The notes under the pieces were generated by a model, which did not search any database, had not been told where the DNA came from, and worked only from the letters and a program-made list of their open reading frames with translations. The position numbers and the translations under genes were made by a program. Positions 1 to 64,000 of a stretch of 64,000 nucleotides of DNA are shown here, piece after piece; within the stretch, counting starts at the first letter, position 1, and each line of letters begins with the position of its first letter. This DNA is from Candidatus Pacearchaeota archaeon (GTDB lineage Archaea; Nanobdellota; Nanobdellia; UBA10117; JAFCGI01), in the NCBI GenBank assembly GCA_017608235.1, contig JAFCGI010000001.1, forward strand, positions 1,423 to 65,422, in the 5' to 3' direction.

Positions 1-1519
1 CTCCTAAATATGTATGGAATACTGTGCCTCCAGTATATTTATATTGTAATTCATCTTGATGGTTAGCTGCTTCAAAAATATCATCTGTAAAATTTACAGG
101 AGCTAAGCTTGAGTTTGTATAAAAAGGAACTTTAATTCCTGCAGTTTTAATTTTTGGATATTTTTCCTTATCTAATTTAGCTAATCTATATGCTGTAGAT
201 TCTGCGGGGGTTGCTTCTAAATTATAGATGTTTCCTGTTTCTTTTTGATATTTAATTAATTGTTCTCTCATAAAATCTAAGACTTTAATTGCAAAATTTT
301 TGCCTTGTTTTGTTATTATGTTTTTCCCAAGGAAATTTTCGCAAGCTTCATTCATTCCAACTAAGCCAATAGTCGAGAAATGAAGTTTTAATGTACCAAG
401 ATATTTTTGTGTAAATGGTAGAAGTCCTTGCTTCATATTTTCTCTTACTATTTTTCTTTTAATTTCAAGGGATTCTTTAGCTAGATCCATTTGTTTTCCT
501 AATCTTTTAAAAAAATCTTTTTCATCTTCAGATAAGTATGCAATTCTTGGAAGATTTATGGTTACTACTCCAATGCTTCCAGTACGATCAGCAAATCCAA
601 AGAATCCACCTATTCTTCTATATTTTAATTTGCTAAGATCTAGTCTTAAATGACAACACATTGCCCTAATTTCATGTGGATCTAGATTTGATCTAATGAA
701 ATTCTGGAAGTATGGAATTCCATATTTTGCAGTCATCTCAAATAATAAATCTGTATTTTTAGAATTCCAGTCAAAGTCTTTCGTGATGTTATAAGTAGGT
801 ATGGGAAATGTAAATGCTCTTCCTTTATTATCTCCCTCTATCATAACTTCCATAAATGCTCTATTGATCATATCTACTTCTTTTTGGAATTGTCTGAATT
901 TTTGTTTTTGAAGTTTCCCTCCAATAATTATTTGTTTATCTGCCAGATCATCTGGAATTTTTAAGTCAAAAGTTAAATTTGTAAAAGGAGTCTGTCCTCC
1001 GTAGCGTGTTGGAAGATTTAAAGTATAAATAAAACCTTGAATTGCTTGCTTGACTTCTTTATATGTAAGTTTATCTTTTTTTATGAATGGTGCTAAAAAG
1101 ACATCTAAAGAATTTAGAGCCTGAGCACCAGCCCACTCATTAGAAACAGCTCCAAAGAAATCAGCAATCTGACTTAGTGCTGAAGTAAAATGTTTTGGAG
1201 GAGAACTAGTAACTTGCCACGGAACTCCTACTCCATCTATTAGAAGATCTGCTATACTCCAGCCTGCACAATATCCAACAATACCCATATATAAGTTATG
1301 GATATGTAAATCTCCATTCAAGTGAGCACTAGATATTCTCTTTGGATATACCTCAGAAAGGGTATATTTTTCTATAGTTTCTCCAGCAAGTCTCCAAGAA
1401 ACTGAAGAGTATGAAAATCTTTGATTTGAATTTTCTTTAACTTTCCAGGTTTTTTTTCCTATATAATTTTCTACAGTTTCTTTAACCTTTAAGATGTCTA
1501 GATTTGCCTTTCCTGTCAT
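1..1519 (-). CDS. nrdD: Anaerobic ribonucleoside-triphosphate reductase (class III NrdD) paralog without an N-terminal ATP-cone. Partial: the C-terminus lies beyond the window start.
   Basis: The minus-strand reading frame from ATG at 1519 runs to the window edge. It shares about 70% nucleotide identity and a collinear protein with 6480..7900 of the full NrdD (motifs such as GIPYFQNFI, MCCRLxLDL, TGSIGVVTINLPRI). The protein begins MTGKANLDILK where the other copy is already past its ATP-cone. The ORF track omits it because it lacks a stop inside the window. Confidence 0.75.
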   Translation of the reverse strand, partial: MTGKANLDILKVKETVENYIGKKTWKVKENSNQRFSYSSVSWRLAGETIEKYTLSEVYPKRISSAHLNGDLHIHNLYMGIVGYCAGWSIADLLIDGVGVPWQVTSSPPKHFTSALSQIADFFGAVSNEWAGAQALNSLDVFLAPFIKKDKLTYKEVKQAIQGFIYTLNLPTRYGGQTPFTNLTFDLKIPDDLADKQIIIGGKLQKQKFRQFQKEVDMINRAFMEVMIEGDNKGRAFTFPIPTYNITKDFDWNSKNTDLLFEMTAKYGIPYFQNFIRSNLDPHEIRAMCCHLRLDLSKLKYRRIGGFFGFADRTGSIGVVTINLPRIAYLSEDEKDFFKRLGKQMDLAKESLEIKRKIVRENMKQGLLPFTQKYLGTLKLHFSTIGLVGMNEACENFLGKNIITKQGKNFAIKVLDFMREQLIKYQKETGNIYNLEATPAESTAYRLAKLDKEKYPKIKTAGIKVPFYTNSSLAPVNFTDDIFEAANHQDELQYKYTGGTVFHTYLG

Positions 1520-1576
1520 AACATAAAATAAGGCTTCTTTATTTAAATTATTTATCTTTTATTTATCTTTTAATTT

Positions 1577-3682
1577 TTATTGTTTAGATTTAATATACAT
1601 ATATGCACTAAATACTGCATTTACACCTTCTGCTACTGCAATTATAGCTTGTTTATATTGACAGCAAGTCACATCTCCTGCTGCATATATGCCTGGAATG
1701 TTTGTTTTAGAATTTTTATCTATATTTATTTCACCTTTTTCATTTAGCTTAACACCCAGATCCTTTACCAAATATGAAATTGGTACTGAGCCAACCTCAA
1801 TAAATAATCCTTCTAGAGGAAATTCTTTACTATTTTTGTAAGGATTATCAAGAATTACTTTGTTTATAAACTTATCACCTTTTATTTCTGTTATATTTGT
1901 ATTATTGATTATTTCTATCTTTTTGTTAGCTTTTACTCTCTTTGTATTTATTGGTTCTGCTCTTATTTTTTCTTTTCTATAAATTATATATACTTTTTTT
2001 GCATATTCGCTAAGAAGAAGTGCTTCTTTTGCTGCAGAATCTGAACCTCCGACTACTCCTACAATTTTATCCCTAAACAAAGGTCCATCGCAATTATGGA
2101 CAATAAAATTTTTGGCTATGTATGTGTTATTTTTATTAGTTGCAATATTCAATACCTTTCCAGAATATTTTACTTTTTTAATTTCTCTTATAGGCAGAAT
2201 TGCAAAATTATTGTGTATCCATGCGTGCTTTGCAATTTTTTTTCTTTTATTGATTTTGGGATGTTTAACGCCAAGAATCTTACTTAGTTTACCTAAGAAT
2301 TGTCCTCCAATACTTATATGATATTTGTTATGCTTGAAATATATCCTTCTTCCGTATATTTCATTTTCTTTTTTATTTAATGACTTTGTAATTCTAATCT
2401 GTAAAGAAGGTATAATTTTTTGTCTTAGCAGTAGATCTCTTAGCTGATAAGCAAGTTGTCTTGAACTGGTTGTGTAGCAAAAATCTTTTTCTCTAGTACA
2501 ACCATCACCTCGCCATAGGCCTTTAATTAATTCTTTTTGTTTGTTTACTGGTAAAATCATTATCCAATGCGGGATCTTTTTGGCGTGAGCATACTTTCCA
2601 AAAAATTTTCTAAAAAGATCTGCTATTGGCTTGGAATAGATAGTTATTTTACAAACATTATCTTGTTTTTCTATCTTTGGACTTAACTTAAATGTCTTTT
2701 TTAAAATAGCCTTAACATCTGCAATATATTTGGTTTCTTTCTTATTAAAAGAAAAACTTAACATGTGCTTATATGATGTGCCTTCTGCAACATAATATCC
2801 AATTAAATGCAGAAAATCGCTATCTACTTTAATTTCATTTGGGATAGAATTAGAAGTTTGTGTAGTTCTTTTAGGTTTAGCTAAACTATTTAAAACTTCT
2901 ACATCTACATAATCTGAAATTTTTATCTTATCAATATTTTTTACTTCTTTTATGATTGGATAAAGAACTGCTTCTTTAGTTGTTAATTCGTTTGCTTTAA
3001 TCCATTTTGGTTTAGTAAATTTAAAATTTTTCCAATAGTTTTTGCCTTGTCCTTTTTTAATATTTAAAGTAAGAACTGGGTGATTTGGAGTTAATTGTAC
3101 TGGTTCATTAAAAAATCTTGGCTTGATGCTTATTAGTTCTCCAAAGTAATCTCTTTTAGTAAAACCATCTATCTCTTGATATGTTCCGTCTATTGTTAGA
3201 ATTCTATCTAGAGGATTTATTTCTTTAATCTCTTTGATTGAACTATTTGATATTATAGACTCATTTGGCGGAAGACATGTTGCACAATAAGATACTCCTT
3301 TGTTAAAGAATTCTTTTTCTCCTGGAATGTTTAAATGCCGGACTTGAGTTCCTGTAGCAATTAATACTGTTTTAGCAAAGTATGATTCTTTATTCCTAGT
3401 TATTAACTCAAAATTATCTTGTTTTTTAACTAATTTAGAAACTTCATCTTGTTTAATCTCAACTTTATATTCTTTAACATGATCTACTAATTTATTTGTC
3501 AATTCTTGGCCTGAGATTTTTTTGAATCCTGGATAGTTTTCAACTAAGTGTGTTTTAGCAATCATACCACCAAGTTCTTTAGCTATTATTATTGTCTTAA
3601 GGGAGAATCTCGCTGCATAGATGGCTGCTGCTAGTCCTCCAGGACCTCCACCAATTATAACTAAATCATATTCTTCTGCCAT
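1577..3682 (-). CDS. trxB: Thioredoxin-disulfide reductase (TrxB) precursor. A 395-aa intein is inserted within the CATC active-site motif.
   Basis: The N-terminus has the Rossmann fold LVIIGGGPGGLAAAIYAARF and the sequence GVSYCAT. The C-terminus begins CDGPLFRDKIVGVVGGSDSAAKEA and continues to IYAAGDV. Joining them gives SYCAT+CDGPLF, the canonical TrxB CATCDGP redox motif. The 701 aa splits into a 135-aa N-extein, the intein, and a 171-aa C-extein. Confidence 0.9.
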   Translation of the reverse strand: MAEEYDLVIIGGGPGGLAAAIYAARFSLKTIIIAKELGGMIAKTHLVENYPGFKKISGQELTNKLVDHVKEYKVEIKQDEVSKLVKKQDNFELITRNKESYFAKTVLIATGTQVRHLNIPGEKEFFNKGVSYCATCLPPNESIISNSSIKEIKEINPLDRILTIDGTYQEIDGFTKRDYFGELISIKPRFFNEPVQLTPNHPVLTLNIKKGQGKNYWKNFKFTKPKWIKANELTTKEAVLYPIIKEVKNIDKIKISDYVDVEVLNSLAKPKRTTQTSNSIPNEIKVDSDFLHLIGYYVAEGTSYKHMLSFSFNKKETKYIADVKAILKKTFKLSPKIEKQDNVCKITIYSKPIADLFRKFFGKYAHAKKIPHWIMILPVNKQKELIKGLWRGDGCTREKDFCYTTSSRQLAYQLRDLLLRQKIIPSLQIRITKSLNKKENEIYGRRIYFKHNKYHISIGGQFLGKLSKILGVKHPKINKRKKIAKHAWIHNNFAILPIREIKKVKYSGKVLNIATNKNNTYIAKNFIVHNCDGPLFRDKIVGVVGGSDSAAKEALLLSEYAKKVYIIYRKEKIRAEPINTKRVKANKKIEIINNTNITEIKGDKFINKVILDNPYKNSKEFPLEGLFIEVGSVPISYLVKDLGVKLNEKGEINIDKNSKTNIPGIYAAGDVTCCQYKQAIIAVAEGVNAVFSAYMYIKSKQ
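2093..3277 (-). mobile_element. Class 1 intein with a LAGLIDADG homing-endonuclease domain, inserted in trxB between the Thr and the second Cys of the CxxC motif.
   Basis: Intein residue 1 is Cys (codon 3275..3277, with Thr and Ala codons upstream). Block B is TPNHPVLT. The two LAGLIDADG motifs are LIGYYVAEGTS and LIKGLWRGDGC. The C-terminal sequence IVHN is followed by the +1 Cys (codon 2090..2092). Codon boundaries were checked against the plus-strand sequence. Confidence 0.85.
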
Positions 3683-4773
3683 TACATTTTATTCCTTATT
3701 CTTTCTTTAGCGATTTCTAGTGCTGCTTGTCGTGGTGAAATGTTTTTTTCTTTTGATCTTTCTAAAACAAGCGCTGTATTTTTTGTTATTTTTTCTTCAA
3801 CCATTTTAAACATATCTTCTGGAGTCCCTCCAATAAACTCTATATATGAAGAAATTACTCCACCTGCATTTGCTACAAAATCTGGAACTACTAATATACC
3901 TTTTTTATGTAATTCTGTTTCTAGTTCTGGAGTCATTGGGATATTAGAACCAGAAACTATTGCTTTTGCTTTTATTTTGTTTTTATTTTCCTGATTGATT
4001 ACATCTGGAATTGCAGCAGGTATTAAAACATCTACATCTAATTCGAATAGTTTTTTATTTTCGATTACTTCTCCATCTTTGTAATTTACTACACTTCCAG
4101 TCTCTTGTTTAACTTTAAATAATTCTGGAATATTCAATCCTGCAGCATTATAGATACATCCTTTAGAATCTGATACTGCTACTATTTTTGCTTTATCTTT
4201 TGCAAGATATTCTGCTGCGAATGTTCCTACATTTCCAAATCCTTCGATTGCAACAGTTATTTTATCTACTTTTAGTTTTAGATGTTTAATTGCAACAATT
4301 GTTGAATGATATACTCCTATTCCTGTAGAACCTAATTCGTGTGGAATGCCTCCCATTTCTGAAGGCTTACCAGTACAAGATTGTATATCTCCATTTGCTT
4401 TTGCAAATATTTCCATTTCATGTTCTGCCATAGATATGTCTGGAGCAGCAACATACAATGATGGACAGATAGGCTTTATTGCTTTAGAAAATGCTTCTAC
4501 TATTTTATCTTTATCCTCCTGATTTATTTTTCCTGAGGATACTATTCCTGATTTAGCTCCTCCAAAAGGGAGGTCAGCAAGTGCACATTTCCATGCCATA
4601 GCTCTTGCTAATCTAAAAACTTCTTCTTTTGTTACATTTGAGGTCATTCTTATTCCGCCTTTTCCAGGTCCTAGTGCTGTATTGAATATTATAGTGAATC
4701 CATGCATTTTTGTTTTTGGATCATATACTTCTAAAATCTTTTCTGGTCCAAATTCATTAAATTCTATTTCCAT
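3682..4773 (-). CDS. Glu/Leu/Phe/Val dehydrogenase family NAD(P)-dependent amino-acid dehydrogenase (short form, 363 aa)
   Basis: It has the GPGKGGIRM catalytic lysine loop, the GGAKSG motif, and the GFGNVG Rossmann fold. Its start overlaps the trxB start by 1 nt. Confidence 0.8.
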   Translation of the reverse strand: MEIEFNEFGPEKILEVYDPKTKMHGFTIIFNTALGPGKGGIRMTSNVTKEEVFRLARAMAWKCALADLPFGGAKSGIVSSGKINQEDKDKIVEAFSKAIKPICPSLYVAAPDISMAEHEMEIFAKANGDIQSCTGKPSEMGGIPHELGSTGIGVYHSTIVAIKHLKLKVDKITVAIEGFGNVGTFAAEYLAKDKAKIVAVSDSKGCIYNAAGLNIPELFKVKQETGSVVNYKDGEVIENKKLFELDVDVLIPAAIPDVINQENKNKIKAKAIVSGSNIPMTPELETELHKKGILVVPDFVANAGGVISSYIEFIGGTPEDMFKMVEEKITKNTALVLERSKEKNISPRQAALEIAKERIRNKM

Positions 4774-4857
4774 TTTTATTACTCCTATCTAAAAATCTCT
4801 ACTATAAAAGCTAAATATTATTCCTTTAATATATTTTGTTTTATATAGTAATTAATT

Positions 4858-5055
4858 TTATTTTGATTCTTCTATTTTAATACACTTAACAGGGCATATT
4901 TCTTCTGCGTCTTTATTACAATCTAGGTTTGGTAATTCTGTAGTTTTTGGTCTTGCTTTTCCATCTTCTCCCATTTCCCAATTATTTGGGCATACAGAAG
5001 TACATGCTCCACAACCAATACAATCTTCTTTTTTTTGTTTAATTATAAATGACAT
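4858..5055 (-). CDS. 4Fe-4S ferredoxin (small)
   Basis: It has the cluster motif CIGCGACTSVCP plus a second Cys group CNKDAEEICPVKC. Confidence 0.7.
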   Translation of the reverse strand: MSFIIKQKKEDCIGCGACTSVCPNNWEMGEDGKARPKTTELPNLDCNKDAEEICPVKCIKIEESK

Positions 5056-5279
5056 TATTCTTTACCTCCCTTTTTTTCTTTAATAGCATTATTTAGTGCC
5101 TTTAGAAGCTCGGTTATGTTTATTCCATGTGCTTTTGCTCCTTGCTCTAAAGATTCTTGGCTGCTTATAGGACAGCCTATACAATGAAATCCAAATTCTG
5201 AAAGAATGTTTATTGTTTCTGGATGTTTATTAATTAATTCTGATATTATTATGTTTTTTGTTATTTTTTGTTTTTTCAT
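5055..5279 (-). CDS. DUF1858-like redox disulfide protein (hybrid-cluster-protein-associated family)
   Basis: It is 74 aa and contains FHCIGCP together with SLEQGAKAHGI. It overlaps the ferredoxin gene by 1 nt. Confidence 0.5.
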   Translation of the reverse strand: MKKQKITKNIIISELINKHPETINILSEFGFHCIGCPISSQESLEQGAKAHGINITELLKALNNAIKEKKGGKE

Positions 5280-5457
5280 TATCCAAGTAAAGAAGGTATT
5301 CCTTTTATTACTAATATAGCTATTAAAAAATACTTGATCAAATCGAAGCTGCCAAAATTTATGGTAAATATTAGCCCTGCTGCGATTATGTCAACTATGC
5401 CAAGTACTTTTGTGATCATCTATAGTGTATTCTTGATAAATATTAAAAAGATTTTGA

Positions 5458-6147
5458 TTAAGTTCTTAATTCACAAATATCAAAATATGGTTTTAATAAT
5501 TTTATAAATTGTCTAAGTTCTTCTTCTGTGTATGCGCTTTCACTTCTATATTCTGGATTTAGTGTTTTAATTGATCTGAATTGCTGTAAATAGTATGCTT
5601 TTGATCCTTTAATCCATTCTGCAATAGATAATAAATCTTGTTTGGTTATTAGTTTTGGCAAAATTGTTGTTCTGAATTCATAATCTTTGCTTGAGTTTCG
5701 TATTATATCTATTGTTTTTTGTATATTTTCTACTTGAACTTTTGTGTTTGCTACTAAATCATATTTTTCTGGTGGTGCTTTTATGTCCATTGCTATATAA
5801 TCTACTAGATTTTCAGTTATCATAGTTTGAATTACCTTTGGATTTGTTCCATTTGTATCTAACTTAACTAAAAAACCCAGATCTTTGAGTTTGAATGCAA
5901 AATCTGTAAGATCTTTTTGAAGAGTTGGTTCTCCACCTGTGATGCAAACACCATCAATTAATTTTTTTCTTGAAATAAGATGGTTAAAAATTTCTTCTTC
6001 ATTAATTTTTTGTAGATCTCTATGATTTATTAATTCAGGATTATGGCAATAATGACATCTAAAATTACAATCTACTGTAAATATTACAGAAGCTATCTTT
6101 TTTGGATAGTCTATTAGAGATGTTTTTTGCCATCCCTTTATTATCAT
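5458..6147 (-). CDS. nrdG: Anaerobic ribonucleotide reductase activating protein (radical SAM)
   Basis: It has the radical-SAM motif CNFRCHYCHNPE and GVCITGGEPTLQ. It overlaps nrdD by 4 nt. Confidence 0.85.
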   Translation of the reverse strand: MIIKGWQKTSLIDYPKKIASVIFTVDCNFRCHYCHNPELINHRDLQKINEEEIFNHLISRKKLIDGVCITGGEPTLQKDLTDFAFKLKDLGFLVKLDTNGTNPKVIQTMITENLVDYIAMDIKAPPEKYDLVANTKVQVENIQKTIDIIRNSSKDYEFRTTILPKLITKQDLLSIAEWIKGSKAYYLQQFRSIKTLNPEYRSESAYTEEELRQFIKLLKPYFDICELRT

Positions 6148-8456
6148 TTTACACCAGAATATGCTATAAGCGTATTTGTTGCTGGCTTCTCTATAACCTT
6201 GTACTTATCTTTAATATTAATTGCTTTTACCTGACTATATGGTTTTCTGTCTTTGAATTCTTCCTTTTTCCCTTTATTCCAGCTTTTAACAGGTCTTAGA
6301 TAACCTACAACCCGGCTATAAATTTCTGTTTCTTCACCACAAGTAGGGCAGCTTTCTTTTTCTCCTCTAATATAGCCATGATTTTTACATACAGAGAATG
6401 TAGGAGTTATTGTATAATATGGTAATTTAAAGTTATATGCTATTTTTTTAACTAATTGCTTGCATGTTTCTGCATCTGTGATTCTTTCACCTAAAAAACC
6501 ATGCAATACTGTTCCACCAGTATATTTACATTGTAATTCATCTTGGTGTTCTAATGCTTCAAATATATCATCTGTATATCCTACTGGCAATAATGATGAA
6601 TTTGTATAATATGGTTCAACATCACCAGCAGTGATTATGTCTGGATATCTTGCTATGTCCATTCTTGCAAATCTATAGCTAGTACCTTCTGCAGGGGTTG
6701 CTTCTAAATTATAGATATTTTTTGTTTCCTCCTGAAAATTAGATATTTTATTTCTCATAAAACCTAGTACTTCCAAAGCAAACTGTCTACCATCTTTAGT
6801 AGATATGTCTTTTCCTAAAAAGTTTAGACAAGCTTCATTCATTCCGTTTATACCTATAGTAGAAAAATGATGGTTAAAGGTTCCGAGATATCGTTTTGTG
6901 AATGGGAGTAATCCATTATCTAGGTTTTTTGTTATTATTTTTCTTTTTACTTCTAATGATTCCTTAGCTATTTCCATAAAAAATGTTAATCTTTCAAAGA
7001 ATTCTTCTTTAGTCTCAGATAGATATCCAATTCTTGGAAGATTTATGGTTACTACTCCAATACTTCCTGTTGATTCTCCAGATCCAAATAGGCCACCTGT
7101 TTTTTTTCTTAATTCTCTTAAGTCTAATTGCAATCTGCAACACATAGATCTTACATCTGTTGGCTTAAGATCTGAATTTATAAAATTCTGGAAGTATGGA
7201 ATTCCATATTTTGCAGTCATCTCAAATAATAGATTTGAATTTTCTGAATCCCAATCAAATTCTCTTGTAACATTATATGTTGGAATTGGGAATGTAAATA
7301 ATCTACCTGAAGCATCTCCTTCTATCATGGTTTCTATGAATGCTTTATTTATCATGTCCATTTCTTTTTGACAGTCACCATATGTAAAGCTCTGTGTTTT
7401 TTTTCCAATGGTTGCTTTTTGATTTGCCATATCACTTGGAACTGTCCAATCAAAAGTTAAATTTAAGAATGGTGTTTGAGTTCCCCACCTACTTGGTGTT
7501 GCTATATTAAATAAGAATCTTTGCATTTGTTGTTTAACTTGCTTATAGGTTAGATTATCTTTTTTAATATATGGTGCTAAATATGTATCAAAAGATGATA
7601 GTGCTTGCGCTCCAGCCCATTCATTTTGCAGGGTTCCAATAAAATTAACTATTTGACCTACAATTGTATCTAAGTGTTTAGCTGGAGCGGTTTGTAGTTT
7701 TCCATAAATTCCGCCAAATCCTTCTGTAATTAGCTGTCTTAGACTCCAGCCAGCACAGTATCCAGAAAACATTGATAGATCATGAATATGTATATCTCCA
7801 TTTCTATGTGCTTGTGAAATTTTTTGAGAATATAGGTTTAACCAATAATTTGCAGTTATTTTTCCTGAAATGTAAAGAATTAATCCTCCAATTGAGAAAT
7901 CTACATTACTATTTTCATTAACTCTCCAGTCACTTCTTTGTAGATATTCTCCCATTATTTCGTCTATATCTACAAAAGTTTTTTCAAATTCTCTAACTCT
8001 TTTACGTTTTTCCCTGTATAGAATGAATGCTTTAGCTACTTGTGCATGTCCTTGTTCGATTAGAACTTTTTCAATAGCATCCTGAATTTGCTCTACATTA
8101 GGAACTTGTGTATTACTTGTCTCAAGTACCTCTACTACATTATTTGTGATTTCTTCTGCTTTTTTCTTGTCTTTTCCGCCTACAGCTTTTACAGCTTTGA
8201 AAATTGCAGCATATACTCTTTCTTTATCAAATAGAGCAATAGTTCCATCTCTTTTTCTGATTTGTTGTATTTTCAAGGGATGTTTTTCTTTGCTTAAATG
8301 TTCATATGTGGTGAATCTTTTATTACAACTTAAACACTCTCTTCTACGGCGTGAAGAACTTTGATTTTCTCTCTTATCTATAACTTTGGTTTTTTCTGAG
8401 GAACAAAATGGACATTTCATTTTTAGAGCACCCTTTCTATTTAGGTAAGTATACAC
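6144..8456 (-). CDS. nrdD: Anaerobic ribonucleoside-triphosphate reductase class III with an N-terminal ATP-cone
   Basis: It has an N-terminal Zn ribbon CPFCSS..CLSC and an ATP-cone (IRKRDGTIALFDKERVYAAIFKAV). The C-terminal glycyl-radical region is CPTCGEETEIYSRVVGYLRPV. Confidence 0.9.
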   Translation of the reverse strand: MYTYLNRKGALKMKCPFCSSEKTKVIDKRENQSSSRRRRECLSCNKRFTTYEHLSKEKHPLKIQQIRKRDGTIALFDKERVYAAIFKAVKAVGGKDKKKAEEITNNVVEVLETSNTQVPNVEQIQDAIEKVLIEQGHAQVAKAFILYREKRKRVREFEKTFVDIDEIMGEYLQRSDWRVNENSNVDFSIGGLILYISGKITANYWLNLYSQKISQAHRNGDIHIHDLSMFSGYCAGWSLRQLITEGFGGIYGKLQTAPAKHLDTIVGQIVNFIGTLQNEWAGAQALSSFDTYLAPYIKKDNLTYKQVKQQMQRFLFNIATPSRWGTQTPFLNLTFDWTVPSDMANQKATIGKKTQSFTYGDCQKEMDMINKAFIETMIEGDASGRLFTFPIPTYNVTREFDWDSENSNLLFEMTAKYGIPYFQNFINSDLKPTDVRSMCCRLQLDLRELRKKTGGLFGSGESTGSIGVVTINLPRIGYLSETKEEFFERLTFFMEIAKESLEVKRKIITKNLDNGLLPFTKRYLGTFNHHFSTIGINGMNEACLNFLGKDISTKDGRQFALEVLGFMRNKISNFQEETKNIYNLEATPAEGTSYRFARMDIARYPDIITAGDVEPYYTNSSLLPVGYTDDIFEALEHQDELQCKYTGGTVLHGFLGERITDAETCKQLVKKIAYNFKLPYYTITPTFSVCKNHGYIRGEKESCPTCGEETEIYSRVVGYLRPVKSWNKGKKEEFKDRKPYSQVKAINIKDKYKVIEKPATNTLIAYSGVK

Positions 8457-8661
8457 AAGATATTGTATTATTCTTGGTAAATATACACAAAATAGTGTGT
8501 TTTATCTATATTTAGCATAGCTAGTATATATAGTTATTGCTGTTATGGTTTGGTTATAATATGCTAGAGGATATAAATTAGATAAAAAATAAGATACTCT
8601 GACTATGGCTTGGATAAAAGCAAAAAGCTTATAAATTAATTAACGCTGTTAATTATCTATT

Positions 8662-9027
8662 ATGATGCAGCCAGAAGAAATTGAAGTAAAATATATACTA
8701 CCTGTGATAAGAAAACAGCTTTGTATTGGATTTAAGAAGAAAGGATTATCCCAAAAATATATTTCAGAGATTCTTGGAATTACTCCTGCTGCTGTGTCTC
8801 AGTATCTAAAATCAAAAAGAGCAACCAAAATAGAACTTCCTAAACAGATTAATTCTAAAATTGAGAAAATCTGTGATAAAGAAGATATAACTGCTGAAAA
8901 AATAGCTATAGAAATAAGAAAGTTATCTAAACAAATAAAAAATAAAAAAATACTCTGTAAAATACATAAAAAATATGATCTTAGTATTGAAAAGGGATGT
9001 ATTTTTTGTGAGGAATGTTTAAAATGA
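8662..9027 (+). CDS. HTH transcriptional regulator with a C-terminal Cys cluster (C-x12-C-x2-C-x2-C)
   Basis: It has a sigma-70 region-4-like HTH (LSQKYISEILGITPAAVSQYL) and a C-terminal sequence CKIHKKYDLSIEKGCIFCEECLK. It overlaps the iscS start. Confidence 0.5.
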   Translation: MMQPEEIEVKYILPVIRKQLCIGFKKKGLSQKYISEILGITPAAVSQYLKSKRATKIELPKQINSKIEKICDKEDITAEKIAIEIRKLSKQIKNKKILCKIHKKYDLSIEKGCIFCEECLK

Positions 9028-10190
9028 AAAAAATATATTTGGATAATGGTGCAACTACTGCTGTAGACAGGGAAGTTATAGAAGCTATGTTGCCTTTTTT
9101 CTCTGAGAAGTTTGGTAATGCATCTTCAAGCCATAGTTATGGACGAGAAGCTAAAAAAGCACTTGAGAATTCAAGGAATATTATTGCAAAAAGTATTGGT
9201 GCTAAACCAAATGAGATAATTTTTACTTCTGGTGGCACAGAAGCTAATAACTTTGTGATTAAAGGTTTAGCATTTTCAAATAAAGATAGAGGCAAGCATA
9301 TCATAACAACTAAAGTAGAACATGATTGTATTCTTAATGCTTGTAAATGGTTAGAAACTCAAGGGTTTAAAGTCACATATCTAGATGTAGATAAAGAAGG
9401 ATTTGTAAATCCTGAATCGTTAAATGATGCTATAACTTCTGAAACTATTTTAGTTTCGGTGATTCATGGAAATAATGAGATTGGAACTATTCAAGATTTA
9501 GAAAAATTAGGAAAAATTTGTGAAACACGAGGAGTTTATTTTCATACTGATGCTTGTCAAAGTTATACAAAAACAAAATTAGACGTTAACAAACAACATC
9601 TTGATTTAGTAACCTTAAATTCTCATAAAATCCATGGTCCAAAAGGAGTTGGTGCACTTTATATTAGAAAAGGCATAAAAATTACTCCTATATTACATGG
9701 TGGTGGGCAAGAATTTAATTTAAGATCTGGAACAGATAATGTTTCTGGGGTTGTAGGATTTGCAAAAGCAGTTCAACTTGCAATGAATCCTAAACATATT
9801 AAAAAAATGACTATGCTAAGAGATGATCTTATTGAAGGAATATTAAAAATTCCTGATGTAATATTAAATGGTGCTAATGGAGATAAAAGGTTATGTAACA
9901 ATGTAAATGTGTCTTTTAAATATGTTGAGGGAGAGGCTATAGGTGGATATCTTGATGCTGAAGGAATCAGCTCTTCGACAGGATCTGCATGTTCTTCACC
10001 AAAATTAGAACCTAGTCATGTTTTGCTAGCAATAGGATTGAGTCCTGAAGATGCACATGGTAGTTTAAGACTTACACTCAGCAGATTTACAACTAAAGAA
10101 GAGATTGATAAAGTATTAGATTTGCTTCCTAAAATAATTAAAAAACTAAGGAAGATGTCTCCTCTTATGAAGTTTATAAAAAAATTATAG
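9015..10190 (+). CDS. iscS: Cysteine desulfurase (IscS/NifS, PLP-dependent)
   Basis: It has YLDNGATT, the PLP-lysine motif SHKIHGPKGVGALY, and the active-site SSTGSACSS. An alternative start MKKIYL lies at 9024. Confidence 0.9.
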   Translation: MFKMKKIYLDNGATTAVDREVIEAMLPFFSEKFGNASSSHSYGREAKKALENSRNIIAKSIGAKPNEIIFTSGGTEANNFVIKGLAFSNKDRGKHIITTKVEHDCILNACKWLETQGFKVTYLDVDKEGFVNPESLNDAITSETILVSVIHGNNEIGTIQDLEKLGKICETRGVYFHTDACQSYTKTKLDVNKQHLDLVTLNSHKIHGPKGVGALYIRKGIKITPILHGGGQEFNLRSGTDNVSGVVGFAKAVQLAMNPKHIKKMTMLRDDLIEGILKIPDVILNGANGDKRLCNNVNVSFKYVEGEAIGGYLDAEGISSSTGSACSSPKLEPSHVLLAIGLSPEDAHGSLRLTLSRFTTKEEIDKVLDLLPKIIKKLRKMSPLMKFIKKL

Positions 10191-10198
10191 GTGGTATT

Positions 10199-10567
10199 AT
10201 GTATTCTGAAAAAGTAATAAAAGAATTTAAAAATCCTAAAAATATGGGTGAGATAAAAGATGCAGATGGAATAGGTAAAATAGGTAATCCTGTTTGCGGA
10301 GATGTTATGCATGTCTATATTAAAGTTAAAAACAATAAAATTACTGATATAAAGTTCAAAACTTTTGGTTGTGTTGCTGCAATTGCTACTTCATCTGTAA
10401 TGACTAAATTAGTTAAGGGTAAAAGTATTGAAAAAGCTTTAAAATTAAATAATAATAACATAGCAAAAGCTTTGGATGGTTTGCCACCTATGAAATTACA
10501 TTGTTCTAATTTGGCTGCTGAAGCATTACACAAAGCAATTGAAAATTACAAGAAAACTAAAAAATAA
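10199..10567 (+). CDS. iscU: Fe-S cluster assembly scaffold IscU/NifU
   Basis: It has the IscU motifs GNPVCGDVM, FGCVAAIATSS, and LHCSNLAAEALHKAI. Confidence 0.9.
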   Translation: MYSEKVIKEFKNPKNMGEIKDADGIGKIGNPVCGDVMHVYIKVKNNKITDIKFKTFGCVAAIATSSVMTKLVKGKSIEKALKLNNNNIAKALDGLPPMKLHCSNLAAEALHKAIENYKKTKK

Positions 10568-11414
10568 GATCTAATGATTTCTTAAAAACAATCATGAAGA
10601 AATTTTGTCTGAAATTTTTTCTCCAAGAAAAATTTTTGAGTGTGTATGAAGTTAATTCTTTAAATTCTTCTGATAGCTCTTTTGGTTCGTAACATTTTTT
10701 TAGATAATTTATAAGTTTCTTTGCTTTTGGTTTTCTTTGTACTTTTGTAAATGGAATTATTACTGATAAAAGTTCAAGCTGATAATTTATTGCATTTTCT
10801 ATTTGTTCAAGTGTTTGCTTTTGTAATTTTGGTTTAATGCATTTCTTTTTGCTAAAATATAAATTATAGTAATCTTCCAAGATATAATCTGTAAATCCTT
10901 TATTTATTAATTCTAGATTTGCATAGATATCTTTGAGAACATAATTTGTGCTTTCTCCAATATTAGAATAGAAATTTATTATATTCTGCTTTGGTTGTCC
11001 TATCTTAAATAGCTCTTTTTTAAACTTATTAAATGCAAATATTGCAGCTTTTCTTATTTTATTATCTAAACTTTTGTTTGTTTGAACTATATGCATTAAT
11101 TCGTGCAGGAGAACTCCAATTAGTGCTTTTTTATTTGTTTTAAGATAGTTATCAAATTTACTTATATGTATTATAACATGATTGTTTTTTTTATATGTTA
11201 AAGACATAGATGTGGCTTCTTCTTTACATAATTTTTTGAATTCTTTTGCAGATTCTCCCTTAAGAGTTCCAGATGTTACTGGGCAAAATTTAATATTATC
11301 AATAACAAAGATATTTAGTTTTATTTTTTTAGGAATTTTAAGCAGAGATGTTGCTTTTTTTACAGCAGAACCAACAAATTCTTCATTAAAATCTCCTCTT
11401 ATAGTTAAATTCAT
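10557..11414 (-). CDS. Hypothetical protein with an HExxH motif (possible zinc metallopeptidase)
   Basis: The sequence LLHELMHIV is present. I recognise no other family signature. Confidence 0.35.
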   Translation of the reverse strand: MNLTIRGDFNEEFVGSAVKKATSLLKIPKKIKLNIFVIDNIKFCPVTSGTLKGESAKEFKKLCKEEATSMSLTYKKNNHVIIHISKFDNYLKTNKKALIGVLLHELMHIVQTNKSLDNKIRKAAIFAFNKFKKELFKIGQPKQNIINFYSNIGESTNYVLKDIYANLELINKGFTDYILEDYYNLYFSKKKCIKPKLQKQTLEQIENAINYQLELLSVIIPFTKVQRKPKAKKLINYLKKCYEPKELSEEFKELTSYTLKNFSWRKNFRQNFFMIVFKKSLDLIF

Positions 11415-11445
11415 ATTAAAATAAAAGAAATCATGAAATAAAAAA

Positions 11446-12165
11446 TTATGCTTGTGTTTCAGATAATATATGTTCTATAAGTAACTCATATTCTTCTTTT
11501 TCTAATTCTGGGTCACCGTTTTCTCCATCATATTCGTGTCCTGAGCCTACTCTGAAATATTTACAGCCAAATACAAATGTAGGAATTGTTCCTTGCGGAT
11601 TAAATTCTTTATATATTGCTAGTTCTGTATCTGGTATTTCATCCTCAATATCATCAGTTAATTCATTATCATTTTCATCTAGCTGCCAATGATATACTTT
11701 TATATCTCCATTATCTATATATGGTTGAATTGCTTCATGGAATGGAGTCTTAACCCAGTTACAATGCATACACCATGTTGTTGAAAATAATCTAACTATT
11801 GGTTTTCCATCACTAGTTTTACAAATCTCTGCATCTGGAATTTCTAAGAAAGGATTTCCTTGTTCTGTAGATATTCCTTCTATATTTATTGGTACTGCTT
11901 CTGCTGTTGCATCCCCTGTAATTTCATTATCTTCAAGATTACCTGAAGGAGTAGTATCTTGATTTTGTGTTTCTTCTGATTTAGAAAAAACATCTATGCC
12001 TAATCCAAATCCGCTAGTTACCAACGATAATACTAATAAAATTCCTAGAATCACTGATATTATTCTCCATAGCTTAAATTTGTCTATCTCTATTTTTGTT
12101 GATGATTTATGTATTTCTGTGTTTTTCTCTGAAACTTCTCCTTCATCGTGTTTGTGTTCATCCAT
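11446..12165 (-). CDS. Membrane-anchored thioredoxin-fold thiol-disulfide oxidoreductase
   Basis: It has an N-terminal TM helix (WRIISVILGILLVLSLV) and a redox CxxC in the sequence TTWCMHCNW. Confidence 0.55.
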   Translation of the reverse strand: MDEHKHDEGEVSEKNTEIHKSSTKIEIDKFKLWRIISVILGILLVLSLVTSGFGLGIDVFSKSEETQNQDTTPSGNLEDNEITGDATAEAVPINIEGISTEQGNPFLEIPDAEICKTSDGKPIVRLFSTTWCMHCNWVKTPFHEAIQPYIDNGDIKVYHWQLDENDNELTDDIEDEIPDTELAIYKEFNPQGTIPTFVFGCKYFRVGSGHEYDGENGDPELEKEEYELLIEHILSETQA

Positions 12166-12213
12166 GTTAAAAAAATTAAAAAATATTAAGTTTATATATG
12201 TTTTTATATTAAA

Positions 12214-13149
12214 CTAACTAATAAGTTTCTTTTTGTTTTGATAGTTTTTGATGAATTGGCAAGATCTGCAAGTTTCTTGGGATGTTGGCTCTCCACAAGC
12301 CTTGCAAATATTTATTTTTTTATTTTTGAATTGTGTTCTTATTAGTTTAGCTATTTCATCTCCTGCTTTCGTTATTGAAAATTCTGCAGAAGGTCTAAAT
12401 TTTAGAATATCATTCATTATTATATCTGTATTAAATCTTAGACTTCCTATTCTGCAAGCACAAGGTTTTGGGAAATGCTTGATTTTCTTTAATTTTACAT
12501 AAAGTTTGACTTCTCTTTCAGGAATGTTTCTTAAAATCTTTATTCTCTGGACAAATTCTCTTCTTTTTGGAAGAGATTTTGGTCCTAAATGAGTGAATGT
12601 TTTTAGTTCTCCTCTTAATAAATTCATTAAATATGATTGTGCTTCATCTGTCAGATTGTGACCTGTAGCTAGTTTTGTGGCCTTTATTTCTTTTGCTTTC
12701 TTATTTAGAATATTTCTTCTTAGTACACCACAAACAGAGCAAGGATTTCCTCCTGATTTAGCAAGAATTTTTCCTATGTCTTTAACATCAAGTCCAAATT
12801 CTTTCTTAAAACTTAGATGATAGAATTCTATCCCTAGATCTCTTGCTATTTGTTTTGCTATCTTATAACTTTGTTTTGCATCTTTATCTCCTCTGTTTAC
12901 ATATGCAGCAAATACTTTGATATTTCTTGGTTTAGCATACCTTGCGAGATAGTTTAGAGTTAATGCTGAATCTTTTCCTGCAGATAAAGCTACTAGTATC
13001 TTATCTTTTTTTGAAATTAATTTGTTTGTTCTTATAGTTTTGGATATTCTTCTTTCAATTATCTTACAGAAGCAGGAATTACATACTGTTTTTCCTAAAT
13101 AATCTAGTTTTATTTTTGCATTTGTGCTTTTACAATTTACGCAATCCAT
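12214..13149 (-). CDS. tRNA 2-thiolation ATP-pyrophosphatase of the TtuA/NcsA (TtcA) family
   Basis: It has a PP-loop (LVALSAGKDS) and N- and C-terminal CxxC Zn and Fe-S ligands (CVNC, CNSC, CSVCG, CKAC, CRSC). Confidence 0.8.
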   Translation of the reverse strand: MDCVNCKSTNAKIKLDYLGKTVCNSCFCKIIERRISKTIRTNKLISKKDKILVALSAGKDSALTLNYLARYAKPRNIKVFAAYVNRGDKDAKQSYKIAKQIARDLGIEFYHLSFKKEFGLDVKDIGKILAKSGGNPCSVCGVLRRNILNKKAKEIKATKLATGHNLTDEAQSYLMNLLRGELKTFTHLGPKSLPKRREFVQRIKILRNIPEREVKLYVKLKKIKHFPKPCACRIGSLRFNTDIIMNDILKFRPSAEFSITKAGDEIAKLIRTQFKNKKINICKACGEPTSQETCRSCQFIKNYQNKKKLIS

Positions 13150-13299
13150 TGTGATCTATGGATTTCTAGTGTTTATAAAATTAAGCTTTTAAATAAATAG
13201 CATTATTATGCACAAAAATTAAATATTTTTTAGAAAAAGTTAAAAATAGGCAGTATAATAGTGTAAAAATCAAAAAAAGACTTTTTGAGAGGTGTTAAA

Positions 13300-13734
13300 A
13301 TGGAAGATGAAGAAAATAAGCAAGAAGCTGTGCAAGAATCTGAAGAATCAAATGATATTGAAAAATCAAATGATACTGGAGAAAATTTAGATGAGGATAA
13401 TGGTTTGCCATTTCCTAGAGCAAGAGTTGTAAATATAATTAAAAATGAGATTGGAAGAGACAAACAAATCAGAAGCGAAGTGAAAGAAGCAATAAATATT
13501 TGGCTAGGAGATTTGCTAAAGAGAATAGCTAGAGAGATGGGAGATACTCAGTATGCATCTATAGGTATAGCTGATTTTCAGAGAGCAACTAAACCTTATG
13601 ACATGATTAATGATATTGTTAAGGATGAAGAAAGACTCATTTTAAGCACAGAGAAATTAAAGAGTGATTCAGATCATATTAGCAGAGAGCTAAAAAGATT
13701 TTTTGAAGTAATAACTGGTGAAAAAAGGGAATAA
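13300..13734 (+). CDS. Histone-fold DNA-binding protein (archaeal histone / NF-Y-like) with acidic N-terminal and C-terminal extensions
   Basis: The segment LPFPRARVVNIIKNEIGRDKQIRSEVKEAINIWLGDLLKRIAREMG aligns to archaeal HMf-type histones (LPIAPIGRIIK...). I set the start at the first ATG at 13300, because the ORF-track start is a TTG. Confidence 0.45.
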   Translation: MEDEENKQEAVQESEESNDIEKSNDTGENLDEDNGLPFPRARVVNIIKNEIGRDKQIRSEVKEAINIWLGDLLKRIAREMGDTQYASIGIADFQRATKPYDMINDIVKDEERLILSTEKLKSDSDHISRELKRFFEVITGEKRE

Positions 13735-13742
13735 TAAATACA

Positions 13743-16244
13743 GTGGCTATAAGAGCAAATATTGAAAATAAGGAAAAAATTTGCTTTTTTCCTTTAGATA
13801 TTGATTACGAGACTTTAAAGTCTGGTGAGGCTCAGATAAGAATATTTGGAGTAACTCGCGATAAGAAAAGGATTGCTGTTTTAGACAAAAAAGCATTACC
13901 TTATTTCTTAATTATGCCTAAGAAAGGAACCAATATTGATTATTTTCTTAAAAAATTAAAAACATTAGAAGTTAGAAGCGAAGCTAAATTAATTAAGATA
14001 AAAAATGTTATAATTGAAAGTAGGAATTATTTAGGAGAAAAAGTTTCTATAATCAAAGTATTTGTAAGCCATCCTTCACATATAAAATTGATAAGGAAGG
14101 TTGTACAAGATTTTAAGGAAGTTGAAGATACAAAAGAATTTGATATTAATTTTTATAAAAGATATTTATTGGATAGGGAAGTTGTTCCTTGTGTTTTTTG
14201 TTGTGTTGAAGGTAAAATTGTTAATAGGCAAGATTTAGATGTTGATATAGTTGTTGAGGCTAGTAAGATTAAGCAATATAGCCAGGATCTTGTATCTGAT
14301 CTTAAAATATTAGCTTTTGATATTGAAACTTTGTTCAAGGGTGCAGCTTCTAATGCTAAACATGATGCAATAATTATGTGTTCTTTTTATGGTAGGGGTT
14401 TAAAGAAAGTAATAACTTGGAAGAAATATAAAGATGCTCCATATTATATGAAGTTTGTTGATGGTGAGCTTGAATTAATTGAGGAATTTAAAAAAATAAT
14501 AAAAGAATATAAGCCAGATATTTTAGTAAGTTATAATGGGGACCAATTTGATCTTCCATATATTAGAGAACGCGCTGAAAAATATAAAATTAAATTAGAT
14601 CTTGGATTAGATTTCTCTGAAATAGATCTAAGAAGGAAAGGAATAGCCAGTGCTGCTAAGATAAAAGGTGTGGTGCATTTAGATATGTATGTGTTTATAC
14701 ATAATATTCTTAGAGAGAATCTTGATACTGAAAGGTATGACTTAGATTCTGTTTCTGCTGAGATTCTAGGATTAGATGCTAGAAAAAGATATTTTGATTT
14801 TAGAAAACTTAATGAGATTTGGAGTATCGGGCTGAAAGAAGATTTAGAAAATTTATCTGCATATAATTTAAGAGATTCTGAACTAACATATAAAATTTGT
14901 GAAAAAATACTCCCTACAGAATTGCAATTAGTTAAGCTAATTAGTTTGCCTTTATTTGACATAAATAGGCTAACATATGGTCAGCTTGTAGAATGGTTTT
15001 TGATGAATAATGCAAGTAAGACTGGTAAAATATCTCCCAACAGGCCTTGGTTAGAAATAATTAGAAAACGAAGAAAACATACATTTGAAGGTGGGTTTGT
15101 TAAGGAACCTAAACCTGGTTTTTATAAAAATATTTTTGTATTTGATTTTAGGAGCTTATATCCTAGTATTATAGCTTCACATAATATTGGCTTGGAATCT
15201 TTTAATTGTGAATGCTGTCAATATAAAGGTGGCTATAATCTAGAAGATAATAAAATTTGGTTTTGTTCAAAGAAAGAAGGATTTATTCCTGGATTGGTTA
15301 AGAGTATTATTGAGCGTAGAAGAAGAGTCAAGAGCATTTTAAATAAGACTAGTAAGTCTGATCCTTCATATGCAGTTTTAAATTCCAGACAATATAGCTT
15401 GAAAATATTAGCAAATTCTTTTTATGGTTATTTGGGATTTCCTGCGTCAAGATGGTATTCTTTAGACTGTGCTAGAGCAGTTACTTGGTTTGGGAGAAAA
15501 TATATACAAGAAGTAATAAAAGAGGCTGAGAAATTTGGTTTTAATGTGCTTTATGGTGATACTGATTCTATATTTTTGTTATTGGGAAATAAAAAAAAGA
15601 AAAATATTCCTGAGTTTTTGAAAATAATTAATTCTATATTACCTAGTCCTATGGAATTAGAATATCAAGGATTTTATTCTTCTGGAATCTTTATTGGAAA
15701 AAAAGGTGATAGAATTGGTGCCAAAAAAAGATATGCTCTTTTAGCAGAGGATGGAGATATTATTTTAAGAGGTGTTGAAGCCATAAGAGGGGATTGGTCT
15801 AAAATAGCAAAGGATACTCAGAGGCAAATTATTGAAATGGTGTTAAAAGATGGGGAGGCAAAAAGAGCTATAAAATATTTGCAAATGGTGATTAATAAAA
15901 TAGATAAACGAGATGTTAGTTTGGATGATCTTTCTATTAAAACTAAATTAACTAAAAATCTTAGCGAGTATAAATCTAGAGGACCACATGTTGCTGCCGC
16001 AAGCATAGCAAAAGATAAAGGTTATGATGTATTTGCAGGATTTGTTGTTGATTATATTGTGGGAGAAGGTGATGGAAAGATAGGTGACAAAGTTATACTT
16101 ACTGAAGATGCTGGTATTGAAGACTATGATAAAGAATATTATATAAATAATCAAATAATAAGATCTGTGTATAAGATCTTAGAAATTTTTGGATATACAG
16201 AAGAAAAACTTAAAGAAGGACAAACTACACTAAGTTCATGGTAA
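13743..16244 (+). CDS. polB: Family B DNA polymerase (PolB)
   Basis: Exo I is LAFDIETL and Exo II is YNGDQFDLPYI. Pol motif B is KILANSFYGYLG and motif C is VLYGDTDS. There is no intein. The apparent start is a GTG. Confidence 0.95.
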   Translation: MAIRANIENKEKICFFPLDIDYETLKSGEAQIRIFGVTRDKKRIAVLDKKALPYFLIMPKKGTNIDYFLKKLKTLEVRSEAKLIKIKNVIIESRNYLGEKVSIIKVFVSHPSHIKLIRKVVQDFKEVEDTKEFDINFYKRYLLDREVVPCVFCCVEGKIVNRQDLDVDIVVEASKIKQYSQDLVSDLKILAFDIETLFKGAASNAKHDAIIMCSFYGRGLKKVITWKKYKDAPYYMKFVDGELELIEEFKKIIKEYKPDILVSYNGDQFDLPYIRERAEKYKIKLDLGLDFSEIDLRRKGIASAAKIKGVVHLDMYVFIHNILRENLDTERYDLDSVSAEILGLDARKRYFDFRKLNEIWSIGLKEDLENLSAYNLRDSELTYKICEKILPTELQLVKLISLPLFDINRLTYGQLVEWFLMNNASKTGKISPNRPWLEIIRKRRKHTFEGGFVKEPKPGFYKNIFVFDFRSLYPSIIASHNIGLESFNCECCQYKGGYNLEDNKIWFCSKKEGFIPGLVKSIIERRRRVKSILNKTSKSDPSYAVLNSRQYSLKILANSFYGYLGFPASRWYSLDCARAVTWFGRKYIQEVIKEAEKFGFNVLYGDTDSIFLLLGNKKKKNIPEFLKIINSILPSPMELEYQGFYSSGIFIGKKGDRIGAKKRYALLAEDGDIILRGVEAIRGDWSKIAKDTQRQIIEMVLKDGEAKRAIKYLQMVINKIDKRDVSLDDLSIKTKLTKNLSEYKSRGPHVAAASIAKDKGYDVFAGFVVDYIVGEGDGKIGDKVILTEDAGIEDYDKEYYINNQIIRSVYKILEIFGYTEEKLKEGQTTLSSW

Positions 16245-16245
16245 A

Positions 16246-17133
16246 ATGAATAAAGAAATAATTGAAAAATACAAAAAAGCTGGAGAGATTGCTAAAGAAG
16301 TTAAGGTATTTGCTAAAAATTTAGTTAAAGAAAATGCCTCTGTTTTAGATATTGCAAATGCTATTGAAGCTAAAATTAAAGAGCTTGGTGGTGAGGTTGC
16401 ATTTCCCTTAAATATAAGCATAAATGAGGTTGCTGCACATTATGTTCCTAGTATTAATGATAAAAAAATATTACAAAAAGATGATTTAGTTAAAATAGAT
16501 ATTGGTGTGCATATTGATGGTTATATTGCAGATACTGCTATCTCTTTTTCTATTGGGGATAATTCTGAAAATAAAAAACTTATTTCTGCTGCAGAAGAAG
16601 GATTAAATGCTGCTATTAAATTAATTAAGCCTGGAGTTAGTGTTAGTGAAATTGGTAGTGTCATAAATGAGAAAATTAGTTCTGCTGGTTTTCAACCAAT
16701 AAGAAATCTTACAGGTCATAATTTAGATCAATATGAAATCCACTCTGGATTAACAATTCCTAACTATAATAATGGCAGTGATATTATATTAGAAGAAGGA
16801 GATGTTATTGCAATTGAGCCCTTTGCGACTAATGGTGCAGGAATTGTTGTTGAAGGGAGAAATGGTGGTTCATTTAGTCTTATAGAAAATGCTGTAGTTA
16901 GACAGGGAAGAGATATAATGAAACATATTCAGACAGAATACAAAACACTTCCTTTTGCAAAAAGATGGTTAGATGAGAAATTTGGATTGTTAAAAACAAA
17001 TTTATTCTTGAATAGTTGTGTTAGAAAAGAAATAATAAAAGAATATAAAATGCTAAAAGAGCAAAATAATGGAAAAGTTGCTCAAGCAGAGCATACAATT
17101 ATTGTTTTAGACAAACCTATTATCATAACCTAA
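16246..17133 (+). CDS. map: Methionine aminopeptidase type 2 (archaeal)
   Basis: It shows MetAP-2 signatures: the metal ligands DIGVHIDGYIAD, HNLDQYEIH, and AIEPF. Confidence 0.9.
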   Translation: MNKEIIEKYKKAGEIAKEVKVFAKNLVKENASVLDIANAIEAKIKELGGEVAFPLNISINEVAAHYVPSINDKKILQKDDLVKIDIGVHIDGYIADTAISFSIGDNSENKKLISAAEEGLNAAIKLIKPGVSVSEIGSVINEKISSAGFQPIRNLTGHNLDQYEIHSGLTIPNYNNGSDIILEEGDVIAIEPFATNGAGIVVEGRNGGSFSLIENAVVRQGRDIMKHIQTEYKTLPFAKRWLDEKFGLLKTNLFLNSCVRKEIIKEYKMLKEQNNGKVAQAEHTIIVLDKPIIIT

Positions 17134-17143
17134 AGTATAGATA

Positions 17144-19438
17144 TTAACCCATATATTCTGGTATATTTGTATGTGAGCCTTTTGCAGCTTGCATTGCTTT
17201 AGCATATCTTATGAGATCTTGTTTGCTAAGCGATGGTTTAATATTCTCTAAAGCCTCTTCAAAATTTTTCTTTGTAACTTCTTTTGAATTTATGTTATCT
17301 CTCAAAGCCATCATTGCTGCTTCCCTACATACTGCTTCTATGTCTGCTCCAGAATAATTTTCTGTTTTCTTAGCTAAATATTTTAGAGTTATTGACTTTG
17401 CTAAAGGCATTTCTTTTGTGTGTACTTTTAATATCTCTAATCTTGATTCTTCATTTGGAGGGATAGCCATTATATGCCTATCTAATCTTCCAGGACGCAA
17501 TAATGCTGGATCTACTAGTTCTGGACGGTTAGTTGCTGCAATTACTACTACATCATTTAATTCTTCTAAACCATCCATTTCTGTTAGTATTTGATTTACT
17601 ACTTTTTCTGTAACATTGCTTCCTGTATCTTGCCCCCTTGTTGATGCTATAGAATCTAGCTCATCAAAGAAAATTATTGCTGGTGATACTTGCCTTGCTT
17701 TTTTGAATATTTCTCTGATTGCTTTTTCTGATTCTCCAACCCATTTGCTAAAGATCTCTGGTCCTTTGACGTTGATGAAGTTTGCTTCTGATTCTGTAGC
17801 TACTGCTTTAGCTAGCAAAGTCTTACCACAGCCAGGAGGGCCATATAGTAAGATACCTCGAGGAGGTCTTATTCCCATTCTTTTGAATATTTCTGGTTTT
17901 TTAAGTGGCCATTCAACTGCTTCTATTAATTCTTGTTTTGGTTTATCCAAGCCGCCGATGTCTTGCCATTTAATTTTTGGTTTTTCAATTAATACTTCTC
18001 TCATTGCAGATGGTCTTACTAGCTTTAGTCCTTCTTTGAAATCTTGTTTTTTTACTTCTAATCTCTTTAGAATATCTTCTGATACTCTTTCTTCTTTTTC
18101 CTTATCTAGTTTAAATAAAGGCAAAACTCTTCTAAGTACACTCATTGCTGCTTCCTTAGTTAAACCTTCTATATCTGCACCTACAAAACCATGAGTGACT
18201 TCTGCTAATTCTTTTAGATTTACATCTTTAGCTATTGGCATATTTCTAGTATGGATTTTTAGAATTTCTAATCTAGATTTTTTATTTGGTACACCTATCT
18301 CAATTTCTCTATCGAATCTTCCACCACGTCTTAGAGCAGGATCTAATGCATTTTGTCTATTTGTGGCAGCGATTACTATTACTTTTCCACGAGATTTTAA
18401 GCCATCCATTAGTGCGAGCAGTTGAGCTACTACTCTTCTTTCTACTTCTCCATAAGATTCTTCCCTTTTTGGAGCAATTGCATCAATTTCATCAATGAAA
18501 ATTATTGATGGTGAAGTGTGTTCTGCTTCTTCAAAGATTTCTCTAAGTTTTTTTTCTGCTTCTCCAACAAACTTACTCATGATTTCTGGTCCGTTTAATA
18601 GAATAAAATTAGCGTTAGATTCTGTGGCTACTGCCTTTGCTAAAAGGGTTTTACCTGTTCCTGGTGGGCCAAATAGTAAAACTCCTTTCGGAGGTTGTAC
18701 ACCAAGTCTATCAAATATCTCTGGATGTTTTAATGGTATTTCAATCATTTCTCTGATTTTTTTGATTTCTTCATCTAATCCGCCAATATCTTCATAAGTT
18801 ACATCTGGAATTCTTTCTTCTTTTAGTTCAACTGCTTCTGATCTTACATCAATTCTTGTATCTTCTGTTATTAGTACAGCTTCTTTCGGATTTGTGGATA
18901 CAACTACAAATTTAATATCTGAAAATCCTAGTCCTGAGAATCCCATATCTTCTGACATCATATTAAATATCTCTTCAAATGGACTTCCAGAAAAAGTTCT
19001 TTGTCTTCTTCTAGCTCCGCCAAGAGATATTACATCACCTTTTACTATTGCTCTTCCTAGTAATGCTCTCTGAAATGTTGATGGATGAGCCTGAACCATT
19101 AAACCTTTTTGTGCTGGAGCAATTGTTATTGTTTTAGCAGGTTTAACTTCTGCTTTTTTTATTTTTATAAATTCACCAATACTTGTTTTAGCATTTCTTC
19201 TTGTAAGACCATCCATCCTGATAATAGATAATCCTACATCTGCTGGAAATGCACGGTCAACAATAGCTACTGTTTTTCTTTCACCTTCTATTTCTACAAT
19301 AGAACCAGCTTGAATTCCAACTTTTTTCATTAACTGAGAATCAATTCTAACAATTCCTTTGTTAACATCATCTTGAGCTGCTTCTGCAACTTTTAATCTT
19401 ATTTCTTTTGATTCTTTTTCTTTCATGAGTCTCACCAT
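17144..19438 (-). CDS. cdc48: CDC48/VCP-like AAA+ ATPase (double AAA domain)
   Basis: It has a Cdc48 N-domain and two Walker A motifs (GPPGTGKT and GPPGCGKT). Two SRH/arginine-finger regions are present. Confidence 0.95.
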
Positions 19439-19571
19439 TATCTCTATTTGATTTTTAAGGGTGTAAATACGGATAAATTTTTAAAGACTTACGAGTGGAA
19501 GTATGCAAAATTTAAAAAGAAAAAGAGTGGAAGTATAGAAAAATTGGATTTTTTGTGAATTTTTATAAAAA

Positions 19572-19811
19572 TTATTTTCTATTTGGAGCTCTTACTTTGG
19601 CAGTTACTAACATTTCTGGAGCTCTTTCCTTAGCATAATCATATGCCATATCTTCATAACCAAGTTCTAGAAGAAATCTGACTAAATCTTTAGCTGCTTC
19701 TTGATCTCTTTGTGCGCGTACTTTTCTCATATATTCTGCTTTCTTTTGTTTAACATAAGCTCTTTGATTATATTTGCGCATGTATTTTGCTTTGCTTTTA
19801 TTCTTAGCCAT
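19572..19811 (-). CDS. Small, highly basic hypothetical protein (79 aa)
   Basis: It has a Lys/Arg-rich N-terminal half. I found no recognisable family. Confidence 0.3.
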   Translation of the reverse strand: MAKNKSKAKYMRKYNQRAYVKQKKAEYMRKVRAQRDQEAAKDLVRFLLELGYEDMAYDYAKERAPEMLVTAKVRAPNRK

Positions 19812-19899
19812 ATTAAAAAAAACAATTATAAGATGCTTATAAGCTTTTTGATTATATATTTTGGAAAGATTTAATATTCTTTAGAAACTCCATAAAATT

Positions 19900-20592
19900 A
19901 TGGAAAGAGTTTCTAGTGGCAGTAAAATTATAGATGATTTATTAGATGGTGGTTTTGAGAAAGGAGTAATCTCTACTCTTTATGGAGAAGCAGGATCTGG
20001 TAAAACTAATATTGCTCTGTTAGCTAGCATTAATATAGCTAAGACAGGCAGGGTTGTTTTTATTGATTCTGAGGGTGGATTTTCAATTGAAAGAATAAAA
20101 CAATTAGCTTCTGAGGACTCTGAGAAAGTCCTGAAGAATATAATTGTATTAGAACCAACCAGTTTTGAAGAACAAAAAAATGCTTTTGATCAATTATATG
20201 AGTTAGCTTTTTCTGAAGATATTAGTTTAGTGGTTATAGATTCTATAGCTATGTTGTATAGATTAAACTTAGATGCTGAAAATGTTCAAGAAACTAATCG
20301 CGAATTAGCAAGACAATTAAGGATTTTATCAGAGATAGCTAGAAAGAAAGATATTGCTATTTTAGTAACAAATCAAGTTTATTCTGATTTTGAAACAAAA
20401 GATCTTAAGATGGTTGGTGGAGATCTTTTGAAATATTGGAGCAAAGCAATAGTAAAACTAGAAAAAGAAAGCAGTGATAGAAAAGCATCTATGATTAAAC
20501 ATAGATCTATTGCTGAGAATAAATCTGTTCTTTTTGAAATTACAGAAAAAGAGATTAAAGAACTAAAGAAAAAGAGATTTAGTTTATTTTAA
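19900..20592 (+). CDS. radB: DNA repair and recombination protein RadB (short RecA/RadA paralog)
   Basis: It has Walker A (GEAGSGKT) and Walker B (LVVIDS). At 230 aa it lacks the HhH N-domain found in RadA. Confidence 0.8.
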   Translation: MERVSSGSKIIDDLLDGGFEKGVISTLYGEAGSGKTNIALLASINIAKTGRVVFIDSEGGFSIERIKQLASEDSEKVLKNIIVLEPTSFEEQKNAFDQLYELAFSEDISLVVIDSIAMLYRLNLDAENVQETNRELARQLRILSEIARKKDIAILVTNQVYSDFETKDLKMVGGDLLKYWSKAIVKLEKESSDRKASMIKHRSIAENKSVLFEITEKEIKELKKKRFSLF

Positions 20593-21654
20593 TTAAGCTG
20601 TTGGTATTAAATGTTCATATGGATTAAATGTATATTCTTTAAACAAATCTGATTCTGGATTTTTTATTTTTCTATTTGGTATTTTTATGTTAAATGCTTT
20701 AATTATATTATTGTGTGTCAGATTTTCAATTTCTTTTTTTGGCATATCTAATTCTTTTAGCATTCTAATAATATGCGGCCAAATAGGTAATCCAGGTAGT
20801 CCAGACATATATTTTTCTAATTTGTCTTTTTTAGTATGAGGGGCATGATCTGTTTCTATCCAATCTATTTTTCCTTCCATTAAAGCTTCTAAGTTTGCTT
20901 TTCTATATTTTTCTATTCTTAATGGAGGATTTACTTTATACCATAATCCATTTTTTTCATAATATAAATCATCATCAAGAAATAAGTGATGGGGAGTAAT
21001 TCCGCAAGTTATGTTTAGATGTTCTCTTGCATTATCAACTAATTGAATAGATTCTGGAACTGAGATATGAGTTATATGTAATAAGCCATCAAAATCATAT
21101 TTGGTTGCAAGATTTATTTGATTCTTTACTTCAGCTATTTCTGCTGCAGGAGGTCTTGCTTTACAATGACTTGCGGGTCTTTTAGGATTAAAAAATTTTG
21201 AATTAACAAAATCTTCTTTTTCACAATGCTCTGATAATACTCCAGTATATGTCCAATCATTTAAAGTCTTAAAAACTGTTTTTTGATCTTCATAATTTAT
21301 TATTCCAAGATTTCCTACAGATTGTCCTGCATATTTTTTAAGTCCTACAACCATAGTATTTGTTTTTGGAATTTTTGTTGAAAATAATTCGTTATGCGTT
21401 ATTATTGCTTCTTTAAGTTGTTCTGGATCTCCTGTAGTCCCTATAAAAAACCCATAAAGTACTGGAGACTTTGCTTCTTCTGCTTTCTTTAGTCTTCTGA
21501 TAACTTGATCTCTATATATAACTGGAGGATTAACATTAGGCATGTCAAATATTGCAGATAATCCTACTCTCTCTGCTACTGATAAAGCATGATCTATTGT
21601 TTCCTTATAATATTGTTTTCCATCTCTACAATGCACATGTGGATCTATTGCCAT
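20593..21654 (-). CDS. pyrC: Dihydroorotase-type amidohydrolase (PyrC)
   Basis: The metal-ligand motifs match dihydroorotase: DPHVHCRDG, VNPPLR, and IETDHAPH. Confidence 0.75.
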   Translation of the reverse strand: MAIDPHVHCRDGKQYYKETIDHALSVAERVGLSAIFDMPNVNPPVIYRDQVIRRLKKAEEAKSPVLYGFFIGTTGDPEQLKEAIITHNELFSTKIPKTNTMVVGLKKYAGQSVGNLGIINYEDQKTVFKTLNDWTYTGVLSEHCEKEDFVNSKFFNPKRPASHCKARPPAAEIAEVKNQINLATKYDFDGLLHITHISVPESIQLVDNAREHLNITCGITPHHLFLDDDLYYEKNGLWYKVNPPLRIEKYRKANLEALMEGKIDWIETDHAPHTKKDKLEKYMSGLPGLPIWPHIIRMLKELDMPKKEIENLTHNNIIKAFNIKIPNRKIKNPESDLFKEYTFNPYEHLIPTA

Positions 21655-21658
21655 TTTT

Positions 21659-21880
21659 CTAACATATTTTCTTTTTACTTCCTGCTCGATTTTTTGTATA
21701 ATTTCTAATTACTTTAACTACTTCAGGTAAAGAATTCCAATACGCTAATAATTTTCCTACTTTATATCCACTTATTCCTTCAATATTATATGTTTCTTGT
21801 ACTAAGAATTCAAGTTCTCTAAGATTAGTCATATCACAGGCAGGAACTATACTCTTATCTTTATCAATTATTCTATTCAT
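21659..21880 (-). pseudogene. N-terminal fragment (73 aa) resembling orotidine-5'-phosphate decarboxylase (pyrF). It is likely a gene remnant translationally adjacent to pyrC.
   Basis: The sequence IVPACDMTNLRELEFLVQETYNIEGISGYKVG matches the PyrF N-terminus (IVALD...KVG). The ORF stops after 73 aa, only 4 nt before the pyrC start, so the remaining ~150 aa of the barrel are absent. Confidence 0.4.
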
Positions 21881-21945
21881 TAATACACCTTGTAAAATAA
21901 GTCATATTTAGCTATAAAATAATTTATTTAATAAGAACTATATTT

Positions 21946-24060
21946 TCAAGTACCTGCTTTCTGGTCTTGTTTTTGTTCTTTATTGTTAGTATCTTCTTTC
22001 TTATTGTAATCTTCTTTTTTAGATGGGCAATTTGGATTGGGGCAAAATTGCCAAGGTCGTCTTTTGAAGGTATAGATTGCAATTAATGGGGTTTTGCAGT
22101 GTTTACATAATTTTTTTCTTAAAATTGAGAGTTTTCCTTTTTGCGGAAGAGGCCATGTGGTTTTGCATTTAGGATAATTATCGCAAGCTAGGAAGCGCTT
22201 CCCAGATTTCTTACTTATGATTATACGGATGTTTCCTTCTTTGCAGGCATGGCATTTTTTTAGAAAAGATTCTTGCTTTCTTGTTTCATATACTGCTTGT
22301 GCAAGTTCTTTACCTATTTGTGATTTATTCTCTGCAAATTTTTCTAGATTCTTTATTAATACTTTTTTAGCGCTATCCAAGACTTTTTCTTTTTTTAGTT
22401 TTCCTTCTCTAATTTTTTCCATATCTTTTTCAAATAAAGCTGTTAAATCTTCAGATAGAATCTTTGGAATGTATTTCTTGAATGTTTTTACTATTTCCAA
22501 ACCAAGTTTGGTTACTTGTATTGATGTGTCTCGGATGTATCCTCTTTGATATAATGTATCTAAAATTTGGGATCTTGTAGCTTTTGTTCCAAGATTATGT
22601 TTTTCTAGTTCCTTAATTATTGACGCTTGAGTATACCTTTTCGGAGGAAGAGTTTCTTTTTGGTCTATCTGAGATTTTTGATTAAATATTTGATTTATTT
22701 CCAATACTGGAAGTTCGGTTTCTTCTTTTGCTGAATAGGGTTCATAAATTTCCTGCCAACCTTTTTCTAAGGTCCTTGTGCCTTTAAGAATAAATTTTTC
22801 TTTTTCTATGTCAAAGATTGCTTTTGTGGTTTCTCTTAGGCCTGGGATTGAGAAAACAGATAAGAATCTCTTTACTATTAGATCATAAAGTTTTCTTTGA
22901 TCAGCTTCTATCTTCTTTGGAACTTCTCCAGTAGGATATATTGATGGGTGAGCAGGATCTTTTTTCTTGCCTTCGTTAGGTTTAAGTTTTGTTTTAAGAA
23001 TTTTAGATGCAGATTCTTTATATGCCGGATTTAATGCTAGATTTGAGACTATTTTCTTTATGTTAATAGATTTAGGAATTTTTTGAGATGAGGTTCTTGG
23101 ATAAGATATTAAGCTAGCTTCATAAAGTGCTTGCGCTAATTGTAATGTTGATTTTGGACTGATTTTAAGACAACGATATGATTCTATTTGTAAAGTAGTT
23201 AGGTCAAAAGGAACTGGAACACTTACTTTTTGTTTTGTTTTCTTTACTTCCAGAATTTTTGCATTCTTATCTTTAATTTTTTCAAAAATTTTGTTGGATT
23301 CTTTTTCTTCAAAGAATTTTTCTTTTTCATGAATTGCTTGGAATTTTTTATTATTGATATCTAAATTAATAAATATCTGCCAATAAGGTTCTGGTTTGAA
23401 AGCTTGTATTAATAATTCTCTTTCTGATAGAATTTCTAATGTAGGGCCTTGTACTCTTCCTATACTTAACGGATTAAATCTATGAGTGACTAAATAGAGG
23501 GCATCTGTTGCTGCCTTGCTAAGATTAATTCCATAATAAAAATCTAGATAATGTCTAGTTAGTCCTGCTTCTGCCTGACCCCAATTAAGTGTAGAACTTA
23601 TATTTTTATATGATTCTTTGAGATCTTCTTTTGTAAGTGTAGAGAATTTCATTCTTTTTGCATCTTTTTGTTTACAAATAAATCTTAGAATATTAAGTCC
23701 TATAACTTCACCTTCAGCATCATAATCTGTTGCTACTATGTATTCTGAGGCTTCTTTAGTAATTTTTTTGATTAGATTAAAATATGGTTTTGAAAAAGCT
23801 GCAGTTTTGTTAACTTCATATGTAGGTTTCCATTCTATATCAAAAACAGGATATTTGAATGATTTTTCTTTTTCTGAGAGTGTAAAAAGATGTCCTACTG
23901 CGGGAACTACTATTATTTTCTTAGAATTATGTTTTACTTCATAATATGATACTTTACCTGCTTTTTTTTGAACTGCATCTCCAAGAGCAGACGCTATCTT
24001 AGCTGATGCGTTTGGTTTTTCTGCAATTATTAGTTCATAACCCATGTAGATCTGAAACAT
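21946..24060 (-). CDS. topA: DNA topoisomerase I (type IA) with C-terminal Zn-ribbons
   Basis: It has a Toprim domain (LIIAEKP, TDYDAEGE), the catalytic Tyr region ISYPRTSS, and C-terminal C4 fingers (CHACK..., CDNYPKC, CKHCK, CPNPNC). Confidence 0.9.
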   Translation of the reverse strand: MFQIYMGYELIIAEKPNASAKIASALGDAVQKKAGKVSYYEVKHNSKKIIVVPAVGHLFTLSEKEKSFKYPVFDIEWKPTYEVNKTAAFSKPYFNLIKKITKEASEYIVATDYDAEGEVIGLNILRFICKQKDAKRMKFSTLTKEDLKESYKNISSTLNWGQAEAGLTRHYLDFYYGINLSKAATDALYLVTHRFNPLSIGRVQGPTLEILSERELLIQAFKPEPYWQIFINLDINNKKFQAIHEKEKFFEEKESNKIFEKIKDKNAKILEVKKTKQKVSVPVPFDLTTLQIESYRCLKISPKSTLQLAQALYEASLISYPRTSSQKIPKSINIKKIVSNLALNPAYKESASKILKTKLKPNEGKKKDPAHPSIYPTGEVPKKIEADQRKLYDLIVKRFLSVFSIPGLRETTKAIFDIEKEKFILKGTRTLEKGWQEIYEPYSAKEETELPVLEINQIFNQKSQIDQKETLPPKRYTQASIIKELEKHNLGTKATRSQILDTLYQRGYIRDTSIQVTKLGLEIVKTFKKYIPKILSEDLTALFEKDMEKIREGKLKKEKVLDSAKKVLIKNLEKFAENKSQIGKELAQAVYETRKQESFLKKCHACKEGNIRIIISKKSGKRFLACDNYPKCKTTWPLPQKGKLSILRKKLCKHCKTPLIAIYTFKRRPWQFCPNPNCPSKKEDYNKKEDTNNKEQKQDQKAGT

Positions 24061-24132
24061 ATAGCCTTTTTTATAGTTTTTTAAAAAAATAAGGCTTTTA
24101 AAGGATTAAACGTATTTAAGTATAGGAGTGCA

Positions 24133-25068
24133 ATGGCTGACATAATGTTTATTGGTGCAATATTTTTTTTTATATTTGCACTTGTTACTTTAGCAGTATC
24201 TGCATTATATTTAGTAAGAGCTCTAAGTCAAATAGGAAAAAAAATTGGAATATCTTCCTTTGTTATGGGCATTGTTGTGTTAAGTGTTGTAACTTCGACG
24301 CCAGAATTTCTTAATGTCTTGATTTCTGCAAGTAGAGGCTTAGCAGAATTGGGAATTGGAGATATAATTGGTGCATCTATTGTAGATTTATGTTTAGTAT
24401 TGGGAGTTGTTTCTTTATTTGCTAAAAGTAAATTTGGCAAAACTGAAAATATTGTTTTTGGTATAGCTATTTTAGCAGTAATAACTTTCTATGCTCTTTG
24501 TAGAGATGGGGTTTTTTCAAGATTTGATGGTTTAATAATGTTTATATTTTTTATAACATACCAGATTTATTTATATAAACAAGGAGTTTCTAGTACAAAA
24601 AGAAATCCTAAATTCAAAAGTATGGCTATCGCTTATGCGATGGTACCTATAACTATTTTTAGTTTGGTAATAGCATCTACTTTATTAGTTAGTACTTCTA
24701 GTTTGTTAGCTTTGAGTGTAGGTATTCCTGTAGGTTTTGTGGGTTTAGTTTTTGTTGCTATAGGTACTGCTTCTCCAGAATTAACTTCAAGTATTGCTGC
24801 TGCTATAAAAAAAGGAGAAGGTTTAGCACTTGGAACTTTAATTGGATCTGTAATTGTTAACTTTTTCTTTGCTGGTGGTTTAGCTGCCGTTATTTATCCA
24901 TTTAGTTTTAACTTTGAAGAGTTCTTTATACCTTTAATGTTCTTACTTGGATCTTTGATCTTTTTTATGATATATGCAAACGTTAGAAAAGAAACAGATA
25001 GGCTTTTAGGAATTAGTCTAATACTTATATATTTAGTTTACTTATATTTTGCAATTGGTGCAATTTAA
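24133..25068 (+). CDS. Ca2+/cation antiporter of the CaCA family (YrbG-like)
   Basis: It has about 10 TM helices and two alpha-repeat signatures, VTSTPEF and GTASPELTSS. Confidence 0.7.
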   Translation: MADIMFIGAIFFFIFALVTLAVSALYLVRALSQIGKKIGISSFVMGIVVLSVVTSTPEFLNVLISASRGLAELGIGDIIGASIVDLCLVLGVVSLFAKSKFGKTENIVFGIAILAVITFYALCRDGVFSRFDGLIMFIFFITYQIYLYKQGVSSTKRNPKFKSMAIAYAMVPITIFSLVIASTLLVSTSSLLALSVGIPVGFVGLVFVAIGTASPELTSSIAAAIKKGEGLALGTLIGSVIVNFFFAGGLAAVIYPFSFNFEEFFIPLMFLLGSLIFFMIYANVRKETDRLLGISLILIYLVYLYFAIGAI

Positions 25069-25071
25069 GAA

Positions 25072-25674
25072 TCATATTTCTATTATTTTACCAGATTTAC
25101 CTACATTAATTACTCTTGTATTTCCAATTTGTTCTTCTATACCTTCTGCTTCGTGAACATGAGAGCAAATAGCAATATCTGGTTTAAATGATTTGATTGC
25201 TTTGGTTACTGCTTCGCTACCTGGAACTATTTCACTTAACTTAGACATCAAAGTTTTATCTGGATGTACATGAGTTATCATGATTTTTTTTTCTTGAGAT
25301 TTTATTTTATCATGTGATTTTTTTAACAAATCATAAATTTCTTGTTCTTCTAGCTGAAATAATCCTATATTTGCAGATCCACAACCAAATAATCCTATCT
25401 TGTTATAAATTATAGAATATCCGTGAAGATTTATTGCACCATATATTTCTGCTAAAGAGTCTGTAGTTGCTATGCTTTCATGATTTCCTGGAATTATGAT
25501 TACCTTTTGATTCTTTTCTTTGAAAGGTCCAAGTAATCCTTTTGTATTAGAATCTGCGAGAGTTAAATCTCCTGATAATATTACTAAATCTACTTTTTCT
25601 TTTTTTGCTAAGTTTGCAAGATTCCTTGCTTGGCCTATATCGCCGTGTAAGTCGCCTGCAGCTAATATTTTCAT
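25072..25674 (-). CDS. Calcineurin-like metallophosphoesterase (MJ0936/YfcE family)
   Basis: It has the metallophosphoesterase motifs GDLHGD, GDLT, and GNHES. Confidence 0.75.
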   Translation of the reverse strand: MKILAAGDLHGDIGQARNLANLAKKEKVDLVILSGDLTLADSNTKGLLGPFKEKNQKVIIIPGNHESIATTDSLAEIYGAINLHGYSIIYNKIGLFGCGSANIGLFQLEEQEIYDLLKKSHDKIKSQEKKIMITHVHPDKTLMSKLSEIVPGSEAVTKAIKSFKPDIAICSHVHEAEGIEEQIGNTRVINVGKSGKIIEI

Positions 25675-25734
25675 ATTTCTTGAAATTAAAATGGCTTTAA
25701 AAAGCTTTTTATATATTACTTTGATGGGGCATAT

Positions 25735-26055
25735 ATGGATTATTTTGTAGTACTAGATACAATTGTTGATGAAGAAAAAATAAGATTTCCTAAAAATCTA
25801 TCTAATATTCTTACAATAGATCAAATAAAACAACTTAATTACAATAGCTTATTTGAAATTATGTGTTTAAGCCAAGGCTATGCTGATCTTGATATAATCA
25901 CAGCTGCTACAAATTTAAAACAATATTCATACAGGCAAAAAACTTATTTTGTAAATGGAGAAAAAAGAAAACCTAATGATAAAATATTTAGAGATTTTAA
26001 AGAAACAAAATATAATAATTTAGGAATTTTGCTTAAAATAAAATTAGATGATTAA
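25735..26055 (+). CDS. Hypothetical protein (106 aa) between the two metallophosphoesterase paralogs
   Basis: This call rests on the ORF alone. I saw no motifs. Confidence 0.3.
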   Translation: MDYFVVLDTIVDEEKIRFPKNLSNILTIDQIKQLNYNSLFEIMCLSQGYADLDIITAATNLKQYSYRQKTYFVNGEKRKPNDKIFRDFKETKYNNLGILLKIKLDD

Positions 26056-26657
26056 ATATTGATTATTTTTCCAAATGCAGGATTTATTATTTTGGTTTTT
26101 CTTATCTTATCTTCTTTTCCAGCATTTTCATGTATATGTCCACAAATGCAAAGATTTGGTTTATACTTCTCTATGAATTTTCTAATAGATTCTGAACCTA
26201 CATATTCTATTCCAAGTTTATCTAATTTTGTCTTATGAGGGGGAGCATGCGTAATAAGAACAACTTTTTTTCCTTTCTTGGTATAAAACTTGTTAAGTTC
26301 TTCTGAAAATTTCTTTTCAGATTTTTCAAATGGTGTATGAAGTGGGGAAAAGCCTCCACCACCACATCCGATAAATAAAGTATTGTTTATTTTCTTAGAT
26401 TTTAGATGCATATTTTTTACAAAATCTAAATCTTTTATTGCTTGATTGAGTTCGGTTTGAGTTTCATGATTTCCTGGGATTATTAACAATGGAATTCCTA
26501 TATCTAAAATTGATATTAGTTTTTTAAGATCTCTTCCAAAAATACTTATATCTCCAGCACATACTAATACTTCTGGATTTTCTTTTTTTGCTAATTTAGA
26601 TATGACTTTAAGAGCACTAATATCTCCATGTATATCTGTAAATGCTAGAATTTTCAT
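26052..26657 (-). CDS. Calcineurin-like metallophosphoesterase (paralog of 25072..25674)
   Basis: It has DIHGD, GDIS, and GNHET, and is collinear with the neighbouring paralog. Confidence 0.75.
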   Translation of the reverse strand: MKILAFTDIHGDISALKVISKLAKKENPEVLVCAGDISIFGRDLKKLISILDIGIPLLIIPGNHETQTELNQAIKDLDFVKNMHLKSKKINNTLFIGCGGGGFSPLHTPFEKSEKKFSEELNKFYTKKGKKVVLITHAPPHKTKLDKLGIEYVGSESIRKFIEKYKPNLCICGHIHENAGKEDKIRKTKIINPAFGKIINI

Positions 26658-26663
26658 TTCTTA

Positions 26664-27947
26664 TTATTTTTTTTGAGGTTTAATTGTTTTTATGCCATTC
26701 ATATAAGGCCATAGAACTTTAGGTATTTTTATTGAACTATCTTTTTGTTGGCAATTTTCCAGGATTGCTGTCATAGTTCTTGTAGTTGCTATTCCAGTAT
26801 TATTTAATGTATGTAGAACTTCTCTTTTTCCATCTTTATTTCTAATAACTTTAGTATTTAAAGCACGGGCTTGATAATCCCATACATTACTACAAGATCC
26901 TAATTCGCGATATTTATTTTGGGTTGGGAACCAGGCTTCTATATCATATTGAAGAATTGCTTTTTTGCTCATATCTCCACTAGCTACATTAACAACTCTA
27001 TATGGAATTTCTAATGCATTAAATAGTTCTTCTGCATTTTTTTGCAATATTTTAAATTCTTTCTCTGATGTTTCTGGAGTACAAAATACTACTTGTTCTA
27101 CTTTGTTAAATTGATGTACTCTGAAAATTCCTTTTGTATCTTTTCCATGAGCACCTGCTTCTTTTCTAAAACAAGAACTAATACCTGCAAATCTTATAGG
27201 TAAAGAATCTTCTGGAATTGCTTGATCCATATAATAGCCTACTAAAGGTAATTCTGCAGTGCTGACTAAATATAGATCTTCCCCTTCTATTTTATACATT
27301 TGATCTGCAAAAGCTTCAAAATCTACTGTGCCGTCTACTGTTTTTTGATTTACTAACATCGGCGTTTGTAATATGGTAAAGCCTTTGCTACTTAGAAAAT
27401 CAAGTGCAAATCTTTGCAGAGCAATATCTAATAATGCTAATTCATTTTTAAGAAAAAAGAATCTTGATCCAGAAACTTTCGCAGCATGCTCTGTGTCTCC
27501 AAGATTTAAAGCTTCTAGTAACTCAGTATGGCTCTTTGGTTTAAATGAAAATTTTGGTTTTTTTCCATGTTTTTTAAGAACTTTATTTCCATCTTCAGTT
27601 TTGGCAATTGGTGTTGTTTTATCAATAAGATTTGGAATTCTTTTTCTTGCTTTATCTCTTTTTTCTTCATATTCTGTAATTTTTAGATCTAATTTTTTAA
27701 TTTTAGCTGCAACTTCTCGCATTTCTTTAATCTTTGATTTTGCATTTTTACCTTGTTTTTTAAGTTCATTTATTTCAAGAGATACAGTGTTTTTTTTATG
27801 TTTAAGACTTTGAACTTTTTGTTGAGTATTTCTCCATTTTTCATCAAAATCTATAACTATATCAACAAAACTTTCATCACAGAATCTATCTTTGCAGATT
27901 TTCTTTACCTTTTTAGGATTATCTCTGAATAATTGTATATCTAGCAT
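26664..27947 (-). CDS. serS: Seryl-tRNA synthetase
   Basis: The N-terminus is MLDIQLFRDNP, followed by a coiled-coil arm. The class II motifs are FRKEAGAHGKDTKGIFRVHQFNKVEQ and GSCSN. Confidence 0.9.
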   Translation of the reverse strand: MLDIQLFRDNPKKVKKICKDRFCDESFVDIVIDFDEKWRNTQQKVQSLKHKKNTVSLEINELKKQGKNAKSKIKEMREVAAKIKKLDLKITEYEEKRDKARKRIPNLIDKTTPIAKTEDGNKVLKKHGKKPKFSFKPKSHTELLEALNLGDTEHAAKVSGSRFFFLKNELALLDIALQRFALDFLSSKGFTILQTPMLVNQKTVDGTVDFEAFADQMYKIEGEDLYLVSTAELPLVGYYMDQAIPEDSLPIRFAGISSCFRKEAGAHGKDTKGIFRVHQFNKVEQVVFCTPETSEKEFKILQKNAEELFNALEIPYRVVNVASGDMSKKAILQYDIEAWFPTQNKYRELGSCSNVWDYQARALNTKVIRNKDGKREVLHTLNNTGIATTRTMTAILENCQQKDSSIKIPKVLWPYMNGIKTIKPQKK

Positions 27948-28016
27948 ACTAAAAAATGTTATATTCTAACATTTAAATATATCGGATCCTTTAACTATAA
28001 ATAAAATAAATAAAAA

Positions 28017-28454
28017 TTATTTAATTTTTATTTTTAATTGTTTTTTCTTTTTTTCTGGAATTTTTTTAACAGTTAATGTTAAGACACCATTTTCATATTC
28101 TGCTTTAATTGTTTTTGGATCTATTCCTTTTGGCATTGGTAAAGATCTATAATAACTTCTCATACTTCTTTCTCTATTATAGAAGTGTTCTTTTTTTTCT
28201 TCCTTAAGCTCTTGCCTTTGAGCTTTTATTTCAATTGAGTTTTCAGTTGCAATTAAATCTATATCTTCTTTTTTAATTCCAGGCATATCTAGTTTAATTA
28301 CAATCTTATCTTCTTTTTCAGATATATCTGTTAAAGGCATTGCAGGCATTTTTTCTAGTTCTTTCATTAAAGGCATGGTTCTTTCAAAGGCTTTTTCCAT
28401 TTCTTTTTGAAATTTTTTAAAAAAATCTTCTTCCTCATCTTGAAAAAATCTCAT
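28017..28454 (-). CDS. Small heat-shock protein (Hsp20/alpha-crystallin)
   Basis: The alpha-crystallin domain spans DISEKEDKIVIKLDMPGIKKEDI to AEYENGVLTLTV. Confidence 0.85.
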   Translation of the reverse strand: MRFFQDEEEDFFKKFQKEMEKAFERTMPLMKELEKMPAMPLTDISEKEDKIVIKLDMPGIKKEDIDLIATENSIEIKAQRQELKEEKKEHFYNRERSMRSYYRSLPMPKGIDPKTIKAEYENGVLTLTVKKIPEKKKKQLKIKIK

Positions 28455-28645
28455 TTTTTATCTTCCTCCTCTTTTTTCTGATTTCTAAAACCAGATATTA
28501 TATTTTCAAAATCTTTTTTTCTTTCTTCTGCATAAATCAGAAGATTTGCTGCTTGGCTTAGAAAATCATCTATTGATTTAAAATTGCTCTCCCGGATAAT
28601 CTTTTCTATTTTCTTTACTTGTTCTTCAGGTAAATTTACTTCCAT
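28451..28645 (-). CDS. Small ribbon-helix-helix (CopG/Arc-like) protein, translationally coupled to hsp20
   Basis: The sequence VNLPEEQVKKIEKII ... SIDDFLSQAANLLI fits a beta-strand followed by helices, as in RHH proteins. It overlaps the hsp20 start by 4 nt. Confidence 0.4.
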   Translation of the reverse strand: MEVNLPEEQVKKIEKIIRESNFKSIDDFLSQAANLLIYAEERKKDFENIISGFRNQKKEEEDKK

Positions 28646-28646
28646 T

Positions 28647-29432
28647 TTATCCTCCTGCAGATGTATATTTTTTTATTCCTAAGTGCCATGAAGTTAAAGC
28701 TATTCCTAAAAATAAAAAGCTAACTATTGTGAGTTTTAGAATAAATAACAGACTTAAAGTTCCTATCAGGGCTGATGCTGGATAGAATGCAGCTAATCCT
28801 ATAGGTAAGATAAATGTTAAAAAGAATGTTCCTGTTGCTCCATAGATATTTAGAGGATATTCCCCTAAAGCATGTATATTTTCAAATAGATTAAGTATTC
28901 CATATGCTTTGACAGCTAAGAAAGATATTGATGTAGCTACTATACATATAGATAATAAAATTGTTATTGCTAAAGTAATTAAGTATATGTATGTGAGTAT
29001 TTGGTAAATACTAATGACTGTATTTATTTTTGATATTGCTATAAATACTATTATTAATCCTAGAGACATTTCTGCTATATGATCAATATCTATAGATGTT
29101 AGTATTTTGAAAAGTAATGGTTTTACAGGTCGGATTAAATTCATATCAAATGTGCCTTGTTCTATCTCATGCATTGTAATCCATGACAAATGTCCTATAT
29201 TAAAGTTATAAATTCCCATTACTAAGATAAAAGTTCCTTGTAACAACAAAAACTCATAAAAATTCCAGCCTGTAATTCCTGTAGTGGTTGAATAAATTAG
29301 TAATGCAAACAGTGGGCCCATGAAACTAAATAATAATGTTGCTATGATTCTTAATAGAAAATTAAATCTGTATGTAGTTTGTTCTGCAAATGCTAATTTT
29401 ATCCATTTTTTCCAGATTCTAAAATATTTCAT
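28647..29432 (-). CDS. ABC-2 type transporter permease
   Basis: It is a multi-TM protein. I reset the start to the ATG at 29432, which forms an ATGA overlap with the upstream permease stop. The ORF-track start at 29507 would overlap that gene by 79 nt. Confidence 0.6.
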   Translation of the reverse strand: MKYFRIWKKWIKLAFAEQTTYRFNFLLRIIATLLFSFMGPLFALLIYSTTTGITGWNFYEFLLLQGTFILVMGIYNFNIGHLSWITMHEIEQGTFDMNLIRPVKPLLFKILTSIDIDHIAEMSLGLIIVFIAISKINTVISIYQILTYIYLITLAITILLSICIVATSISFLAVKAYGILNLFENIHALGEYPLNIYGATGTFFLTFILPIGLAAFYPASALIGTLSLLFILKLTIVSFLFLGIALTSWHLGIKKYTSAGG

Positions 29433-30226
29433 GTTCCTACTCCCATAAATTTTGTTATGGCTTTTTCCCAAATCAGGCGCATAATCATGTATAATGCTAC
29501 TATCCAAAATATTTGAATTGAGATTTGTGTTAGAGCTGAGATTAGATCATATCTTCCTAGGAAGATGCTTATTGGTATATACATAAGATATTGAAATGGA
29601 AGATAATTAAAAATAGTTTGTAGGCTTTCTGGAAAGAATACTAATGGAATACCTGCTCCAGAGAATAACCAAACAAATCCTTGTCTGAGAAATCTCATAC
29701 CATCATATCTTTTTAACCAGAATGCAGCTAATCCAAAAGTAAATACAAAAATAAATGAAAGTGTAGATGCTAGCATAGCTGATATTATAAATAAAATAAA
29801 GTTTATCTGAGTTGCATTAATATCTAACAAAATAATTGCTAGAATTATAATTGGCGATATTTGTACTAGCAAGCTAAATAGTTTAGCTGCAATATGCCTT
29901 ATAAATGTAAATTTAAAATAAGAAATTGGTTTTGTTATATACCTTATAAAATTACCATATCTTATTCTATCTGCAGTAAATTTATCTATAAAAGTAAATA
30001 TTAGTGTTGAAATTATCATAGTAAGTAAATAATAAATTACCATATCATTAAATGTGAATCCTCTAATTACTTCTGTAGTGCTATTTGAGAATATAGATTT
30101 CCAGAGAAAATACTGTATTGCAAAATGCATAGGCATTAATAACATCCATGTTAGAAAATCTATTTTATAGGCTATAATTTCCTTTATCTTCATCTTAAGT
30201 ATACCTAAGAATTTACTTAGTTTCAT
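29429..30226 (-). CDS. ABC-2 type transporter permease
   Basis: It is a multi-TM protein sitting between the ABC ATPase and the second permease. This three-gene ATPase-permease-permease arrangement is typical of the COG4586/COG4587/COG3694 group. Confidence 0.6.
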   Translation of the reverse strand: MKLSKFLGILKMKIKEIIAYKIDFLTWMLLMPMHFAIQYFLWKSIFSNSTTEVIRGFTFNDMVIYYLLTMIISTLIFTFIDKFTADRIRYGNFIRYITKPISYFKFTFIRHIAAKLFSLLVQISPIIILAIILLDINATQINFILFIISAMLASTLSFIFVFTFGLAAFWLKRYDGMRFLRQGFVWLFSGAGIPLVFFPESLQTIFNYLPFQYLMYIPISIFLGRYDLISALTQISIQIFWIVALYMIMRLIWEKAITKFMGVGT

Positions 30227-31203
30227 TGCTCGTATATTTGCTTAATAATTTCATCTATTTCTGGATCTGCAATTAAAATATCTGCTACTTTGTAATTTTT
30301 AAGAAAGTATTCTACAATATCTTCAACATGCCTTTTCTTTAGTAAGACAATTATTTTGATATCATATGGTGATTCCCTTAGAATTTTGCATCCTGGTAAT
30401 TTAATTGGCCCTGTTTTTTCCAAGAATTTAATAGATATTGTTTTTTCTTTTATGTATTTCTTTTTGATGTTTTCTAGAAGACCATCATATATTATTTTTC
30501 CTTTATTTATTATAATTATTCTATCACATAATTTTTCAATGTCTCCCATGTCATGAGTTGTTACTATGAATGTGGTTTTGTGTTTTTTATTTATTTCTAA
30601 TATAAATTTTCTTAAAGTATCTTTTGCTATTACATCCATACCTATTGTTGGCTCATCTAAGAATACAATTTTTGGATTGTGTAGTAGTGCTGCTATTACT
30701 TCACACTTCATTCTTTCTCCAAGAGAGAGATTTCTAACTGGAGTCTTATAGATATCAGATACATTTAGCAATTTAGTCATATAATTTAGTCTTCTTTTGA
30801 AGAGTTTCTCAGGAACTTCATAAATTTCTTTTAATAAGTAAAATGCATCTACTGGGGGCAAATCCCACCATAATTGGGATTTTTGTCCAAATATCACTCC
30901 AATATGTTTGACATATTCTTCTCTATTTTGCCAAGGTATAAATCCTAAAATATTTATAGATCCAGAATCTGGATAGAGCACGCCAGTCATTGCTTTAATT
31001 GCTGTGCTTTTTCCTGCACCATTAGGGCCAATAAATCCAAGAATTTCTCCTTTTTCTACATCAAATGAAATTCCTTTTAGAGCTTCTTTGATTATATGCT
31101 TTCTTTTGACAATTGATTTAAAGGCTGCTAGTAAGCCTTCTTCTCTTTCAAAAGTTTTGAAAGTTTTCTTTACATCTTTAATAGAAATTATGTTTGCGGC
31201 CAT
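30223..31203 (-). CDS. ABC transporter ATP-binding protein
   Basis: Walker A is GPNGAGKST, the signature is LSLGERMK, and Walker B is VFLDEPT. Confidence 0.85.
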   Translation of the reverse strand: MAANIISIKDVKKTFKTFEREEGLLAAFKSIVKRKHIIKEALKGISFDVEKGEILGFIGPNGAGKSTAIKAMTGVLYPDSGSINILGFIPWQNREEYVKHIGVIFGQKSQLWWDLPPVDAFYLLKEIYEVPEKLFKRRLNYMTKLLNVSDIYKTPVRNLSLGERMKCEVIAALLHNPKIVFLDEPTIGMDVIAKDTLRKFILEINKKHKTTFIVTTHDMGDIEKLCDRIIIINKGKIIYDGLLENIKKKYIKEKTISIKFLEKTGPIKLPGCKILRESPYDIKIIVLLKKRHVEDIVEYFLKNYKVADILIADPEIDEIIKQIYEQ

Positions 31204-31427
31204 GTATTTTACCTAATTTATGGGTTTAAAAACTTATTGACTAAAATTATTTTGTAATTTTTATAAAAATATTTAAATATTTTAAATACTTTGTTTTTAT
31301 TAGTAAATGCAATGTATTTTTTGTAATTCGTCAAACGTTGTTTTTTTAGAATCTAAGATAAATAGCAGTTTAATTGGAAAGGAAAAAATAGAAACTGAAT
31401 TCAAATGTAATAAATGTGAGAAAATAT

Positions 31428-33287
31428 TTAGTGTGAATTATTAATTTTGAATTTCTCAAATATTAATTGTTTTTTATTTCCTATAAATGCATGTTCTATA
31501 ACATCTTTTATATTCTTGACTGGAATTATTTTGATTTTTGATTCTGCTTCTTTTGATAGTACAATATCTTTCTCATTAGAATATGGAATAATTATTTCTT
31601 CTATTCCTGCTTCTATTGCTGCTTCTATTTTAGGAGTAACTCCACCAACAGGCAAGACTTCTCCTCTTACAGATAAGGAGCCTGTCATTGCTAGATTCTG
31701 TTTTATTTCTATATCTTTTAATGCTGAAAGGATTGCTACTGCAACTGCTATAGATGCTGAGTCTCCTTCTACTCCTTCCCCAACTGTTTGTAAAAATTGT
31801 ACATAAAGATCACGGGTTTCTTTTATGTCTTCGCCAAAATATTTCATGATTATTGCTGAAACATTTTCTACTGCTTCTTTTGCTATTTCTCCTAACTTGC
31901 CTGTTGCAACTATTTCTGTTTTCTTACCTCCAGTTGTTACTTCTGCTTCTATAGGCAAGACAATTCCAGAATAAGCTCCTTGTCCTCCAATAACTGCTAA
32001 ACCATTAACCCTACCAACTTCAAATCCTTTTGTTCTAATTACTTCATATTCTTTTTTCTTTTCAATGTATTTATCTGCTATTTGTTGCTCTAATGGACGT
32101 GCTATTTTTTTTGCTCTGAGAATATGATCTGCTTCTACAAATTTAGCTTTTTCTTCTAAAGCTAGATCTCCTGCAGCTCTTACTAATCCTCCAAGATCCC
32201 TTAATACTAGAGTTAAGTGTCCTTTTCTGTTGCTACGTCTTCTTGCTTCTTTGATTATTTCTAAAACTGCTTCCCTTGTAAAGTGAGGTATTTTTTCATC
32301 TTTAGTTACTTCTTGTGCAATAAATCTTGCTATTCTTTCTTGATTTTCTGGAGTATCTGGGATTGTATCATTCATGAATATTTCATATCCATATCCCCTA
32401 ATTCTAGATCTTAGTGCAGGGTGCATTCTTTCTACGGTTTCAAGATTTCCTGCTGCAATTAATACAAATTTACATGGGACTGGTTCTGTTCTAACCATTG
32501 CTCCTGCAGATTTTTCTGATTGTCCTGTTATTGGATATTTTCCTTCTTGTAATGCTGTAAGAAGATCTTGCTGAGTTTTTGGATCTAAAGTTGCTACTTC
32601 ATCAATAAATAGGACTCCACCATTTGCTTTATGAATCATACCAGCTTCCACTCTTAGATGTGCTGGAGTTCCTAGTCCTCCAGATTGGAATGGATCATGT
32701 AATACATCTCCTAATAATGCACCAGCATGAGATCCAGTAGCATCAATAAAAGGACTTTTTTCTAGTCTTGAAGTATCTACAATAAGTTTCGGTTCTAGTA
32801 TTTTTGATTTTCTTCCAACAACATTAAAAGATAGTGCCATTGCTGCAAGAAATAACATTCCAGAAATTAGTGAGGCTGCAGCCATAATATCTCCATATGA
32901 TTTTCTTATCCACCATGGAAGTATTAAGGCTATTACTGCTAATATGAAAAAGAATATTTGTTGATTTTTTAGACTTGTTGCTGCTTTTAACTTTGCTTGC
33001 TGGACTAGACTTGTACCTTTACCTGTAGAAAATACTTTAATTCTTGGATGATTTTCATCCTTAAGATTTGGTATTGATAGTATATCTACTAGTTTGCTTT
33101 TAGGAAGTAATTCTGCTAGTGCTTGTCCAAGCATAGACTTTCCAGTTCCTGGATCTCCAATTAATAATATGTGTCTTTTTTGTGCTGCAGCTTTTTTTAT
33201 GATCTTAGCTGCTTCGTCCTGTCCAATTACTTGATTTATTATTTTTTCAGGAACTTTTATTTCTTTTGTAGTTTTAAAATCTAGCAT
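31428..33287 (-). CDS. lonB: Archaeal membrane-bound Lon protease (LonB)
   Basis: It has an AAA+ Walker A (GDPGTGKS), inserted TM helices, and a C-terminal Lon protease domain with the catalytic Ser in [15 protein letters not shown]. Confidence 0.9.
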
Positions 33288-33340
33288 AGGATGATCTAGA
33301 AATCAATAAGTCTTAAAAAGATTATGAAAATAAAAAAAAA

Positions 33341-33610
33341 TTATTCTTCAACTTCTTCTTCAAAGCTTGGTGCTGCAGCTTTAGAAACAATCATTATTGT
33401 TCCTATTGCTTTTACTAGTTGGTGTGGGATTATTACTCCTTTAGCACCAGATAATGTTTTATTTAAGAAAGAGTCTCTGGTTACCTTTACTCTCCAACTA
33501 TCTATTTTATTTTTTGTAATAATAGCATCTTCTACAACGCCAAATAAATCTCCAGTGTCTGTATAAACATTGAGGTTTGTTGTTTCTCCAATTTCTTTCA
33601 TTCTTAGCAT
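33341..33610 (-). CDS. PRC-barrel domain protein
   Basis: At about 89 aa it has a G-D-x-x-G-x-V beta-barrel signature (TGDLFGVVEDAII). Confidence 0.45.
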   Translation of the reverse strand: MLRMKEIGETTNLNVYTDTGDLFGVVEDAIITKNKIDSWRVKVTRDSFLNKTLSGAKGVIIPHQLVKAIGTIMIVSKAAAPSFEEEVEE

Positions 33611-33677
33611 AATATCACCCTTTGTTTCTTATTGTTTTATAACAACTATTAAAAATATAAAGTTTTTCTTTCCAGAC

Positions 33678-34361
33678 ATGACTTATATAAAGATAATAGG
33701 TACATCACATATATCTAGAGATAGTGTTAAAGAAATACTTCTTTTTATAAAAAACCAGCAACCAGATATTATTGCTGTTGAATTAGATGCAAAAAGATTA
33801 GTTGCTTTGTTTTCTGAACAAAGAAAACTTAGTTTTAGAGATATTGCTAAAATAGGTTTATTTGGATTTATTTTCAGAAGTCTAGGATCTTATGTACAAA
33901 AGAAGCTTGGAGAGAAGTTTGGTTTGGCTCCTGGATCTGATATTAAGAGTGCGATTCTTGCTGCCAAAAAAGTTAATTCTAAAATTTACTTGATAGACCA
34001 AGATATAGAACTTACCTTACAAAACTTATCTAATAAAATGGGTGCTTGGGAGAGAATAAAATTTGTATTTTATTTGTTTGGTGGTTTTGCATTTAGTGGC
34101 ATGAGTAAGAAGTTAAAAAATATTGATTTACGTAAAGTTCCTCCTGAAAATATTATTGAGGAGTTAACTATGGAAATTAAAGATAAGTTTCCAGGAATAT
34201 ATGAGGCATTGATTAGTGATAGAGATAGATATATGTCTAATAGTATATTAAAAATAGCTAAAAATCATCCTGAAAGTAAGATTTTAGTGGTAGTTGGTGC
34301 AGGTCATAAAAAAGGTATTTTAAAAATTTTAAAAAAGCATATTAGAAAAACTAAAAACTAA
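33678..34361 (+). CDS. TraB/PrgY family protein
   Basis: It has IIGTSHIS, PDIIAVELD, and GAGH. I set the start at the ATG at 33678 to avoid overlapping the upstream gene. Confidence 0.55.
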   Translation: MTYIKIIGTSHISRDSVKEILLFIKNQQPDIIAVELDAKRLVALFSEQRKLSFRDIAKIGLFGFIFRSLGSYVQKKLGEKFGLAPGSDIKSAILAAKKVNSKIYLIDQDIELTLQNLSNKMGAWERIKFVFYLFGGFAFSGMSKKLKNIDLRKVPPENIIEELTMEIKDKFPGIYEALISDRDRYMSNSILKIAKNHPESKILVVVGAGHKKGILKILKKHIRKTKN

Positions 34362-34397
34362 CAATAGATTTTTATTATAAGATTTCCTAAAAATAGC

Positions 34398-35252
34398 ATG
34401 AAGAAACTAAAGAAACCTAAAATTGAGTATAAATTTGGAAATGAATTATTTGAAATTATTTTAGCAGTACTTGTATTAGGTTTTTGCTTTAGTTTTAGAG
34501 ATTGGGGTTATGAGTTGTTTGATATTGGAATTGGGTTGTATAATTTATTTAAAAGCATAATTATTGTAGGGTTTTCTGTTGGTGTTCATGAAGTTGCGCA
34601 TAGATGGTTAGCTAAAAAATATTTTGCAAAAGTTAGATACAAGTTATGGAAAACAGGGATATTTGCTGCATTAATTCTTGTTTTTTTAACTAATGGTTAT
34701 ATAGTGTTTGCAGCTCCTGGTGTAGTAGCTATTAGTACAATATATTTATTTAGGCCTGGTGCTGCACTTCCAGGAGGATATCCTAAACATTTGGGTCCTT
34801 TTGATAGAGCAAAAATTGCTTTAATAGGTCCTATGAGTAACTTGGCATTAGCTTTTTTTGCTAAAGGTTTTTTTGAATTTTCTCCTTGGTTAATGAACAA
34901 GTTATTATTTGTAAACCTTTCTTTAGCATTTTTTAATATGTTTCCTTTCTTTATATTATTTCCTGTGCTATTTAGCAAAATATTTCCTCATAAAATTAGA
35001 AGATTTACATATAAGCATGATATTCCTTATTTAGAAGGCGAGCATATTTTATTTGGTTCATTAATAATGTGGGGATTTTCATTTATATTTTTGTGCTTTT
35101 CTATAGGATTTTTAATGTTTTTAAATGTAGGATTAGCACTTATACTTTCGATTATTAGCGCAAGTATTTTATTCTTATTTTATTGGTATTATATTCAAAT
35201 AGGTGGACCTAAAGGATTTAAGCCAAGTCCAGATTCTATTTGGTGGAAATAA
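34398..35252 (+). CDS. Membrane zinc metalloprotease of the site-2-protease (M50) family
   Basis: It has HEVAHRW within a TM helix and is multi-TM. Confidence 0.55.
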   Translation: MKKLKKPKIEYKFGNELFEIILAVLVLGFCFSFRDWGYELFDIGIGLYNLFKSIIIVGFSVGVHEVAHRWLAKKYFAKVRYKLWKTGIFAALILVFLTNGYIVFAAPGVVAISTIYLFRPGAALPGGYPKHLGPFDRAKIALIGPMSNLALAFFAKGFFEFSPWLMNKLLFVNLSLAFFNMFPFFILFPVLFSKIFPHKIRRFTYKHDIPYLEGEHILFGSLIMWGFSFIFLCFSIGFLMFLNVGLALILSIISASILFLFYWYYIQIGGPKGFKPSPDSIWWK

Positions 35253-36754
35253 ATAAAATGAAATTTCTAAAAGATAAACTAAATTTAAGACTATATCAAG
35301 AAACAATTTTTTCTTCTGCATCAAAAAAAAACTGTTTAGTTGTGTTACCTACAGGACTTGGCAAGACTATGATTGCTATTGCTTTAGCAGCATTAAGAGA
35401 AAATAAAGGAAAGATTTTAATGATGGCACCTACTAAGCCGCTGATAAATCAACATAGAAAAACTTTTTCTGAATATTTTACAAACATAGAAAAAATTAAT
35501 GTTATTTCTGGAGAGATTGCTCCAAAATTAAGAAAAGATATATGGAACAAATCTAAAATTGTGTTTGCCACACCCCAAACAATTAAAAAAGACTTAATTT
35601 ATAGTAGAATTTCTTTAGATGATGTTTCTTTAGTGGTATTTGATGAAGCTCATAGAGCTGTTGGAGATTATGCATATGTTTATATTGCTAGAAAATACAT
35701 AAATTCTGGAAAAAAACCTAGAATTTTAGGATTAACTGCTTCTCCAGGATCTGATAGACTTAAAATTAAAGAAGTTTGTTCAAATTTATTTATTGATATT
35801 ATAGAATCTAGAGATAGAGATCATAAAGAAGTTAGAGATTTTGTTAAAGCTGTAAAAATTAGTTATGAATTTATAGAATTGCCTAATGATATAAGAAATA
35901 TTTCTAAATTTTTAAATACTGCTGCATCTGGAAGAATTAATATTTTATATGATATGGGATTTATTAAAACAAAAAATATTTCTAAAAAATATTTATTAAG
36001 TTTTCAAAAATATTTGCTTAGCAAGTCTAAAAATTATTATAATTTTAGAGCTTTGTCCTTAATCTCTCAAATAATAAAAATAAAACATGCAATAGAGTTA
36101 TTAGAAGCAGAAAGCATTGAATCTTTTATTAAATACTTAAATAAAGTAGAATCACAAAAGAATAAAGCAGCAAACAGTGTTTGTTCTGATTTTGAAGTTA
36201 AAAGAGCTAAATTGCTTGGTTTAAAGTTTTTAGATAATAATATAGAACATCCAAAATTAGATAGCTTGTTGAAAGTTATTAAAAAACAAATCTCCAAGAA
36301 AAAAGATTCTAAGATTTTAGTGTTTACTGAATATAGAACAAATATTAATCCAATTATAAATAAATTATATGAGTCAAAAATATCTTGTAATAAATTTATT
36401 GGGCAATCTTCTAAGTTAGAAAAAGGAATGTCTCAGGATGATCAGATTAAAACTCTTAATAAATTTAAGAGAAATGAGTTTAATGTGTTGGTTGCTACTT
36501 CTGTTGCTGAGGAAGGCTTAGATATTCCTTCTGTAGATATGGTTATATTTTATTCTGTAGTACCTTCAGCTATAAGATCTATACAACGAAAAGGAAGAAC
36601 TGGACGGCATAATTATGGAAAAATAAGTATACTATTAACTAAAAATACAAAAGATGAGGCTTATTACTGGATAGCTCATAAAAAAGAAAAAAAAATGAAA
36701 TATATAATAGATAGTATTAGTTCAAACGAAGATCTTACAAAATTTATAAAATGA
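35240..36754 (+). CDS. hef: Hef-type SF2 helicase (the helicase portion of Hef/FANCM), a stand-alone gene
   Basis: It has the Q-motif LRLYQ, Walker A (PTGLGKT), the DEAH box (VFDEAHRAVGDYAY), and a helicase C-domain (QRKGRTGR). Confidence 0.8.
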   Translation: MVEINKMKFLKDKLNLRLYQETIFSSASKKNCLVVLPTGLGKTMIAIALAALRENKGKILMMAPTKPLINQHRKTFSEYFTNIEKINVISGEIAPKLRKDIWNKSKIVFATPQTIKKDLIYSRISLDDVSLVVFDEAHRAVGDYAYVYIARKYINSGKKPRILGLTASPGSDRLKIKEVCSNLFIDIIESRDRDHKEVRDFVKAVKISYEFIELPNDIRNISKFLNTAASGRINILYDMGFIKTKNISKKYLLSFQKYLLSKSKNYYNFRALSLISQIIKIKHAIELLEAESIESFIKYLNKVESQKNKAANSVCSDFEVKRAKLLGLKFLDNNIEHPKLDSLLKVIKKQISKKKDSKILVFTEYRTNINPIINKLYESKISCNKFIGQSSKLEKGMSQDDQIKTLNKFKRNEFNVLVATSVAEEGLDIPSVDMVIFYSVVPSAIRSIQRKGRTGRHNYGKISILLTKNTKDEAYYWIAHKKEKKMKYIIDSISSNEDLTKFIK

Positions 36755-37407
36755 TAAAAATAATTATTGATCATAGAGAAAAAAATGAAATTATTAATAT
36801 TTTAAAAAATTTAGAAAAGGGAGCTGAAATTGAAGTTAAAAATTTAAGTGTAGGAGATTTTATTTTAAGCAAGGATGTGGTTATTGAAAGGAAAACAATT
36901 AATGATTTTTTAAGTTCTTTAATAGATAAAAGATTATTTGAGCAAGCAAGGGAGCTAAAGCATAATTTTAAGAAACCATTATTTTTAATTGAGGGTAATT
37001 TAGAAGAAATTTATAATATTAGAGATATAAATGAAAATGCTATTAGAGCTGCAATGCTTTCTTTGATTTTAGATTTTGAAATTCCTTTTTTATTTTCAAC
37101 TAATATCTTGGATAGTGCTAAAATTTTGATAACTATTGCTAGAAGGGAGCAGATTCAAAAAAATAAAGAAATTAGTTTAAGAGGAAGTAAAATTGCATAT
37201 ACTATGCCTCAAATGCAGCAATATTTTGTTGAAGGGTTGCCTTTAGTAGGTCCTAATTTAGCTAAATTGCTTTTAAAAAAGTTTAAAACCCCTAAAAAAA
37301 TAGTAAATGCTAAACTTGAAAAGTTGAAAAAAGTTGAAAAAATTGGAGATAAAAAAGCAAAATTAATTAGAGATATATTAGATTTAGAATATAATGAAAA
37401 TAACTAA
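36751..37407 (+). CDS. ERCC4/XPF-type nuclease with a C-terminal HhH2 (the nuclease portion of Hef), a separate ORF
   Basis: The ERCC4 motif appears as VGDFIL...ERKTINDF. The C-terminal HhH reads VEGLPLVGPNLAKLLL. Its ATGA overlaps the helicase ORF stop. Confidence 0.8.
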   Translation: MIKIIIDHREKNEIINILKNLEKGAEIEVKNLSVGDFILSKDVVIERKTINDFLSSLIDKRLFEQARELKHNFKKPLFLIEGNLEEIYNIRDINENAIRAAMLSLILDFEIPFLFSTNILDSAKILITIARREQIQKNKEISLRGSKIAYTMPQMQQYFVEGLPLVGPNLAKLLLKKFKTPKKIVNAKLEKLKKVEKIGDKKAKLIRDILDLEYNENN

Positions 37408-37726
37408 AACAATTAAAAGGGGGCGTAAAACTGGAAGTAAAATAAGAAGCAATTTAATAGAACTTCTTTATATTTTTGGTGAGGGTTATGGTTTTGATTT
37501 GTATAAAAAATATATTAAAGTTTATGGAAATGTTAACATAAGATCTATTTATTATAATCTAAATAAAGGAGTAGATTTGGGTATTTTTAAGGTAAAAGAG
37601 ATTAAAGAAGAGCTTGGAGATTATAGTTGGGGTAGATTTAGTGAGAAAAAAATTTATTCTTTAAGTAAAAATTCTGATATTAATATTAAATTAGATGAAA
37701 ATATTAAAAAAATTTTAAATTTATAA
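37394..37726 (+). CDS. Small winged-helix (PadR-like) putative transcriptional regulator
   Basis: The pattern LIELLYIFGEGYGFDLYK ... IYYNLNKGVDLGIFK resembles a PadR wHTH. Confidence 0.35.
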   Translation: MKITKTIKRGRKTGSKIRSNLIELLYIFGEGYGFDLYKKYIKVYGNVNIRSIYYNLNKGVDLGIFKVKEIKEELGDYSWGRFSEKKIYSLSKNSDINIKLDENIKKILNL

Positions 37727-38104
37727 CTCTCACACCTTTATTTCTTATGGAGTTAATTTATTATTAATTTTAGTTTTATTTAACACACCTTTATTTCTTA
37801 TGGAAATATATAATTTATATTATAATATCATTTTTTGAAGTTTCCATAGGAAATTTATTTTTATTAATTTTAATTATATTTTAATTATATTATATAATAT
37901 ATATTATTATTTGCAATATAGTAAATAATTATTTTATTATTTAAAAATATTTAATTATATTTTGAATATTCTATTATTTTTTGAAAGAGTTTTTTCCAAT
38001 GGAAATGTAGGTCAGAGGGTCTTTTTAAATAATTATTTTAATTTTTTAGTAATTATATTCTAGAGTATATAAATTATTAATAAACCTTTGTTTCTTATGC
38101 ACTT
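37727..38104. promoter_or_regulatory. Probable chromosomal replication origin (oriC): an AT-rich unwinding region flanked by ORB-like and repeated elements, immediately upstream of orc1/cdc6
   Basis: It is a 378-bp non-coding stretch. The 37860..37990 portion is >90% A+T. It carries an ORB-like element at 37994..38021 and a dyad TTTCCATAGGAAA at 37841..37853. Three copies of ACCTTT(A/G)TTTCTTATG lie at 37731, 37784, and 38083. The adjacent orc1-dp1-dp2 arrangement matches the arrangement known from Pyrococcus. Confidence 0.65.
37994..38021 (+). promoter_or_regulatory. Origin recognition box (ORB)-like element
   Basis: TTCCAATGGAAATGTAGGTCAGAGGGTC matches the ORB consensus TTCCAnTGGAAA followed by a G-string. 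This is the established Orc1 binding site. Confidence 0.6.
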
Positions 38105-38110
38105 TTGGAT

Positions 38111-39316
38111 ATGAGACAGAGAGCATTAAATGATTATTTTGAGAGTTTCTTAGAAAAGGAAACTATATTTGAAGATAAGAAAGTTCTACAACAAAAATAT
38201 ATACCTAATTTAATATTACATAGGGAACAACAAGTTGATATTTTGGCACATATTTTGGCACCAGTTTTAAGAAAAGACAAACCATCTAATGTGTTTTTGT
38301 ATGGTAAAACCGGAACTGGAAAAACATTATGTAGTAATTATATATGTGATAAATTAAAAGAAGTAGCAGATAAGAAAAATATTCCTTTAAAAATTATATA
38401 TGTTAATTGCAAATTGAAAAAAGTTTGTGATACAGAATATAGAGTTGTTTCTTATCTTGCTAGAAGTATGGGTGTTAATGTACCTAGCACTGGTTTGCCA
38501 ACAGATGAAATATATAATTTGTTTTTGAGGGAAGTTGAGAAAGAAGAAAGTATAATTTTATTAATTTTAGATGAAATTGATCATTTAGTTAATAAAGCTG
38601 GTGATGAAATTTTATATAATCTTACAAGAATTAATTCAGAATTATCAAAATCTGAGTTATCAGTTATTGGAATTTCAAATGATGTTAGATTTATAGAAAA
38701 TATAGATCCAAGAGTTAAAAGTTCTTTAAATGAGGAAGAAGTTATTTTTCCACCATATAATGCAATTGAATTAAAAGATATTTTAAGAAAAAGAGCAGAA
38801 TTTGCTTTTAAGAAGGGAAGTATAAAAGATGGTGTTCTAGAAAAATGTGCTGCTTATGCAGCAAGGGAACATGGTGATGCTAGAAGGGCTTTGGATTTAT
38901 TAAGGGTTGCTGGTGAGATTTCAGAAAGATTAGGAGCTAGTTTTGTAGATGCAACACATATTGACTTAGCAGAAGAAAAAATAGAAAAAAATAGAATTTT
39001 AGAGATTGTTAGAACGCAACCAAGACAATCTCAGGCAGTATTATATTCTATTTTGTTATTATTAAAAAATAAAAGTGAAAGTGTTGAGACTGGTGAAATA
39101 TTTGAAAGATATAAAGAGGTTTGCATACAAGCAGGTCAAAATATATTAACACAAAGAAGGATTTCTGATTTAATCTCAGAGTTAGATATGCTTGGATTGA
39201 TAAATGCTAAAGTTATTAGCAAAGGAAGATATGGTAGGACAAGAGATATTTATGTGGCAATACCAGATTCTATAATTGATAAAGTTAGAGATAGTTTGAT
39301 AAGTGATCTAACTTAA
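38111..39316 (+). CDS. orc1: Orc1/Cdc6 replication initiator
   Basis: It has the AAA+ Walker A (LYGKTGTGKT), Walker B (ILDEIDHL), and a C-terminal winged helix. I set the start at the ATG at 38111, because the ORF-track start is a TTG. A TATA-like sequence TATATAAAT sits about 40 nt upstream. Confidence 0.95.
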   Translation: MRQRALNDYFESFLEKETIFEDKKVLQQKYIPNLILHREQQVDILAHILAPVLRKDKPSNVFLYGKTGTGKTLCSNYICDKLKEVADKKNIPLKIIYVNCKLKKVCDTEYRVVSYLARSMGVNVPSTGLPTDEIYNLFLREVEKEESIILLILDEIDHLVNKAGDEILYNLTRINSELSKSELSVIGISNDVRFIENIDPRVKSSLNEEEVIFPPYNAIELKDILRKRAEFAFKKGSIKDGVLEKCAAYAAREHGDARRALDLLRVAGEISERLGASFVDATHIDLAEEKIEKNRILEIVRTQPRQSQAVLYSILLLLKNKSESVETGEIFERYKEVCIQAGQNILTQRRISDLISELDMLGLINAKVISKGRYGRTRDIYVAIPDSIIDKVRDSLISDLT

Positions 39317-39369
39317 TTGTTTTTTGTATTATAGTAGTGTTTATAACTATTTTTTTATTCTAATTTGAA

Positions 39370-40818
39370 ATGGATAGAAAAGAAACAATTAGTTATCTTT
39401 TAAAGAAAGGTATTCTTCCTACAGATGATAAAATAAAGGAGTTAGTGGAAGAGGACTTTAAAAGTGCTTCAGATGTTCAGAGTGAACAAGAAAGAAAGCA
39501 AGATAATAATATTCAAGAACAGACACAAAAAGAGGTTATTGAGAGTAGAAGAATTGTTGAAGATATAGATACAAAGATTGAAGTTATAAGAGATTATAAA
39601 TCATCTGCCTTTAAAAAGTTTAAACTAGATGATTTTCCAAAACTTATGAGGGATAGATATGAAGCTATCAAGAGTATTTTATTAGCTAGGCAAGAAACAG
39701 AAGGTTGTGTTTCTATAAATAAGTTAAATTCAACATCTGGAAGTGCAGTAATTATAGCAATTATTTCTGATATTTTGAAATTAAGAACTGGTACTTTGAA
39801 GTTAGATTTAGAAGATCTTACAGGAAGAGTATCAGGAATTATTCCTATTAAAAACCAAGAGATGATTGAAAAGTCAAAACAGTTAGCTCTTGATGAGGTT
39901 GTTGCAGTTAAAGGATCTTTTTCAAGAGGTGTTTTATTTATTAATGATATTATTTGGCCGGACATACCATATGTAAACAGGGAAAAGTGTGATGAGGATG
40001 TTTATGTGGCTTTCTCAGGAGATTTGCATATAGGTTCTAATACTTTTTTACCTAAAGAGTTTGATAAATTTCTTAAATGGATTAGTGGCAAGTCAGGAAA
40101 TAAAACACAAAGAGATATTGCTAATAAAATTAAATATGTGTTTATTGCTGGAGATTTAGTGGATGGTGTTGGAATATATCCAGGGCAAGATAAAGAACTT
40201 ACTATAACAGATATAAGTAAACAATATGATAAGGTTGCAGAGTATTTATCTATGATTCCAAATGATAAAAAAATACTTATCTGTCCAGGAAATCATGATG
40301 TGGGAAGAATTGAGGAACCACAACCAGCATTAGATAAATATATGAGTGCGCCGGTGATAGAACTTCCAAATGTTATTAGTATTAGTAATCCAGCATATTT
40401 AAAAATTCATAAGACTAAGGGTTTTTCTGGTTTAAATGTGTTAATGTATCATGGATATAGTTTTGATTATTTTATTGATAAGATAGAATACATAAGAAAT
40501 AGTGGAGGTTATGAGTCTCCAGATAAACTAATAGAATTTTTGTTAAGGAAAAGACATTTAGCTCCTAGTCATGGGAGTACACTTTGTCTGCCATTAGAAG
40601 AAGATCCTTTGGTTATTAGACAAGTTCCAGATGTGGTTGCTACAGGACATATTCATAAAGCAAAGGTTTCTCAATATAAAGGAGTTTTAACGATTGCATC
40701 TTCTTGCTGGCAGAAAAATACAAGTTTTCAGGATAAGATGGGGTTGCATGCTGATCCTTGTAAAGTACCTATACTTAATCTTAAAACAAATTCAGTTAGA
40801 ACACTTAGTTTTATATAG
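39370..40818 (+). CDS. polB1: DNA polymerase II (PolD) small subunit DP1
   Basis: It has calcineurin-like phosphoesterase motifs (FSGDLHIGS, FIAGDLVDGVG, PGNHD, GHIH) in the DP1 architecture, plus an N-terminal OB region. Confidence 0.9.
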   Translation: MDRKETISYLLKKGILPTDDKIKELVEEDFKSASDVQSEQERKQDNNIQEQTQKEVIESRRIVEDIDTKIEVIRDYKSSAFKKFKLDDFPKLMRDRYEAIKSILLARQETEGCVSINKLNSTSGSAVIIAIISDILKLRTGTLKLDLEDLTGRVSGIIPIKNQEMIEKSKQLALDEVVAVKGSFSRGVLFINDIIWPDIPYVNREKCDEDVYVAFSGDLHIGSNTFLPKEFDKFLKWISGKSGNKTQRDIANKIKYVFIAGDLVDGVGIYPGQDKELTITDISKQYDKVAEYLSMIPNDKKILICPGNHDVGRIEEPQPALDKYMSAPVIELPNVISISNPAYLKIHKTKGFSGLNVLMYHGYSFDYFIDKIEYIRNSGGYESPDKLIEFLLRKRHLAPSHGSTLCLPLEEDPLVIRQVPDVVATGHIHKAKVSQYKGVLTIASSCWQKNTSFQDKMGLHADPCKVPILNLKTNSVRTLSFI

Positions 40819-40882
40819 TTGAGTTAATTTGTTTTATTAGTTATAATAGTTTTTAAAAAAAGAATAATTTTAAGAGGGTGTG

Positions 40883-43800
40883 ATGGCTGATCTTATTTGT
40901 AGTCCTAAGATAAGGAAGTATTTTGATTCTATTACTAAGGAAGTAAATAATCTTTATGAGGTTGCTAGAAAAGCCAGGCTTAAAGGCTATGATCCTGAAC
41001 CAGAGCCGGAAGTGTTCTTAGCAGAGAATGTTGCAGAAAGGGTTGTAGGATTAATAGCGACTGCAGCACCACAGATTCGGAATAAAGGAGTTGCAGAGAG
41101 AATAACTGAATTGGAGAATGAATATGGAGTAGGAGATTGGAGGATTGCACTTAGAATAGCAGAGGAGGTTGCCTCTGAAAAATTTTGTAAGTTTAAAGAT
41201 CTTACAGAGCAGATATCAATAGGATCTAAATTAGGATTAGCATATGTTACTAATGGGGTTGTTTCGTCTCCTTTGGAAGGAATGGCATCATTTCAACTTA
41301 AAAAAAGAAAAGATGGTAAAGATTATTTAGCGGTTTATTATGCAGGACCTATAAGAAGTGCAGGAGGTACTGCTGCAGCTGTTTCTGTATTAATAGCAGA
41401 TTATGTTAGAAGAAAATTAGGAGTTAGTGATTATGATATTACAGATGATGAGGTTAAAAGATATCAGGTAGAGATAGATGATTATGTTTCTAAAATAGCT
41501 CATAGACAGTATGTTCCAACACCAGAAGAAATTGAATTATTAGTAAGAGGTATAAAAATAGAGATTAGTGGAGATCCAACAGAGAAATATGAGGTTTCTC
41601 GTTTTAAAAGATTGGATAGAGTAGAGACGTCAATGATTAGGGGAGGAATGTGTTTGGTTTTAACTGAAGGTCCATCTTTAAAGTGTTTTAAGTTATGGAA
41701 ACAATTACAAAATTGGAAGGATGATTTTGGTTTAGATGATTGGGTTTGGCTTAAAGATTTTATTAAGCTTAGGGAGAGGATGCATTCTTCAGAACAGGAA
41801 AATAAAAAAGATGATAAAGAAAAAGAAGAAATAAAAATAAAAACAAATGATAGTTATTTAAAAGATATTGTCGCTGGCAGGCCTGTTTTTGGATATCCGA
41901 TGGCTTCAGGCGCATTTAGACTTAGATATGGCAGGACAAGAATTTCTGGGTATGGTTCGATGTGTTTGCAACCTGCTACCATGAGAGTTCTAAAGAATTA
42001 TTTGGCTACAGGCAGTCAATTGAAATTAGAAAGACCTGGTAAGGCTACTGCATTATCTGTTTGTGATAGTATTGATGGACCTGTTGTAAAATTGGAAGAT
42101 GGATCTGTTGTTAGGATAAATTCTGAAGAGGATTTTGATAAACTTGATCAAGGAATAGATGAGATATTATATTTAGGAGATATTTTGATAAGTTATGGAG
42201 AGTTTGCAGAAAATGGAGAAAGATTGCCTCCAGCAGGATATTGTGAAGAGTGGTGGAAACTTGAATTAGAAAAGCATACTAAAGATGTTCCAGATAAAGT
42301 TGATTTTAAGAAAGCTGTAGAGTTATCTAAAAAATATAAAATTCCATTGCATCCAGATTTTATTTATTTTTGGAAGGAGATTTCTAAAGAACAGTTTAGT
42401 TTGTTATTTGGCTGGCTTAAGAAAGCAGATTTTAAAAATAAAGAAGCTATACTTTCAATAGATTTTGATGCAAAGCGAGCATTAGAACTTATTGCTTGTC
42501 CACATTCTGTTAGAGATGATATAATAATTATTGATCAAGTTAATACACTGGCATTATTTTATCAATTAGGTTTAATAGATATAGATTATAAAAAATTAGA
42601 TGCTAATTTTACATATAGTGAATCTAGTTTAGATATTGTAAATAAATTATCTCCTATAGAGATAAGAGATAAGTCTGGAACTTTTATTGGATCAAGAATG
42701 GGTCGTCCTGAGAAAGCTAAGTTAAGAAAGCTTGCTGGAAGTCCACATGGTTTTTTTCCGGTTGGGAAACAAGGTGGAAGATTAAGATGTTTTCAGAGTG
42801 CATTAGAAGAAGGATATATTAAGGCAGAGTTTCCAATTTTCTTTTGTGATAATTGTAATAAAGAAACTGTTTTTTCTGTGTGTGAAACTTGCGATTTTAA
42901 GACAGAACAATTGAAAATTTGTTCTGTATGTAAGAAGAAAACAAGAGAAGATGAATGTCATGCTAAAGAAACAGTTCCATATCAAACTAAGAAAATAGAT
43001 ATTAAACATTATCTTTCTGCAGTTAGATCTAAAATTAAATTAGAACATGTACCCTCACTCATAAAAGGAGTTAGAGGAACATGGAATAAAGACCATACTT
43101 TAGAACATTTATCTAAAGCATTATTGAGAGCGAAACATAAATTGTTTGTTAATAAAGATGGAACTGTAAGATATGATATGACAGAGATGGGTATAACCCA
43201 TTTTACTCCAGAAGAAGTTGGAACTTCAATTAAGAAATTGAAAGAGCTTGGTTATGATAAAGACATAAATGGTAAAGATATAGTAAAAGAAGATCAAATT
43301 ATAGAACTTAAACCCCAAGACATGGTATTGCCTGCTTGTCCTGAATCTGAAGAAGAAGGAGCAGAAGAGATTTTATATAGAATAGCAAATTTTGTGGATG
43401 ATCTCTTAGTAAATCTTTATGGTTGTGAACCTTATTATGATCTAAAATCTAAAGAAGATTTAAGAGGGCAATTAGTTGTGGGACTAGCGCCCCATACTTC
43501 TGCAGGTATTGTTGGAAGGATTGTGGGTTTTTCAAAGACGCAAGGTTGTTTTGCACAACCATATATGCATGATGCTATGAGAAGAGATTTAGATGGTGAT
43601 GAGACTGCAGTTATGTTAGCATTAGATTTGTTTTTGAATTTTTCTAAGAGATTTTTGCCAAGTAGCAGGGGAGCAACGCAGGATGCACCATTAGTATTAA
43701 CAGTGTTATTGAATCCTGGAGAGATTGATGATGAGGTTTATGATGTTGATATTGTGTTTAAATATCCATTAGAATTATATGAAGCTGCTTTAGAAGCAAA

Positions 43801-44338
43801 GTTTCCACATGAGATTAAAATAGAACAAATCAAACATAGGCTTGGTAAACCAGAACAGTATGAGGGATTTGGATTTACTCATTCTGTGAGTAATATGAAT
43901 ATTGGACCAAGACTATCTGCATATAAAACAATTCCAGCGATGTTAGATAAGGTTGAGGGTCAGATAGAATTAGCTAGGAAGATTAGAGCATCTGATTTAG
44001 AAAAAGTTGCAACTTTAGTTATAGAAAGACATTTTTTAAGAGATATTAAAGGAAATCTAAGAAAGTTTACTATGCAAGGTTTTAGATGTGTGAGGTGTAA
44101 TGCTAAATATAGAAGACAACCTTTGTGTGGAGAGTGTACTGTTTGTGGAGGTAATATTGTATTTACTATTGCAGAAGGTACTGTAATTAAGTATTTAGAT
44201 GTTAGTTTAAAGCTAGCTAAGTATGGAAATGTAAATAGTTATTTAAAGCAGTGTCTTTCTTTACTAGAAAATAGAATAGAATCTGTGTTTGGTAAAGATA
44301 AAACAAAACAAATTGAGTTAGAGAGTTTCTTCAATTGA
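40883..44338 (+). CDS. polC: DNA polymerase II (PolD) large subunit DP2
   Basis: The N-terminus MADLICSPKIRKYFD is typical of DP2. Length is about 1150 aa. Zn-finger Cys clusters (CDNCNK...CETC, CVRCN...CGEC..C) are present. There is no intein. I set the start at the ATG at 40883. Confidence 0.95.
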   Translation: MADLICSPKIRKYFDSITKEVNNLYEVARKARLKGYDPEPEPEVFLAENVAERVVGLIATAAPQIRNKGVAERITELENEYGVGDWRIALRIAEEVASEKFCKFKDLTEQISIGSKLGLAYVTNGVVSSPLEGMASFQLKKRKDGKDYLAVYYAGPIRSAGGTAAAVSVLIADYVRRKLGVSDYDITDDEVKRYQVEIDDYVSKIAHRQYVPTPEEIELLVRGIKIEISGDPTEKYEVSRFKRLDRVETSMIRGGMCLVLTEGPSLKCFKLWKQLQNWKDDFGLDDWVWLKDFIKLRERMHSSEQENKKDDKEKEEIKIKTNDSYLKDIVAGRPVFGYPMASGAFRLRYGRTRISGYGSMCLQPATMRVLKNYLATGSQLKLERPGKATALSVCDSIDGPVVKLEDGSVVRINSEEDFDKLDQGIDEILYLGDILISYGEFAENGERLPPAGYCEEWWKLELEKHTKDVPDKVDFKKAVELSKKYKIPLHPDFIYFWKEISKEQFSLLFGWLKKADFKNKEAILSIDFDAKRALELIACPHSVRDDIIIIDQVNTLALFYQLGLIDIDYKKLDANFTYSESSLDIVNKLSPIEIRDKSGTFIGSRMGRPEKAKLRKLAGSPHGFFPVGKQGGRLRCFQSALEEGYIKAEFPIFFCDNCNKETVFSVCETCDFKTEQLKICSVCKKKTREDECHAKETVPYQTKKIDIKHYLSAVRSKIKLEHVPSLIKGVRGTWNKDHTLEHLSKALLRAKHKLFVNKDGTVRYDMTEMGITHFTPEEVGTSIKKLKELGYDKDINGKDIVKEDQIIELKPQDMVLPACPESEEEGAEEILYRIANFVDDLLVNLYGCEPYYDLKSKEDLRGQLVVGLAPHTSAGIVGRIVGFSKTQGCFAQPYMHDAMRRDLDGDETAVMLALDLFLNFSKRFLPSSRGATQDAPLVLTVLLNPGEIDDEVYDVDIVFKYPLELYEAALEAKFPHEIKIEQIKHRLGKPEQYEGFGFTHSVSNMNIGPRLSAYKTIPAMLDKVEGQIELARKIRASDLEKVATLVIERHFLRDIKGNLRKFTMQGFRCVRCNAKYRRQPLCGECTVCGGNIVFTIAEGTVIKYLDVSLKLAKYGNVNSYLKQCLSLLENRIESVFGKDKTKQIELESFFN

Positions 44339-44375
44339 ACCTTTTAGAAAAGGTATTTATAAAAAAATTGAAGAA

Positions 44376-44485
44376 AACAACCTTCTTTAGGAAAGAAGCT
44401 TGACCAAGAAAGGAGAAGTTATGAAAATGAAACAACCTTCTTTAGGAAAGAAGCTTGACCAAGAAAGGAGAAGTTATGAAAATAA
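44376..44485 (+). repeat. Perfect or near-perfect 55-bp tandem duplication (2 copies) of the RBS plus start region of the downstream gene
   Basis: Copy 1 at 44376..44430 and copy 2 at 44431..44485 both read AACAACCTTCTTTAGGAAAGAAGCTTGACCAAGAAAGGAGAAGTTATGAAAAT. Each carries an AGGAG RBS and an ATGAAAAT start. Only copy 2 is in frame with the long ORF. Confidence 0.8.
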
Positions 44486-45183
44486 GATGCCCTGATGGGT
44501 CTTTAAAAACTACAGAATGGTGTGCTAATTGTAATAAGTGTTTGCCTAAGCCTATTAAAGATGCTTTACTTCCTGTAGAAAGAAAAAGAAGTAATTCTGA
44601 GATTCCTAGATTTGGAGTTACTAGAGTTACTAATAAATGTTTAAGATCTACATATTTTGATTTAACTGAAGAGGTTGTGCATGATCTTGAAAAGTTATGG
44701 GTTTTTTCTAGAGGGCATGCATTCCATGAACATTTTAAGTTTGATGAAAAAGAACGGTTTATTAAAAAAAATTTTGGTGATTTTGAAGTAATTGGATTTA
44801 TTGATGCAGTTCATGATAGTGTAATTTATGAGTTAAAGACAACAAATAATATTCCTGAAGCTCCACAAGAACATCATAAGTTGCAAGCTCAGGCTTATTA
44901 TTCTATGATGTCTGATGAGGAAAAAGCAAAAATCAAAAAGATCTTGATAGTTTATTTGAGCTTGCAGAAGATTAAAGTTTTTGAGGTTCCTAAAAGGGAT
45001 ATTACAGAGTTTTTAGAAAAGCAAGGTAGAATTTTAGTTACTGCGCTTAAGGAGAAGATACCACCAAATAAAACTCAGAGCTGGCTTTGTAATTATTGTT
45101 CACATAAGGATAGGTGTAATGGCCATTCAGATGATTTATTTGTTTCTGATGCAAAGAGGACTAAGCAAGCTAGTTTAATTTAG
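44476..45183 (+). CDS. Cas4-like PD-(D/E)xK nuclease (DUF83 family) with an N-terminal Zn-ribbon and a C-terminal Cys cluster. It is solo, with no CRISPR locus in the window.
   Basis: The motifs follow Cas4 order. N-terminal Cys residues are RCPDG..CANCNKC. The RecB motifs are IDAVHD and YELK. QAQAYY supplies the QxxxY motif. The C-terminal cluster is CNYCSHKDRC. I set the start at the ATG at 44476, preceded by the AGGAG RBS. Confidence 0.55.
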   Translation: MKIRCPDGSLKTTEWCANCNKCLPKPIKDALLPVERKRSNSEIPRFGVTRVTNKCLRSTYFDLTEEVVHDLEKLWVFSRGHAFHEHFKFDEKERFIKKNFGDFEVIGFIDAVHDSVIYELKTTNNIPEAPQEHHKLQAQAYYSMMSDEEKAKIKKILIVYLSLQKIKVFEVPKRDITEFLEKQGRILVTALKEKIPPNKTQSWLCNYCSHKDRCNGHSDDLFVSDAKRTKQASLI

Positions 45184-45228
45184 AATTGTATCTTCTAGCA
45201 AAATAAAGCTTTTAATTTCAATTATTAA

Positions 45229-46359
45229 TTGGGTTTTAAAATGGGATCTATTCATGGTAGTCTGAAATTAATTTATGGAAGTTCTGGAGAATGGAGAGCT
45301 AAAAATGTTAAAAAAGCAATATTAGATTTATGTAATAATAAAGACAAAATATGGGTTCCTGAAGATGATTATGCAGTGGTTAATAACTTAGAAAATTTAA
45401 TTGAGGCAATTACCAATAAAGGTGATGAAGGACTTCCACTTATTGAAGCGAAAAGAATTGATTTTGGTGATGGAGAATTTAAAGTAGCTATTGACAATAG
45501 AATATCATTGAGAGATTCTGATGTCTTTTATTTTTTAGATATACATACTAATGATTATTCAAGATTAAGTAAAAGAGTTCTTGAGAGTCAAATAGGGCTG
45601 GATACTATTAGTGGGGCTAAAGCAAGTAGAGTTACTTATGTTGTGCCATTATTTCCATATGCCAGGCAGGAGAGAAGAACAGGACATGAGCCTCAATCTG
45701 CTAGAGCAATGGTTCGTATGTATGAAACTCTTGGAGCAGATTCTATTATGACTATGGATTTACATGCCCCAACAATTACTGGATTTGGTACTTGTATGGA
45801 TTTTGAACATCTTAAGATTAGGGAGTTATTTATTGATTATATAAAGAAAAATATTGGTGAAGGTGATGATATTGTTCTTTGTGCACCAGATGCAGGAGCT
45901 GGAAAAATTACTGGTTACTATGTAAGAAATCTTAATTGTGAATTGATAACTGGATTTAAGAGAAGGAATCTAAGTTCTATAGATGAAATAGATATTTTTG
46001 ATTTACCAAATATTGATTGTAGTGGTAAAAAAGCAATTATAATTGATGATTTGATAAGTACTGGAGGTACTATGCTTAAAGCAGCAAAAAAATTATATAT
46101 GGAGCGGGGAGCAGAACAAGTATTTGCATTTGCTACACATCCAGTAATGCCTGGAAATGCATTTAATAATTTTTCAAATGCATACTCAGAAGGTTATTTT
46201 CATGGACTGGTTGTTGGAGATACAGTATATAGAGATCCTGTAGGATTAAAATATAAATGGTTTACAACAATAGACACATCAAAACGTTTTGCTCAAGCTA
46301 TTATTCAGAAACATATTGGTGGATCTGTAGAATTACTGCATTATAAAGATAGAACTTAA
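45229..46359 (+). CDS. prs: Ribose-phosphate pyrophosphokinase (PRPP synthetase)-like
   Basis: It has FGDGEFKV, a Prs signature in PLFPYARQER, DLHAP, and the PRPP-binding loop IIIDDLISTGGT. An N-terminal extension of about 60 aa is present. Confidence 0.7.
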   Translation: MGFKMGSIHGSLKLIYGSSGEWRAKNVKKAILDLCNNKDKIWVPEDDYAVVNNLENLIEAITNKGDEGLPLIEAKRIDFGDGEFKVAIDNRISLRDSDVFYFLDIHTNDYSRLSKRVLESQIGLDTISGAKASRVTYVVPLFPYARQERRTGHEPQSARAMVRMYETLGADSIMTMDLHAPTITGFGTCMDFEHLKIRELFIDYIKKNIGEGDDIVLCAPDAGAGKITGYYVRNLNCELITGFKRRNLSSIDEIDIFDLPNIDCSGKKAIIIDDLISTGGTMLKAAKKLYMERGAEQVFAFATHPVMPGNAFNNFSNAYSEGYFHGLVVGDTVYRDPVGLKYKWFTTIDTSKRFAQAIIQKHIGGSVELLHYKDRT

Positions 46360-47234
46360 GCAACAATAATTGCACCTGCTAACATTAGTATGATTGCAAT
46401 TATTTTTTGAAATATAATATTTTTGGAAATTTCTTCTTCAAGTATTTTCGGATAGTATATACTTAAGACAGTTGAAAATAATAATACAAAGATTATTTGT
46501 GTAGTGATAAGTGCTTGTACTAGCGTAACAAAACCTATAGATATGGCAACAGTCATAATAAATAGTGCAGTTATATTTATGAGCTCATTTGAGGATATAA
46601 TTGTTAATATTTCTTTTTGTTTTGTTGCTAGTTTTTTAAGGTCTGGTAAGTAAATAAAAATAACTGGAAGCAATATGATTATTGCACCAAATCTTGCATA
46701 AGAAAAAGCACTCCAATAATCCATAAAATTTAGTAAATATTTAATAGATGTAGATGATAATGCTAAGAAAAGCGCTGCAAATATCATTAAGAAAAATGAT
46801 TTGTTGAATTTTATATCAAAACTTCTAATTGAGAGTAAAATAGCTCCAGCTACCAATAAAAATATTCCAATATATTTTAAGAGAGTAAAAGATTCGTTTA
46901 GAAATATAGCCGCAATTATTAGCACAAAAATAGGTGCTAAATGAAATAAGGGACCAACACGAGATACTTCTTCAAGTTGTATTGCTTTGAAATAAAGTAT
47001 GCTCATGATTACAAAGGAAGCACCAGATATTATTGCAATAAATAAATTAAATATAGATATACTAGCTAATCCTTTTACTAGTGAGATCACAAAACTTGCA
47101 GCTATGCCTATAAATCCAAATATTATTACTGGAATTGCTGGTTGTTTTATCCATTTAGACATATATATTTTGTCTATGATTTGCACTATAGCAAACATTG
47201 TTGTTGCTAGTAATGTTAATATTAGCCATAACAT
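46356..47234 (-). CDS. Membrane protein, probable EamA/DMT-superfamily transporter
   Basis: It has about 10 TM helices in two repeated halves. Confidence 0.45.
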   Translation of the reverse strand: MLWLILTLLATTMFAIVQIIDKIYMSKWIKQPAIPVIIFGFIGIAASFVISLVKGLASISIFNLFIAIISGASFVIMSILYFKAIQLEEVSRVGPLFHLAPIFVLIIAAIFLNESFTLLKYIGIFLLVAGAILLSIRSFDIKFNKSFFLMIFAALFLALSSTSIKYLLNFMDYWSAFSYARFGAIIILLPVIFIYLPDLKKLATKQKEILTIISSNELINITALFIMTVAISIGFVTLVQALITTQIIFVLLFSTVLSIYYPKILEEEISKNIIFQKIIAIILMLAGAIIVA

Positions 47235-47497
47235 TTTATTAAATGAATTTTAATTATGTTAATAAAGATTTAGTTTAGTATAGATAATAAAAACTATACT
47301 TAATATGAGTGAGCTTGTTAATAACAAACACACTACACAAGTTTAGTTTAGTCTCAATTATTTGATAAGAAAAAAAGAGATGATTCAGAGATAATAAAAA
47401 ATTACTGGAACAATTAAACAGGATTGCAAATTCTCTATAATTAATAAAGAATAGTATATAGGATATGCATGATTTTGTAATTTTGTTAAATGAATGT

Positions 47498-48748
47498 TTA
47501 CTTAGATATCAGCCATTTCCATAAAGGTATATAGTTTATCCCATCCTCATATTTTTCAAGATCTTTTGTTATGATTGTCAATTTAGCAGTTTTATATTTC
47601 TGCTGAAATTCTAATAGACTTTCTATTTCTCTCTTATGTATTTTGTTAGTATAAGTAACATTTATTGCAGTTAAATGATTATCTTTCTTCTTAACTACAA
47701 AATCTACTTCTTTTTTTCCTCTCCAGAAATAAACATCTTCTCCATGTCTTTTGAGTTCTATTAAAACAGCATTTTCTGCGAGCTGTCCAAGATCATCTGA
47801 AAATTTAAATGAGATAGCATTTCTTAAGCCAGTATCTATAGAATAGCATTTTATATCTTTTTTAAGCTGAGTTTTAACTTTCCATGAAAAATAATTTATT
47901 TTGAACAAGAGAAAAACTTCTTCAAAATAAGGAATATATTTTTTAACAGTTTCATAATGCAGGTTTAATGCTCTTGCAATACTATTGTATGAAAAAGGTG
48001 AGGATATATTTGTCATTAAGTAATATCCTATCTGCTTAACAGTTTCTGAATCTGAATTAAATCTAGAAGTTATATCTCGTGAAAGAATATCATTATATAA
48101 CTCAACTAAAATAGATTTAGAAGTTAGTGAATCTGCATTAATGGTTTCAGGAAATCCTCCAGATTTAAGATAAATTTCAAGAAGATGAATAATTCTTTCT
48201 CGTTTTGAAATCTGTTTAGGATTAATGATTTTATGATATTTTAAAAACTCTTTGAATGAAAAAGGAGTAACAATCGTTGTGAGATGTCTGCCAGTTAGCG
48301 TTTTTCCTATGTCTCTTGAAATTAAAGAAGCAGAAGAACCAGAAACAAATATTTGTTTAAATATATTCCTATCATAAAAAGTTCTTATTATTTTTTCCCA
48401 GTTTTTAATATTTTGAATTTCATCAAGAAAAACATAAGAAATATCAGGATTAATTTGTAGAGATATTTTTATTGCTTCCTCAAGATCAAGCAATTCAGGA
48501 TCATCAAAGTTAAGATATAATATATCTTTGGGGTTAATGTTTTTTTCAATCAAGCTTGAAATTATTTGATATATTAAAACAGTCTTCCCAGAACGTCTAA
48601 CTCCAATTACATCTTTAATATGTTTAGTCTTAATACTATCTATTAATCCAGATAAATAAATTCGATCAATGCCAGTAACTTTTTTGAGGCTACCTGGTGT
48701 TTCCCACCAAACATTCCATTTTTTAATTGCTTTATTCATAATATTCAA
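47498..48748 (-). CDS. AAA+ ATPase with a DUF4143 domain (COG1373 family)
   Basis: It has a P-loop (GVRRSGKT), Walker B (VFLDEIQ), and C-terminal DUF4143-like segments. Confidence 0.7.
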   Translation of the reverse strand: MNIMNKAIKKWNVWWETPGSLKKVTGIDRIYLSGLIDSIKTKHIKDVIGVRRSGKTVLIYQIISSLIEKNINPKDILYLNFDDPELLDLEEAIKISLQINPDISYVFLDEIQNIKNWEKIIRTFYDRNIFKQIFVSGSSASLISRDIGKTLTGRHLTTIVTPFSFKEFLKYHKIINPKQISKRERIIHLLEIYLKSGGFPETINADSLTSKSILVELYNDILSRDITSRFNSDSETVKQIGYYLMTNISSPFSYNSIARALNLHYETVKKYIPYFEEVFLLFKINYFSWKVKTQLKKDIKCYSIDTGLRNAISFKFSDDLGQLAENAVLIELKRHGEDVYFWRGKKEVDFVVKKKDNHLTAINVTYTNKIHKREIESLLEFQQKYKTAKLTIITKDLEKYEDGINYIPLWKWLISK

Positions 48749-48835
48749 AGTTATTCTTTATTTATAAGAGTTTCTGTTATAGTGTAAGATAAATATACTT
48801 TTATTATCACACATATGTAATATTATTTAAAAATA

Positions 48836-48990
48836 ATAAAAAACAACTACAAAAATTAATGATCCATTGCATGAATTCTTCGTGTTCCTGTTAAAAGATC
48901 TAGAAGTCAATAGCTGAGGTAGTAATTAAGACTAGGAATCCTATAGTGCTAGAGAAATAGAATGTGAAATCTGCTAAAAGTAATAATAAT
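48836..48990 (-). pseudogene. Degenerate duplicate of the 3' end (the last ~50 codons) of the DUF112/TctA-like membrane-protein gene
   Basis: The 48836..48990 stretch aligns at about 80 to 85% identity to 49985..50145 (AAAAAACAACTACAA-AATTAATGATCC-ATTGCATGAATTCT...GAGAAATAGAATGT...). It is not in an intact ORF. Confidence 0.6.
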
Positions 48991-49075
48991 TAACATATGT
49001 TAAAAATATTTAACGATCAAAATGTTTATAAATAATGTTAATTAAAATTAACATATGTTAAAAATATTTAACGAT
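48990..49075 (+). promoter_or_regulatory. Two copies of a 28-bp element carrying the perfect palindrome TTAACATATGTTAA. Copy 2 overlaps the start codon of the HTH-nucleotidyltransferase gene. It is a putative autoregulatory operator.
   Basis: TTAACATATGTTAAAAATATTTAACGAT occurs at 48990..49017 and again at 49048..49075, the second copy carrying the ATG at 49055. The 14-bp cores at 48990..49003 and 49048..49061 are perfect dyads. Confidence 0.5.
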
Positions 49076-49564
49076 TTAGAACTCTTTTTTATTGATAGCT
49101 ACAGACGCATCAATATAAGAGAATATGCTAGATTAAAAAATATAAGCCCACCATCAGCATCTAAACTGCTCAAGATGTTTGAAAAAGAAGGCTTACTTGT
49201 TAGAGAAGAAGATAAGAGATATATTAATTATTTTGCCAACAAAAATAGCAGACAGTTTGTGGAGCTCTCAAAGATTTATTGGTTTTTACAGTTAAAGAAA
49301 ACTGGGCTATTAGATCATATTGAAAAAGAATTAGTTATTCAAGTATGTGTTTTGTTTGGTTCATTTTCTAAGGCAGAAATTAAAAAAGAGTCAGACATAG
49401 ATTTAGCAATATTTACACCATCCAAGAAAGCTATAAATTTAGAAAAATTTGAACGAAAATTAAAGCGAAAGATACAGTTGTTTGTATTTAAGAATAGAGA
49501 GGAAATTAGTAAAGAGTTGTTGAATAACATACTAAATGGATTTATTCTTTTAGGAGGGTGGTAG
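49055..49564 (+). CDS. HTH plus minimal nucleotidyltransferase (MNT) domain protein, the antitoxin-type partner of a HEPN/MNT module
   Basis: An N-terminal wHTH (REYARLKNISPPSASKLLKMFEKEGLL) is followed by a pol-beta-type NTase motif, GSFSKAEIKKESDIDLAIF. Confidence 0.6.
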   Translation: MLKIFNDLELFFIDSYRRINIREYARLKNISPPSASKLLKMFEKEGLLVREEDKRYINYFANKNSRQFVELSKIYWFLQLKKTGLLDHIEKELVIQVCVLFGSFSKAEIKKESDIDLAIFTPSKKAINLEKFERKLKRKIQLFVFKNREEISKELLNNILNGFILLGGW

Positions 49565-49565
49565 T

Positions 49566-49973
49566 ATGGATTGGATAGAGTGTAATAAGAAACTATTAGT
49601 AAAAAATATTAAAGTTGACAAGAACCTTATTAGTTCACTAGTTAAATCTTCTTCTAAGAGACTTAGTTCTCAGGCACTATTAGAATTAGATGATCTTACT
49701 GCAACTTCTAAGATTAGCTTAACTTATGAAGCTTTAAGAGAGCTGCTAGAAGCTTTAGCTGTATCTAAAGGCTTTAAAATTTACAATCATGAATGTTATA
49801 CTGCTTTTTTAAAAGAAAAGTTAAGCAAGTTTGATTTAGCAAAGGAATTTGATACTTTTAGAAAAATAAGAAATGCAATTAACTACTATGGCAAGGATCT
49901 AACAACAGAGGAAGCAAAAGAAATTCTAACTAATATGTTACAGATTATAAATAAGATAAAGTCTTTATTATGA
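49566..49973 (+). CDS. HEPN-like domain protein, the partner of the MNT gene. The Rx4-6H motif appears degenerate.
   Basis: At 135 aa it is all-alpha and sits immediately downstream of the MNT gene with a 1-nt gap, the typical MNT-HEPN arrangement. The candidate motif FRKIRNAINYYG lacks the His. Confidence 0.45.
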   Translation: MDWIECNKKLLVKNIKVDKNLISSLVKSSSKRLSSQALLELDDLTATSKISLTYEALRELLEALAVSKGFKIYNHECYTAFLKEKLSKFDLAKEFDTFRKIRNAINYYGKDLTTEEAKEILTNMLQIINKIKSLL

Positions 49974-49975
49974 TA

Positions 49976-51172
49976 TTATAAATAGTAAAAAACAACTACA
50001 AGAATTAATGATCCCATTGCATGAATTCTATGTGTTCCTGTTAGAGGTGCAAGAAGGCCGATAGCAGATGCTGTAATTAAGATTAGTATGCCTTTAAAAT
50101 TTGAGAAATAGAATGTAAGCGCTGCTAGGAATAAGATAATTATTATGGATATTTTTTGATAGCTTATTTTATGAATATAATTTGCAAATAGTTTTCCAAA
50201 GTTTAAAGTTAGGATGATTGCAATTCCTAGTGCAATGGTTGCGGAAAGAAGCAAGATTATGAATTCTTGTTGAGAGATGTTTATTATTTGTTTGAGTACT
50301 GTCATGGTTCCATTTCTGGCTTTGTTTATTGCAAATAATGTTGTGAGGGTGAAGAAAGCTGCAGCAGTATTTATTCCGCCCATTATTGTTAAGAAACTTT
50401 CTTGGTTTTTGAATTTAGTAAATCCTTGGCTTATGATTGTTGCTTGTGCAGCACCGATTCCAGGAAATATGCTTACAAATAAAGATGAGAAACTTGATTT
50501 AATTAAGTCTGAAATTTTTGGAAATCTAGCATTTGAAGTTAGAGTTTGTTTAGGAATTTTTGTATGAGATTTAATGCTGATTAATAATGTGGAAATACCA
50601 AATAAACCAGAGAATAATGGAAATAATGGTTCTTGGATATTTATATGATTAAGTACAAGAAGTCCAAGGATTCCAGATAACAGGAAGATGATAGATGCCC
50701 AGATTTTATTTTTAAGAGTTGGTTCTTTTAGAATAAACAAGATTGAAAGTATTATCAGAAGAGGTGCAATTATTTTTGCAAGGTGTAAGTAGGTTTCATT
50801 TAGATAGAAATATATTAGTAAGATTAGAGGCAGGCTGAATAGAAAAGTTCCTAGTCCACCAAGTATTGTTAGTTTAAGTGCATGATAGCCTTTGCCATCT
50901 AGTAGAAATTTGTGTCCTGGAAGAACTCCGAGAGCAGTAGCTGGTTCTGGTGCACCAAGAAATATGCTTGGAATAAAGTCAAGAAAGCTATGAACTACCA
51001 ACATTACAATTAGCATTGAAGCGATCTCTAAATTTGTAAAGTAATTAGAAAGCTTGGATATGCTGGCAAGTGCAAGTATAGAAATGGTATTTGTATGTAT
51101 TCCAGGAATTAAGCCTGAAATGATTCCTGCAAGACAACCTAGAAATATTAAAGTTAGGAGCATTTTATACAA
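49976..51172 (-). CDS. DUF112/TctA-like integral membrane protein
   Basis: It has about 11 TM helices. The repeated GxxPG(I/A) loops (GLIPGIH, FPGIGAAQA) are typical of TctA-family proteins. Confidence 0.5.
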   Translation of the reverse strand: MYKMLLTLIFLGCLAGIISGLIPGIHTNTISILALASISKLSNYFTNLEIASMLIVMLVVHSFLDFIPSIFLGAPEPATALGVLPGHKFLLDGKGYHALKLTILGGLGTFLFSLPLILLIYFYLNETYLHLAKIIAPLLIILSILFILKEPTLKNKIWASIIFLLSGILGLLVLNHINIQEPLFPLFSGLFGISTLLISIKSHTKIPKQTLTSNARFPKISDLIKSSFSSLFVSIFPGIGAAQATIISQGFTKFKNQESFLTIMGGINTAAAFFTLTTLFAINKARNGTMTVLKQIINISQQEFIILLLSATIALGIAIILTLNFGKLFANYIHKISYQKISIIIILFLAALTFYFSNFKGILILITASAIGLLAPLTGTHRIHAMGSLILVVVFYYL

Positions 51173-51519
51173 TCTATTTCAGAGGCAAGAATTTCAAGTT
51201 TGCTTTCATAGAATTGAAGTTTTCCAGTAACTTTGATTATGTTATTTTTCTTTAGCTGAATTTTTGGATCATCAAAAAATACTATTAAAAGTTTAGAAGA
51301 GTTATCTTTAATATTTAGAAAATTTATGTTTTCTTTATATGTAGCTTTTATTATAGTTCCCTGAGTAGTTATTTCTTTTCCCAAGTGGTCTTCTGTGTTG
51401 GACAAGATCTCGGAAATTGTTAGCTCTTCAGGATTTGAGGTTTTTGCAATTAAGAAAAGTAAAGATATTCCAATTAAACTTATTATTAAAGAGACAAGTG
51501 TAAGTGTTTTATTTTTCAT
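51154..51519 (-). CDS. Membrane-anchored hypothetical protein (possible OB-fold)
   Basis: It has an N-terminal TM helix and no recognised motifs. Confidence 0.3.
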   Translation of the reverse strand: MKNKTLTLVSLIISLIGISLLFLIAKTSNPEELTISEILSNTEDHLGKEITTQGTIIKATYKENINFLNIKDNSSKLLIVFFDDPKIQLKKNNIIKVTGKLQFYESKLEILASEIDCIKCS

Positions 51520-51577
51520 GAGAATAATAGTATTTGAGTGAATAAATGTTTATATATTTCTGAATTTTTGCAAGCCT

Positions 51578-52228
51578 ATGCCGATTGTTAGTGAAAAAAT
51601 AGCAGAATATACTTATGATACTTATAATGGTAGGTTTATTGTATTGGAAGGCATTAATGGGTGTGGCAAAGGTACACAAGCAGACATGCTTTCTGAATTT
51701 TTAATTAAAAGAGAATATTCTGTTTTACAAACAGAAGAACCTTGGAGAAAAGGTTTAGGACTAGTAATTAAGAAAACTATAGATAAAGATCATAATTATA
51801 AGAATCCAAGATATGATGCTTTGCTTTTTACTGCAGACAGAATAAGGCACATGGATGAAGAAATACTACCTGCTTTAGAAGCAGGAAAAACAGTTATATG
51901 TGACAGATTCTATCATAGCACTTTAGCATATCAAACTACTGATGGATTAGATATTGATTGGCTAAAAAGTTTAAATGATAATATTATGATTCCAGATTTA
52001 ACTTTGATAATTGATGTTCCAGCAGATGTTGCTGTTGAAAGATTGCGAAAAAGAGACAGAATTGAAGTTGCCAGATTTGAAGAATATGATTTCTTAGTAG
52101 CATTAAGAGAAACATATCTTGGTTTGGTAGATTATCTGAGAGATGAGAATGTTCAAGTGATTGATGGTAGTAAGAGCATTACAAAAACATATGATAGTAT
52201 TATTTCTAAAGTGGAGGAGATATTATGA
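51578..52228 (+). CDS. tmk: Thymidylate kinase
   Basis: It has a P-loop (LEGINGCGKGTQ) and the DRFYHSTLAYQ motif. The lid reads RLRKRDR. Confidence 0.85.
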   Translation: MPIVSEKIAEYTYDTYNGRFIVLEGINGCGKGTQADMLSEFLIKREYSVLQTEEPWRKGLGLVIKKTIDKDHNYKNPRYDALLFTADRIRHMDEEILPALEAGKTVICDRFYHSTLAYQTTDGLDIDWLKSLNDNIMIPDLTLIIDVPADVAVERLRKRDRIEVARFEEYDFLVALRETYLGLVDYLRDENVQVIDGSKSITKTYDSIISKVEEIL

Positions 52229-52788
52229 GTAATTATAAGTTAGTTGGATTAACTGGGCCAATAGCTTCTGGTAAAGGTGTATTAGGAGATTATTTAGTTG
52301 ATGAGTTAGGATGGAATTATATTTCTTTATCTGGGCTTGTAAGAGAGGAAGCTAGACGCAGAAATATAGCAGAAGAAAGAGAGAATTTGATTAATATTGG
52401 AAATTCTTTAAGAGCAGAAAGAGGTCCAGGTGTTCTAGGAGAACTAGCATATGAAAAAATGTTAGCTAAAGAATATCAGAATGTAGTAGTAGATGGTATA
52501 AGAAATCCTGGAGAAATTCATGTTTTAAGAAATCAATCTAATTATAAGGTTTTGATAATTGGAGTAAATGCAGAAGCAGAAATAAGATACAAGCGAGCTT
52601 TAGAAAGGGCAAGAGATTCAGATCCAATAACTTTAGATCATATTAGAAAGATAGATAAAAAAGATAGAGCTATTGGGATTGAAGGTTGTTTAGAGATAGC
52701 AGATATATTGATTTATAATCATGAACATATAAGTATGGAAGAACTTGTATCTAATTTTAAAGATATCTTAGCAGAGAAAGGATTTTGA
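52225..52788 (+). CDS. P-loop nucleotide/nucleoside kinase-like protein (dephospho-CoA kinase / UPF0200-like)
   Basis: Walker A is VGLTGPIASGKG. The fold is NMP-kinase-like. It overlaps tmk by 4 nt. Confidence 0.5.
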   Translation: MSNYKLVGLTGPIASGKGVLGDYLVDELGWNYISLSGLVREEARRRNIAEERENLINIGNSLRAERGPGVLGELAYEKMLAKEYQNVVVDGIRNPGEIHVLRNQSNYKVLIIGVNAEAEIRYKRALERARDSDPITLDHIRKIDKKDRAIGIEGCLEIADILIYNHEHISMEELVSNFKDILAEKGF

Positions 52789-52849
52789 TAGAGTTATTTG
52801 ATTGAGCAAATAAATCTTTAAATAATTTTGAGGGCAGGAAGTAGGGAAA

Positions 52850-54496
52850 ATGAAATCTTCTAAAGAAATCTTAGATAGTGCAGAATCTTTTTTGGAGACT
52901 GCTGATAGTTATGTTATTTTAGATAAGCCAAGAGTTAATTTACTTAGTTATGATCCATCCATACAAAGTTTATCTTTAAATTATATTAGAAGTAAGTATC
53001 ATTTCTTTTTGAAAACTGTGGAACGGTCTAGAGAACAGCAACTAGATGAAAGTTTATTTAATCAATTTTTAGCAGATATTGCAGTATCAAGAGGAGATCT
53101 TGCTGTATTTGATAGAGGCCATATTCATTTTAAACTTAATTGTACTAGAGTTGGTACGAATGATATATTAAGGCATTATAGTATGAGATTTTTTCAGACA
53201 GGTCAAAGAAAGCAAATAGATTTGAATGTTCTTGATTCTGAAGATATATCTCAAAGTATTAGATATTTTTTGCCGCCTGAATGGGTTAAAGCTAGAGATC
53301 TAGCAGAGGAATTTAATTCTGCTATGAGTTATGTTGCACATTTAGTTAAACATGCAATAGATTTAGGAATGCCATCAGATCAAGCAAGATATATTATTCC
53401 TAATGCAGCAACTACTACTTTGGAAATGAGTGGTAGTTTGAGAAGCTTTTTTTCTTATGTTGGTTTAAGAGCTTGTGAACAAGCGCAGTTTGAGAATCAA
53501 TTTTTATCAGAGAAAGTGGCTAAGAAGCTCAAGGAAATATTGCCAGACCTTACCCAAAAACTTGGACCTAGATGCGTGTATGATCCTAGATGCAGAGAAG
53601 GAAAAAATTCTTGCGGTAAAATAAAAGAGAAAAGAGATTTGTTTGTTGGAGATGGTTCTGGTTTAGAGTATGTTATTAAGAGAGCTCAGATGCAAATAGA
53701 TAGTATTGATGAAATAGAATTTAATAATCAAGGATTTTTAAGCAATCTTTCTGATGCTTATAACGAGTATGTAAGTCTTGAGGAATCTAATGAGTTGCCA
53801 TTAGTTGAACTTGAAGCAAGATTTAATTCTGGAATATCTAATTTAGAAGAGTTTACAGCGCAGCTTGCGAAAAATACATTTAAAAGGTATACTGGAAAGA
53901 CTTTTGCATCTGATGATAAATTAACTATTGAACAAGTAGCAAATATTTGTAGAAATATAGTTAAAGCAGGACATTATGGAGCATTAGGACATCAGCATCT
54001 TAGCTATGATACTAAGATTTCTAGAGTTATGCTCCAAAAATTTGCAAGGCATCATTCTTTAGTTTTGATGGCATCTAGCCAACATCATAGTATTCATGCT
54101 AATTTTGAATATATTATGCCACCAATGTGGGAAAAATTAGGATTAGGAACAGAATTCCATACTATTGTTAGGTATTTAAATAATCTTTATACTAGAGCTA
54201 TGGATGCAGGAATTCCAAGAGATCAAGCAAGATATTGTCTGCCTACTTGTGCTACAACAAATCTTATGATCTCAGCATCTCCAAGATCTTTATTTTCTTT
54301 AGCAGCTCAGAGGACTTGTCCAAGTAATAGTTGGGAGGAAAGAGAAATAGTTTCTATGATAGTAGATGATGCAAGAGAAAGATATTCAAATCTTTTTTAT
54401 TATCTAGGACCTAAGTGTTTACTAAAACTTTGTGGGGCTAAGTGTGAATATGAGGATGAGGTTAGGAATAAGTACTTAGTGGATGGCGATGAGTGA
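52850..54496 (+). CDS. Tandem-duplicated ThyX-fold protein (two fused flavin-dependent thymidylate synthase-like domains). The RHR/SxRY motifs are degenerate in both halves.
   Basis: Half 1 reads GMPSDQARYIIPNAATTTLEMSGSLRSFFSYVGLRACEQAQFENQ and half 2 reads GIPRDQARYCLPTCATTNLMISASPRSLFSLAAQRTC. Both align to the ThyX core ([45 protein letters not shown]). The RHR-like positions read RHYSMRFFQTGQRKQ in half 1 and RHHSLVLMASSQHHS in half 2. Confidence 0.65.
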   Translation: MKSSKEILDSAESFLETADSYVILDKPRVNLLSYDPSIQSLSLNYIRSKYHFFLKTVERSREQQLDESLFNQFLADIAVSRGDLAVFDRGHIHFKLNCTRVGTNDILRHYSMRFFQTGQRKQIDLNVLDSEDISQSIRYFLPPEWVKARDLAEEFNSAMSYVAHLVKHAIDLGMPSDQARYIIPNAATTTLEMSGSLRSFFSYVGLRACEQAQFENQFLSEKVAKKLKEILPDLTQKLGPRCVYDPRCREGKNSCGKIKEKRDLFVGDGSGLEYVIKRAQMQIDSIDEIEFNNQGFLSNLSDAYNEYVSLEESNELPLVELEARFNSGISNLEEFTAQLAKNTFKRYTGKTFASDDKLTIEQVANICRNIVKAGHYGALGHQHLSYDTKISRVMLQKFARHHSLVLMASSQHHSIHANFEYIMPPMWEKLGLGTEFHTIVRYLNNLYTRAMDAGIPRDQARYCLPTCATTNLMISASPRSLFSLAAQRTCPSNSWEEREIVSMIVDDARERYSNLFYYLGPKCLLKLCGAKCEYEDEVRNKYLVDGDE

Positions 54497-54956
54497 TTAC
54501 AGCAAGATAAGAAATTTGTTAGAAGAAGCATTATCTATGTCTAGATGTCTTAAACATCCTGTTGCAGCAGTGATTGAAACTCCAACAGGAGAATATGTTA
54601 TTGGATATAATGGTCCTAGTGATAGGATTGGAGATCATTTGGAGTGTGATAGAAAGGGACTTCATAGTGGAGTTCATATGGAAAGATGTCCTGGGACTCA
54701 TGCAGAAATAAGAGCAATTGCTAATGCTGCTAGAGAAGGGATACTTATAGATAGATCTACATTGTATTTGAGCAGTTGGTTTCCATGTGATAATTGTGCA
54801 AAAAACATGATTGAAGCAGGCATAATAAAATTTGTAACTCCAGATCCTATAAAGTATGAACCAAATAGTGCTTATAATTTTGAGATGGCTGAAAGATTAA
54901 TGAGAGATTCTGGAATAGAAATTATTGTGAATGAAGATATTAGGCCTCGAATTTGA
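54483..54956 (+). CDS. dCMP deaminase (cytidine/deoxycytidylate deaminase zinc-binding family)
   Basis: It has HAEIRAI and PCDNCA zinc ligands. Confidence 0.8.
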   Translation: MAMSDYSKIRNLLEEALSMSRCLKHPVAAVIETPTGEYVIGYNGPSDRIGDHLECDRKGLHSGVHMERCPGTHAEIRAIANAAREGILIDRSTLYLSSWFPCDNCAKNMIEAGIIKFVTPDPIKYEPNSAYNFEMAERLMRDSGIEIIVNEDIRPRI

Positions 54957-55491
54957 ATTTTTTTATTTCTTCATAGATTGGACCTTTTCCAGTTAGGGTG
55001 CTTTTGAACAAACTAATTTTATTAGCTGTGAAAGATCCAAAGTTTATGGATTGGTTTATAGGTTGTTTAATTAGTTCAAGGAGTTTTTGTTTTTCATTTA
55101 CAGCTTTGACTCTTGCTAAGGTAATGTGTGCATGAAACTTATGATCTTCTTTTTTGAATCCTAGAGGTTCAAGCGATGTTTGAATTTTATTATATAATTC
55201 TTGGAGCTCTGGAGCATATGCTCCAGCCCAAATCACTCTAATATAATTTTCTGAAGGAAATATGCCTAGCTTTTTGATTTGAATATTGAATGGTTTGATG
55301 TCCTTTGAGATTTTTAACAATTCTTTTTCAATTTCAGCAATGTTTCCTATGGAACCTAAAAATTTAAGGGATATATGTAGGTTATTTTTTGCAACAAAAT
55401 TCCCTTTAATTAGTGGTTCTAGCTTAGATTGTAGTTCTGCTAGTTTGTCCTTTATTTCCTGTGGAAGTTCTATTGCTATGAAAGATCTCAT
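54940..55491 (-). CDS. thpR: RNA 2',3'-cyclic phosphodiesterase / 2'-5' RNA ligase (2H family, LigT/ThpR)
   Basis: It has two H-x-(T/S)-x motifs (HISLKF and HAHITLAR) and is about 183 aa. Confidence 0.8.
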   Translation of the reverse strand: MRSFIAIELPQEIKDKLAELQSKLEPLIKGNFVAKNNLHISLKFLGSIGNIAEIEKELLKISKDIKPFNIQIKKLGIFPSENYIRVIWAGAYAPELQELYNKIQTSLEPLGFKKEDHKFHAHITLARVKAVNEKQKLLELIKQPINQSINFGSFTANKISLFKSTLTGKGPIYEEIKKFKFEA

Positions 55492-55553
55492 TTTATCTCG
55501 CTATAGAAAGGGAGTAGTAAAAGTATAAAAACTTTGATTTTTCTATAAGTATT

Positions 55554-56108
55554 ATGATAATTGGACTTGTAGGAATGCCTGCTTCAGGAAAAAGTACAGC
55601 TGCAGAAAGATTTGAAGAGCACAAGATAAAAAGAATTTATCTTGGAGATTTTATTTGGAAATTTCTTAAGAAGAAAGGCATAAAGAGATCCCAAGATACT
55701 GGGATGATGGCTGGCTTGGCTTTATGGGCAAGTTATGATGATATTCCTATTATGCAATGGGCTGAGAAGCAAATGAAGAAATATAAGAAGCAAGATTTTT
55801 TTATTTTAGATTCCCTAAGAACTGAAACTGAGCATGAGTTTTTGAAGATGAAGCATGATAATTATTTTTTAGTGGCTGTGGTTACTAATTCAGATATAAG
55901 ATTTCAAAGAGAGAAGAAGAGATCTAGATTTAGAGAGAAAATTAATTATGAGGATTTCAGAAGGCGTGATAAAGAAGAGCTTAGGATGGGTATTGGAAAT
56001 CTAATAGCAAGAGCAGATTTCTATATTGATGCTAATAATTCTATTTCTGATGTAAATAAACAGGTTGACGAAATAGTTAAAAAACTAATCCCAGAGCCTG
56101 AAAAATAG
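55554..56108 (+). CDS. P-loop nucleotide kinase-like protein (paralog of 52225..52788)
   Basis: Walker A is GLVGMPASGKST. Its length and layout are similar to the upstream paralog. Confidence 0.5.
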   Translation: MIIGLVGMPASGKSTAAERFEEHKIKRIYLGDFIWKFLKKKGIKRSQDTGMMAGLALWASYDDIPIMQWAEKQMKKYKKQDFFILDSLRTETEHEFLKMKHDNYFLVAVVTNSDIRFQREKKRSRFREKINYEDFRRRDKEELRMGIGNLIARADFYIDANNSISDVNKQVDEIVKKLIPEPEK

Positions 56109-56151
56109 AAAGGTTTTTATTTCTAAATAAAGATCTATTAGTTAATAATTA

Positions 56152-56421
56152 ATGGTGATAAGAGTGGCAGAAGATAAAAAATTCTCAAAACAAATTGTGG
56201 GGAAGACAGTAGTAAGTAAATCTGGAAAGAAATTTGGATTGGTTGGAGATTTGGTTTTTGAGATAAGGACTGGAGAATTAATTTATGTTGTACTAAAAGA
56301 TCCAACTAGTTTTGCTAGTTCTTTGGAACTAGAAGTAAAAGATGGAAATACATTGATTCCATTTAGTTCTGTACTAGCAGTTGGAGACTTTGTGGTTGTA
56401 GCAGAGGAAGATATAGTTTAA
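56152..56421 (+). CDS. PRC-barrel domain protein
   Basis: The sequence GKKFGLVGDLVFEIRTGELIYVVL is a typical archaeal PRC barrel. Confidence 0.55.
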   Translation: MVIRVAEDKKFSKQIVGKTVVSKSGKKFGLVGDLVFEIRTGELIYVVLKDPTSFASSLELEVKDGNTLIPFSSVLAVGDFVVVAEEDIV

Positions 56422-56575
56422 GATTCCACAAAGTTTTACTTATTCTTATTTTGATTCTTATTCTGTGTAGTAGAGGGAGATATTAGTTAGTTTTTTATTT
56501 TGAATTTCTAATTTGTTTTGATTTGTTTATTTAATTATCTAAAGGTATTTATTTTGAATTATTTTCTAGTAAATT

Positions 56576-57346
56576 ATGATTACAAAAGCAGTTATTCCAG
56601 CAGCAGGCAGAGGAACAAGAGCAGGAGCAAGACATATTCCTAAGGAGATGTATCCTGTTGGAGATAATCAATATCCAATTATACAATATGTTGTTGAAGA
56701 ATTAATTCATTCAGGAATTGATGATATCTTAATAATTACTAGAACTGGTAAGAGAGTGATAGAAGATCATTTTAGTCAGCCTCCTGAAGATCTTGCTAGG
56801 TTAATTGAAGAAAATAATATTACTTTTTTTTATACTAATCAGGATGAGCCTAAAGGATTAGGGCATGCAGTATTGCTTGCGAGAAAATATATGGGAAATA
56901 GTCCTTTTATTTTAGCTTTGGGAGATGATATAGTTAAGTCTGAAACTCCTTGTGCTAGACAGTTAATTGATTTGTATAATTTTTATAGGGGTCCAGTTAT
57001 TGCTGTTGAAGAAGTTCCAGAAGAAAGAGTTAGCAGATATGGTATTATTTCTCCAGAAAAAATACGAGAGGGAGTGTATTTTATTAATGATTTGATAGAA
57101 AAGCCTGCTCAGGAGGATGCTCCATCGAGCCTTGCTGTTGTAGGAAGATATGCTCTAACTTCAGAGATATTTGATATACTTGCAGATACAAAGCCAGGAA
57201 TAAATAATGAGATACAGCTTACAGATGCTTTGCAAGTATTATGTAAGAGAAGGGCAATGTATGCTATTGAATATGAAGGACAGAGATTTGATGCTGGAGA
57301 TAGAGATGGGAGAATAGAAGCTGAGAAAGTGTTTAATAGCTTATGA
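56576..57346 (+). CDS. Sugar-1-phosphate nucleotidyltransferase, UTP-glucose-1-phosphate uridylyltransferase (GalU)-like
   Basis: The N-terminal AVIPAAGRGTR...IPKEMYPV matches the GalU signature AVIPAAGLGTR...IPKEMLP. Confidence 0.7.
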   Translation: MITKAVIPAAGRGTRAGARHIPKEMYPVGDNQYPIIQYVVEELIHSGIDDILIITRTGKRVIEDHFSQPPEDLARLIEENNITFFYTNQDEPKGLGHAVLLARKYMGNSPFILALGDDIVKSETPCARQLIDLYNFYRGPVIAVEEVPEERVSRYGIISPEKIREGVYFINDLIEKPAQEDAPSSLAVVGRYALTSEIFDILADTKPGINNEIQLTDALQVLCKRRAMYAIEYEGQRFDAGDRDGRIEAEKVFNSL

Positions 57347-57426
57347 TTAGTAAGTTTTTGTAAAAAGCAGTATATTGTGTTTTGAATGAAGACAAGTTTA
57401 TATATCTTTAGTATATCCACAATAAA

Positions 57427-59190
57427 ATGAATATTAAAGAAATTTTTAATCATAATAATAGGATTTTTGTGGTTGCAGAGATAGCTGGTGCGCATGATGG
57501 TTCTGTTGAAACCATGAAGAATTTAATTAAGGTTGCTTCTGATTCTGGTGTTAATGCTGTTAAATTTCAGATTTTTAGAGCAAATAAACTTGTGGTTAAA
57601 GATCATCCTAAGTATGCTTCTTTTAAACAGAAAGAATTTTCTAAAGAACAATGGCTAGACATTTCAGAATATGCTAAGAGTTTTGGCTTATCTATTTTTG
57701 CAGATGTTTTTGATAGAGAAAGTTTAGATATTGCAGAAGAATTTGGGGCAGAAGCGTATAAAATACATTCTAGCATAATTTCAGATGTTTTTTTACTTAG
57801 AGACATAGCTAAGACAAGAAAAACAATTTTATTGTCTGTTGGGGGGTCTAAATATATAGAGATAAAAAAAGCATTATCTATTTTTAAAGATAATAATAAG
57901 ATATTGGTTGCAGGATATCAGAATTTTCCAACTAAGATTGAGGATTCTAATCTTGCACTAATTGATTATTTGAAGAAAGAATTTAAGTGTCCTATAGGTT
58001 ATGCAGACCATTGTGATGCTGAGACAAGCATGGCTATGATTTTACCCCTTTTAGCGGTTGTGAAGGGGGCTTGTTTAATAGAAAAACATATCACGCTTGA
58101 TCGATCTTCAAAAGGTACTGATTATTATTCTTCTTTAAACCCTTCTGAAATAAAAAATTTGGTTAAGAATATAATGGAAACTAGAAAGACAATTGGTAAG
58201 AGCAAACTTGATTCTTTTTCAGAAGATGAAGAAAAATATCGTCAAAATATGAAGAAATTTATAGTGTCTTTTAGGAATATTAGGAAAGGAGAGATTATTT
58301 CTTTGGATATGTTGGATTTTAAAAGAACTACAAAACTAGGATTATTACCAAATGAAGCAGACAAGTTAATTGGTAAACAAAGTATAAGAGATATTAAAGA
58401 AGATGAAATTATTAGTTTACAAGATGTAGAAAATAATGTTGCTATTCTTATTGCTGTTAGAATGAAATCTACAAGGCTGCCAAAGAAAGCATTACAAGTT
58501 ATCGAAGGACAAACTTTAATTGAGCATTTAATTGATAGAATGAAACAATGTAAACATGCAAATCATGTTATTTTATGTACATCTATACATCCAGATGACA
58601 GGATTTTGTTAGATATAGCTAAGAAGAAGGACATATTTTATTTTGTTGGTAATGAAAAAAATGTTATGAAGCGTTTTTTAGGTGCTGCTGAAAAGGTTAA
58701 AGCAGATATTATAGTTAGAGTTACAGGGGATAATCCACTTACTTCTCCATATTTTATTGATAGTGCAATAAAACACCATCTTAAGGCAGGAGCAGATTAT
58801 ACATATACTACTGATCTGCCCCAGGGAACTAAAGGAGAAGTTATTTCTGTTTCTGCTTTGAAAAAGGCACATGAATTGGCAGAGGACCCTAATTTTAGTG
58901 AATATATGACTTGGTATTTTACAGATAACCCAAATTTTTTTAAGATAGAAAAAATACTTATTGATGAAGATATGAAGAGGCCTAGTTATAGATTAACTGT
59001 TGATACTCCAGAAGATTTAGAATTAATTAAGAAAATATATGGAAAATTATATGAGCATGGACAGATTATTCCATTGAAAGCAGTTATTAAGTTTTTAGAT
59101 GAAAATCCAAATCTTTTGAAAATTAATGCAAATATTAAAAGCAAGGATGTTAAAGATAAAGTAAATGTAAGATTAAGATGGTTAAAATAA
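57427..59190 (+). CDS. Fusion protein: nonulosonic-acid synthase (NeuB/PseI/LegI family, with SAF domain) fused to a PF02348 cytidylyltransferase (SpsF/PseF-like CMP-sugar synthetase)
   Basis: Residues 1 to about 340 form a NeuB TIM barrel (VVAEIAGAHDGSVETMKNLIKVASDSGVNAVKFQ) with a SAF domain (RNIRKGEIISLDMLDFKR). Residues about 345 to 587 form the cytidylyltransferase (AILIAVRMKSTRLPKKAL..., VTGDNPL). Confidence 0.75.
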   Translation: MNIKEIFNHNNRIFVVAEIAGAHDGSVETMKNLIKVASDSGVNAVKFQIFRANKLVVKDHPKYASFKQKEFSKEQWLDISEYAKSFGLSIFADVFDRESLDIAEEFGAEAYKIHSSIISDVFLLRDIAKTRKTILLSVGGSKYIEIKKALSIFKDNNKILVAGYQNFPTKIEDSNLALIDYLKKEFKCPIGYADHCDAETSMAMILPLLAVVKGACLIEKHITLDRSSKGTDYYSSLNPSEIKNLVKNIMETRKTIGKSKLDSFSEDEEKYRQNMKKFIVSFRNIRKGEIISLDMLDFKRTTKLGLLPNEADKLIGKQSIRDIKEDEIISLQDVENNVAILIAVRMKSTRLPKKALQVIEGQTLIEHLIDRMKQCKHANHVILCTSIHPDDRILLDIAKKKDIFYFVGNEKNVMKRFLGAAEKVKADIIVRVTGDNPLTSPYFIDSAIKHHLKAGADYTYTTDLPQGTKGEVISVSALKKAHELAEDPNFSEYMTWYFTDNPNFFKIEKILIDEDMKRPSYRLTVDTPEDLELIKKIYGKLYEHGQIIPLKAVIKFLDENPNLLKINANIKSKDVKDKVNVRLRWLK

Positions 59191-60569
59191 CAGTATATAT
59201 AACATCTTATAATTATGGAAATTATTTAGATAAAGCAATAAAGAGTGTTCTTGATCAAACTTACCAGGATTTTGAATTATTGATTTTTGATGATGGATCT
59301 ACTGATAATACTAAAGAGATCCTAAAGAAATATGAGGATCATTCAAAGATTAAAATTATCTATCAAGAAAACAAAGGTATGCCTAAGACGTGTAATAGAG
59401 CTTTACAAATGTCTAATGGTGAATATATTATACGTTTAGATGCAGATGATTATTTTGATGAAAATATATTGTTAGTTCTTTCTAATGTTTTAGATATAAG
59501 ATCTAATGTATCTTTAGTATATCCAGATTATTATGAGATTGATTCTAGTGGAAATGTTATTGGATTAGTTAGAAGAAAAAAAATTGTTGAAGAAGCTAAT
59601 TTATTAGATCTTCCAGCACATGGTGCTGGTACTATGATTAGGAAAGACTGTTTAAAAGATCTAGGAGGATATAATGAGACTATTAGTTGCCAAGATGGTT
59701 ATGATTTATGGGTAAGATTTATTCAAAAATATAAGCCAGAGAATGTTAATCTGCCTTTGTTTTATTATAGAAAGCATTCTGATAGTTTAACAACAAATTC
59801 TAAAAAAATATTAGAAACAAGGAAAGATATTAAGAATAAATTTGTTGAAGATAATGGTGTAAAGAAGAAGACATGTATAATTATACCTATTAGAAGAAAA
59901 TCTGTAATATGTGAAAATCTTCCATTAAAGATTATTAATGGTAAGCGGCTAATGGAGTATGCTATTGATGAGGCTGTTAAGACTAGTGTGGATAAAGTTG
60001 TTGTGACTACAGAAGATGAAGTAATATCAGAAATTGCTAAATCTAAGGATATTAATGTAATTATGAGGCCTAAGGAGTTAGGAGAGTTTAATATTCCTAT
60101 AGAACCAACAATTTTATTTGTTTTAGAGCATCTTTCTAAGAAAGAACAGTTTGTTCCAGATATTGTAGGGGTTTTTTATATTACTTCTCCATTAATTAAG
60201 AGTAAACACCTTAGAGAGGCTATTAATACATTGATCATTTATGATGCTGATAGCGTGATTAGCGTTAAGGAAAATGCAAGGTTGCATTATATACATGATA
60301 AATTTGGATTAAAACCATTATTTAACAAGAGAGCTTTAAAACAAGAAAGAGATTTTTTATATGAAGAGAGTGGAGGATTTGTATTTTCCAAAAAAGATAT
60401 AATAAATAAAGAAAATATGGTTGGTAAAAGTATTAGCCATGTTATTTTGACTGATGAAGAAGGTATAGATATTGAAGATAAATTCACTTACTGGCTTGTT
60501 GAACAAATATTAAAAAATAGATCTGTGATTGAAAAAATGAATAATCAAAAAATAGCTAGAGGTTACTAG
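59178..60569 (+). CDS. Fusion protein: GT2 family glycosyltransferase fused to a PF02348 acylneuraminate-type cytidylyltransferase
   Basis: The N-terminal GT2 region has ITSYNYGNYLDKAIKSVLDQTY, FDDGSTD, and a DxD motif (RLDADD). The C-terminal cytidylyltransferase region reads CIIIPIRRKS...LPLKIINGKRLMEYAID. Confidence 0.7.
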   Translation: MVKITVYITSYNYGNYLDKAIKSVLDQTYQDFELLIFDDGSTDNTKEILKKYEDHSKIKIIYQENKGMPKTCNRALQMSNGEYIIRLDADDYFDENILLVLSNVLDIRSNVSLVYPDYYEIDSSGNVIGLVRRKKIVEEANLLDLPAHGAGTMIRKDCLKDLGGYNETISCQDGYDLWVRFIQKYKPENVNLPLFYYRKHSDSLTTNSKKILETRKDIKNKFVEDNGVKKKTCIIIPIRRKSVICENLPLKIINGKRLMEYAIDEAVKTSVDKVVVTTEDEVISEIAKSKDINVIMRPKELGEFNIPIEPTILFVLEHLSKKEQFVPDIVGVFYITSPLIKSKHLREAINTLIIYDADSVISVKENARLHYIHDKFGLKPLFNKRALKQERDFLYEESGGFVFSKKDIINKENMVGKSISHVILTDEEGIDIEDKFTYWLVEQILKNRSVIEKMNNQKIARGY

Positions 60570-60570
60570 T

Positions 60571-61590
60571 ATGATTCAAGATTATATAGAGAGAGATGGA
60601 GCATTTATTATTGCAGAAATAGGTGGAAATCATGAAGGAGATTTTGAGTATGCTAAAAAATTACTTTTAGATGTTGCTAAATCTGGTGCGCATGCTGTTA
60701 AATTTCAAATATATACTGGAGATAAGATTGTTAGTAAGGTAGAGAATCCTGGTAGGAATGAGCACTTTAAGAAATTTGAATTATCTGATGAACAGTTTAT
60801 TGAGCTAGCTAGACTGGCCAAAGAGAATAATATTTTATTTATGGCCTCTTTTTGGGATATTGATGCAATTGAGAGATTTGATCCATATATAGAAATTAAT
60901 AAGATTGGATCTGGAGATTTAACAAATTATCTTATATTGGAGATTCTTGCGAAGAAGAATAAACCACTTATTTTATCTACAGCTATGTCAACAATTGAAG
61001 AGATTAAGGATGCTATTGAATTTATTAATAAATCAAATCCAGTGTTGGTTAAAGAAAATAAGCTTTTTTTAATGCATTGTGTTGCTATGTATGGAGATCC
61101 TAAAGGAGAGTATGCTAATCTTTTATCTATTAAAAAACTACAAGATGAATTTCCAAATATTATGATTGGTTATTCAGATCATACTAAAGGAATTTATGCT
61201 TGTGAGTTAGCTATTGCTATGGGAGCAAGAATTATTGAAAAGCATTTTACAGATAATAAATCCAGAGAATTTAGGGATCATCATGTTTCTGCAGATTTAG
61301 AAGATATGAAATTGTTAATTGAAAAAGCTAAACAAGTGAATGTTTTACTTGGTAAATATGAGAAGGAGCCTATAAGCGCTGTGGAAACAGTTGAAAGAAT
61401 AAAGGAATTTAGGAAGGCAGTTTATCTAAAAAAAGATGTGCCTGCTGGTACGATTTTAACTGAGGATATTTTAATTACATTAAGGCCTAATAAAGGCATA
61501 GATGCTCGAAAGTTTTATGAAGTTGTAGGTAAAAAACTGAATAAAAACAAGAGTGCTTTTGAAGCTATTTATAAGAGTGATTTAGAATGA
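60571..61590 (+). CDS. NeuB-family nonulosonic acid synthase (N-acetylneuraminate/pseudaminate/legionaminate synthase), paralog 2
   Basis: It has FIIAEIGGNHEGDFEYAKKLLLDVAKSGAHAVKFQ and a C-terminal SAF domain (KDVPAGTILTEDIL). Confidence 0.85.
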   Translation: MIQDYIERDGAFIIAEIGGNHEGDFEYAKKLLLDVAKSGAHAVKFQIYTGDKIVSKVENPGRNEHFKKFELSDEQFIELARLAKENNILFMASFWDIDAIERFDPYIEINKIGSGDLTNYLILEILAKKNKPLILSTAMSTIEEIKDAIEFINKSNPVLVKENKLFLMHCVAMYGDPKGEYANLLSIKKLQDEFPNIMIGYSDHTKGIYACELAIAMGARIIEKHFTDNKSREFRDHHVSADLEDMKLLIEKAKQVNVLLGKYEKEPISAVETVERIKEFRKAVYLKKDVPAGTILTEDILITLRPNKGIDARKFYEVVGKKLNKNKSAFEAIYKSDLE

Positions 61591-61895
61591 AATCAATTAA
61601 ACTACATCTTGGCTGTGATTTATATTATAAAGCTATAGAGATAGGCAAGCTTAGTGGACCAGAGGATTTTTTTAATAAATTTAAAAATTCTGATCTTATT
61701 TTAGTTAATTTTATGAATATGTCTGACGAAGATGCATATAAGTTGTTATTAGAGGCTAATACAGAATTGATACTAGATCATTATAAAAATACTAATGGTA
61801 ATATAGAAGAGGCAAATAGATTGATACAACAATTTGCTGATCTTTATTCAGGAAAAATAATTAATTTTAGAGGATCTAGACATTATGATAAATAA
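61587..61895 (+). CDS. Hypothetical protein (102 aa) within the nonulosonic acid cluster
   Basis: It is an ORF with start and stop overlaps to its neighbours, which suggests it is co-transcribed. I saw no motifs. Confidence 0.3.
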   Translation: MKSIKLHLGCDLYYKAIEIGKLSGPEDFFNKFKNSDLILVNFMNMSDEDAYKLLLEANTELILDHYKNTNGNIEEANRLIQQFADLYSGKIINFRGSRHYDK

Positions 61896-62598
61896 GAATA
61901 ATTCCAAAATTATTGCGGTAGTTCCTGCTCGTGGAGGTAGTAAGGGAATTCCTAGAAAAAATATTAAATTATTAAAAGGCAAGCCGCTAATAACATATAC
62001 AATAGAAGCAGCAAAAAAGTCAAAATTAATTGATCGTATTATTGTTTCTACAGATGATGTAGAAATTGCAAATATTGCGAAAGAGTGTGGAGCAGAGATA
62101 CCTTTTCTTCGTCCAGAAGAATTAGCAAAAGATGATATAACTGATTTACCAGTATTGCAGCATGTTCTTAAATGGTTGATAGTTAATGAAGATTGCAATC
62201 CAGATTTAATGATATACCTTAGACCTACTGCACCCATTCGAGATCCAGAAGATATTGATAGGGCTGTTAAATTACTGATGGATAGTTCTGCAGATTCTTT
62301 AAGAAGTGTTAGTCTTGTTAAAGAACATCCATATTGGATGTTTAAGCTAGATGAGAACAATGTACTTGAGGCATTTAATAAAGACAATTCGATTAGAGAA
62401 TATCCTAGAAGGCAGCTTTTGCCAGACTTATATATAATAAATGGTAATATAGATATAGTAAGATCTAGGAATATAACTGATAATAAACTTTATGGTAAAA
62501 AAGTAATTGGTTTTAATATAGACCATGAAAAAGCTATTGATATAGATTCTCTTTTAGATTTTAAACTAGCGGAGTTTATATTAGGTAAAAATGATTAA
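61885..62598 (+). CDS. neuA: Acylneuraminate cytidylyltransferase (CMP-nonulosonic acid synthetase, NeuA-type)
   Basis: It has IIAVVPARGGSKGIPRKNIKLLKGKPLI and the other PF02348 motifs. Confidence 0.85.
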   Translation: MINKNNSKIIAVVPARGGSKGIPRKNIKLLKGKPLITYTIEAAKKSKLIDRIIVSTDDVEIANIAKECGAEIPFLRPEELAKDDITDLPVLQHVLKWLIVNEDCNPDLMIYLRPTAPIRDPEDIDRAVKLLMDSSADSLRSVSLVKEHPYWMFKLDENNVLEAFNKDNSIREYPRRQLLPDLYIINGNIDIVRSRNITDNKLYGKKVIGFNIDHEKAIDIDSLLDFKLAEFILGKND

Positions 62599-63643
62599 AA
62601 TTTCAGATAAATTTGTAGGTAAAGGACAACCTTGTTTTATTATAGCTGAAGCAGGAGTTAACCATAATGGGGATATAGAATTAGCTAAAAAACTAATTTT
62701 AGAGGCTGCTAGATCTGGTGCAGATGCTATAAAATTTCAGACTTTTTCTACAGATAATTTGATTGTTAGAGATGCGCCTAAGGCACAATATCAGAAGCAA
62801 ACAACATTGACTGAAGAATCCCAGTATGAAATGTTAAAAAAATTGGAATTAAATAAAGGACAATATAAAGAGCTTGTTGATTATGCTAATCACAATAAAA
62901 TAATCTTTCTCTCAACACCATATGATGAAGATAGTGTGGATCTTTTATATAGCTTAAATGTGCCAGCTTATAAAATTGCTTCTTGCGATTTAACTAATAT
63001 TCCTTTAATAGATCATATTGCTGATAAGAATAAACCTATTATTATTTCAACTGGTATGGCAACAATGGATGAAGTTGAAACTGCAGTATTACATATTAAA
63101 AAATATCATGATCATATTGTTTTATTACATTGTACTACCGAATATCCTACAAAATTAAAAGATGTTAATCTTCAGGCAATGATTGCTTTAAGAGAAAAGT
63201 TTGACTTACCTATAGGTTACTCAGATCATACAGATAGTTTTTTAGTTTCTTTAGCTGCAGTTTCATTAGGCGCGAATATTATTGAGAAACATTTTACGCT
63301 CGATAAATCTCTTTGGGGTCCAGACCATACGGCATCTGCAGATGTTGCAGAACTAGCAGCTTTAGTAAAATCAATACGGGATGTAGAATTATCTTTAGGA
63401 TCTTTTGATAAAAAGCCTACTAAAATTGAGTTAAAAAATAAAAAAGTTATGAGAAGAAGTATTTGTGCAAATAGAGATATTAAAGAAGGCGAGATTATTA
63501 GTAAGGATATGATATCTATTAAAAGACCAGGCATTGGATTAGAACCGAAGCATATCGCAGCGATTATAGGTAAAAAAATAAATAAAGATATAGCTAAAGA
63601 TAATTTTTTAACTAAAGATTATTTTAGGGAGAGAGAATTATGA
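62591..63643 (+). CDS. NeuB-family nonulosonic acid synthase, paralog 3
   Basis: It has FIIAEAGVNHNGDIELAKKLILEAARSGADAIKFQ and a SAF domain (RDIKEGEIISKDMISIKRPG). Confidence 0.85.
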   Translation: MIKISDKFVGKGQPCFIIAEAGVNHNGDIELAKKLILEAARSGADAIKFQTFSTDNLIVRDAPKAQYQKQTTLTEESQYEMLKKLELNKGQYKELVDYANHNKIIFLSTPYDEDSVDLLYSLNVPAYKIASCDLTNIPLIDHIADKNKPIIISTGMATMDEVETAVLHIKKYHDHIVLLHCTTEYPTKLKDVNLQAMIALREKFDLPIGYSDHTDSFLVSLAAVSLGANIIEKHFTLDKSLWGPDHTASADVAELAALVKSIRDVELSLGSFDKKPTKIELKNKKVMRRSICANRDIKEGEIISKDMISIKRPGIGLEPKHIAAIIGKKINKDIAKDNFLTKDYFREREL

Positions 63644-64000
63644 ATATTATTTTAATTGGTGCGGGCGGACAAGCACGTGTAATAATAGATATTTTACAAT
63701 ATGATAAAAACAATAAATTGGTTGGAATTATAGATAAGCAATTTTCTGAAGGTGAAATGATTAATAATGTACCTATATTAGGAACTTTTTCAGATTTACC
63801 TAAAGTTATTGAAGAATATGCAGTTACTGGAGCTATAATTGGGGTGGGAGATAATAGGCTTAGAGCAGAATATTATAATTTGCTTAAGAGTAAAGGATTA
63901 GAAATGATAAATGCTGTTCATCCTAGTGTAAGTATAGCAAATAATGTAGTATTAGGGGATGGTAATGTTATTTGTAGAAAAGCGGTTATATGCACAAATG
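63640..64000 (+). CDS. NeuD/PglD-like sugar O/N-acetyltransferase (hexapeptide-repeat). Partial: it continues beyond the window end.
   Basis: The N-terminal Rossmann-like region IILIGAGGQARVIIDIL is typical of the NeuD/PglD family. No stop falls within the window. Confidence 0.65.
   Translation, partial: MNIILIGAGGQARVIIDILQYDKNNKLVGIIDKQFSEGEMINNVPILGTFSDLPKVIEEYAVTGAIIGVGDNRLRAEYYNLLKSKGLEMINAVHPSVSIANNVVLGDGNVICRKAVICTN

Follow-up and report, generated by a model that had tools for sequence, protein, structure and literature searches.

A LAGLIDADG intein between the two redox cysteines of thioredoxin reductase in a DPANN-type archaeon

The stretch of DNA analyzed here (the window) comprises 64,000 nucleotides with a GC content of 29.5% and is archaeal in content, with PolD, PolB, CDC48, and LonB being encoded; the host of the trxB intein described below is a low-GC DPANN-type archaeon. 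The open reading frame of the thioredoxin reductase (TrxB) precursor is situated on the minus strand at 1577..3682 and encodes 701 aa, followed by a stop codon at 1577-1579. Its start ATG shares 1 nt with the stop codon of the upstream gdh gene (TAATG), and genes for nrdD, nrdG, ferredoxin, and DUF1858 accompany trxB in the same gene string. The N-extein (aa 1-135, 3278..3682, minus strand) features the FAD-binding motif GGGPGG and terminates with SYC(133)AT, while the C-extein (aa 531-701, 1580..2092, minus strand) begins with Cys+1 in CDGPLF and contains the dinucleotide-binding motif GGSDSA. Between them, an intein of 395 aa occupies residues 136-530 of the precursor (2093..3277, minus strand). 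On the same strand, the codon of Cys133 (Cys-3) is located at 3284-3286 and that of Cys531 (Cys+1), the second redox cysteine, at 2090-2092, and the precursor junctions read ...GVSYC(133)AT / C(136)LPPNES ... NFIVHN(530) / C(531)DGPLF. This junction sequence confirms the proposal of an earlier note on this DNA that the insertion separates both redox cysteines of TrxB and that Cys+1 is the second of them. Further inteins were not found in the window, as PolB, PolD-DP2, NrdD, CDC48, LonB, and TopA are uninterrupted, and scans of the window for Rfam families and tRNAs gave no matches.

The intein is built of a HINT splicing domain into which a LAGLIDADG endonuclease domain is inserted. Its extent had been given exactly in the earlier note (395 aa at 2093-3277), to which only the minus strand has to be added, and the elements listed there, i.e., Cys1, a TxxH block, two LAGLIDADG motifs, and a terminal HN, are all present (TPNH, FIVHN). 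Splicing block A, CLPPNESIISNS, is encoded at 3242..3277 (minus strand, like all following motifs) with the Cys1 codon at 3275-3277, and block B, LTPNHPVL, at 3071..3094, where T63 and H66 of the intein form the TxxH motif. LAGLIDADG motif 1, FLHLIGYYVAEGTS (2774..2815), comprises the residues FLHLIGYYVAE165G with the acidic residue E165, and motif 2, KELIKGLWRGDGCT (2495..2536), the residues KELIKGLWRGD258G with the acidic residue D258. Blocks F and G are found at 2093..2167, where YSGKVLNIATNKNNTYIAKN precedes FIVHN, and end with the penultimate His394 and the terminal Asn395. In an alignment of 33 related inteins, C1, T63, H66, H394, and N395 are invariant, and E165, D258, and Cys+1 are conserved in at least 90% of the sequences. 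The endonuclease domain had been described as intact, which agrees with the preservation of the catalytic acidic residues E165 and D258 and of the motif glycines. Position 4 of block F is Asn377 (GKVLNIA), where the intein consensus has Asp. This Asn is common to at least 90% of the intein clade, with one member (P0012) featuring Asp; an Asp at position 4 is a frequent feature of the intein family and not a strictly defining one.

Profile and structure comparisons point in the same direction. The insert matches PF14528 (LAGLIDADG_3) with 46.1 bits at a cut-off of 22.5, whereas PF14890 (Intein_splicing) reaches 28.2 bits (E 1.9e-6) and thus stays under its gathering score of 35.8; the closest homologue (L001) attains 43.3 bits on the latter profile and passes. 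As to the splicing blocks, for which the earlier note had looked to HMM scoring, the residues are confirmed by alignment while the profile score is below threshold. Matches to NCBIfam were restricted to intein-containing host models, all far under their cut-offs. The AF2 model of the intein shows a pLDDT of 94.4 and a pTM of 0.92, and its top PDB matches in a Foldseek search are all inteins, with the TliVMA intein (7qsu; E 6.5e-23, TM 0.69) being the best and PI-PkoII, PI-SceI, and PI-PfuI among the others. Moreover, the endonuclease domain of the model resembles the structures of I-DmoI and I-Tsp061I, and sequence search likewise linked the insert to the VMA inteins 7qss/7qsu and to PI-PkoII. 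The pattern of the insert is not due to chance.

The identity of the host enzyme becomes evident when the insert is removed in silico. The resulting protein of 306 aa restores SYCATCDGPLF and aligns with TrxB-3 of S. solfataricus (3f8p) in a single ungapped stretch across the CxxC motif (E 3e-71), where CATC takes the place of CSVC. TIGR01292 (low-Mr thioredoxin-disulfide reductase) scores 344.0 bits on the excised product, just above its cut-off of 343.45, in one stretch covering profile positions 1-300, in contrast to 324.2 bits in two stretches on the unspliced precursor, one of them (2-136) matching the N-extein. The restoration of a TrxB-type CATCDGP center, as originally suggested, is thus borne out by both comparisons. 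Furthermore, since the precursor falls below and the spliced form above the TIGR01292 cut-off, trxB genes with an intein are mis-named in databases. The NADPH specificity motif of E. coli thioredoxin reductase is GGGxSA ... HRRxxxR, and the pyridine-nucleotide region of the host protein reads GGSDSA ... YRKEKIR.

Taken together, the element is very probably a class-1 intein (Cys1/Cys+1) with an embedded double-motif LAGLIDADG endonuclease, inserted at the Thr135-Cys136 bond of the mature CATC. The following steps are inferred from the canonical intein pathway. Translation would yield the 701-aa precursor, in which Cys136 (Cys1) is expected to perform an N-S acyl shift assisted by the Thr and His of block B. 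Subsequently, Cys531 (Cys+1) would attack the thioester in a transesterification, cyclization of Asn530 would release the intein, and an S-N shift would establish a normal Thr-Cys peptide bond in the 306-aa TrxB. The disulfide center of TrxB, C133-A-T-C136, would accordingly be formed only on splicing. Once released, the intein would probably cleave intein-less trxB alleles as a site-specific endonuclease, with the highly conserved TGY-GCN-NNN|TGY-GAY-GSN as the proposed cut site, and spread by homing would follow. The location within the CxxC motif is accounted for best by two general principles: invariant codons of active sites are the usual targets of homing endonucleases, and an intein of the Cys+1 type needs a conserved Cys. 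A precursor unable to splice, which would make trxB a pseudogene, could be suspected from the Asn replacing Asp in block F and from the sub-threshold match to the Pfam splicing HMM (28.2 vs 35.8 bits). Nevertheless, the frame of 701 codons is uninterrupted despite the 29.5% GC of the DNA, all nucleophiles and the residues of blocks B and G are intact, and the exteins are conserved up to the equivalog level (TIGR01292). As the identical block F Asn also occurs in dozens of intact inteins of essential genes, such a dead gene is extremely unlikely.

Among inteins of known structure, those of the VMA type and their structural relatives (TliVMA 7qsu/7qss, PhoVMA 7qst, PI-PkoII 2cw7, PI-SceI 1vde, and PI-PfuI 1dq3) share the architecture of a HINT domain with a two-motif LAGLIDADG endonuclease. 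Structural likeness ranges from E 6.5e-23 to 1.7e-13 (Foldseek, TM 0.55-0.69), and the endonuclease region is matched in sequence with E 1e-8; however, identity amounts to 11-18% only, and hosts and insertion sites are different. Closer relatives are sister inteins in IscU/NifU, the beta subunit of 2-oxoacid:ferredoxin oxidoreductase (OFOR-beta), SufB, NuoB, RadA, a PHP-domain protein, and a GT4 glycosyltransferase, which occur in DPANN, Nitrososphaerota, and Patescibacteria. Across all 395 aa, they are 28-36% identical to the TrxB intein and have its blocks, its Asn in block F, and its VHN|C terminus, but reside in other host genes and target sites. Several of them are located at cluster- or redox-ligand cysteines, with junctions such as W-C-P-G|C1 in OFOR-beta (a natural C-P-G-C1) and A-C|C1 in NuoB.

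Homologous inteins at the same trxB position were detected in 17 GTDB species genomes of uncultured organisms and in about 14 protein clusters, and form a group of their own with 40-65% identity. Apart from two that bear the label Patescibacteria, the carriers belong to Woese-, Pace-, Aenigmat-, and Nanoarchaeota; for these two, the genes flanking trxB included no domain-diagnostic genes within the stretches reached. In one of the two (L013), a thioredoxin gene adjoins trxB. Database names of these alleles are restricted to 'FAD-dependent oxidoreductase' or 'intein/homing endonuclease'. As far as the text of papers, intein surveys, and reviews was covered by a full-text literature search, no mention of a natural TrxB intein was found, and the host and site (the 'TrxB-a' allele) are apparently unpublished. 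The assumption of a new insertion site therefore stands with regard to the literature, but the allele itself has already been public in the 17 GTDB species genomes. Its host is a core redox enzyme, whereas inteins usually cluster in replication and repair proteins.

None of the 120 closest TrxB homologues, with identities of 56-67%, has the intein, and distant carriers show a higher identity in the intein than in the exteins, e.g., 54% vs 35% between L009 and L013; both observations point to a spread by homing. In addition, a metagenome scan for the exact 23-nt reconstituted empty site revealed six matches in intein-free trxB genes, which all belong to different organisms and have flanks of about 70% nucleotide identity. 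Around the insertion point, these intein-less targets (L070-L075) read TATTGTGCAACA|TGCGATGGACC. Eight of nine full TrxB inteins preserve both catalytic acidic residues along with the motif glycines, and endonuclease decay is visible in some alleles, namely as a change of D to H in motif 2 (P0008) and as a deletion with frameshift (L018). In view of this decay, endonuclease activity of the window copy is not guaranteed. The intein might even be an immobile passenger, able to splice, equipped with an inactive endonuclease and retained because imprecise loss would destroy TrxB. Besides the decayed alleles, this would be in line with the lack of a same-species empty allele in the metagenome scan for the 23-nt site and of any viral carrier in the IMG/VR contigs. 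Yet the acidic residues and motif glycines are kept in this copy as in most of the full TrxB inteins, its endonuclease domain was modelled with high confidence and resembles I-DmoI, and the stronger conservation of the intein relative to the extein is a sign of horizontal transfer, at least in the past. Thus, immobility is possible but rather unlikely, and a TrxB intein that was spread by homing is the favored reading.

The position of the intein also bears on the control of splicing by thiol redox state. The earlier note assumed that Cys+1, sitting three residues from its redox partner, could be locked in a disulfide that blocks transesterification. This spacing does not apply to the precursor, where Cys133 and Cys+1 are 398 residues apart and become separated by 3 only after splicing. 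The neighbor of Cys133 is instead Cys1, i.e., the precursor carries C133-A-T-C136, and a C-x-x-C1 motif is found at the N-terminal junction of all 17 TrxB alleles. Because Cys1 and not Cys+1 sits three residues from Cys133, the obvious precursor disulfide is Cys-3/Cys1, which would, judging from the sequence, block the first step (N-S acyl shift) rather than transesterification. Sterically, a disulfide of Cys-3 or Cys1 with Cys+1 is possible as well.

Comparable traps are known from other inteins. According to three reports (PMC3922620, PMC10663303, PMC10772547), CPGC in Ssp DnaE represents an engineered and the MoaA intein of Pyrococcus abyssi a native Cys-3/Cys1 redox trap, in which the C-x-x-C1 disulfide blocks the first step until it is reduced. 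The P. abyssi MoaA and Ssp/Npu DnaE CPGC inteins resemble the TrxB intein in being class-1 with Cys1 and an N-extein Cys at -3. The TrxB precursor may be regarded as nature's ready-made version of the CPGC trap. Unlike in MoaA and CPGC, the cysteines at -3 and +1 are the catalytic dithiol of the host enzyme, which is the disulfide reductase of the cell, and the dipeptide between the cysteines is A-T instead of P-G. Furthermore, cysteine oxidation reversibly pauses the splicing of essential proteins in Mycobacterium tuberculosis SufB and M. smegmatis DnaBi1 (PMC6195587, PMC8891592), the host proteins of which differ from TrxB, with DnaBi1 also being of a different intein class. In the PolII intein of P. 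abyssi, a Cys1-Cys+1 disulfide prevents splicing (PMC3922620); it shares the nucleophiles Cys1 and Cys+1, which could pair, with the TrxB intein, but has no extein CxxC partner and resides in a replication protein.

As the Cys(-3)-x-x-Cys1 motif is kept in the precursor, oxidation can probably trap it reversibly, in analogy to MoaA and CPGC. Redox gating of TrxB splicing is plausible chemistry and put forward as a hypothesis. The dipeptides at -2/-1 are AL in 8, AT in 5, and others in 4 of the intein-bearing alleles and, among others, AL in 70, AT in 29, and AV in 10 of the intein-free ones. No extein adaptation at -2/-1 is discernible in these alleles, since the former mirror the latter, and there is thus no sign of a site adapted for gating. 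Trapping is regarded as a chemical by-product in the reducing cytoplasm of an anaerobe rather than an established regulatory device.

A physiological switch would imply that an oxidized Cys133/Cys1 disulfide stops the first splicing step until it is released by reduced thioredoxin or thiols. The thiol redox state, which TrxB itself controls, would in that case gate the maturation of TrxB, a self-referential positive feedback. This reading could draw on the C-A-T-C1 junction with its C-x-x-C1 motif throughout the 17 alleles, on the Cys-3/Cys1 trap proven for engineered CPGC and native P. abyssi MoaA (PMC3922620, PMC10663303, and PMC10772547), on relatives of the intein located at redox or Fe-S cysteines of further proteins (OFOR-beta, NuoB, IscU, SufB), and on the gene string of trxB with nrdD, nrdG, ferredoxin, and DUF1858. 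Still, the Cys at -3 is obligatory for TrxB anyway and thus uninformative on selection for gating, the residues at -2/-1 are the same as in intein-free alleles, most sister sites are devoid of an upstream Cys (IscU, SufB, RadA, PHP, GT4, RNR), and close TrxB homologues manage without the intein in more than 99% of cases. Moreover, halting the production of thioredoxin reductase during oxidative stress looks counter-productive, and a switch of this kind is accordingly considered unlikely. Intein active sites bring both splice junctions side by side, which lends some substance to a Cys133/Cys531 or Cys1/Cys+1 disulfide that blocks transesterification, as does the Cys1/Cys+1 disulfide of the P. 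abyssi PolII intein (PMC3922620). This version is very improbable, because the two cysteines are three residues apart post-splicing only, with 398 residues in the precursor, and the locally favored CxxC partner of Cys133 is Cys1. A broader formulation, in which the intein draws a natural redox trap from the host active site, either as C133-C136 or as a three-way exchange with C531, appears improbable. If it applied, maturation would proceed only with reduced thiols, e.g., thioredoxin reduced by mature thioredoxin reductase, and the supply of the enzyme would come under bistable or feedback control. Similar reasoning might apply to the sister inteins in OFOR-beta, NuoB, IscU, and SufB, which would then represent an intein clade that gates the redox and Fe-S metabolism of DPANN archaea, Nitrososphaerota, and Patescibacteria.

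The TrxB precursor and the sister OFOR-beta inteins (C-P-G-C1) offer cheap and well-defined constructs for laboratories working on conditional splicing. Such constructs could test if extein CxxC motifs gate natural splicing, and if gating should prove true, TrxB, as an enzyme setting the thiol redox state, would govern its own maturation.

The trxB precursor is encoded by an ORF of 701 aa on the minus strand (window 1577..3682), in which an insert of 395 residues (aa 136-530; window 2093..3277, minus strand), exactly as delimited in the earlier note, separates two ends matching the thioredoxin reductase (TrxB) equivalog profile TIGR01292. The junctions read GVSYC133-A-T / C136-LPPNES and NFIVH-N530 / C531-DGPLF. 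Precursor residues 2-136 cover positions ~1-135 of the profile and residues 530-697 its positions 133-300 (E 5e-97), and the resulting 324.2 bits in two pieces fall below the equivalog cut-off of 343.45. After in-silico excision, the remaining protein of 306 aa scores 344.0 bits in one piece (positions 1-300), which is barely above this threshold, and its alignment to thioredoxin reductases of solved structure runs across SYCATCDGPLF in a single stretch free of gaps, with Sulfolobus TrxB-3 (3f8p, E 3e-71) as the top match among these. The expectation that removal of the insert rebuilds the TrxB motif CATCDGP was thus borne out. The insert begins with Cys1, features a block B TxxH (T63-P-N-H66) as well as two LAGLIDADG motifs (YYVAE165G and WRGD258G) and ends with His-Asn, followed by Cys+1. 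Both acidic residues, E165 and D258, are in place, in agreement with the proposal that the endonuclease looks intact. Intein HMMs gave a divided answer: PF14528 (LAGLIDADG_3) lies above its threshold (46.1 vs 22.5), whereas PF14890 (Intein_splicing) remains below (28.2 vs 35.8, E 1.9e-6), which is a weak point; the closest homologue, locus L001, clears PF14890 at 43.3 bits. A further weak point is position 4 of block F (intein residue 377; window 2108..2167, minus strand), which is Asn instead of the usual Asp. The same Asn occurs in at least 90% of the intein's clade, with Asp present in one TrxB allele (P0012/L015). An AlphaFold2 model of the insert, built on 33 homologues, was confident (pLDDT 94.4, pTM 0.92), and its top PDB matches were exclusively endonuclease-bearing inteins, i.e., TliVMA (7qsu, E 6.5e-23, TM 0.69), PI-PkoII, PhoVMA, PI-SceI and PI-PfuI, while the central domain matched I-DmoI. 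Motifs, PF14528, predicted fold and excision together confirm the LAGLIDADG intein that had been claimed between the TrxB redox cysteines.

According to the canonical class-1 pathway, splicing would proceed by an N-S acyl shift of Cys136, transesterification by Cys531, cyclisation of Asn530 and an S-N shift yielding mature TrxB, so that the C133-A-T-C redox centre would arise only after splicing. Before splicing, the protein cannot work as a reductase, since its two catalytic thiols are kept apart by the intein, which also interrupts the pyridine-nucleotide domain. The freed intein is predicted to act as a homing endonuclease, probably on the conserved CxxC-coding DNA. Two general rules would together explain the choice of this site: invariant active-site codons are what homing endonucleases target, and an intein with Cys+1 requires a conserved cysteine.

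The proposed redox mechanism needs a correction. The earlier note placed Cys+1 three residues from its partner, which holds for the product only; in the precursor this position is occupied by the intein's own Cys1, and thus a C-x-x-C1 motif is kept. The known Cys-3/Cys1 "redox trap" has the same geometry. It was engineered as CPGC beside the catalytic cysteine of DnaE inteins and occurs natively in the MoaA intein of Pyrococcus abyssi, whose disulfide must be reduced before the first splicing step can take place (PMC3922620, PMC10663303, PMC10772547). A Cys1/Cys+1 disulfide in the Pab PolII intein provides a second precedent (PMC3922620). The concept itself is not new, and these cases render a reversible oxidative trapping of the TrxB precursor chemically plausible. 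Physiological gating is nevertheless unlikely, as the Cys at -3 is obligatory for TrxB regardless of gating, the residues at -2/-1 are alike in intein-bearing and intein-free alleles, and an upstream Cys is absent at most insertion sites of sister inteins. The element is a neat natural redox-trap candidate open to test, but may be no more than a selfish intein.

A protein search with the insert retrieved about 14 clusters of TrxB-like proteins from TARA data and from MAGs of Aenigm-, Woese- and Pacearchaeota; their inteins share the insertion site (common junction pattern C-x-x|C[LQ]xP...VHN|CD[GAS]) and are 40-60% identical to the insert. When GTDB species were scanned, each represented by one genome, 17 proved to be carriers (L001-L015, L018 and L051, the latter at a contig edge), comprising DPANN lineages and two records labelled Patescibacteria. 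The closest intein to the window copy belongs to a Woesearchaeota MAG (65% identity), and none of the 120 proteins closest to spliced TrxB (280-395 aa, 56-67% identity, from the same phyla) contains an intein domain. Among distant carriers, inteins are more similar than their host genes (54% vs 35% in exteins for L009 and L013; 54% vs 42% for the window copy and L009), and the endonuclease catalytic residues are kept in 8 of 9 full-length TrxB inteins. Sporadic spread, stronger conservation than the exteins and kept endonuclease residues represent a classic homing signature, which suggests that the intein spread by homing, at least formerly. The exact 23-nt rebuilt empty site was found in intein-free metagenomic trxB, albeit from other organisms with flanks ~70% identical. 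No copy was found in the scanned viral contigs. Two MAGs that bear CPR-bacterial labels, L011 (Saccharibacteria) and L013 (Patescibacteria UBA1400, with a thioredoxin gene immediately upstream of trxB), contain the same intein, which thus, by MAG labels, may cross domains.

Individual copies deviate from this pattern. In L018 (Pacearchaeota JACPXY010000054.1, 2578..4534), the endonuclease domain shows a ~48-aa deletion and a frameshift, due either to misassembly or to decay of the allele, in which case trxB would be inactivated; the corresponding database protein P0013 begins within the intein. In P0014 (ENA contig, 415 aa), the N-half of the TrxB intein runs on into LAGLIDADG_1 (PF00961)-type sequence; the endonuclease could have been replaced, a further element could be nested here, or the contig could be chimeric. 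In turn, P0008 features His instead of the second LAGLIDADG Asp (RGHGC).

TrxB is not known as an InBase host. The suggested novelty of the insertion site stands insofar as no description of a natural TrxB intein was found in the papers and reviews searched; nevertheless, the allele already resides unannotated in public genomes, its clusters carrying no name more specific than "FAD-dependent oxidoreductase" or "intein/homing endonuclease". The element itself is canonical; what is new is its location. Next in similarity are inteins with 28-36% identity and the same blocks, whose hosts are IscU/NifU (GNPx|C..HN|CGD), OFOR/PFOR-beta (W-C-P-G|C..HN|CGDF), SufB (YIEG|C..HN|C[ST]AP), NuoB (TAC|C..HN|CSVE), RadA, a PHP-domain protein and a GT4 glycosyltransferase. 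Inteins in OFOR-beta (2-oxoacid:ferredoxin oxidoreductase beta) were found in the complete genome of Ca. Nitrosotenuis chungbukensis MY2 (L022, NZ_CP130341.1, 3001..4098) and in L020, L023-L031, L038 and L044. Due to the W-C-P-G|C1...HN|C-G-D-F junction, these precursors naturally bear C-P-G-C1, identical to the motif that was engineered as redox trap, and the Nitrosotenuis intein may be a more useful lead for experimentalists than that of TrxB.

The window is archaeal (PolD DP1 and DP2, PolB, CDC48 and LonB encoded; GC 29.5%), with the uncultured host as a weak point. TrxB is the sole invaded gene, as no other intein was found in the 64 kb; the usual hosts PolB (13743..16244), CDC48 (17144..19438), LonB (31428..33287), PolD (DP2, 40880..44338) and NrdD are uninterrupted, and topoisomerase I (21946..24060) is likewise intein-free. 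On the minus strand, a co-oriented string (nrdD, nrdG, DUF1858, 4Fe-4S ferredoxin, gdh, trxB; upstream part 3682..6147) ends with trxB, whose start codon shares one base with the gdh stop (TAATG, 3680..3684, minus strand). This arrangement hints that class III RNR and the thioredoxin system may be connected. NrdD, the anaerobic ribonucleotide reductase (6144..8456, minus strand), next to which nrdG follows (5458..6147), is fused to an NrdR-like regulatory module, i.e., an N-terminal NrdR-type zinc ribbon (PF22811) and ATP-cone. Besides, the ThyX ORF (52850..54496, plus strand; 548 aa) contains two Thy1 (PF02511) stretches and is about twice as long as usual, which suggests a tandem-duplicated or fused ThyX.

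Follow-up and report, generated by a model that had tools for sequence, protein, structure and literature searches.

In Pyrococcus and other Thermococcales, the genes lie in the order oriC-cdc6-dp1-dp2, and long inverted ORBs flank A+T-rich DNA (PMC1904270). The 49-bp P. furiosus oligonucleotides ORB1, ORB2, ORB3, and mini-ORB bind Cdc6 in EMSA, and a second Cdc6-binding cluster of ORBs and mini-ORBs is carried within dp1 (PMC1904270). At Sulfolobus oriC1, firing in vivo depends on the ORB2-DUE-ORB3 segment (DUE, duplex unwinding element). ORB2 and ORB3 lie in opposite orientations on either side of the DUE; each is individually required, and each binds one Orc1-1 monomer with a defined polarity, and ATP-bound Orc1-1 brings MCM to the DUE (PMC12141716). 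Sulfolobus oriC1 also requires the ucm motif, the binding site of UBP, a protein reported to be restricted to the Sulfolobales and Desulfurococcales (PMC12141716). Within DPANN, a skew-defined origin was described beside cdc6 in Ca. Forterrea (Diapherotrites) (PMC5905446). Thermococcus kodakarensis can do without Cdc6 as well as without the ORB origin (PMC5663688), and canonical architecture is therefore no proof of use.

A recent study of 208 Nanobdellota genomes rotated them to ORC1 by convention and mentioned neither ORBs nor GC skew. Beyond this ORC1-rotation preprint and the Forterrea skew paper, nothing on ORB or origin architecture or on GC skew in Woesearchaeota or DPANN was found in the searchable literature. 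Here, a 64-kb window (the whole stretch of DNA analyzed; ~30% GC) and 80 related loci were compared with the described systems. We consider it likely that positions 37727 to 38110 form an orc1-linked chromosomal origin of the widespread Orc1-1/oriC1 type, in which we infer Orc1 binding and firing from sequence. The candidate shares with haloarchaeal oriC1 a position adjacent to cdc6 and inverted, G-tailed ORBs around an A+T-rich region (PMC4010727, PMC3528665), whereas haloarchaea have GC-rich genomes with multiple origins.

Gene neighborhood and ORB layout upstream of orc1

To the left of the gap lie LonB (31428 to 33287, minus strand) and a tight plus-strand block (33324 to 37726) made up of a small ORF, a TraB-like gene, an M50 peptidase, a Hef helicase, an ERCC4/XPF nuclease, and a 110-amino-acid ORF (orf110) in which no recognizable domain was identified. 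The ORFs from 34398 to 37726 overlap and run tightly. To the right, all on the plus strand, are the orc1/cdc6 initiator gene (38111 to 39316; 401 amino acids), the PolD small subunit gene dp1 (39370 to 40818; Pfam Metallophos and DNA_pol_E_B), the PolD large subunit gene dp2 (40880 to 44338; Pfam PolC_DP2 N-terminal, central, and catalytic domains, three matches at 1e−121 to 4e−84), a Cas4-like nuclease gene (44455 to 45183), and a PRPP synthetase gene (45229 to 46359). The Pfam matches bear out the arrangement proposed in an earlier note on this DNA, namely orc1/cdc6 followed by both PolD subunits, as in Pyrococcus. The start of orc1 was placed at the ATG at 38111 rather than the TTG at 38105, with a 401-amino-acid product 100% identical to a database protein (P0001), and the gap accordingly spans 37727 to 38110. 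The next relatives of this protein (≤69% identity) are annotated as Woesearchaeota, Nanoarchaeia, or DPANN, and on this basis the DNA was assigned to an uncultured Woesearchaeote of the phylum Nanobdellota. Using an Rfam scan at gathering thresholds together with a tRNA scan, no RNA families or tRNAs were identified in the whole 64-kb window; thus, the gap is not explained by an RNA gene.

The orc1 product matched the Pfam families Cdc6_C (4e−28), Cdc6_lid (7e−23), and AAA. Its best solved relatives were S. solfataricus Orc1-1 (2qby_A; 8.5e−108) and A. pernix ORC1 (2v1u_A; 1.2e−101), compared with a far weaker match (∼1e−23) to the Orc1-2/ORC2 class, and two motifs, TQRR in the HTH and GRYGRT in the wing, were invariant in an alignment of 20 Orc1 proteins from the clade. 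These matches place the initiator in the Orc1-1/A. pernix ORC1 class, whose proteins have been crystallized on ORB DNA; an initiator gene of this class therefore lies directly adjacent to the gap. The class is that of the Sulfolobus oriC1 initiator, although Sulfolobus has three origins with distinct initiators and only one orc1 was found in the window, with no second orc1 or Orc1 paralogue across the 64 kb.

Sites in the gap were scored with a matrix built solely from the 80 related loci, with the window excluded. ORB-L1 (37731 to 37753, minus strand; minus-strand reading ACTCCATAAGAAATAAAGGTGTG(AGAG)) scored 29.1 bits and matched a degenerate ORB pattern exactly. At a distance of 53 bp, ORB-L2 (37784 to 37806, minus strand; minus-strand reading TTTCCATAAGAAATAAAGGTGTG) was the top-scoring site of the window at 31.6 bits. 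ORB-L2 also falls in the direct-repeat family D2/D3. Next to the left ORBs, toward the DUE, is a mini-ORB dyad, TTTCCATAGGAAA (37841 to 37853; 13.8 bits), found where the earlier note had reported a dyad; it consists of an ORB core without the G-rich tail and is the sole tail-less dyad beside full ORBs in the gap. Tail-less mini-ORBs inside the left ORB also occur in the related loci L015, L061, and L077. To the right of the A+T tract, ORB-R (TTTCCAATGGAAATGTAGGTCAGAGGGTCT; 37993 to 38022, plus strand) carries a G-rich tail and scored 22.7 bits, and a fourth site, ORB-P (38081 to 38103, minus strand; 16.0 bits), precedes orc1. The order of elements is thus two minus-strand ORBs and the dyad, the DUE, a plus-strand ORB, and then the TATA-like box, a minus-strand ORB, and the orc1 ATG.

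The earlier note had recognized a single full ORB, the element TTCCAATGGAAATGTAGGTCAGAGGGTC (present at 37994 to 38021, within ORB-R), and had suggested from this a minimal architecture or divergent further sites. It had also listed three copies of ACCTTT(A/G)TTTCTTATG; exactly three were located, at 37734, 37787, and 38084, with all other copies in the 64 kb carrying at least two mismatches. These three ACCTTTRTTTCTTATG repeats are minus-strand ORBs (TCCATAAGAAAYAAAGGT) and correspond, as copies 1, 2, and 3, to ORB-L1, ORB-L2, and ORB-P: the minus-strand reading of ACCTTTATTTCTTATGGA is TCCATAAGAAATAAAGGT, the same word as the plus-strand TCCAATGGAAATGTAGGT in ORB-R. Because the repeats are ORBs on the opposite strand, the candidate origin is not minimal, and the site taken as the sole full ORB is outscored by both ORB-L1 and ORB-L2.

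The gap therefore holds repeated ORBs that fit the ORB consensus (a TTCCA..GGAAA core and a G-rich extension), and these are inverted around the A+T-rich element, with ORB-L1 and ORB-L2 on the minus strand to the left and ORB-R on the plus strand to the right. In the two sets the TTCCA..GGAAA half points toward the DUE, with the AGG(K)GT-rich tail directed outward. As read from the sequence, the layout is a classical inverted ORB pair flanking a putative DUE, plus an ORB over the presumed orc1 promoter. Like Sulfolobus oriC1, the gap has three ORBs beside the initiator gene, two of them inverted around the DUE (PMC12141716, PMC3089459). The earlier note had asked whether its match lay within chance expectation, and shuffled controls place the ORB pattern beyond it: the degenerate pattern TCCANNRGAAAYRNAGGT, with up to two mismatches, had 7 matches in 64 kb (4 of them within the gap) compared with 0.86 expected, and none of 100 shuffles reached 7. 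Across 30 block shuffles, the mean number of matches of at least 15 bits was 0.2 and the highest score was 18.2 bits, compared with the 29.1, 31.6, 22.7, and 16.0 bits of ORB-L1, ORB-L2, ORB-R, and ORB-P. No site of at least 12 bits was identified between 38104 and 55332. A (GTGA)n microsatellite fused to a distal ORB, seen in three relatives, was absent from the window.

The A+T tract, a putative DUE by composition and stability, extends from 37852 to 37985. Positions 37852 to 37981 are 96.2% A+T and form the richest 130 bp of the window (the runner-up is 86.9%), which agrees with the tract of >90% A+T and about 130 bp described in the earlier note. Across the window, stability is lowest in the 100 bp that begin at 37861 (−87.7 kcal/mol, compared with a mean of −117.7 and a standard deviation of 5.8).

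Comparison with the Thermococcales extends to individual sites. The same matrix gave the Cdc6-binding P. furiosus oligonucleotides ORB1, ORB2, ORB3, and mini-ORB 19.5, 18.6, 17.4, and 16.7 bits, respectively, whereas a nonbinding ORB1 mutant and a control oligonucleotide scored −8.5 and −10.9 bits. ORB-R shares 20 of 28 bases with P. furiosus ORB1, although the G-rich tail is shorter here (AGGKGT(G)). Pyrococcus also has many mini-ORBs, in contrast to the one tail-less element in the gap, and its dp1 carries the second ORB/mini-ORB cluster, whereas no site of at least 12 bits was found in dp1 of the window (39370 to 40818). No consistent ORB cluster was found in dp1 among the relatives. The Pyrococcus paper mentions neither an ORB at the promoter nor a palindrome in the middle of the DUE, both of which are present here (PMC1904270).

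A TATA-like box, TTAATAAA (38077 to 38084, plus strand), was read directly from the sequence, and we infer that it works as the orc1 promoter. It abuts ORB-P and aligns with the motif TTTATA(A/T)A, which directly adjoins the promoter-proximal ORB of 32 related loci. ORB-P (minus-strand reading AGTGCATAAGAAACAAAGGTTTA) lies between this box and the orc1 start, ending 8 bp before the ATG. The three classes of ORB site in the relatives each have their own consensus tail. Of 79 loci, 32 have a site of the promoter-proximal class (median position −5 from the ATG; consensus tTTCCAaAaGAAAtgaAGGTtTaTAAAtaTT), in which a TATA box takes the place of the G-rich tail (...AGGTtTaTAAAtaTT on the minus strand), so that the ORB fills the space from the TATA box to the transcription start. 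ORB-P is thus placed as a putative Orc1 auto-operator.

Conservation in related loci and the mid-DUE palindrome

A total of 80 orc1 loci from species-representative genomes, with 54 to 63% amino acid identity, were retrieved using the 20-protein Orc1 alignment; all were selected for carrying orc1. In the 500 bp preceding orc1, the ORB core TCCA..[AG]GAAA had 106 occurrences, or 3.08 per kb, whereas the other 776 kb contained 45, or 0.058 per kb, a 53-fold difference, and overall the ORB density upstream of orc1 was about 50- to 65-fold that elsewhere in the relatives. Only the upstream hits were conserved beyond the searched core, with the consensus tTTCCAnARGAAAyNAAGGKGT and the flank AAGGKGT.

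Layout could be counted in 56 loci with at least 700 bp of upstream sequence. A plus-strand ORB was present at −300 to −50 in 48 of these and a minus-strand ORB at −700 to −120 in 46, and 38 had an inverted pair, with a median spacer of 218 bp and 84% A+T. The 100-bp stretch richest in A+T across the entire locus (∼13 kb) was located no more than 700 bp ahead of orc1 in 54 of the 56, compared with 3.6 expected. Downstream, 78 of the 80 loci had dp1 after orc1 in the same orientation, and dp2 was present in 73, on the orc1 strand in 70; the oriC-cdc6-dp1-dp2 order found in the window is therefore kept in 70 to 78 of the 80 relatives. The left flank was variable: LonB occurred there in approximately 9 loci, 4 had an inverted Hef block, and in 5 the immediate same-strand neighbor was orf110.

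Counting of k-mers in the spacers between ORBs identified, through the words CTATATAG and CAATATAG, a palindrome conserved in the clade, TTTTCWATATWGAAAA. Its core, C[AT]ATAT[AT]G, had 46 copies between −600 and −40 across the 80 loci (1.28 per kb, compared with 0.066 per kb elsewhere in the loci), whereas shuffles preserving local composition gave 4.0 ± 2.0 copies with a maximum of 10. The core was present in 38 of the 57 loci with enough upstream sequence, and the extended consensus was tTTtCWATATWGAAAAtaa. The palindrome lies, in the median, halfway between the nearest ORBs on either side (relative position, 0.50; interquartile range, 0.41 to 0.58). In the window, a degenerate copy, TTTGCAATATAGTAAA, spans 37910 to 37925, and the midpoint of the DUE is at 37920.

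In a metagenome-wide scan for the perfect palindrome TTTTCTATATAGAAAA, 122 occurrences were sampled, 118 of them without an orc1 homologue nearby; the other 4 preceded an orc1 homologue by 118 to 314 bp, and ORBs were present at each. With just 4 of 122 sampled occurrences linked to orc1, the exact 16-mer alone is not diagnostic. A discrete conserved motif midway in the DUE is likewise a feature of Sulfolobus oriC1, but that motif, ucm (ATTATACAAAC), is unrelated in sequence to TTTTCWATATWGAAAA, and direct reading of 37852 to 37985 showed ucm to be absent. No mention of the palindrome in the context of archaeal origins was found in the searchable literature, and it is apparently undescribed.

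Strand composition around the gap

The raw GC skew of the window tracks gene orientation, and the two effects were therefore separated using third-codon positions. Coding-sense GC3 skew was −0.045 for minus-strand genes and +0.41 for plus-strand genes to the left of the gap, and +0.63 for plus-strand genes and −0.28 for minus-strand genes to the right. A symmetric origin predicts equal values for the left minus-strand and right plus-strand genes, whereas −0.045 and +0.63 were found. After correction for orientation, the plus strand had a GC3 skew of +0.21 to the left of the gap and +0.46 to its right, with no change of sign across the 64 kb. Fourfold degenerate sites gave +0.28 and +0.43, respectively, and at these sites the plus strand was also T-rich on both sides. 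The skew inflection that the earlier note had set as a check at the gap was thus not found within the 64 kb, as G outweighs C on the plus strand both left and right of 37.9 kb. The best single breakpoint was at 36 to 37 kb (residual sum of squares, 76.7, compared with 112.8 without a breakpoint), but breakpoints from 33 to 40 kb fitted nearly equally, and the change is a step rather than an inversion, mostly contributed by plus-strand genes. Gene orientation diverges around 33.3 kb, not at 37.9 kb; 83% of coding length lies on the plus strand to the right of the candidate origin, and 64% lies on the minus strand to the left.

Among 41 related loci, pooled GC3 skew to the left and right of orc1 was ∼0 and thus uninformative as an average, with heterogeneous values in single loci. 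Several relatives, L075 and L013 among them, showed strong asymmetry, of either sign, running straight through the orc1 upstream region. A chimeric join was considered as a cause of the odd skew and was rejected locally, given that the orf110-origin-orc1 junction is kept in five relatives and that the ORFs leading up to it overlap tightly. In Ca. Forterrea, likewise a member of DPANN with an origin adjacent to cdc6, the origin call came from a clear cumulative GC skew, whereas no inversion is present in the window and the call is made from ORB and DUE anatomy.

A classical skew pattern was found in just 18 of 224 RefSeq archaeal genomes (PMC7111523); for this reason, the missing inversion weakens the origin call but does not overturn it. 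Rearrangements make skew analysis fail in Thermococcales (PMC4640148). Rearrangement is a plausible cause of the noninverting skew, since the left flank is variable and sometimes inverted in relatives. The skew result is real and speaks, though not decisively, against an origin that has long been dominant and symmetric with the genes arranged as they are now. The overall proposal of the earlier note, a likely origin directly upstream of orc1-dp1-dp2, has strong support from its anatomy and from conservation across 80 loci, whereas the minimal architecture and the skew inflection that went with it do not hold.

Proposed mechanism, alternative explanations, and implications

The mechanism proposed for the candidate origin is based on Sulfolobus oriC1 (PMC12141716). 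Orc1 monomers would bind ORB-L1, ORB-L2, and the mini-ORB dyad to the left of the A+T tract and ORB-R to its right, and ATP-bound Orc1 would recruit MCM onto the tract, which would melt and allow replication to start. The mid-tract palindrome may bind an accessory dimeric factor. Orc1 on ORB-P, which reaches from the TATA box to the probably leaderless orc1 start, would block the recruitment of RNA polymerase, and occupancy of ORB-P could thereby autoregulate the orc1-dp1-dp2 operon.

The position of ORB-P, classical for a repressor, also suits a different explanation, which we regard as unlikely. The ORB cluster could be bound by Orc1 and yet serve mainly as an autoregulatory or chromatin element, or as a weak or secondary origin, with forks coming from elsewhere or from recombination-dependent replication as in T. 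kodakarensis. At neutral sites the plus strand is enriched in G and T to the left and right of the gap alike, as if the 64 kb were one replichore, the noninverting asymmetry recurs in some relatives such as L075 and L013, and a dispensable origin has a precedent (PMC5663688). However, ORB-P alone would suffice for autoregulation, which by itself would not explain a conserved extreme A+T tract (54 of 56 loci), an inverted ORB pair, and a centered palindrome. The skew argument is also countered by the scarcity of classical skew among archaeal genomes (PMC7111523), by the pooled relatives, which show none, and by the left flank, a rearrangement hot spot that could scramble skew.

A two-part conjecture, which we hold to be quite unlikely in combination, is that the module is not the flip point of the asymmetry and acts mainly as an Orc1 auto-operator or a low-efficiency origin, and that the palindrome TTTTCWATATWGAAAA is bound by a novel accessory factor. 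If the first part were true, replication would be strongly asymmetric or unidirectional, or would be dominated by an Orc1-distal or recombination-driven start. If the second were true, the factor would be the DPANN counterpart of Sulfolobus UBP; a search for such analogues in other lineages was suggested previously (PMC12141716).

It is very unlikely that the repeats are operators of another DNA-binding protein, such as the orf110 product, and that the region is only a promoter or regulatory gap. The orf110 gene is the immediate left neighbor on the same strand in five relatives, and its product has no recognizable domain, but the repeats match the Pyrococcus ORBs that are bound by Cdc6 and are conserved in about 50 loci without orf110 nearby. 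An Orc1-1-class gene also lies beside the repeats in every locus, though the loci were selected for that gene.

Extra archaeal origins often derive from captured elements, a subject discussed in PMC4010727, and the gap could in principle be the origin of an integrated plasmid or virus with its own orc1 rather than a chromosomal one. This is extremely improbable, as ORC1/Cdc6 is a single-copy core gene in 206 complete Nanobdellota genomes (preprint 10.64898/2026.05.13.725050), the operon with both PolD subunits is conserved in 70 to 78 of the 80 loci, the neighbors LonB, Hef/XPF, and PRPP synthetase are housekeeping genes, and the window has no second orc1. Chance ORB-like words in an ordinary A+T-rich intergenic region of a 30% GC genome, in which TTCC/GGAA words are common (TTCCANNGGAAA with one mismatch has 16 matches across the window), are effectively refuted by the shuffled controls, by matrix scores far above shuffles, and by the 50- to 65-fold enrichment and positional conservation in 80 independent genomes.

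Sequence anatomy, shuffle statistics, positional conservation across the clade, and initiator class all point to a canonical Orc1-type origin of a known kind in a poorly studied phylum, with the promoter ORB and the mid-DUE palindrome as clade-specific details. Together, the window and its 80 relatives provide a concrete model of the origin that can be tested in a large DPANN clade without cultured members, comprising the ORB consensus given above, inverted ORBs with a spacer of ∼200 bp at 84 to 96% A+T, an ORB at the orc1 promoter, and a centered palindrome. The model explains the frequent breaks of MAG contigs just upstream of orc1. In the Nanobdellota clade, skew-based origin calls or assembly checks may mislead, and where skew fails, genomes could be oriented by sequence.

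Palindrome and assembly breaks within the A+T tract

A conserved palindrome, TTTTCWATATWGAAAA, lies in the middle of the A+T tract of the predicted origin (37727-38110), between the inverted Orc1-binding-type elements (ORBs). In the window it is represented by a degenerate copy at positions 37910-37925, and 38 of 57 related loci carry the motif at the equivalent place. By position it is an analogue of ucm, the mid-DUE motif of Sulfolobus oriC1, although the two are unrelated in sequence.

The same tract coincides with breaks in the assemblies of relatives. Among the 80 related orc1 loci (L001-L080), 24 contigs ended within 700 bp of orc1 on its upstream side, mostly within the A+T tract immediately left of ORB-R (the plus-strand ORB, at 37993-38022 in the window). 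By comparison, the 6 kb downstream of orc1 contained only 16 contig ends in total (∼1.9 per 700 bp), giving a ∼13-fold excess of breaks at the origin. At four-fold degenerate positions, the plus strand was G- and T-rich throughout the window (1-64000), a strong asymmetry at neutral sites that was independent of gene orientation and present on either side of the origin.

ORB-like sites distant from the predicted origin

Two minus-strand ORB-like sites, at 55333-55355 (20.8 bits) and 55445-55467 (23.0 bits), outscored all block-shuffled versions of the window when scored with an ORB matrix trained on related loci only. They are spaced 112 bp apart, and both lie within one LigT/2′-5′ RNA ligase gene (54940-55491; PF02834, 1.9e-31), where they encode the residues GSIGNIA and ELPQEIKDK. 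The pair may reflect chance within coding sequence or may constitute a candidate secondary Orc1 site.

Lone minus-strand ORBs scoring 21.7 to 33.3 bits were also identified ∼5.7 to 5.9 kb upstream of orc1 in three relatives (L027:269-291, L022:295-317, and L078:82-104), each joined to a microsatellite, either (GAGT)n or (GAATGA)n. No counterpart of this ORB-microsatellite fusion was found in the window.

Gene arrangement left of the predicted origin

In the window, the predicted origin is preceded by a block of TraB-like, M50, Hef, and XPF genes (33324-37726). Hef is split into two separate overlapping ORFs (35240-37407), a 504-aa DEAD/Helicase_C helicase and a 218-aa ERCC4 nuclease with HhH. 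At its end, the XPF nuclease gene overlaps with a 110-aa ORF (37394-37726), the last of the block, which had no Pfam match even at an E value of ≤1. This ORF was found directly left of the origin and on the same strand in five relatives (L002, L003, L005, L011, and L018). In four others (L066, L064, L040, and L008), the TraB-like/M50/Hef/XPF block also lies upstream of orc1 but on the opposite strand and is therefore inverted relative to the window. At the far end of the block, the divergent start codons of LonB (minus strand) and a small plus-strand ORF are just 36 bp apart (33287-33324), and gene orientation switches here from mostly minus to mostly plus. In approximately nine other loci, minus-strand LonB itself directly adjoins the origin on the left. 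On its left, the origin is flanked by a rearrangement hot spot; on its right, orc1-dp1-dp2, comprising orc1 (38111-39316, plus strand) and the genes for both PolD subunits, is fixed.

Follow-up and report, generated by a model that had tools for sequence, protein, structure and literature searches.

A nucleotidyltransferase and HEPN-fold gene pair bracketed by copies of a TctA gene end in a Pacearchaeota genome, and similar brackets in other DPANN archaea

The gene pair and its flanking repeats

The DNA analyzed here, referred to below as the window, is a 64,000-nucleotide stretch from a Candidatus Pacearchaeota archaeon (GCA_017608235.1). It contains a plus-strand gene for a 169-residue fusion of a winged helix-turn-helix (wHTH) domain to a minimal nucleotidyltransferase (MNT) domain (49055..49564; PDC-M05A/MntA-like), followed after 1 nt on the same strand by the gene for a 135-residue partner with a predicted HEPN fold (49566..49973; PDC-M05B subunit). 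Two nucleotides separate the stop codon of the partner gene from that of a minus-strand gene encoding a TctA-family membrane transporter (49976..51163; 395 aa from its ATG; Pfam TctA, 2.3e-52), the apparent insertion target. Its product is 100% identical to database protein P0001 (395 aa); a TTG codon three codons upstream provides an alternative start that would yield 398 aa. On the other side of the pair lies a minus-strand gene for an ATPase (47498..48748) that matches the PADLOC candidate PDC-S01 (3.9e-107). A sequence-only reading of the window had called these neighbors a DUF112/TctA-like gene and a DUF4143 ATPase gene, and both assignments hold in Pfam (TctA, PF01970; AAA_14 plus DUF4143).

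The same reading had proposed that a duplication of the neighboring gene's 3' end brackets exactly this gene pair. When the alignment was carried out formally (MAFFT and Smith-Waterman), positions 48818-48992 were found to pair with 49966-50142 as a degenerate direct copy, with 131/168 positions identical (78%) and single-base indels. The local score of the copy pair was 148, as compared to 23.8 +/- 3.3 (maximum 42) for 500 shuffles (z-score ~37), and no other segment of the 64-kb window scored above 31. The alignment is solid from the stop codons (48827-48829 and 49976-49978) up to 48992 and 50142. The duplication is thus real, while the coordinates first given for it (48836-48990 and 49985-50145) were slightly too narrow or shifted. 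Read on the minus strand across three frames, the upstream copy gives LLLLLADFTFYFSSTIGFLVLITTSAID / LLTGTRRIHAM / GSLIFVVVFYYF and a stop, matching the intact TctA C-terminus, which ends in IIILFLAALTFYFSNFKGILILITASAIGLLAPLTGTHRIHAMGSLILVVVFYYL and a stop. It thus represents the last 55 codons of TctA as a frameshifted pseudo-copy, and its two frameshifts indicate that real decay has happened there. This orphan 3' end (48818..48992, minus strand) comprises the 55 codons, the stop codon and ~9 nt past it, and the working copy (49966..50142, minus strand) is the 3' end of the intact gene. Nothing lies between the copies except the promoter/operator region and the MNT and partner genes. The ATPase gene, with its start codon 78 nt past the orphan's stop codon, is context (a small defence islet) outside the bracketed unit.

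The MNT protein carries the type of motif expected of a type VII toxin-antitoxin (TA) nucleotidyltransferase, GS-x(8-14)-DxD, here as GS-x10-DxD at residues 102-116 (FGSFSKAEIKKESDIDL spans residues 101-117), and G102, S103, D114 and D116 are invariant in the homologue alignment (A3). Pfam matches above cut-off were obtained for Polbeta (1.5e-9) and NTP_transf_2 (4.6e-7), along with a PADLOC match to PDC-M05A (4.4e-16); the NCBIfam MntA_antitoxin match (3.3e-8) fell under the model cut-off (33 vs 60 bits). In the AF2 model (pLDDT 94.5), the N-terminal domain is a MarR/ArsR-like winged helix, and fold matches include MarR/ArsR wHTH proteins, HI0073 and MntA (7BXO, 8XEH). The partner protein had no match in Pfam, and a sequence search of the PDB likewise failed to detect HEPN. 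Its HEPN label comes from the predicted fold: the AF2 model (pLDDT 97) is best matched in Foldseek by 2HSB, the AF_0298 HEPN protein (TM 0.75/0.80), followed by HepT toxins, with 1UFB, 7AE8, 7BXO and 3O10 also among the top matches. At the fold level, the pair resembles the two components of the HepT/MntA type VII TA systems.

Both subunits gave profile matches (M05A as above; M05B, 6.8e-7), and their genes adjoin on one strand with a 1-nt gap, which places the pair in PDC-M05, a PADLOC candidate family enriched in archaea. The family is described as combining a nucleotidyltransferase (NTase) with a HEPN protein; archaea account for 59% of its instances, and its antiviral role is unconfirmed (PMC12988326). 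The matches, and the PDC-S01 gene next door, speak to membership, not mechanism. We regard the cassette as a self-contained candidate module of ~0.96 kb from an archaeal branch of MNT-HEPN (type VII-like) TA and defence-candidate systems. Its gene content is already known, while the insertion signature and the operator described below appear to be undescribed; neither turned up for PDC-M05 in the literature that was searched.

Predicted operator and promoter

The region upstream of the MNT gene had been noted for a duplicated palindrome, and this proved correct: TTAACATATGTTAA is present exactly twice in the window, at 48990-49003 and 49048-49061 (58 bp apart), within a shared exact unit of 28 nt that extends to a 37-nt repeat at 95% identity. 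A second palindrome, GTTAA-N6-TTAAC, occurs three times in the window, as compared to 0.13 expected, and all three are in the upstream/start region of the cassette. Two of them form the predicted core operator (49037..49072, plus strand), which consists of one site (49037-49052), the dinucleotide AT, and the ATG with the second site (49057-49072) falling inside MNT codons 1-6 (MLKIFN); TTAACATATGTTAA is central to this arrangement. The third (48999-49014) lies, together with the other TTAACATATGTTAA, in an extra upstream copy (48981..49017, plus strand) that repeats 49039-49075. Between the two is a predicted archaeal TATA box, TTTATAAA (49025..49032, plus strand), starting 30 nt upstream of the MNT ATG.

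The order of TATA box, GTTAA-N6-TTAAC, AT, and an ATG whose first six codons encode the second site is found family-wide. Among 99 non-redundant cassettes, the upstream site is kept in 81 and the intragenic site in 87 (about 80-88%). Codon 2 is TTA in 93/99 cassettes, whereas just 36% of the remaining Leu codons of these genes are TTA; similarly, 87 cassettes have Asn at codon 6, and 80 of them use AAC there, whereas AAC accounts for only 32% of Asn codons elsewhere. These sequence comparisons indicate that the operator site limits codon choice at codons 2 and 6. A TATA-like box with the consensus AGAAA(A/G)ATTTATAAAC begins 30-32 nt upstream of the ATG in 42/42 cassettes matching the strict pattern, a distance that implies a leaderless transcript. 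Extra upstream operator copies were detected in 14/99 related cassettes. The 12-codon open reading frame that the earlier reading had interpreted as a decoy does exist, as MLKIFNDQNVYK and a stop at 48997-49035, with its start 2 nt later than implied. It begins within the extra operator copy and is best viewed as a by-product, because its ATG belongs to the palindrome and the extra copy is present in 14/99 cassettes.

Taken at the sequence level, the operator architecture fits a leaderless, autorepressed operon. That the operator serves the protein's own HTH domain, as had been suggested, is supported by the comparison, which combines the predicted N-terminal winged helix with sites at fixed positions in 81-87/99 cassettes and the codon constraint. 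The operon would be transcribed as a leaderless mRNA from the TATA box and repressed by its own wHTH domain, which would bind the two 16-bp palindromes abutting the start codon, one just upstream and one in codons 1-6. In the window, a third site upstream of the TATA box would result in a promoter clamped from both sides. The predicted operator represents an unusually clear case of a regulatory site within the first six codons of a predicted leaderless archaeal gene, and it gives direct EMSA and reporter predictions for PDC-M05, a widespread defence-candidate family.

Recurrence of the bracket and the route of insertion

All three TctA relatives examined keep the order ThyX-OB-TctA upstream, while the genes after the TctA 3' end differ, and the cassette is absent at TctA in all three. 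The cassette is not ancestral at this site. An uninterrupted junction between the TctA and ATPase genes, for which a comparison of relatives had been suggested, was not found among them because the relatives available are distant (53%, 53% and 54% identical to the window TctA). Neither a donor, an empty site nor an excised circle was seen, and with the nearest TctA relative only 54% identical, the course of the insertion is beyond reconstruction. The proteins of the cassette have nearer homologues (66-70% identity) than TctA has (54%), and related cassettes occupy varied genomic contexts, often beside other TA-like pairs.

The bracket itself recurs. Flanking repeats scoring at least 60 were found for 9/85 cassettes, as compared to 3/369 gene-bounded control units (Fisher p=2.6e-5). 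In other DPANN genomes, the repeats consist of gene 3' ends, the 3' half of a tRNA-Val gene or intergenic DNA, and they are 47-175 bp long and 78-98% identical. The targets include the gene for a 1447-aa protein (L046), where the orphan is still in frame over 46 codons, and genes for a PfkB kinase (L137), an AA_kinase (L122) and an M24 peptidase (L048). In each of these loci, as in the window, an orphan 3' fragment homologous to the intact gene end is located past the module. At L137, the 58-bp repeats are identical at 57 positions (98%), the insertion point precedes the stop by two codons, and a new ...EF terminus is supplied by the end of the cassette. The repeat at tRNA-Val (L146) reaches from the anticodon loop to 10 nt past the 3' end. 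Relative to the target gene, cassettes are found in both orientations. The spacers that separate repeat from cassette range from 0 to about 70 nt, which indicates a mobile piece without fixed ends, although in the window, L046 and L137 the repeats come within 0-6 nt of the promoter and the partner's stop codon. Similar ~150-bp brackets surround other small cassettes, a Bro-N gene (L143) and a pair encoding an HTH protein and a 261-aa protein (L152). The recurrence of the bracket around this cassette family in other genomes suggests that it marks how the cassette gets inserted. Together with the relatives lacking the cassette, its presence at unrelated targets supports the proposal of the sequence-only reading that the cassette was inserted with a duplication or captured by recombination.

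The explanation to which we lean is that a PDC-M05 cassette, an autorepressed leaderless operon, was inserted at the TctA 3' end, probably by a homology-anchored route. The starting material would most likely have been DNA from a diverged relative that already carried the TctA 3' end joined to the cassette. This DNA would have recombined via the shared TctA segment. It could have come in through a single Campbell-type crossover after circularisation of the fragment, or else through homology-facilitated illegitimate recombination, and the incoming 3' end would have displaced the resident one rather than replacing it. The result would have been two direct copies of the terminal 55 codons and stop, one now in the working TctA gene and the other stranded as an orphan with the cassette promoter on one side and the PDC-S01 ATPase gene on the other. 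Direct repeats normally cause pop-out of the DNA between them. An addictive TA cassette would resist such loss, which would explain how the brackets lasted long enough to diverge. Orphaned 3' ends have been proposed to arise by homology-facilitated illegitimate recombination at Rhs and T6SS loci, where a module that is anchored in a conserved part of a gene shifts the resident 3' end downstream (PMC5361080). The brackets share with Rhs, CDI and T6SS loci the layout of gene with 3' end, new module and orphan 3' end. There, in bacteria, the displaced ends are variable toxin tips with immunity genes, whereas the brackets described here involve ordinary housekeeping genes and a tRNA as targets, ends that are homologous copies, a TA pair as cargo and archaeal hosts.

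Mismatches between the two window copies are distributed 20/15/47 over the three codon positions (p=2e-5 vs uniform, p=0.026 vs a rough expectation for in-situ decay), and this third-position bias weakly favors homology-anchored recombination with a diverged donor over in-situ target duplication. The in-frame orphan of L046, the lack of fixed ends, and the failure to find an integrase or transposase among ORFs of at least 110 aa scanned over ~31-64 kb of the window point in the same direction. On the other hand, the codon-position bias rejects duplication and decay in situ only weakly (p about 0.03, with a rough expectation), the youngest case (L137) resembles a fresh target-site duplication, and the repeats in the window, L046 and L137 abut the cassette more tidily than random fragment ends would predict. 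Moreover, the homology-anchored route needs the cassette to be already beside the same gene in the donor, so that its first arrival at unrelated targets is left unexplained.

A possible but less probable alternative is that the target was duplicated in situ. A linear cassette fragment would be ligated into DNA with a staggered break or into an intermediate of replication, for example an uncut Okazaki flap, and fill-in synthesis would duplicate 47-175 bp of the target, after which the orphan decays while the working copy evolves under selection. One such event would account for brackets at many unrelated targets, including tRNA and intergenic DNA, and it fits well with the near-identical repeats and insertion point of L137, the close repeats in three loci, the frameshifted orphan in the window, and the bracketed Bro-N and HTH cassettes. 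DPANN archaea would thereby have an insertion pathway, so far undescribed, for small accessory cassettes. However, transposases, casposases and Cas1-Cas2 give duplications of 2-40 bp, and we know of no enzyme making such long, variable staggered cuts. The third-position mismatch excess and the in-frame L046 orphan fit better with divergence under selection, and just one of ~10 brackets is >95% identical, whereas young events should dominate in deletion-prone genomes. More speculatively, DPANN archaea may have a general, undescribed means of inserting small cassettes at the 3' ends of genes and tRNAs, perhaps acting on intermediates of replication or repair, that duplicates 50-175 bp without a transposase or integrase. 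Its cargo would comprise TA pairs, Bro-N genes and AbiE-like pairs, with MNT-HEPN-like cassettes the most frequently visible because addiction prevents their loss through the repeats.

Integrative elements carry substitute tRNA 3' halves, much as e14 does for E. coli icd, and TA modules resist deletion. The bracket could accordingly be the scar of an integrase-mediated element that bore a substitute 3' end and later lost all but the addictive TA pair, persisting between attL and attR as a remnant that can be mobilised in cis, but we consider this quite unlikely. As for e14, direct repeats made of the target gene's 3' end surround the insert, with a C-terminal fragment persisting as a pseudogene beyond it and the gene kept intact by a substitute end (icd/e14/icdC; PMC13626634). 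The tRNA-Val bracket is a classic integrase signature, and synonymous-biased divergence is expected of an element-borne gene end, icd and icdC differing mostly by conservative or synonymous changes (PMC13626634). Yet e14, at 15 kb, brings its own site-specific integrase and has one dedicated target, whereas the window cassette is a 1-kb insert of a family with many unrelated targets, each of which would need a different specificity. No site-specific recombinase is encoded between the repeats or in the scanned flank (one acting in trans is possible), and the cassette was not found on any viral contig. In addition, at several independent loci the deletions would have to end at the att boundary on each side. 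A transposon or IS fits no better, given just two genes, neither for a transposase, and the variable spacers and repeat lengths. Integron gene cassettes are likewise small promoter-bearing TA cassettes bounded by repeats, and in the related loci L007 and L008 the cassettes are indeed separated by a short GC-rich repeat and are not the same from strain to strain. The window repeats are, in contrast, TctA coding sequence rather than attC-like; the L007 motif is absent from the window, no IntI-like gene or other recombinase family was detected among the scanned ORFs, and Rfam returned no match. Finally, chance similarity or an assembly artefact can practically be dismissed, since, although short-read metagenome assembly of AT-rich genomes underlies the window as well as every comparison locus, the copies align far beyond chance (z-score ~37) with a translation that agrees with the TctA C-terminus, 78-87% identity is too divergent for strain collapse, a false path would require reads that link the end of the cassette to mid-gene sequence, and the geometry repeats across independent assemblies produced by different studies.

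The genomes of DPANN archaea are tiny, with few recognisable mobile-element enzymes and few known defence systems, and their gain of accessory genes is poorly understood. The locus and its relatives provide a concrete, repeatable footprint of cassette gain, in which host 3' ends or a tRNA half surround a 1-kb module. It is searchable genome-wide, can be dated from repeat divergence, and offers a testable contrast between homology-anchored displacement and long target duplication. Should the duplications be ordinary recombination scars, the finding would be a tidy annotation and not a new mechanism.

The HEPN-fold partner and the activity of the pair

Like HepT/MntA of the type VII systems (Shewanella SO_3166/3165; Aphanizomenon HEPN/MNT), the pair consists of an adjacent, co-directional GS-x10-DxD nucleotidyltransferase and a small HEPN-fold protein, with fold matches to 7BXO, 7AE8 and 8XEH across the subunits and a conserved Tyr at the HEPN motif. 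MntA AMPylates a Tyr of HepT at this motif, and by analogy the NTase would nucleotidylate and so control its partner. The window family differs in its DPANN setting, in the wHTH domain at the N-terminus of the NTase, in its sub-threshold NCBIfam MntA and absent Pfam HEPN matches, and in the partner's motif. As the sequence-only reading had pointed out, the partner lacks the canonical Rx4-6H motif. Its single His is H75, and the motif is replaced by R102-N-A-I-N-Y107-Y108-G. Of the two interpretations offered for this, different chemistry (or a different role) is tenable, while inactivation is not, since RNxxNYYG is invariant across 36 aligned homologues (A2) and the missing Rx4-6H is not decay of this copy. 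Y107 and Y108 presumably occupy the positions of the catalytic His of HepT and, two residues on, of its AMPylated Tyr. The family-wide Tyr pair in place of the catalytic His raises the question of the partner's role, and a partner without this His may not be an RNase toxin at all.

An improbable alternative is that the pair is not a TA or defence module but a regulated two-subunit nucleotidyltransferase comparable to HI0073/HI0074 or kanamycin nucleotidyltransferase, with the HEPN-like helical subunit as the substrate-binding partner and the wHTH domain coupling enzyme state to transcription. This concerns function only and leaves the insertion history unaffected. The missing His throughout the family argues for it, as does the best fold match of the NTase half, HI0073 of the HI0073/HI0074 two-protein nucleotidyltransferase. 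An archaeal wHTH-enzyme fusion that binds its own promoter exists (RbkR, 5TRD), and an MNT-HEPN fusion is unusually conserved in DPANN housekeeping contexts (PMC6393860). Against it, both subunits match a family selected by defence-island association (PMC12988326), and the varied contexts often lie near TA-like pairs, PDC-S01 adjoining the cassette here. Furthermore, addiction best explains the persistence of repeat-flanked copies, and the invariant Tyr pair occupies the motif where HepT is AMPylated by MntA. We continue to regard the pair as a candidate TA or defence module. In the partner family, for which 839 homologues were found, R58-E59 and Y73-N74-H75-x-C77 are also invariant.

Duplication of the transporter gene end around the cassette

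The wHTH-MNT gene (49055-49564) and its HEPN-fold partner gene (49566-49973), both on the plus strand, lie beside the transporter gene TctA (49976-51163, minus strand). Formal alignment paired 48818-48992 with 49966-50142 at 78% identity, and the local score of the two copies was 148, compared with 23.8 ± 3.3 in shuffled sequences and no more than 31 in the rest of the window. The sequence-only reading had proposed that the 3' end of TctA is duplicated and had made its insertion interpretation hinge partly on the significance of the flanking similarity; with an alignment so far above the shuffles, the duplication is upheld. The displaced copy (the orphan) is on the same strand as TctA. Translated from the minus strand in three successive frames, it gives a recognizable TctA C-terminus with its stop codon and so represents a frameshifted pseudo-copy of the final 55 TctA codons. 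As had also been claimed, the duplication encloses the gene pair, with only the promoter/operator region besides, and the stop codons of the partner and TctA are 2 nt apart. A third, older copy of the TctA end beyond the ATPase gene would, if real, imply serial insertions. This 38-nt match (47380-47417 versus 48822-48859) was rejected because its local scores, 65.5 and 48, fell inside the shuffle range.

Three relatives with TctA proteins 53-54% identical to that of the window keep the gene order ThyX - (kinase/deaminase) - OB-fold - TctA on one side. Directly past the TctA stop codon they carry unrelated genes, and the cassette was found there in none of the three, in agreement with the earlier suggestion of an insertion. 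Between the cassette proteins and their best homologues, which are encoded in quite different contexts, identity is 66-70%. Judging from these gene orders, the cassette is evidently not ancestral beside TctA. The closest TctA homologues are labelled Woesearchaeota, Nanoarchaeota or DPANN, the best being 54% identical after the 100%-identical self-hit; the TctA protein alone, used as a query against genome contigs, found no relative. Base composition was uninformative as a mark of foreign origin, the cassette having 28% GC in a window of ∼30% (29.5%).

Recurrence of the bracket and routes to its formation

Species-representative genomes and metagenomes provided 160 loci with the cassette, and removal of redundancy left 106 cassettes. 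For every non-redundant cassette, the 300 nt on one side were compared with the 300 nt on the other, all of the loci compared being metagenome assemblies. Direct repeats scoring at least 60 were detected at 9 of 85 cassettes versus 3 of 369 control units, which were gene-bounded, similar in size and drawn from the same loci (odds ratio 14, Fisher p 2.6e-5); a first control with shifted windows gave 13/85 cassettes versus 3/131. One locus (L033) was excluded from the count because its high flank score came from a repeat-rich region that scored in the controls too.

The repeats are host sequence and differ at each locus. At L046, the last 46 codons and the stop codon of a 1447-aa gene are repeated (147 bp, 87%), and the orphan is in frame, starting 1-2 nt past the partner's stop. 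At L137, a convergent PfkB kinase gene has its end repeated (58 bp, 98%), with the insertion two codons before the stop and the kinase C-terminus altered from ...KVNI-stop to ...KVEF-stop. Elsewhere, the repeated sequence is the end of an amino-acid-kinase gene (L122; 62 bp, 84%), the end of an M24 peptidase gene (L048; 60 bp, 90%), a tRNA-Val segment running from the anticodon loop to 10 nt beyond the 3' end (L146; 53 bp, 85%), or intergenic DNA (L111, L076 and L121; 47-92 bp). Both orientations of the cassette relative to the target gene occur, and the order in every coding case is intact gene end, cassette, orphan end and original downstream DNA. The distance separating repeat from cassette ranges from 0 to ∼70 nt, which means that the element has no fixed ends. 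By this flank comparison, the duplication appears to be an insertion signature that recurs around the cassette family.

Some individual loci deserve description. At L146 (3312-4501), the 1-kb cassette stands alone between the tRNA-Val repeats, with an intact tRNA-Val(TAC) on one side and, on the other, an orphan 3' half that is 85% identical; a duplicated tRNA 3' half is what integrase-type integration classically leaves behind. Of the three control hits, two were other accessory cassettes with brackets of ∼150 bp (L143 and L152). In L143 (2171-3419), a Bro-N gene (2394-3227) has on either side the final 147 bp of the upstream gene for a 597-aa surface protein, the two copies being 86% identical, and an MNT-HEPN-like cassette comes directly after it; the bracket is thus not tied to one cargo. 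L152 (955-2778) encodes an HTH protein and a 261-aa protein, AbiE-like by eye, the second gene having no Pfam match, and its direct repeats begin at the stop codon of an adjoining MNT-HEPN-like cassette.

Pooled over six coding brackets, mismatches were distributed 20/15/47 over the codon positions (p=2e-5 versus uniform; p=0.026 versus an approximate expectation of one decaying and one selected copy). From this pattern, it looks as if much of the divergence arose with both copies under protein-level selection. The third-position excess favors two routes: homology-anchored recombination with DNA of a diverged relative that already bore the gene end and cassette, and the scar of an integrase-borne element with a substitute gene end. 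We give the recombination route about an even chance. A circularized fragment would enter by a Campbell-type single crossover, or entry would be by homology-facilitated illegitimate recombination, and the incoming end would displace the resident gene end, much as has been proposed for orphaned 3' ends at Rhs/T6SS loci (PMC5361080). However, the first arrival at each target is left unexplained. In-situ long target-site duplication is a possible though more doubtful origin, fitted equally well by the frameshifts of the window orphan and by the L137 repeats, which are nearly identical. An integrase scar, of which e14 at icd is a known likeness (PMC13626634), is improbable despite the codon-position bias, since the many unrelated targets, the failure to find a recombinase and the abutment of the repeats on the cassette at both sides all fit it poorly. 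No transposase or integrase was found between the repeats or in the ORFs of at least 110 aa scanned, covering ∼31-64 kb of the window. Under any of these routes, an addictive TA pair would resist loss via recombination between the repeats, which can explain the persistence of the bracket until its copies diverged. A virus or plasmid vehicle was rejected as no cassette relative was found on IMG/VR viral contigs.

The closest cassette relative, with a partner protein 70% identical, is found in two strains (L007, 4841-7500, and L008, 4209-7500), where small cassettes stand in series with the short GC-rich repeat GCACTGCCGAGCGCAGCTCTAAA and then a TATA box between them. The strains share sequence from the repeat onward and have different cassettes upstream. 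The arrangement resembles an integron array, without an integrase in sight. For the window, an integron cassette was rejected because the GC-rich repeat is absent there. Searches for tRNA and Rfam families found none within the window, and there were also no Rfam matches at the locus at a relaxed threshold or in L007, L008, L046 and L137. In the literature, we found no description of recurrent bracketing by duplicated host 3' ends and, for archaea, nothing specific on either repeat-flanked TA cassettes or long target-site duplications. The bracket may, at less than even odds, signal a genuinely new insertion pathway in DPANN archaea.

The gene pair and its predicted operator

The first product (169 aa) matched Pfam Polbeta and NTP_transf_2 above their cut-offs, MarR, HTH_24 and NCBIfam MntA_antitoxin below theirs, and PADLOC PDC-M05A (4e-16). 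Its AlphaFold model (pLDDT 94.5) has two halves, one resembling the winged helices of MarR, ArsR, IclR and RbkR and the other HI0073 and the MntA antitoxins of 7BXO and 8XEH. For the partner (135 aa), Pfam gave no credible match even at E≤10 (only DUF2096_N, E=0.02, below cut-off), NCBIfam gave noise only, and a profile searched against PDB sequences had no match with E below 0.2; PADLOC PDC-M05B was matched at 7e-7. Its 839 homologues are mostly from DPANN archaea, some of them labelled UPF0332. The closest fold to the partner model (pLDDT 97) is the HEPN protein AF_0298 (2HSB, TM 0.75/0.80), followed by TT1696, the HepT toxins 7AE8 and 7BXO, and the sacsin HEPN domain. Thus, at the level of the predicted folds of both products, the original label "MNT/HEPN-type" appears correct.

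The partner had been described as a HEPN protein without the Rx4-6H motif that may be inactivated or use different chemistry. The absence is real, and it is a trait of the family. Invariant in 36 homologues are R58-E59, Y73-N74-H75-x-C77, R99 and R102-N103-x-x-N106-Y107-Y108-G109. The Tyr pair is presumably at the position of the HepT catalytic His and, two residues on, of the HepT AMPylated Tyr known from the 7AE8/7BXO work. Such strong conservation points to a site that still works, with altered chemistry or role, rather than to a dead gene; different chemistry is tenable, and inactivation is disfavored. The two genes belong to PDC-M05, a known family that is catalogued but uncharacterized and consists of an NTase and a HEPN protein, has 59% of its instances in archaea and is unconfirmed in its antiviral role (2026 survey, PMC12988326).

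The duplicated palindrome noted previously was confirmed: TTAACATATGTTAA has exactly two copies in 64 kb, 58 bp apart, inside a 37-nt repeat of 95% identity. GTTAA-N6-TTAAC occurs three times in the window (0.13 expected), always in the operator region, with one site upstream of the TATA box (48999-49014) and two around the ATG (49037-49052 and 49057-49072). The 99 non-redundant cassettes with enough upstream sequence gave the consensus AGAAA(A/G)ATTTATAAAC - 3-5 nt - GTTAA N6 TTAAC - AT - ATG TTA nnn AT(A) (A/T)TT AAC. Allowing up to one mismatch, 81/99 have the upstream 16-bp palindrome; a second lies entirely within codons 1-6 in 87/99, and the 14-bp palindrome originally noticed, found in 79/99, is the junction of the two 16-bp sites. 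Codon 2 is TTA in 93/99 cassettes (36% of Leu codons elsewhere in those genes), and codon 6 is AAC in 80 of the 87 with Asn there (32% of Asn codons elsewhere). Such codon usage indicates that constraint acts on the DNA of codons 1-6 and not on the peptide alone.

Counted from the ATG, the TATA-like box begins 30-32 nt upstream and has its center at ∼26 nt. Because this is the usual archaeal distance from TATA box to transcription start, the spacing implies that the cassette mRNA would be leaderless. The cassette is likely autorepressed by its wHTH, which would occupy the predicted sites over the transcription start and, in the window, also the site upstream of the TATA box. An extra upstream operator copy is present in 14/99 cassettes, e.g. 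L024 and L038, which have it at this same position upstream of the TATA box, L038 also keeping a second TATA-like box. The 12-codon mini-ORF (48997-49035) beginning at the first palindrome copy does exist, but it does so because its ATG forms part of an operator site, and the decoy role once assigned to it is not upheld. Across these alignments, the operator architecture appears to be dual-coded and family-wide. No description of a dual-coded operator/leaderless architecture for this cassette family was found in the literature.

Genomic setting of the cassette

The ATPase gene beside the cassette (47498-48748, AAA_14 + DUF4143) is a PDC-S01 member (PADLOC 3.9e-107), a family in which an ATPase is fused to a PD-(D/E)XK domain (2026 survey, PMC12988326). 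Since it adjoins the PDC-M05 cassette, the two form a small two-system defence islet between TctA and an EamA transporter. In this DPANN archaeon, the islet is surrounded by archaeal core machinery: LonB, a split Hef, Orc1/Cdc6, PolD DP1 and DP2, a Cas4-like nuclease, PRPP synthetase, thymidylate kinase and ThyX.

Several further features of the window were observed. A probable replication origin is the intergenic region 37727-38104 (∼20% GC), which lies directly upstream of orc1/cdc6 (38105-39316), with PolD DP1 and DP2 further downstream and the cassette ∼11 kb away. Three CACACCTTTATTTCTTATGGA-like boxes (37731, 37784 and 38081) flank very AT-rich DNA there. A perfect 54-nt tandem duplication at 44375-44484 (copies 44375-44428 and 44430-44483, 100% identical, 55 nt start to start) looks very recent. 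It falls between the PolD DP2 stop codon (44338) and the Cas4-like PD-(D/E)XK gene and covers the ATGAAAAT start of the latter, which therefore has two candidate starts in different frames. The Hef homologue (35240-37407) is split between two overlapping ORFs, one for the helicase (35240-36754) and one for the ERCC4-HhH nuclease (36751-37407); the same domains form a single 728-aa protein in a relative (L001). ThyX (52850-54496) is a two-domain, internally duplicated protein of 548 aa, and three NeuB-family paralogues with cytidylyltransferase genes make up a nonulosonic-acid sugar cluster at the right end of the window (57427-63643).
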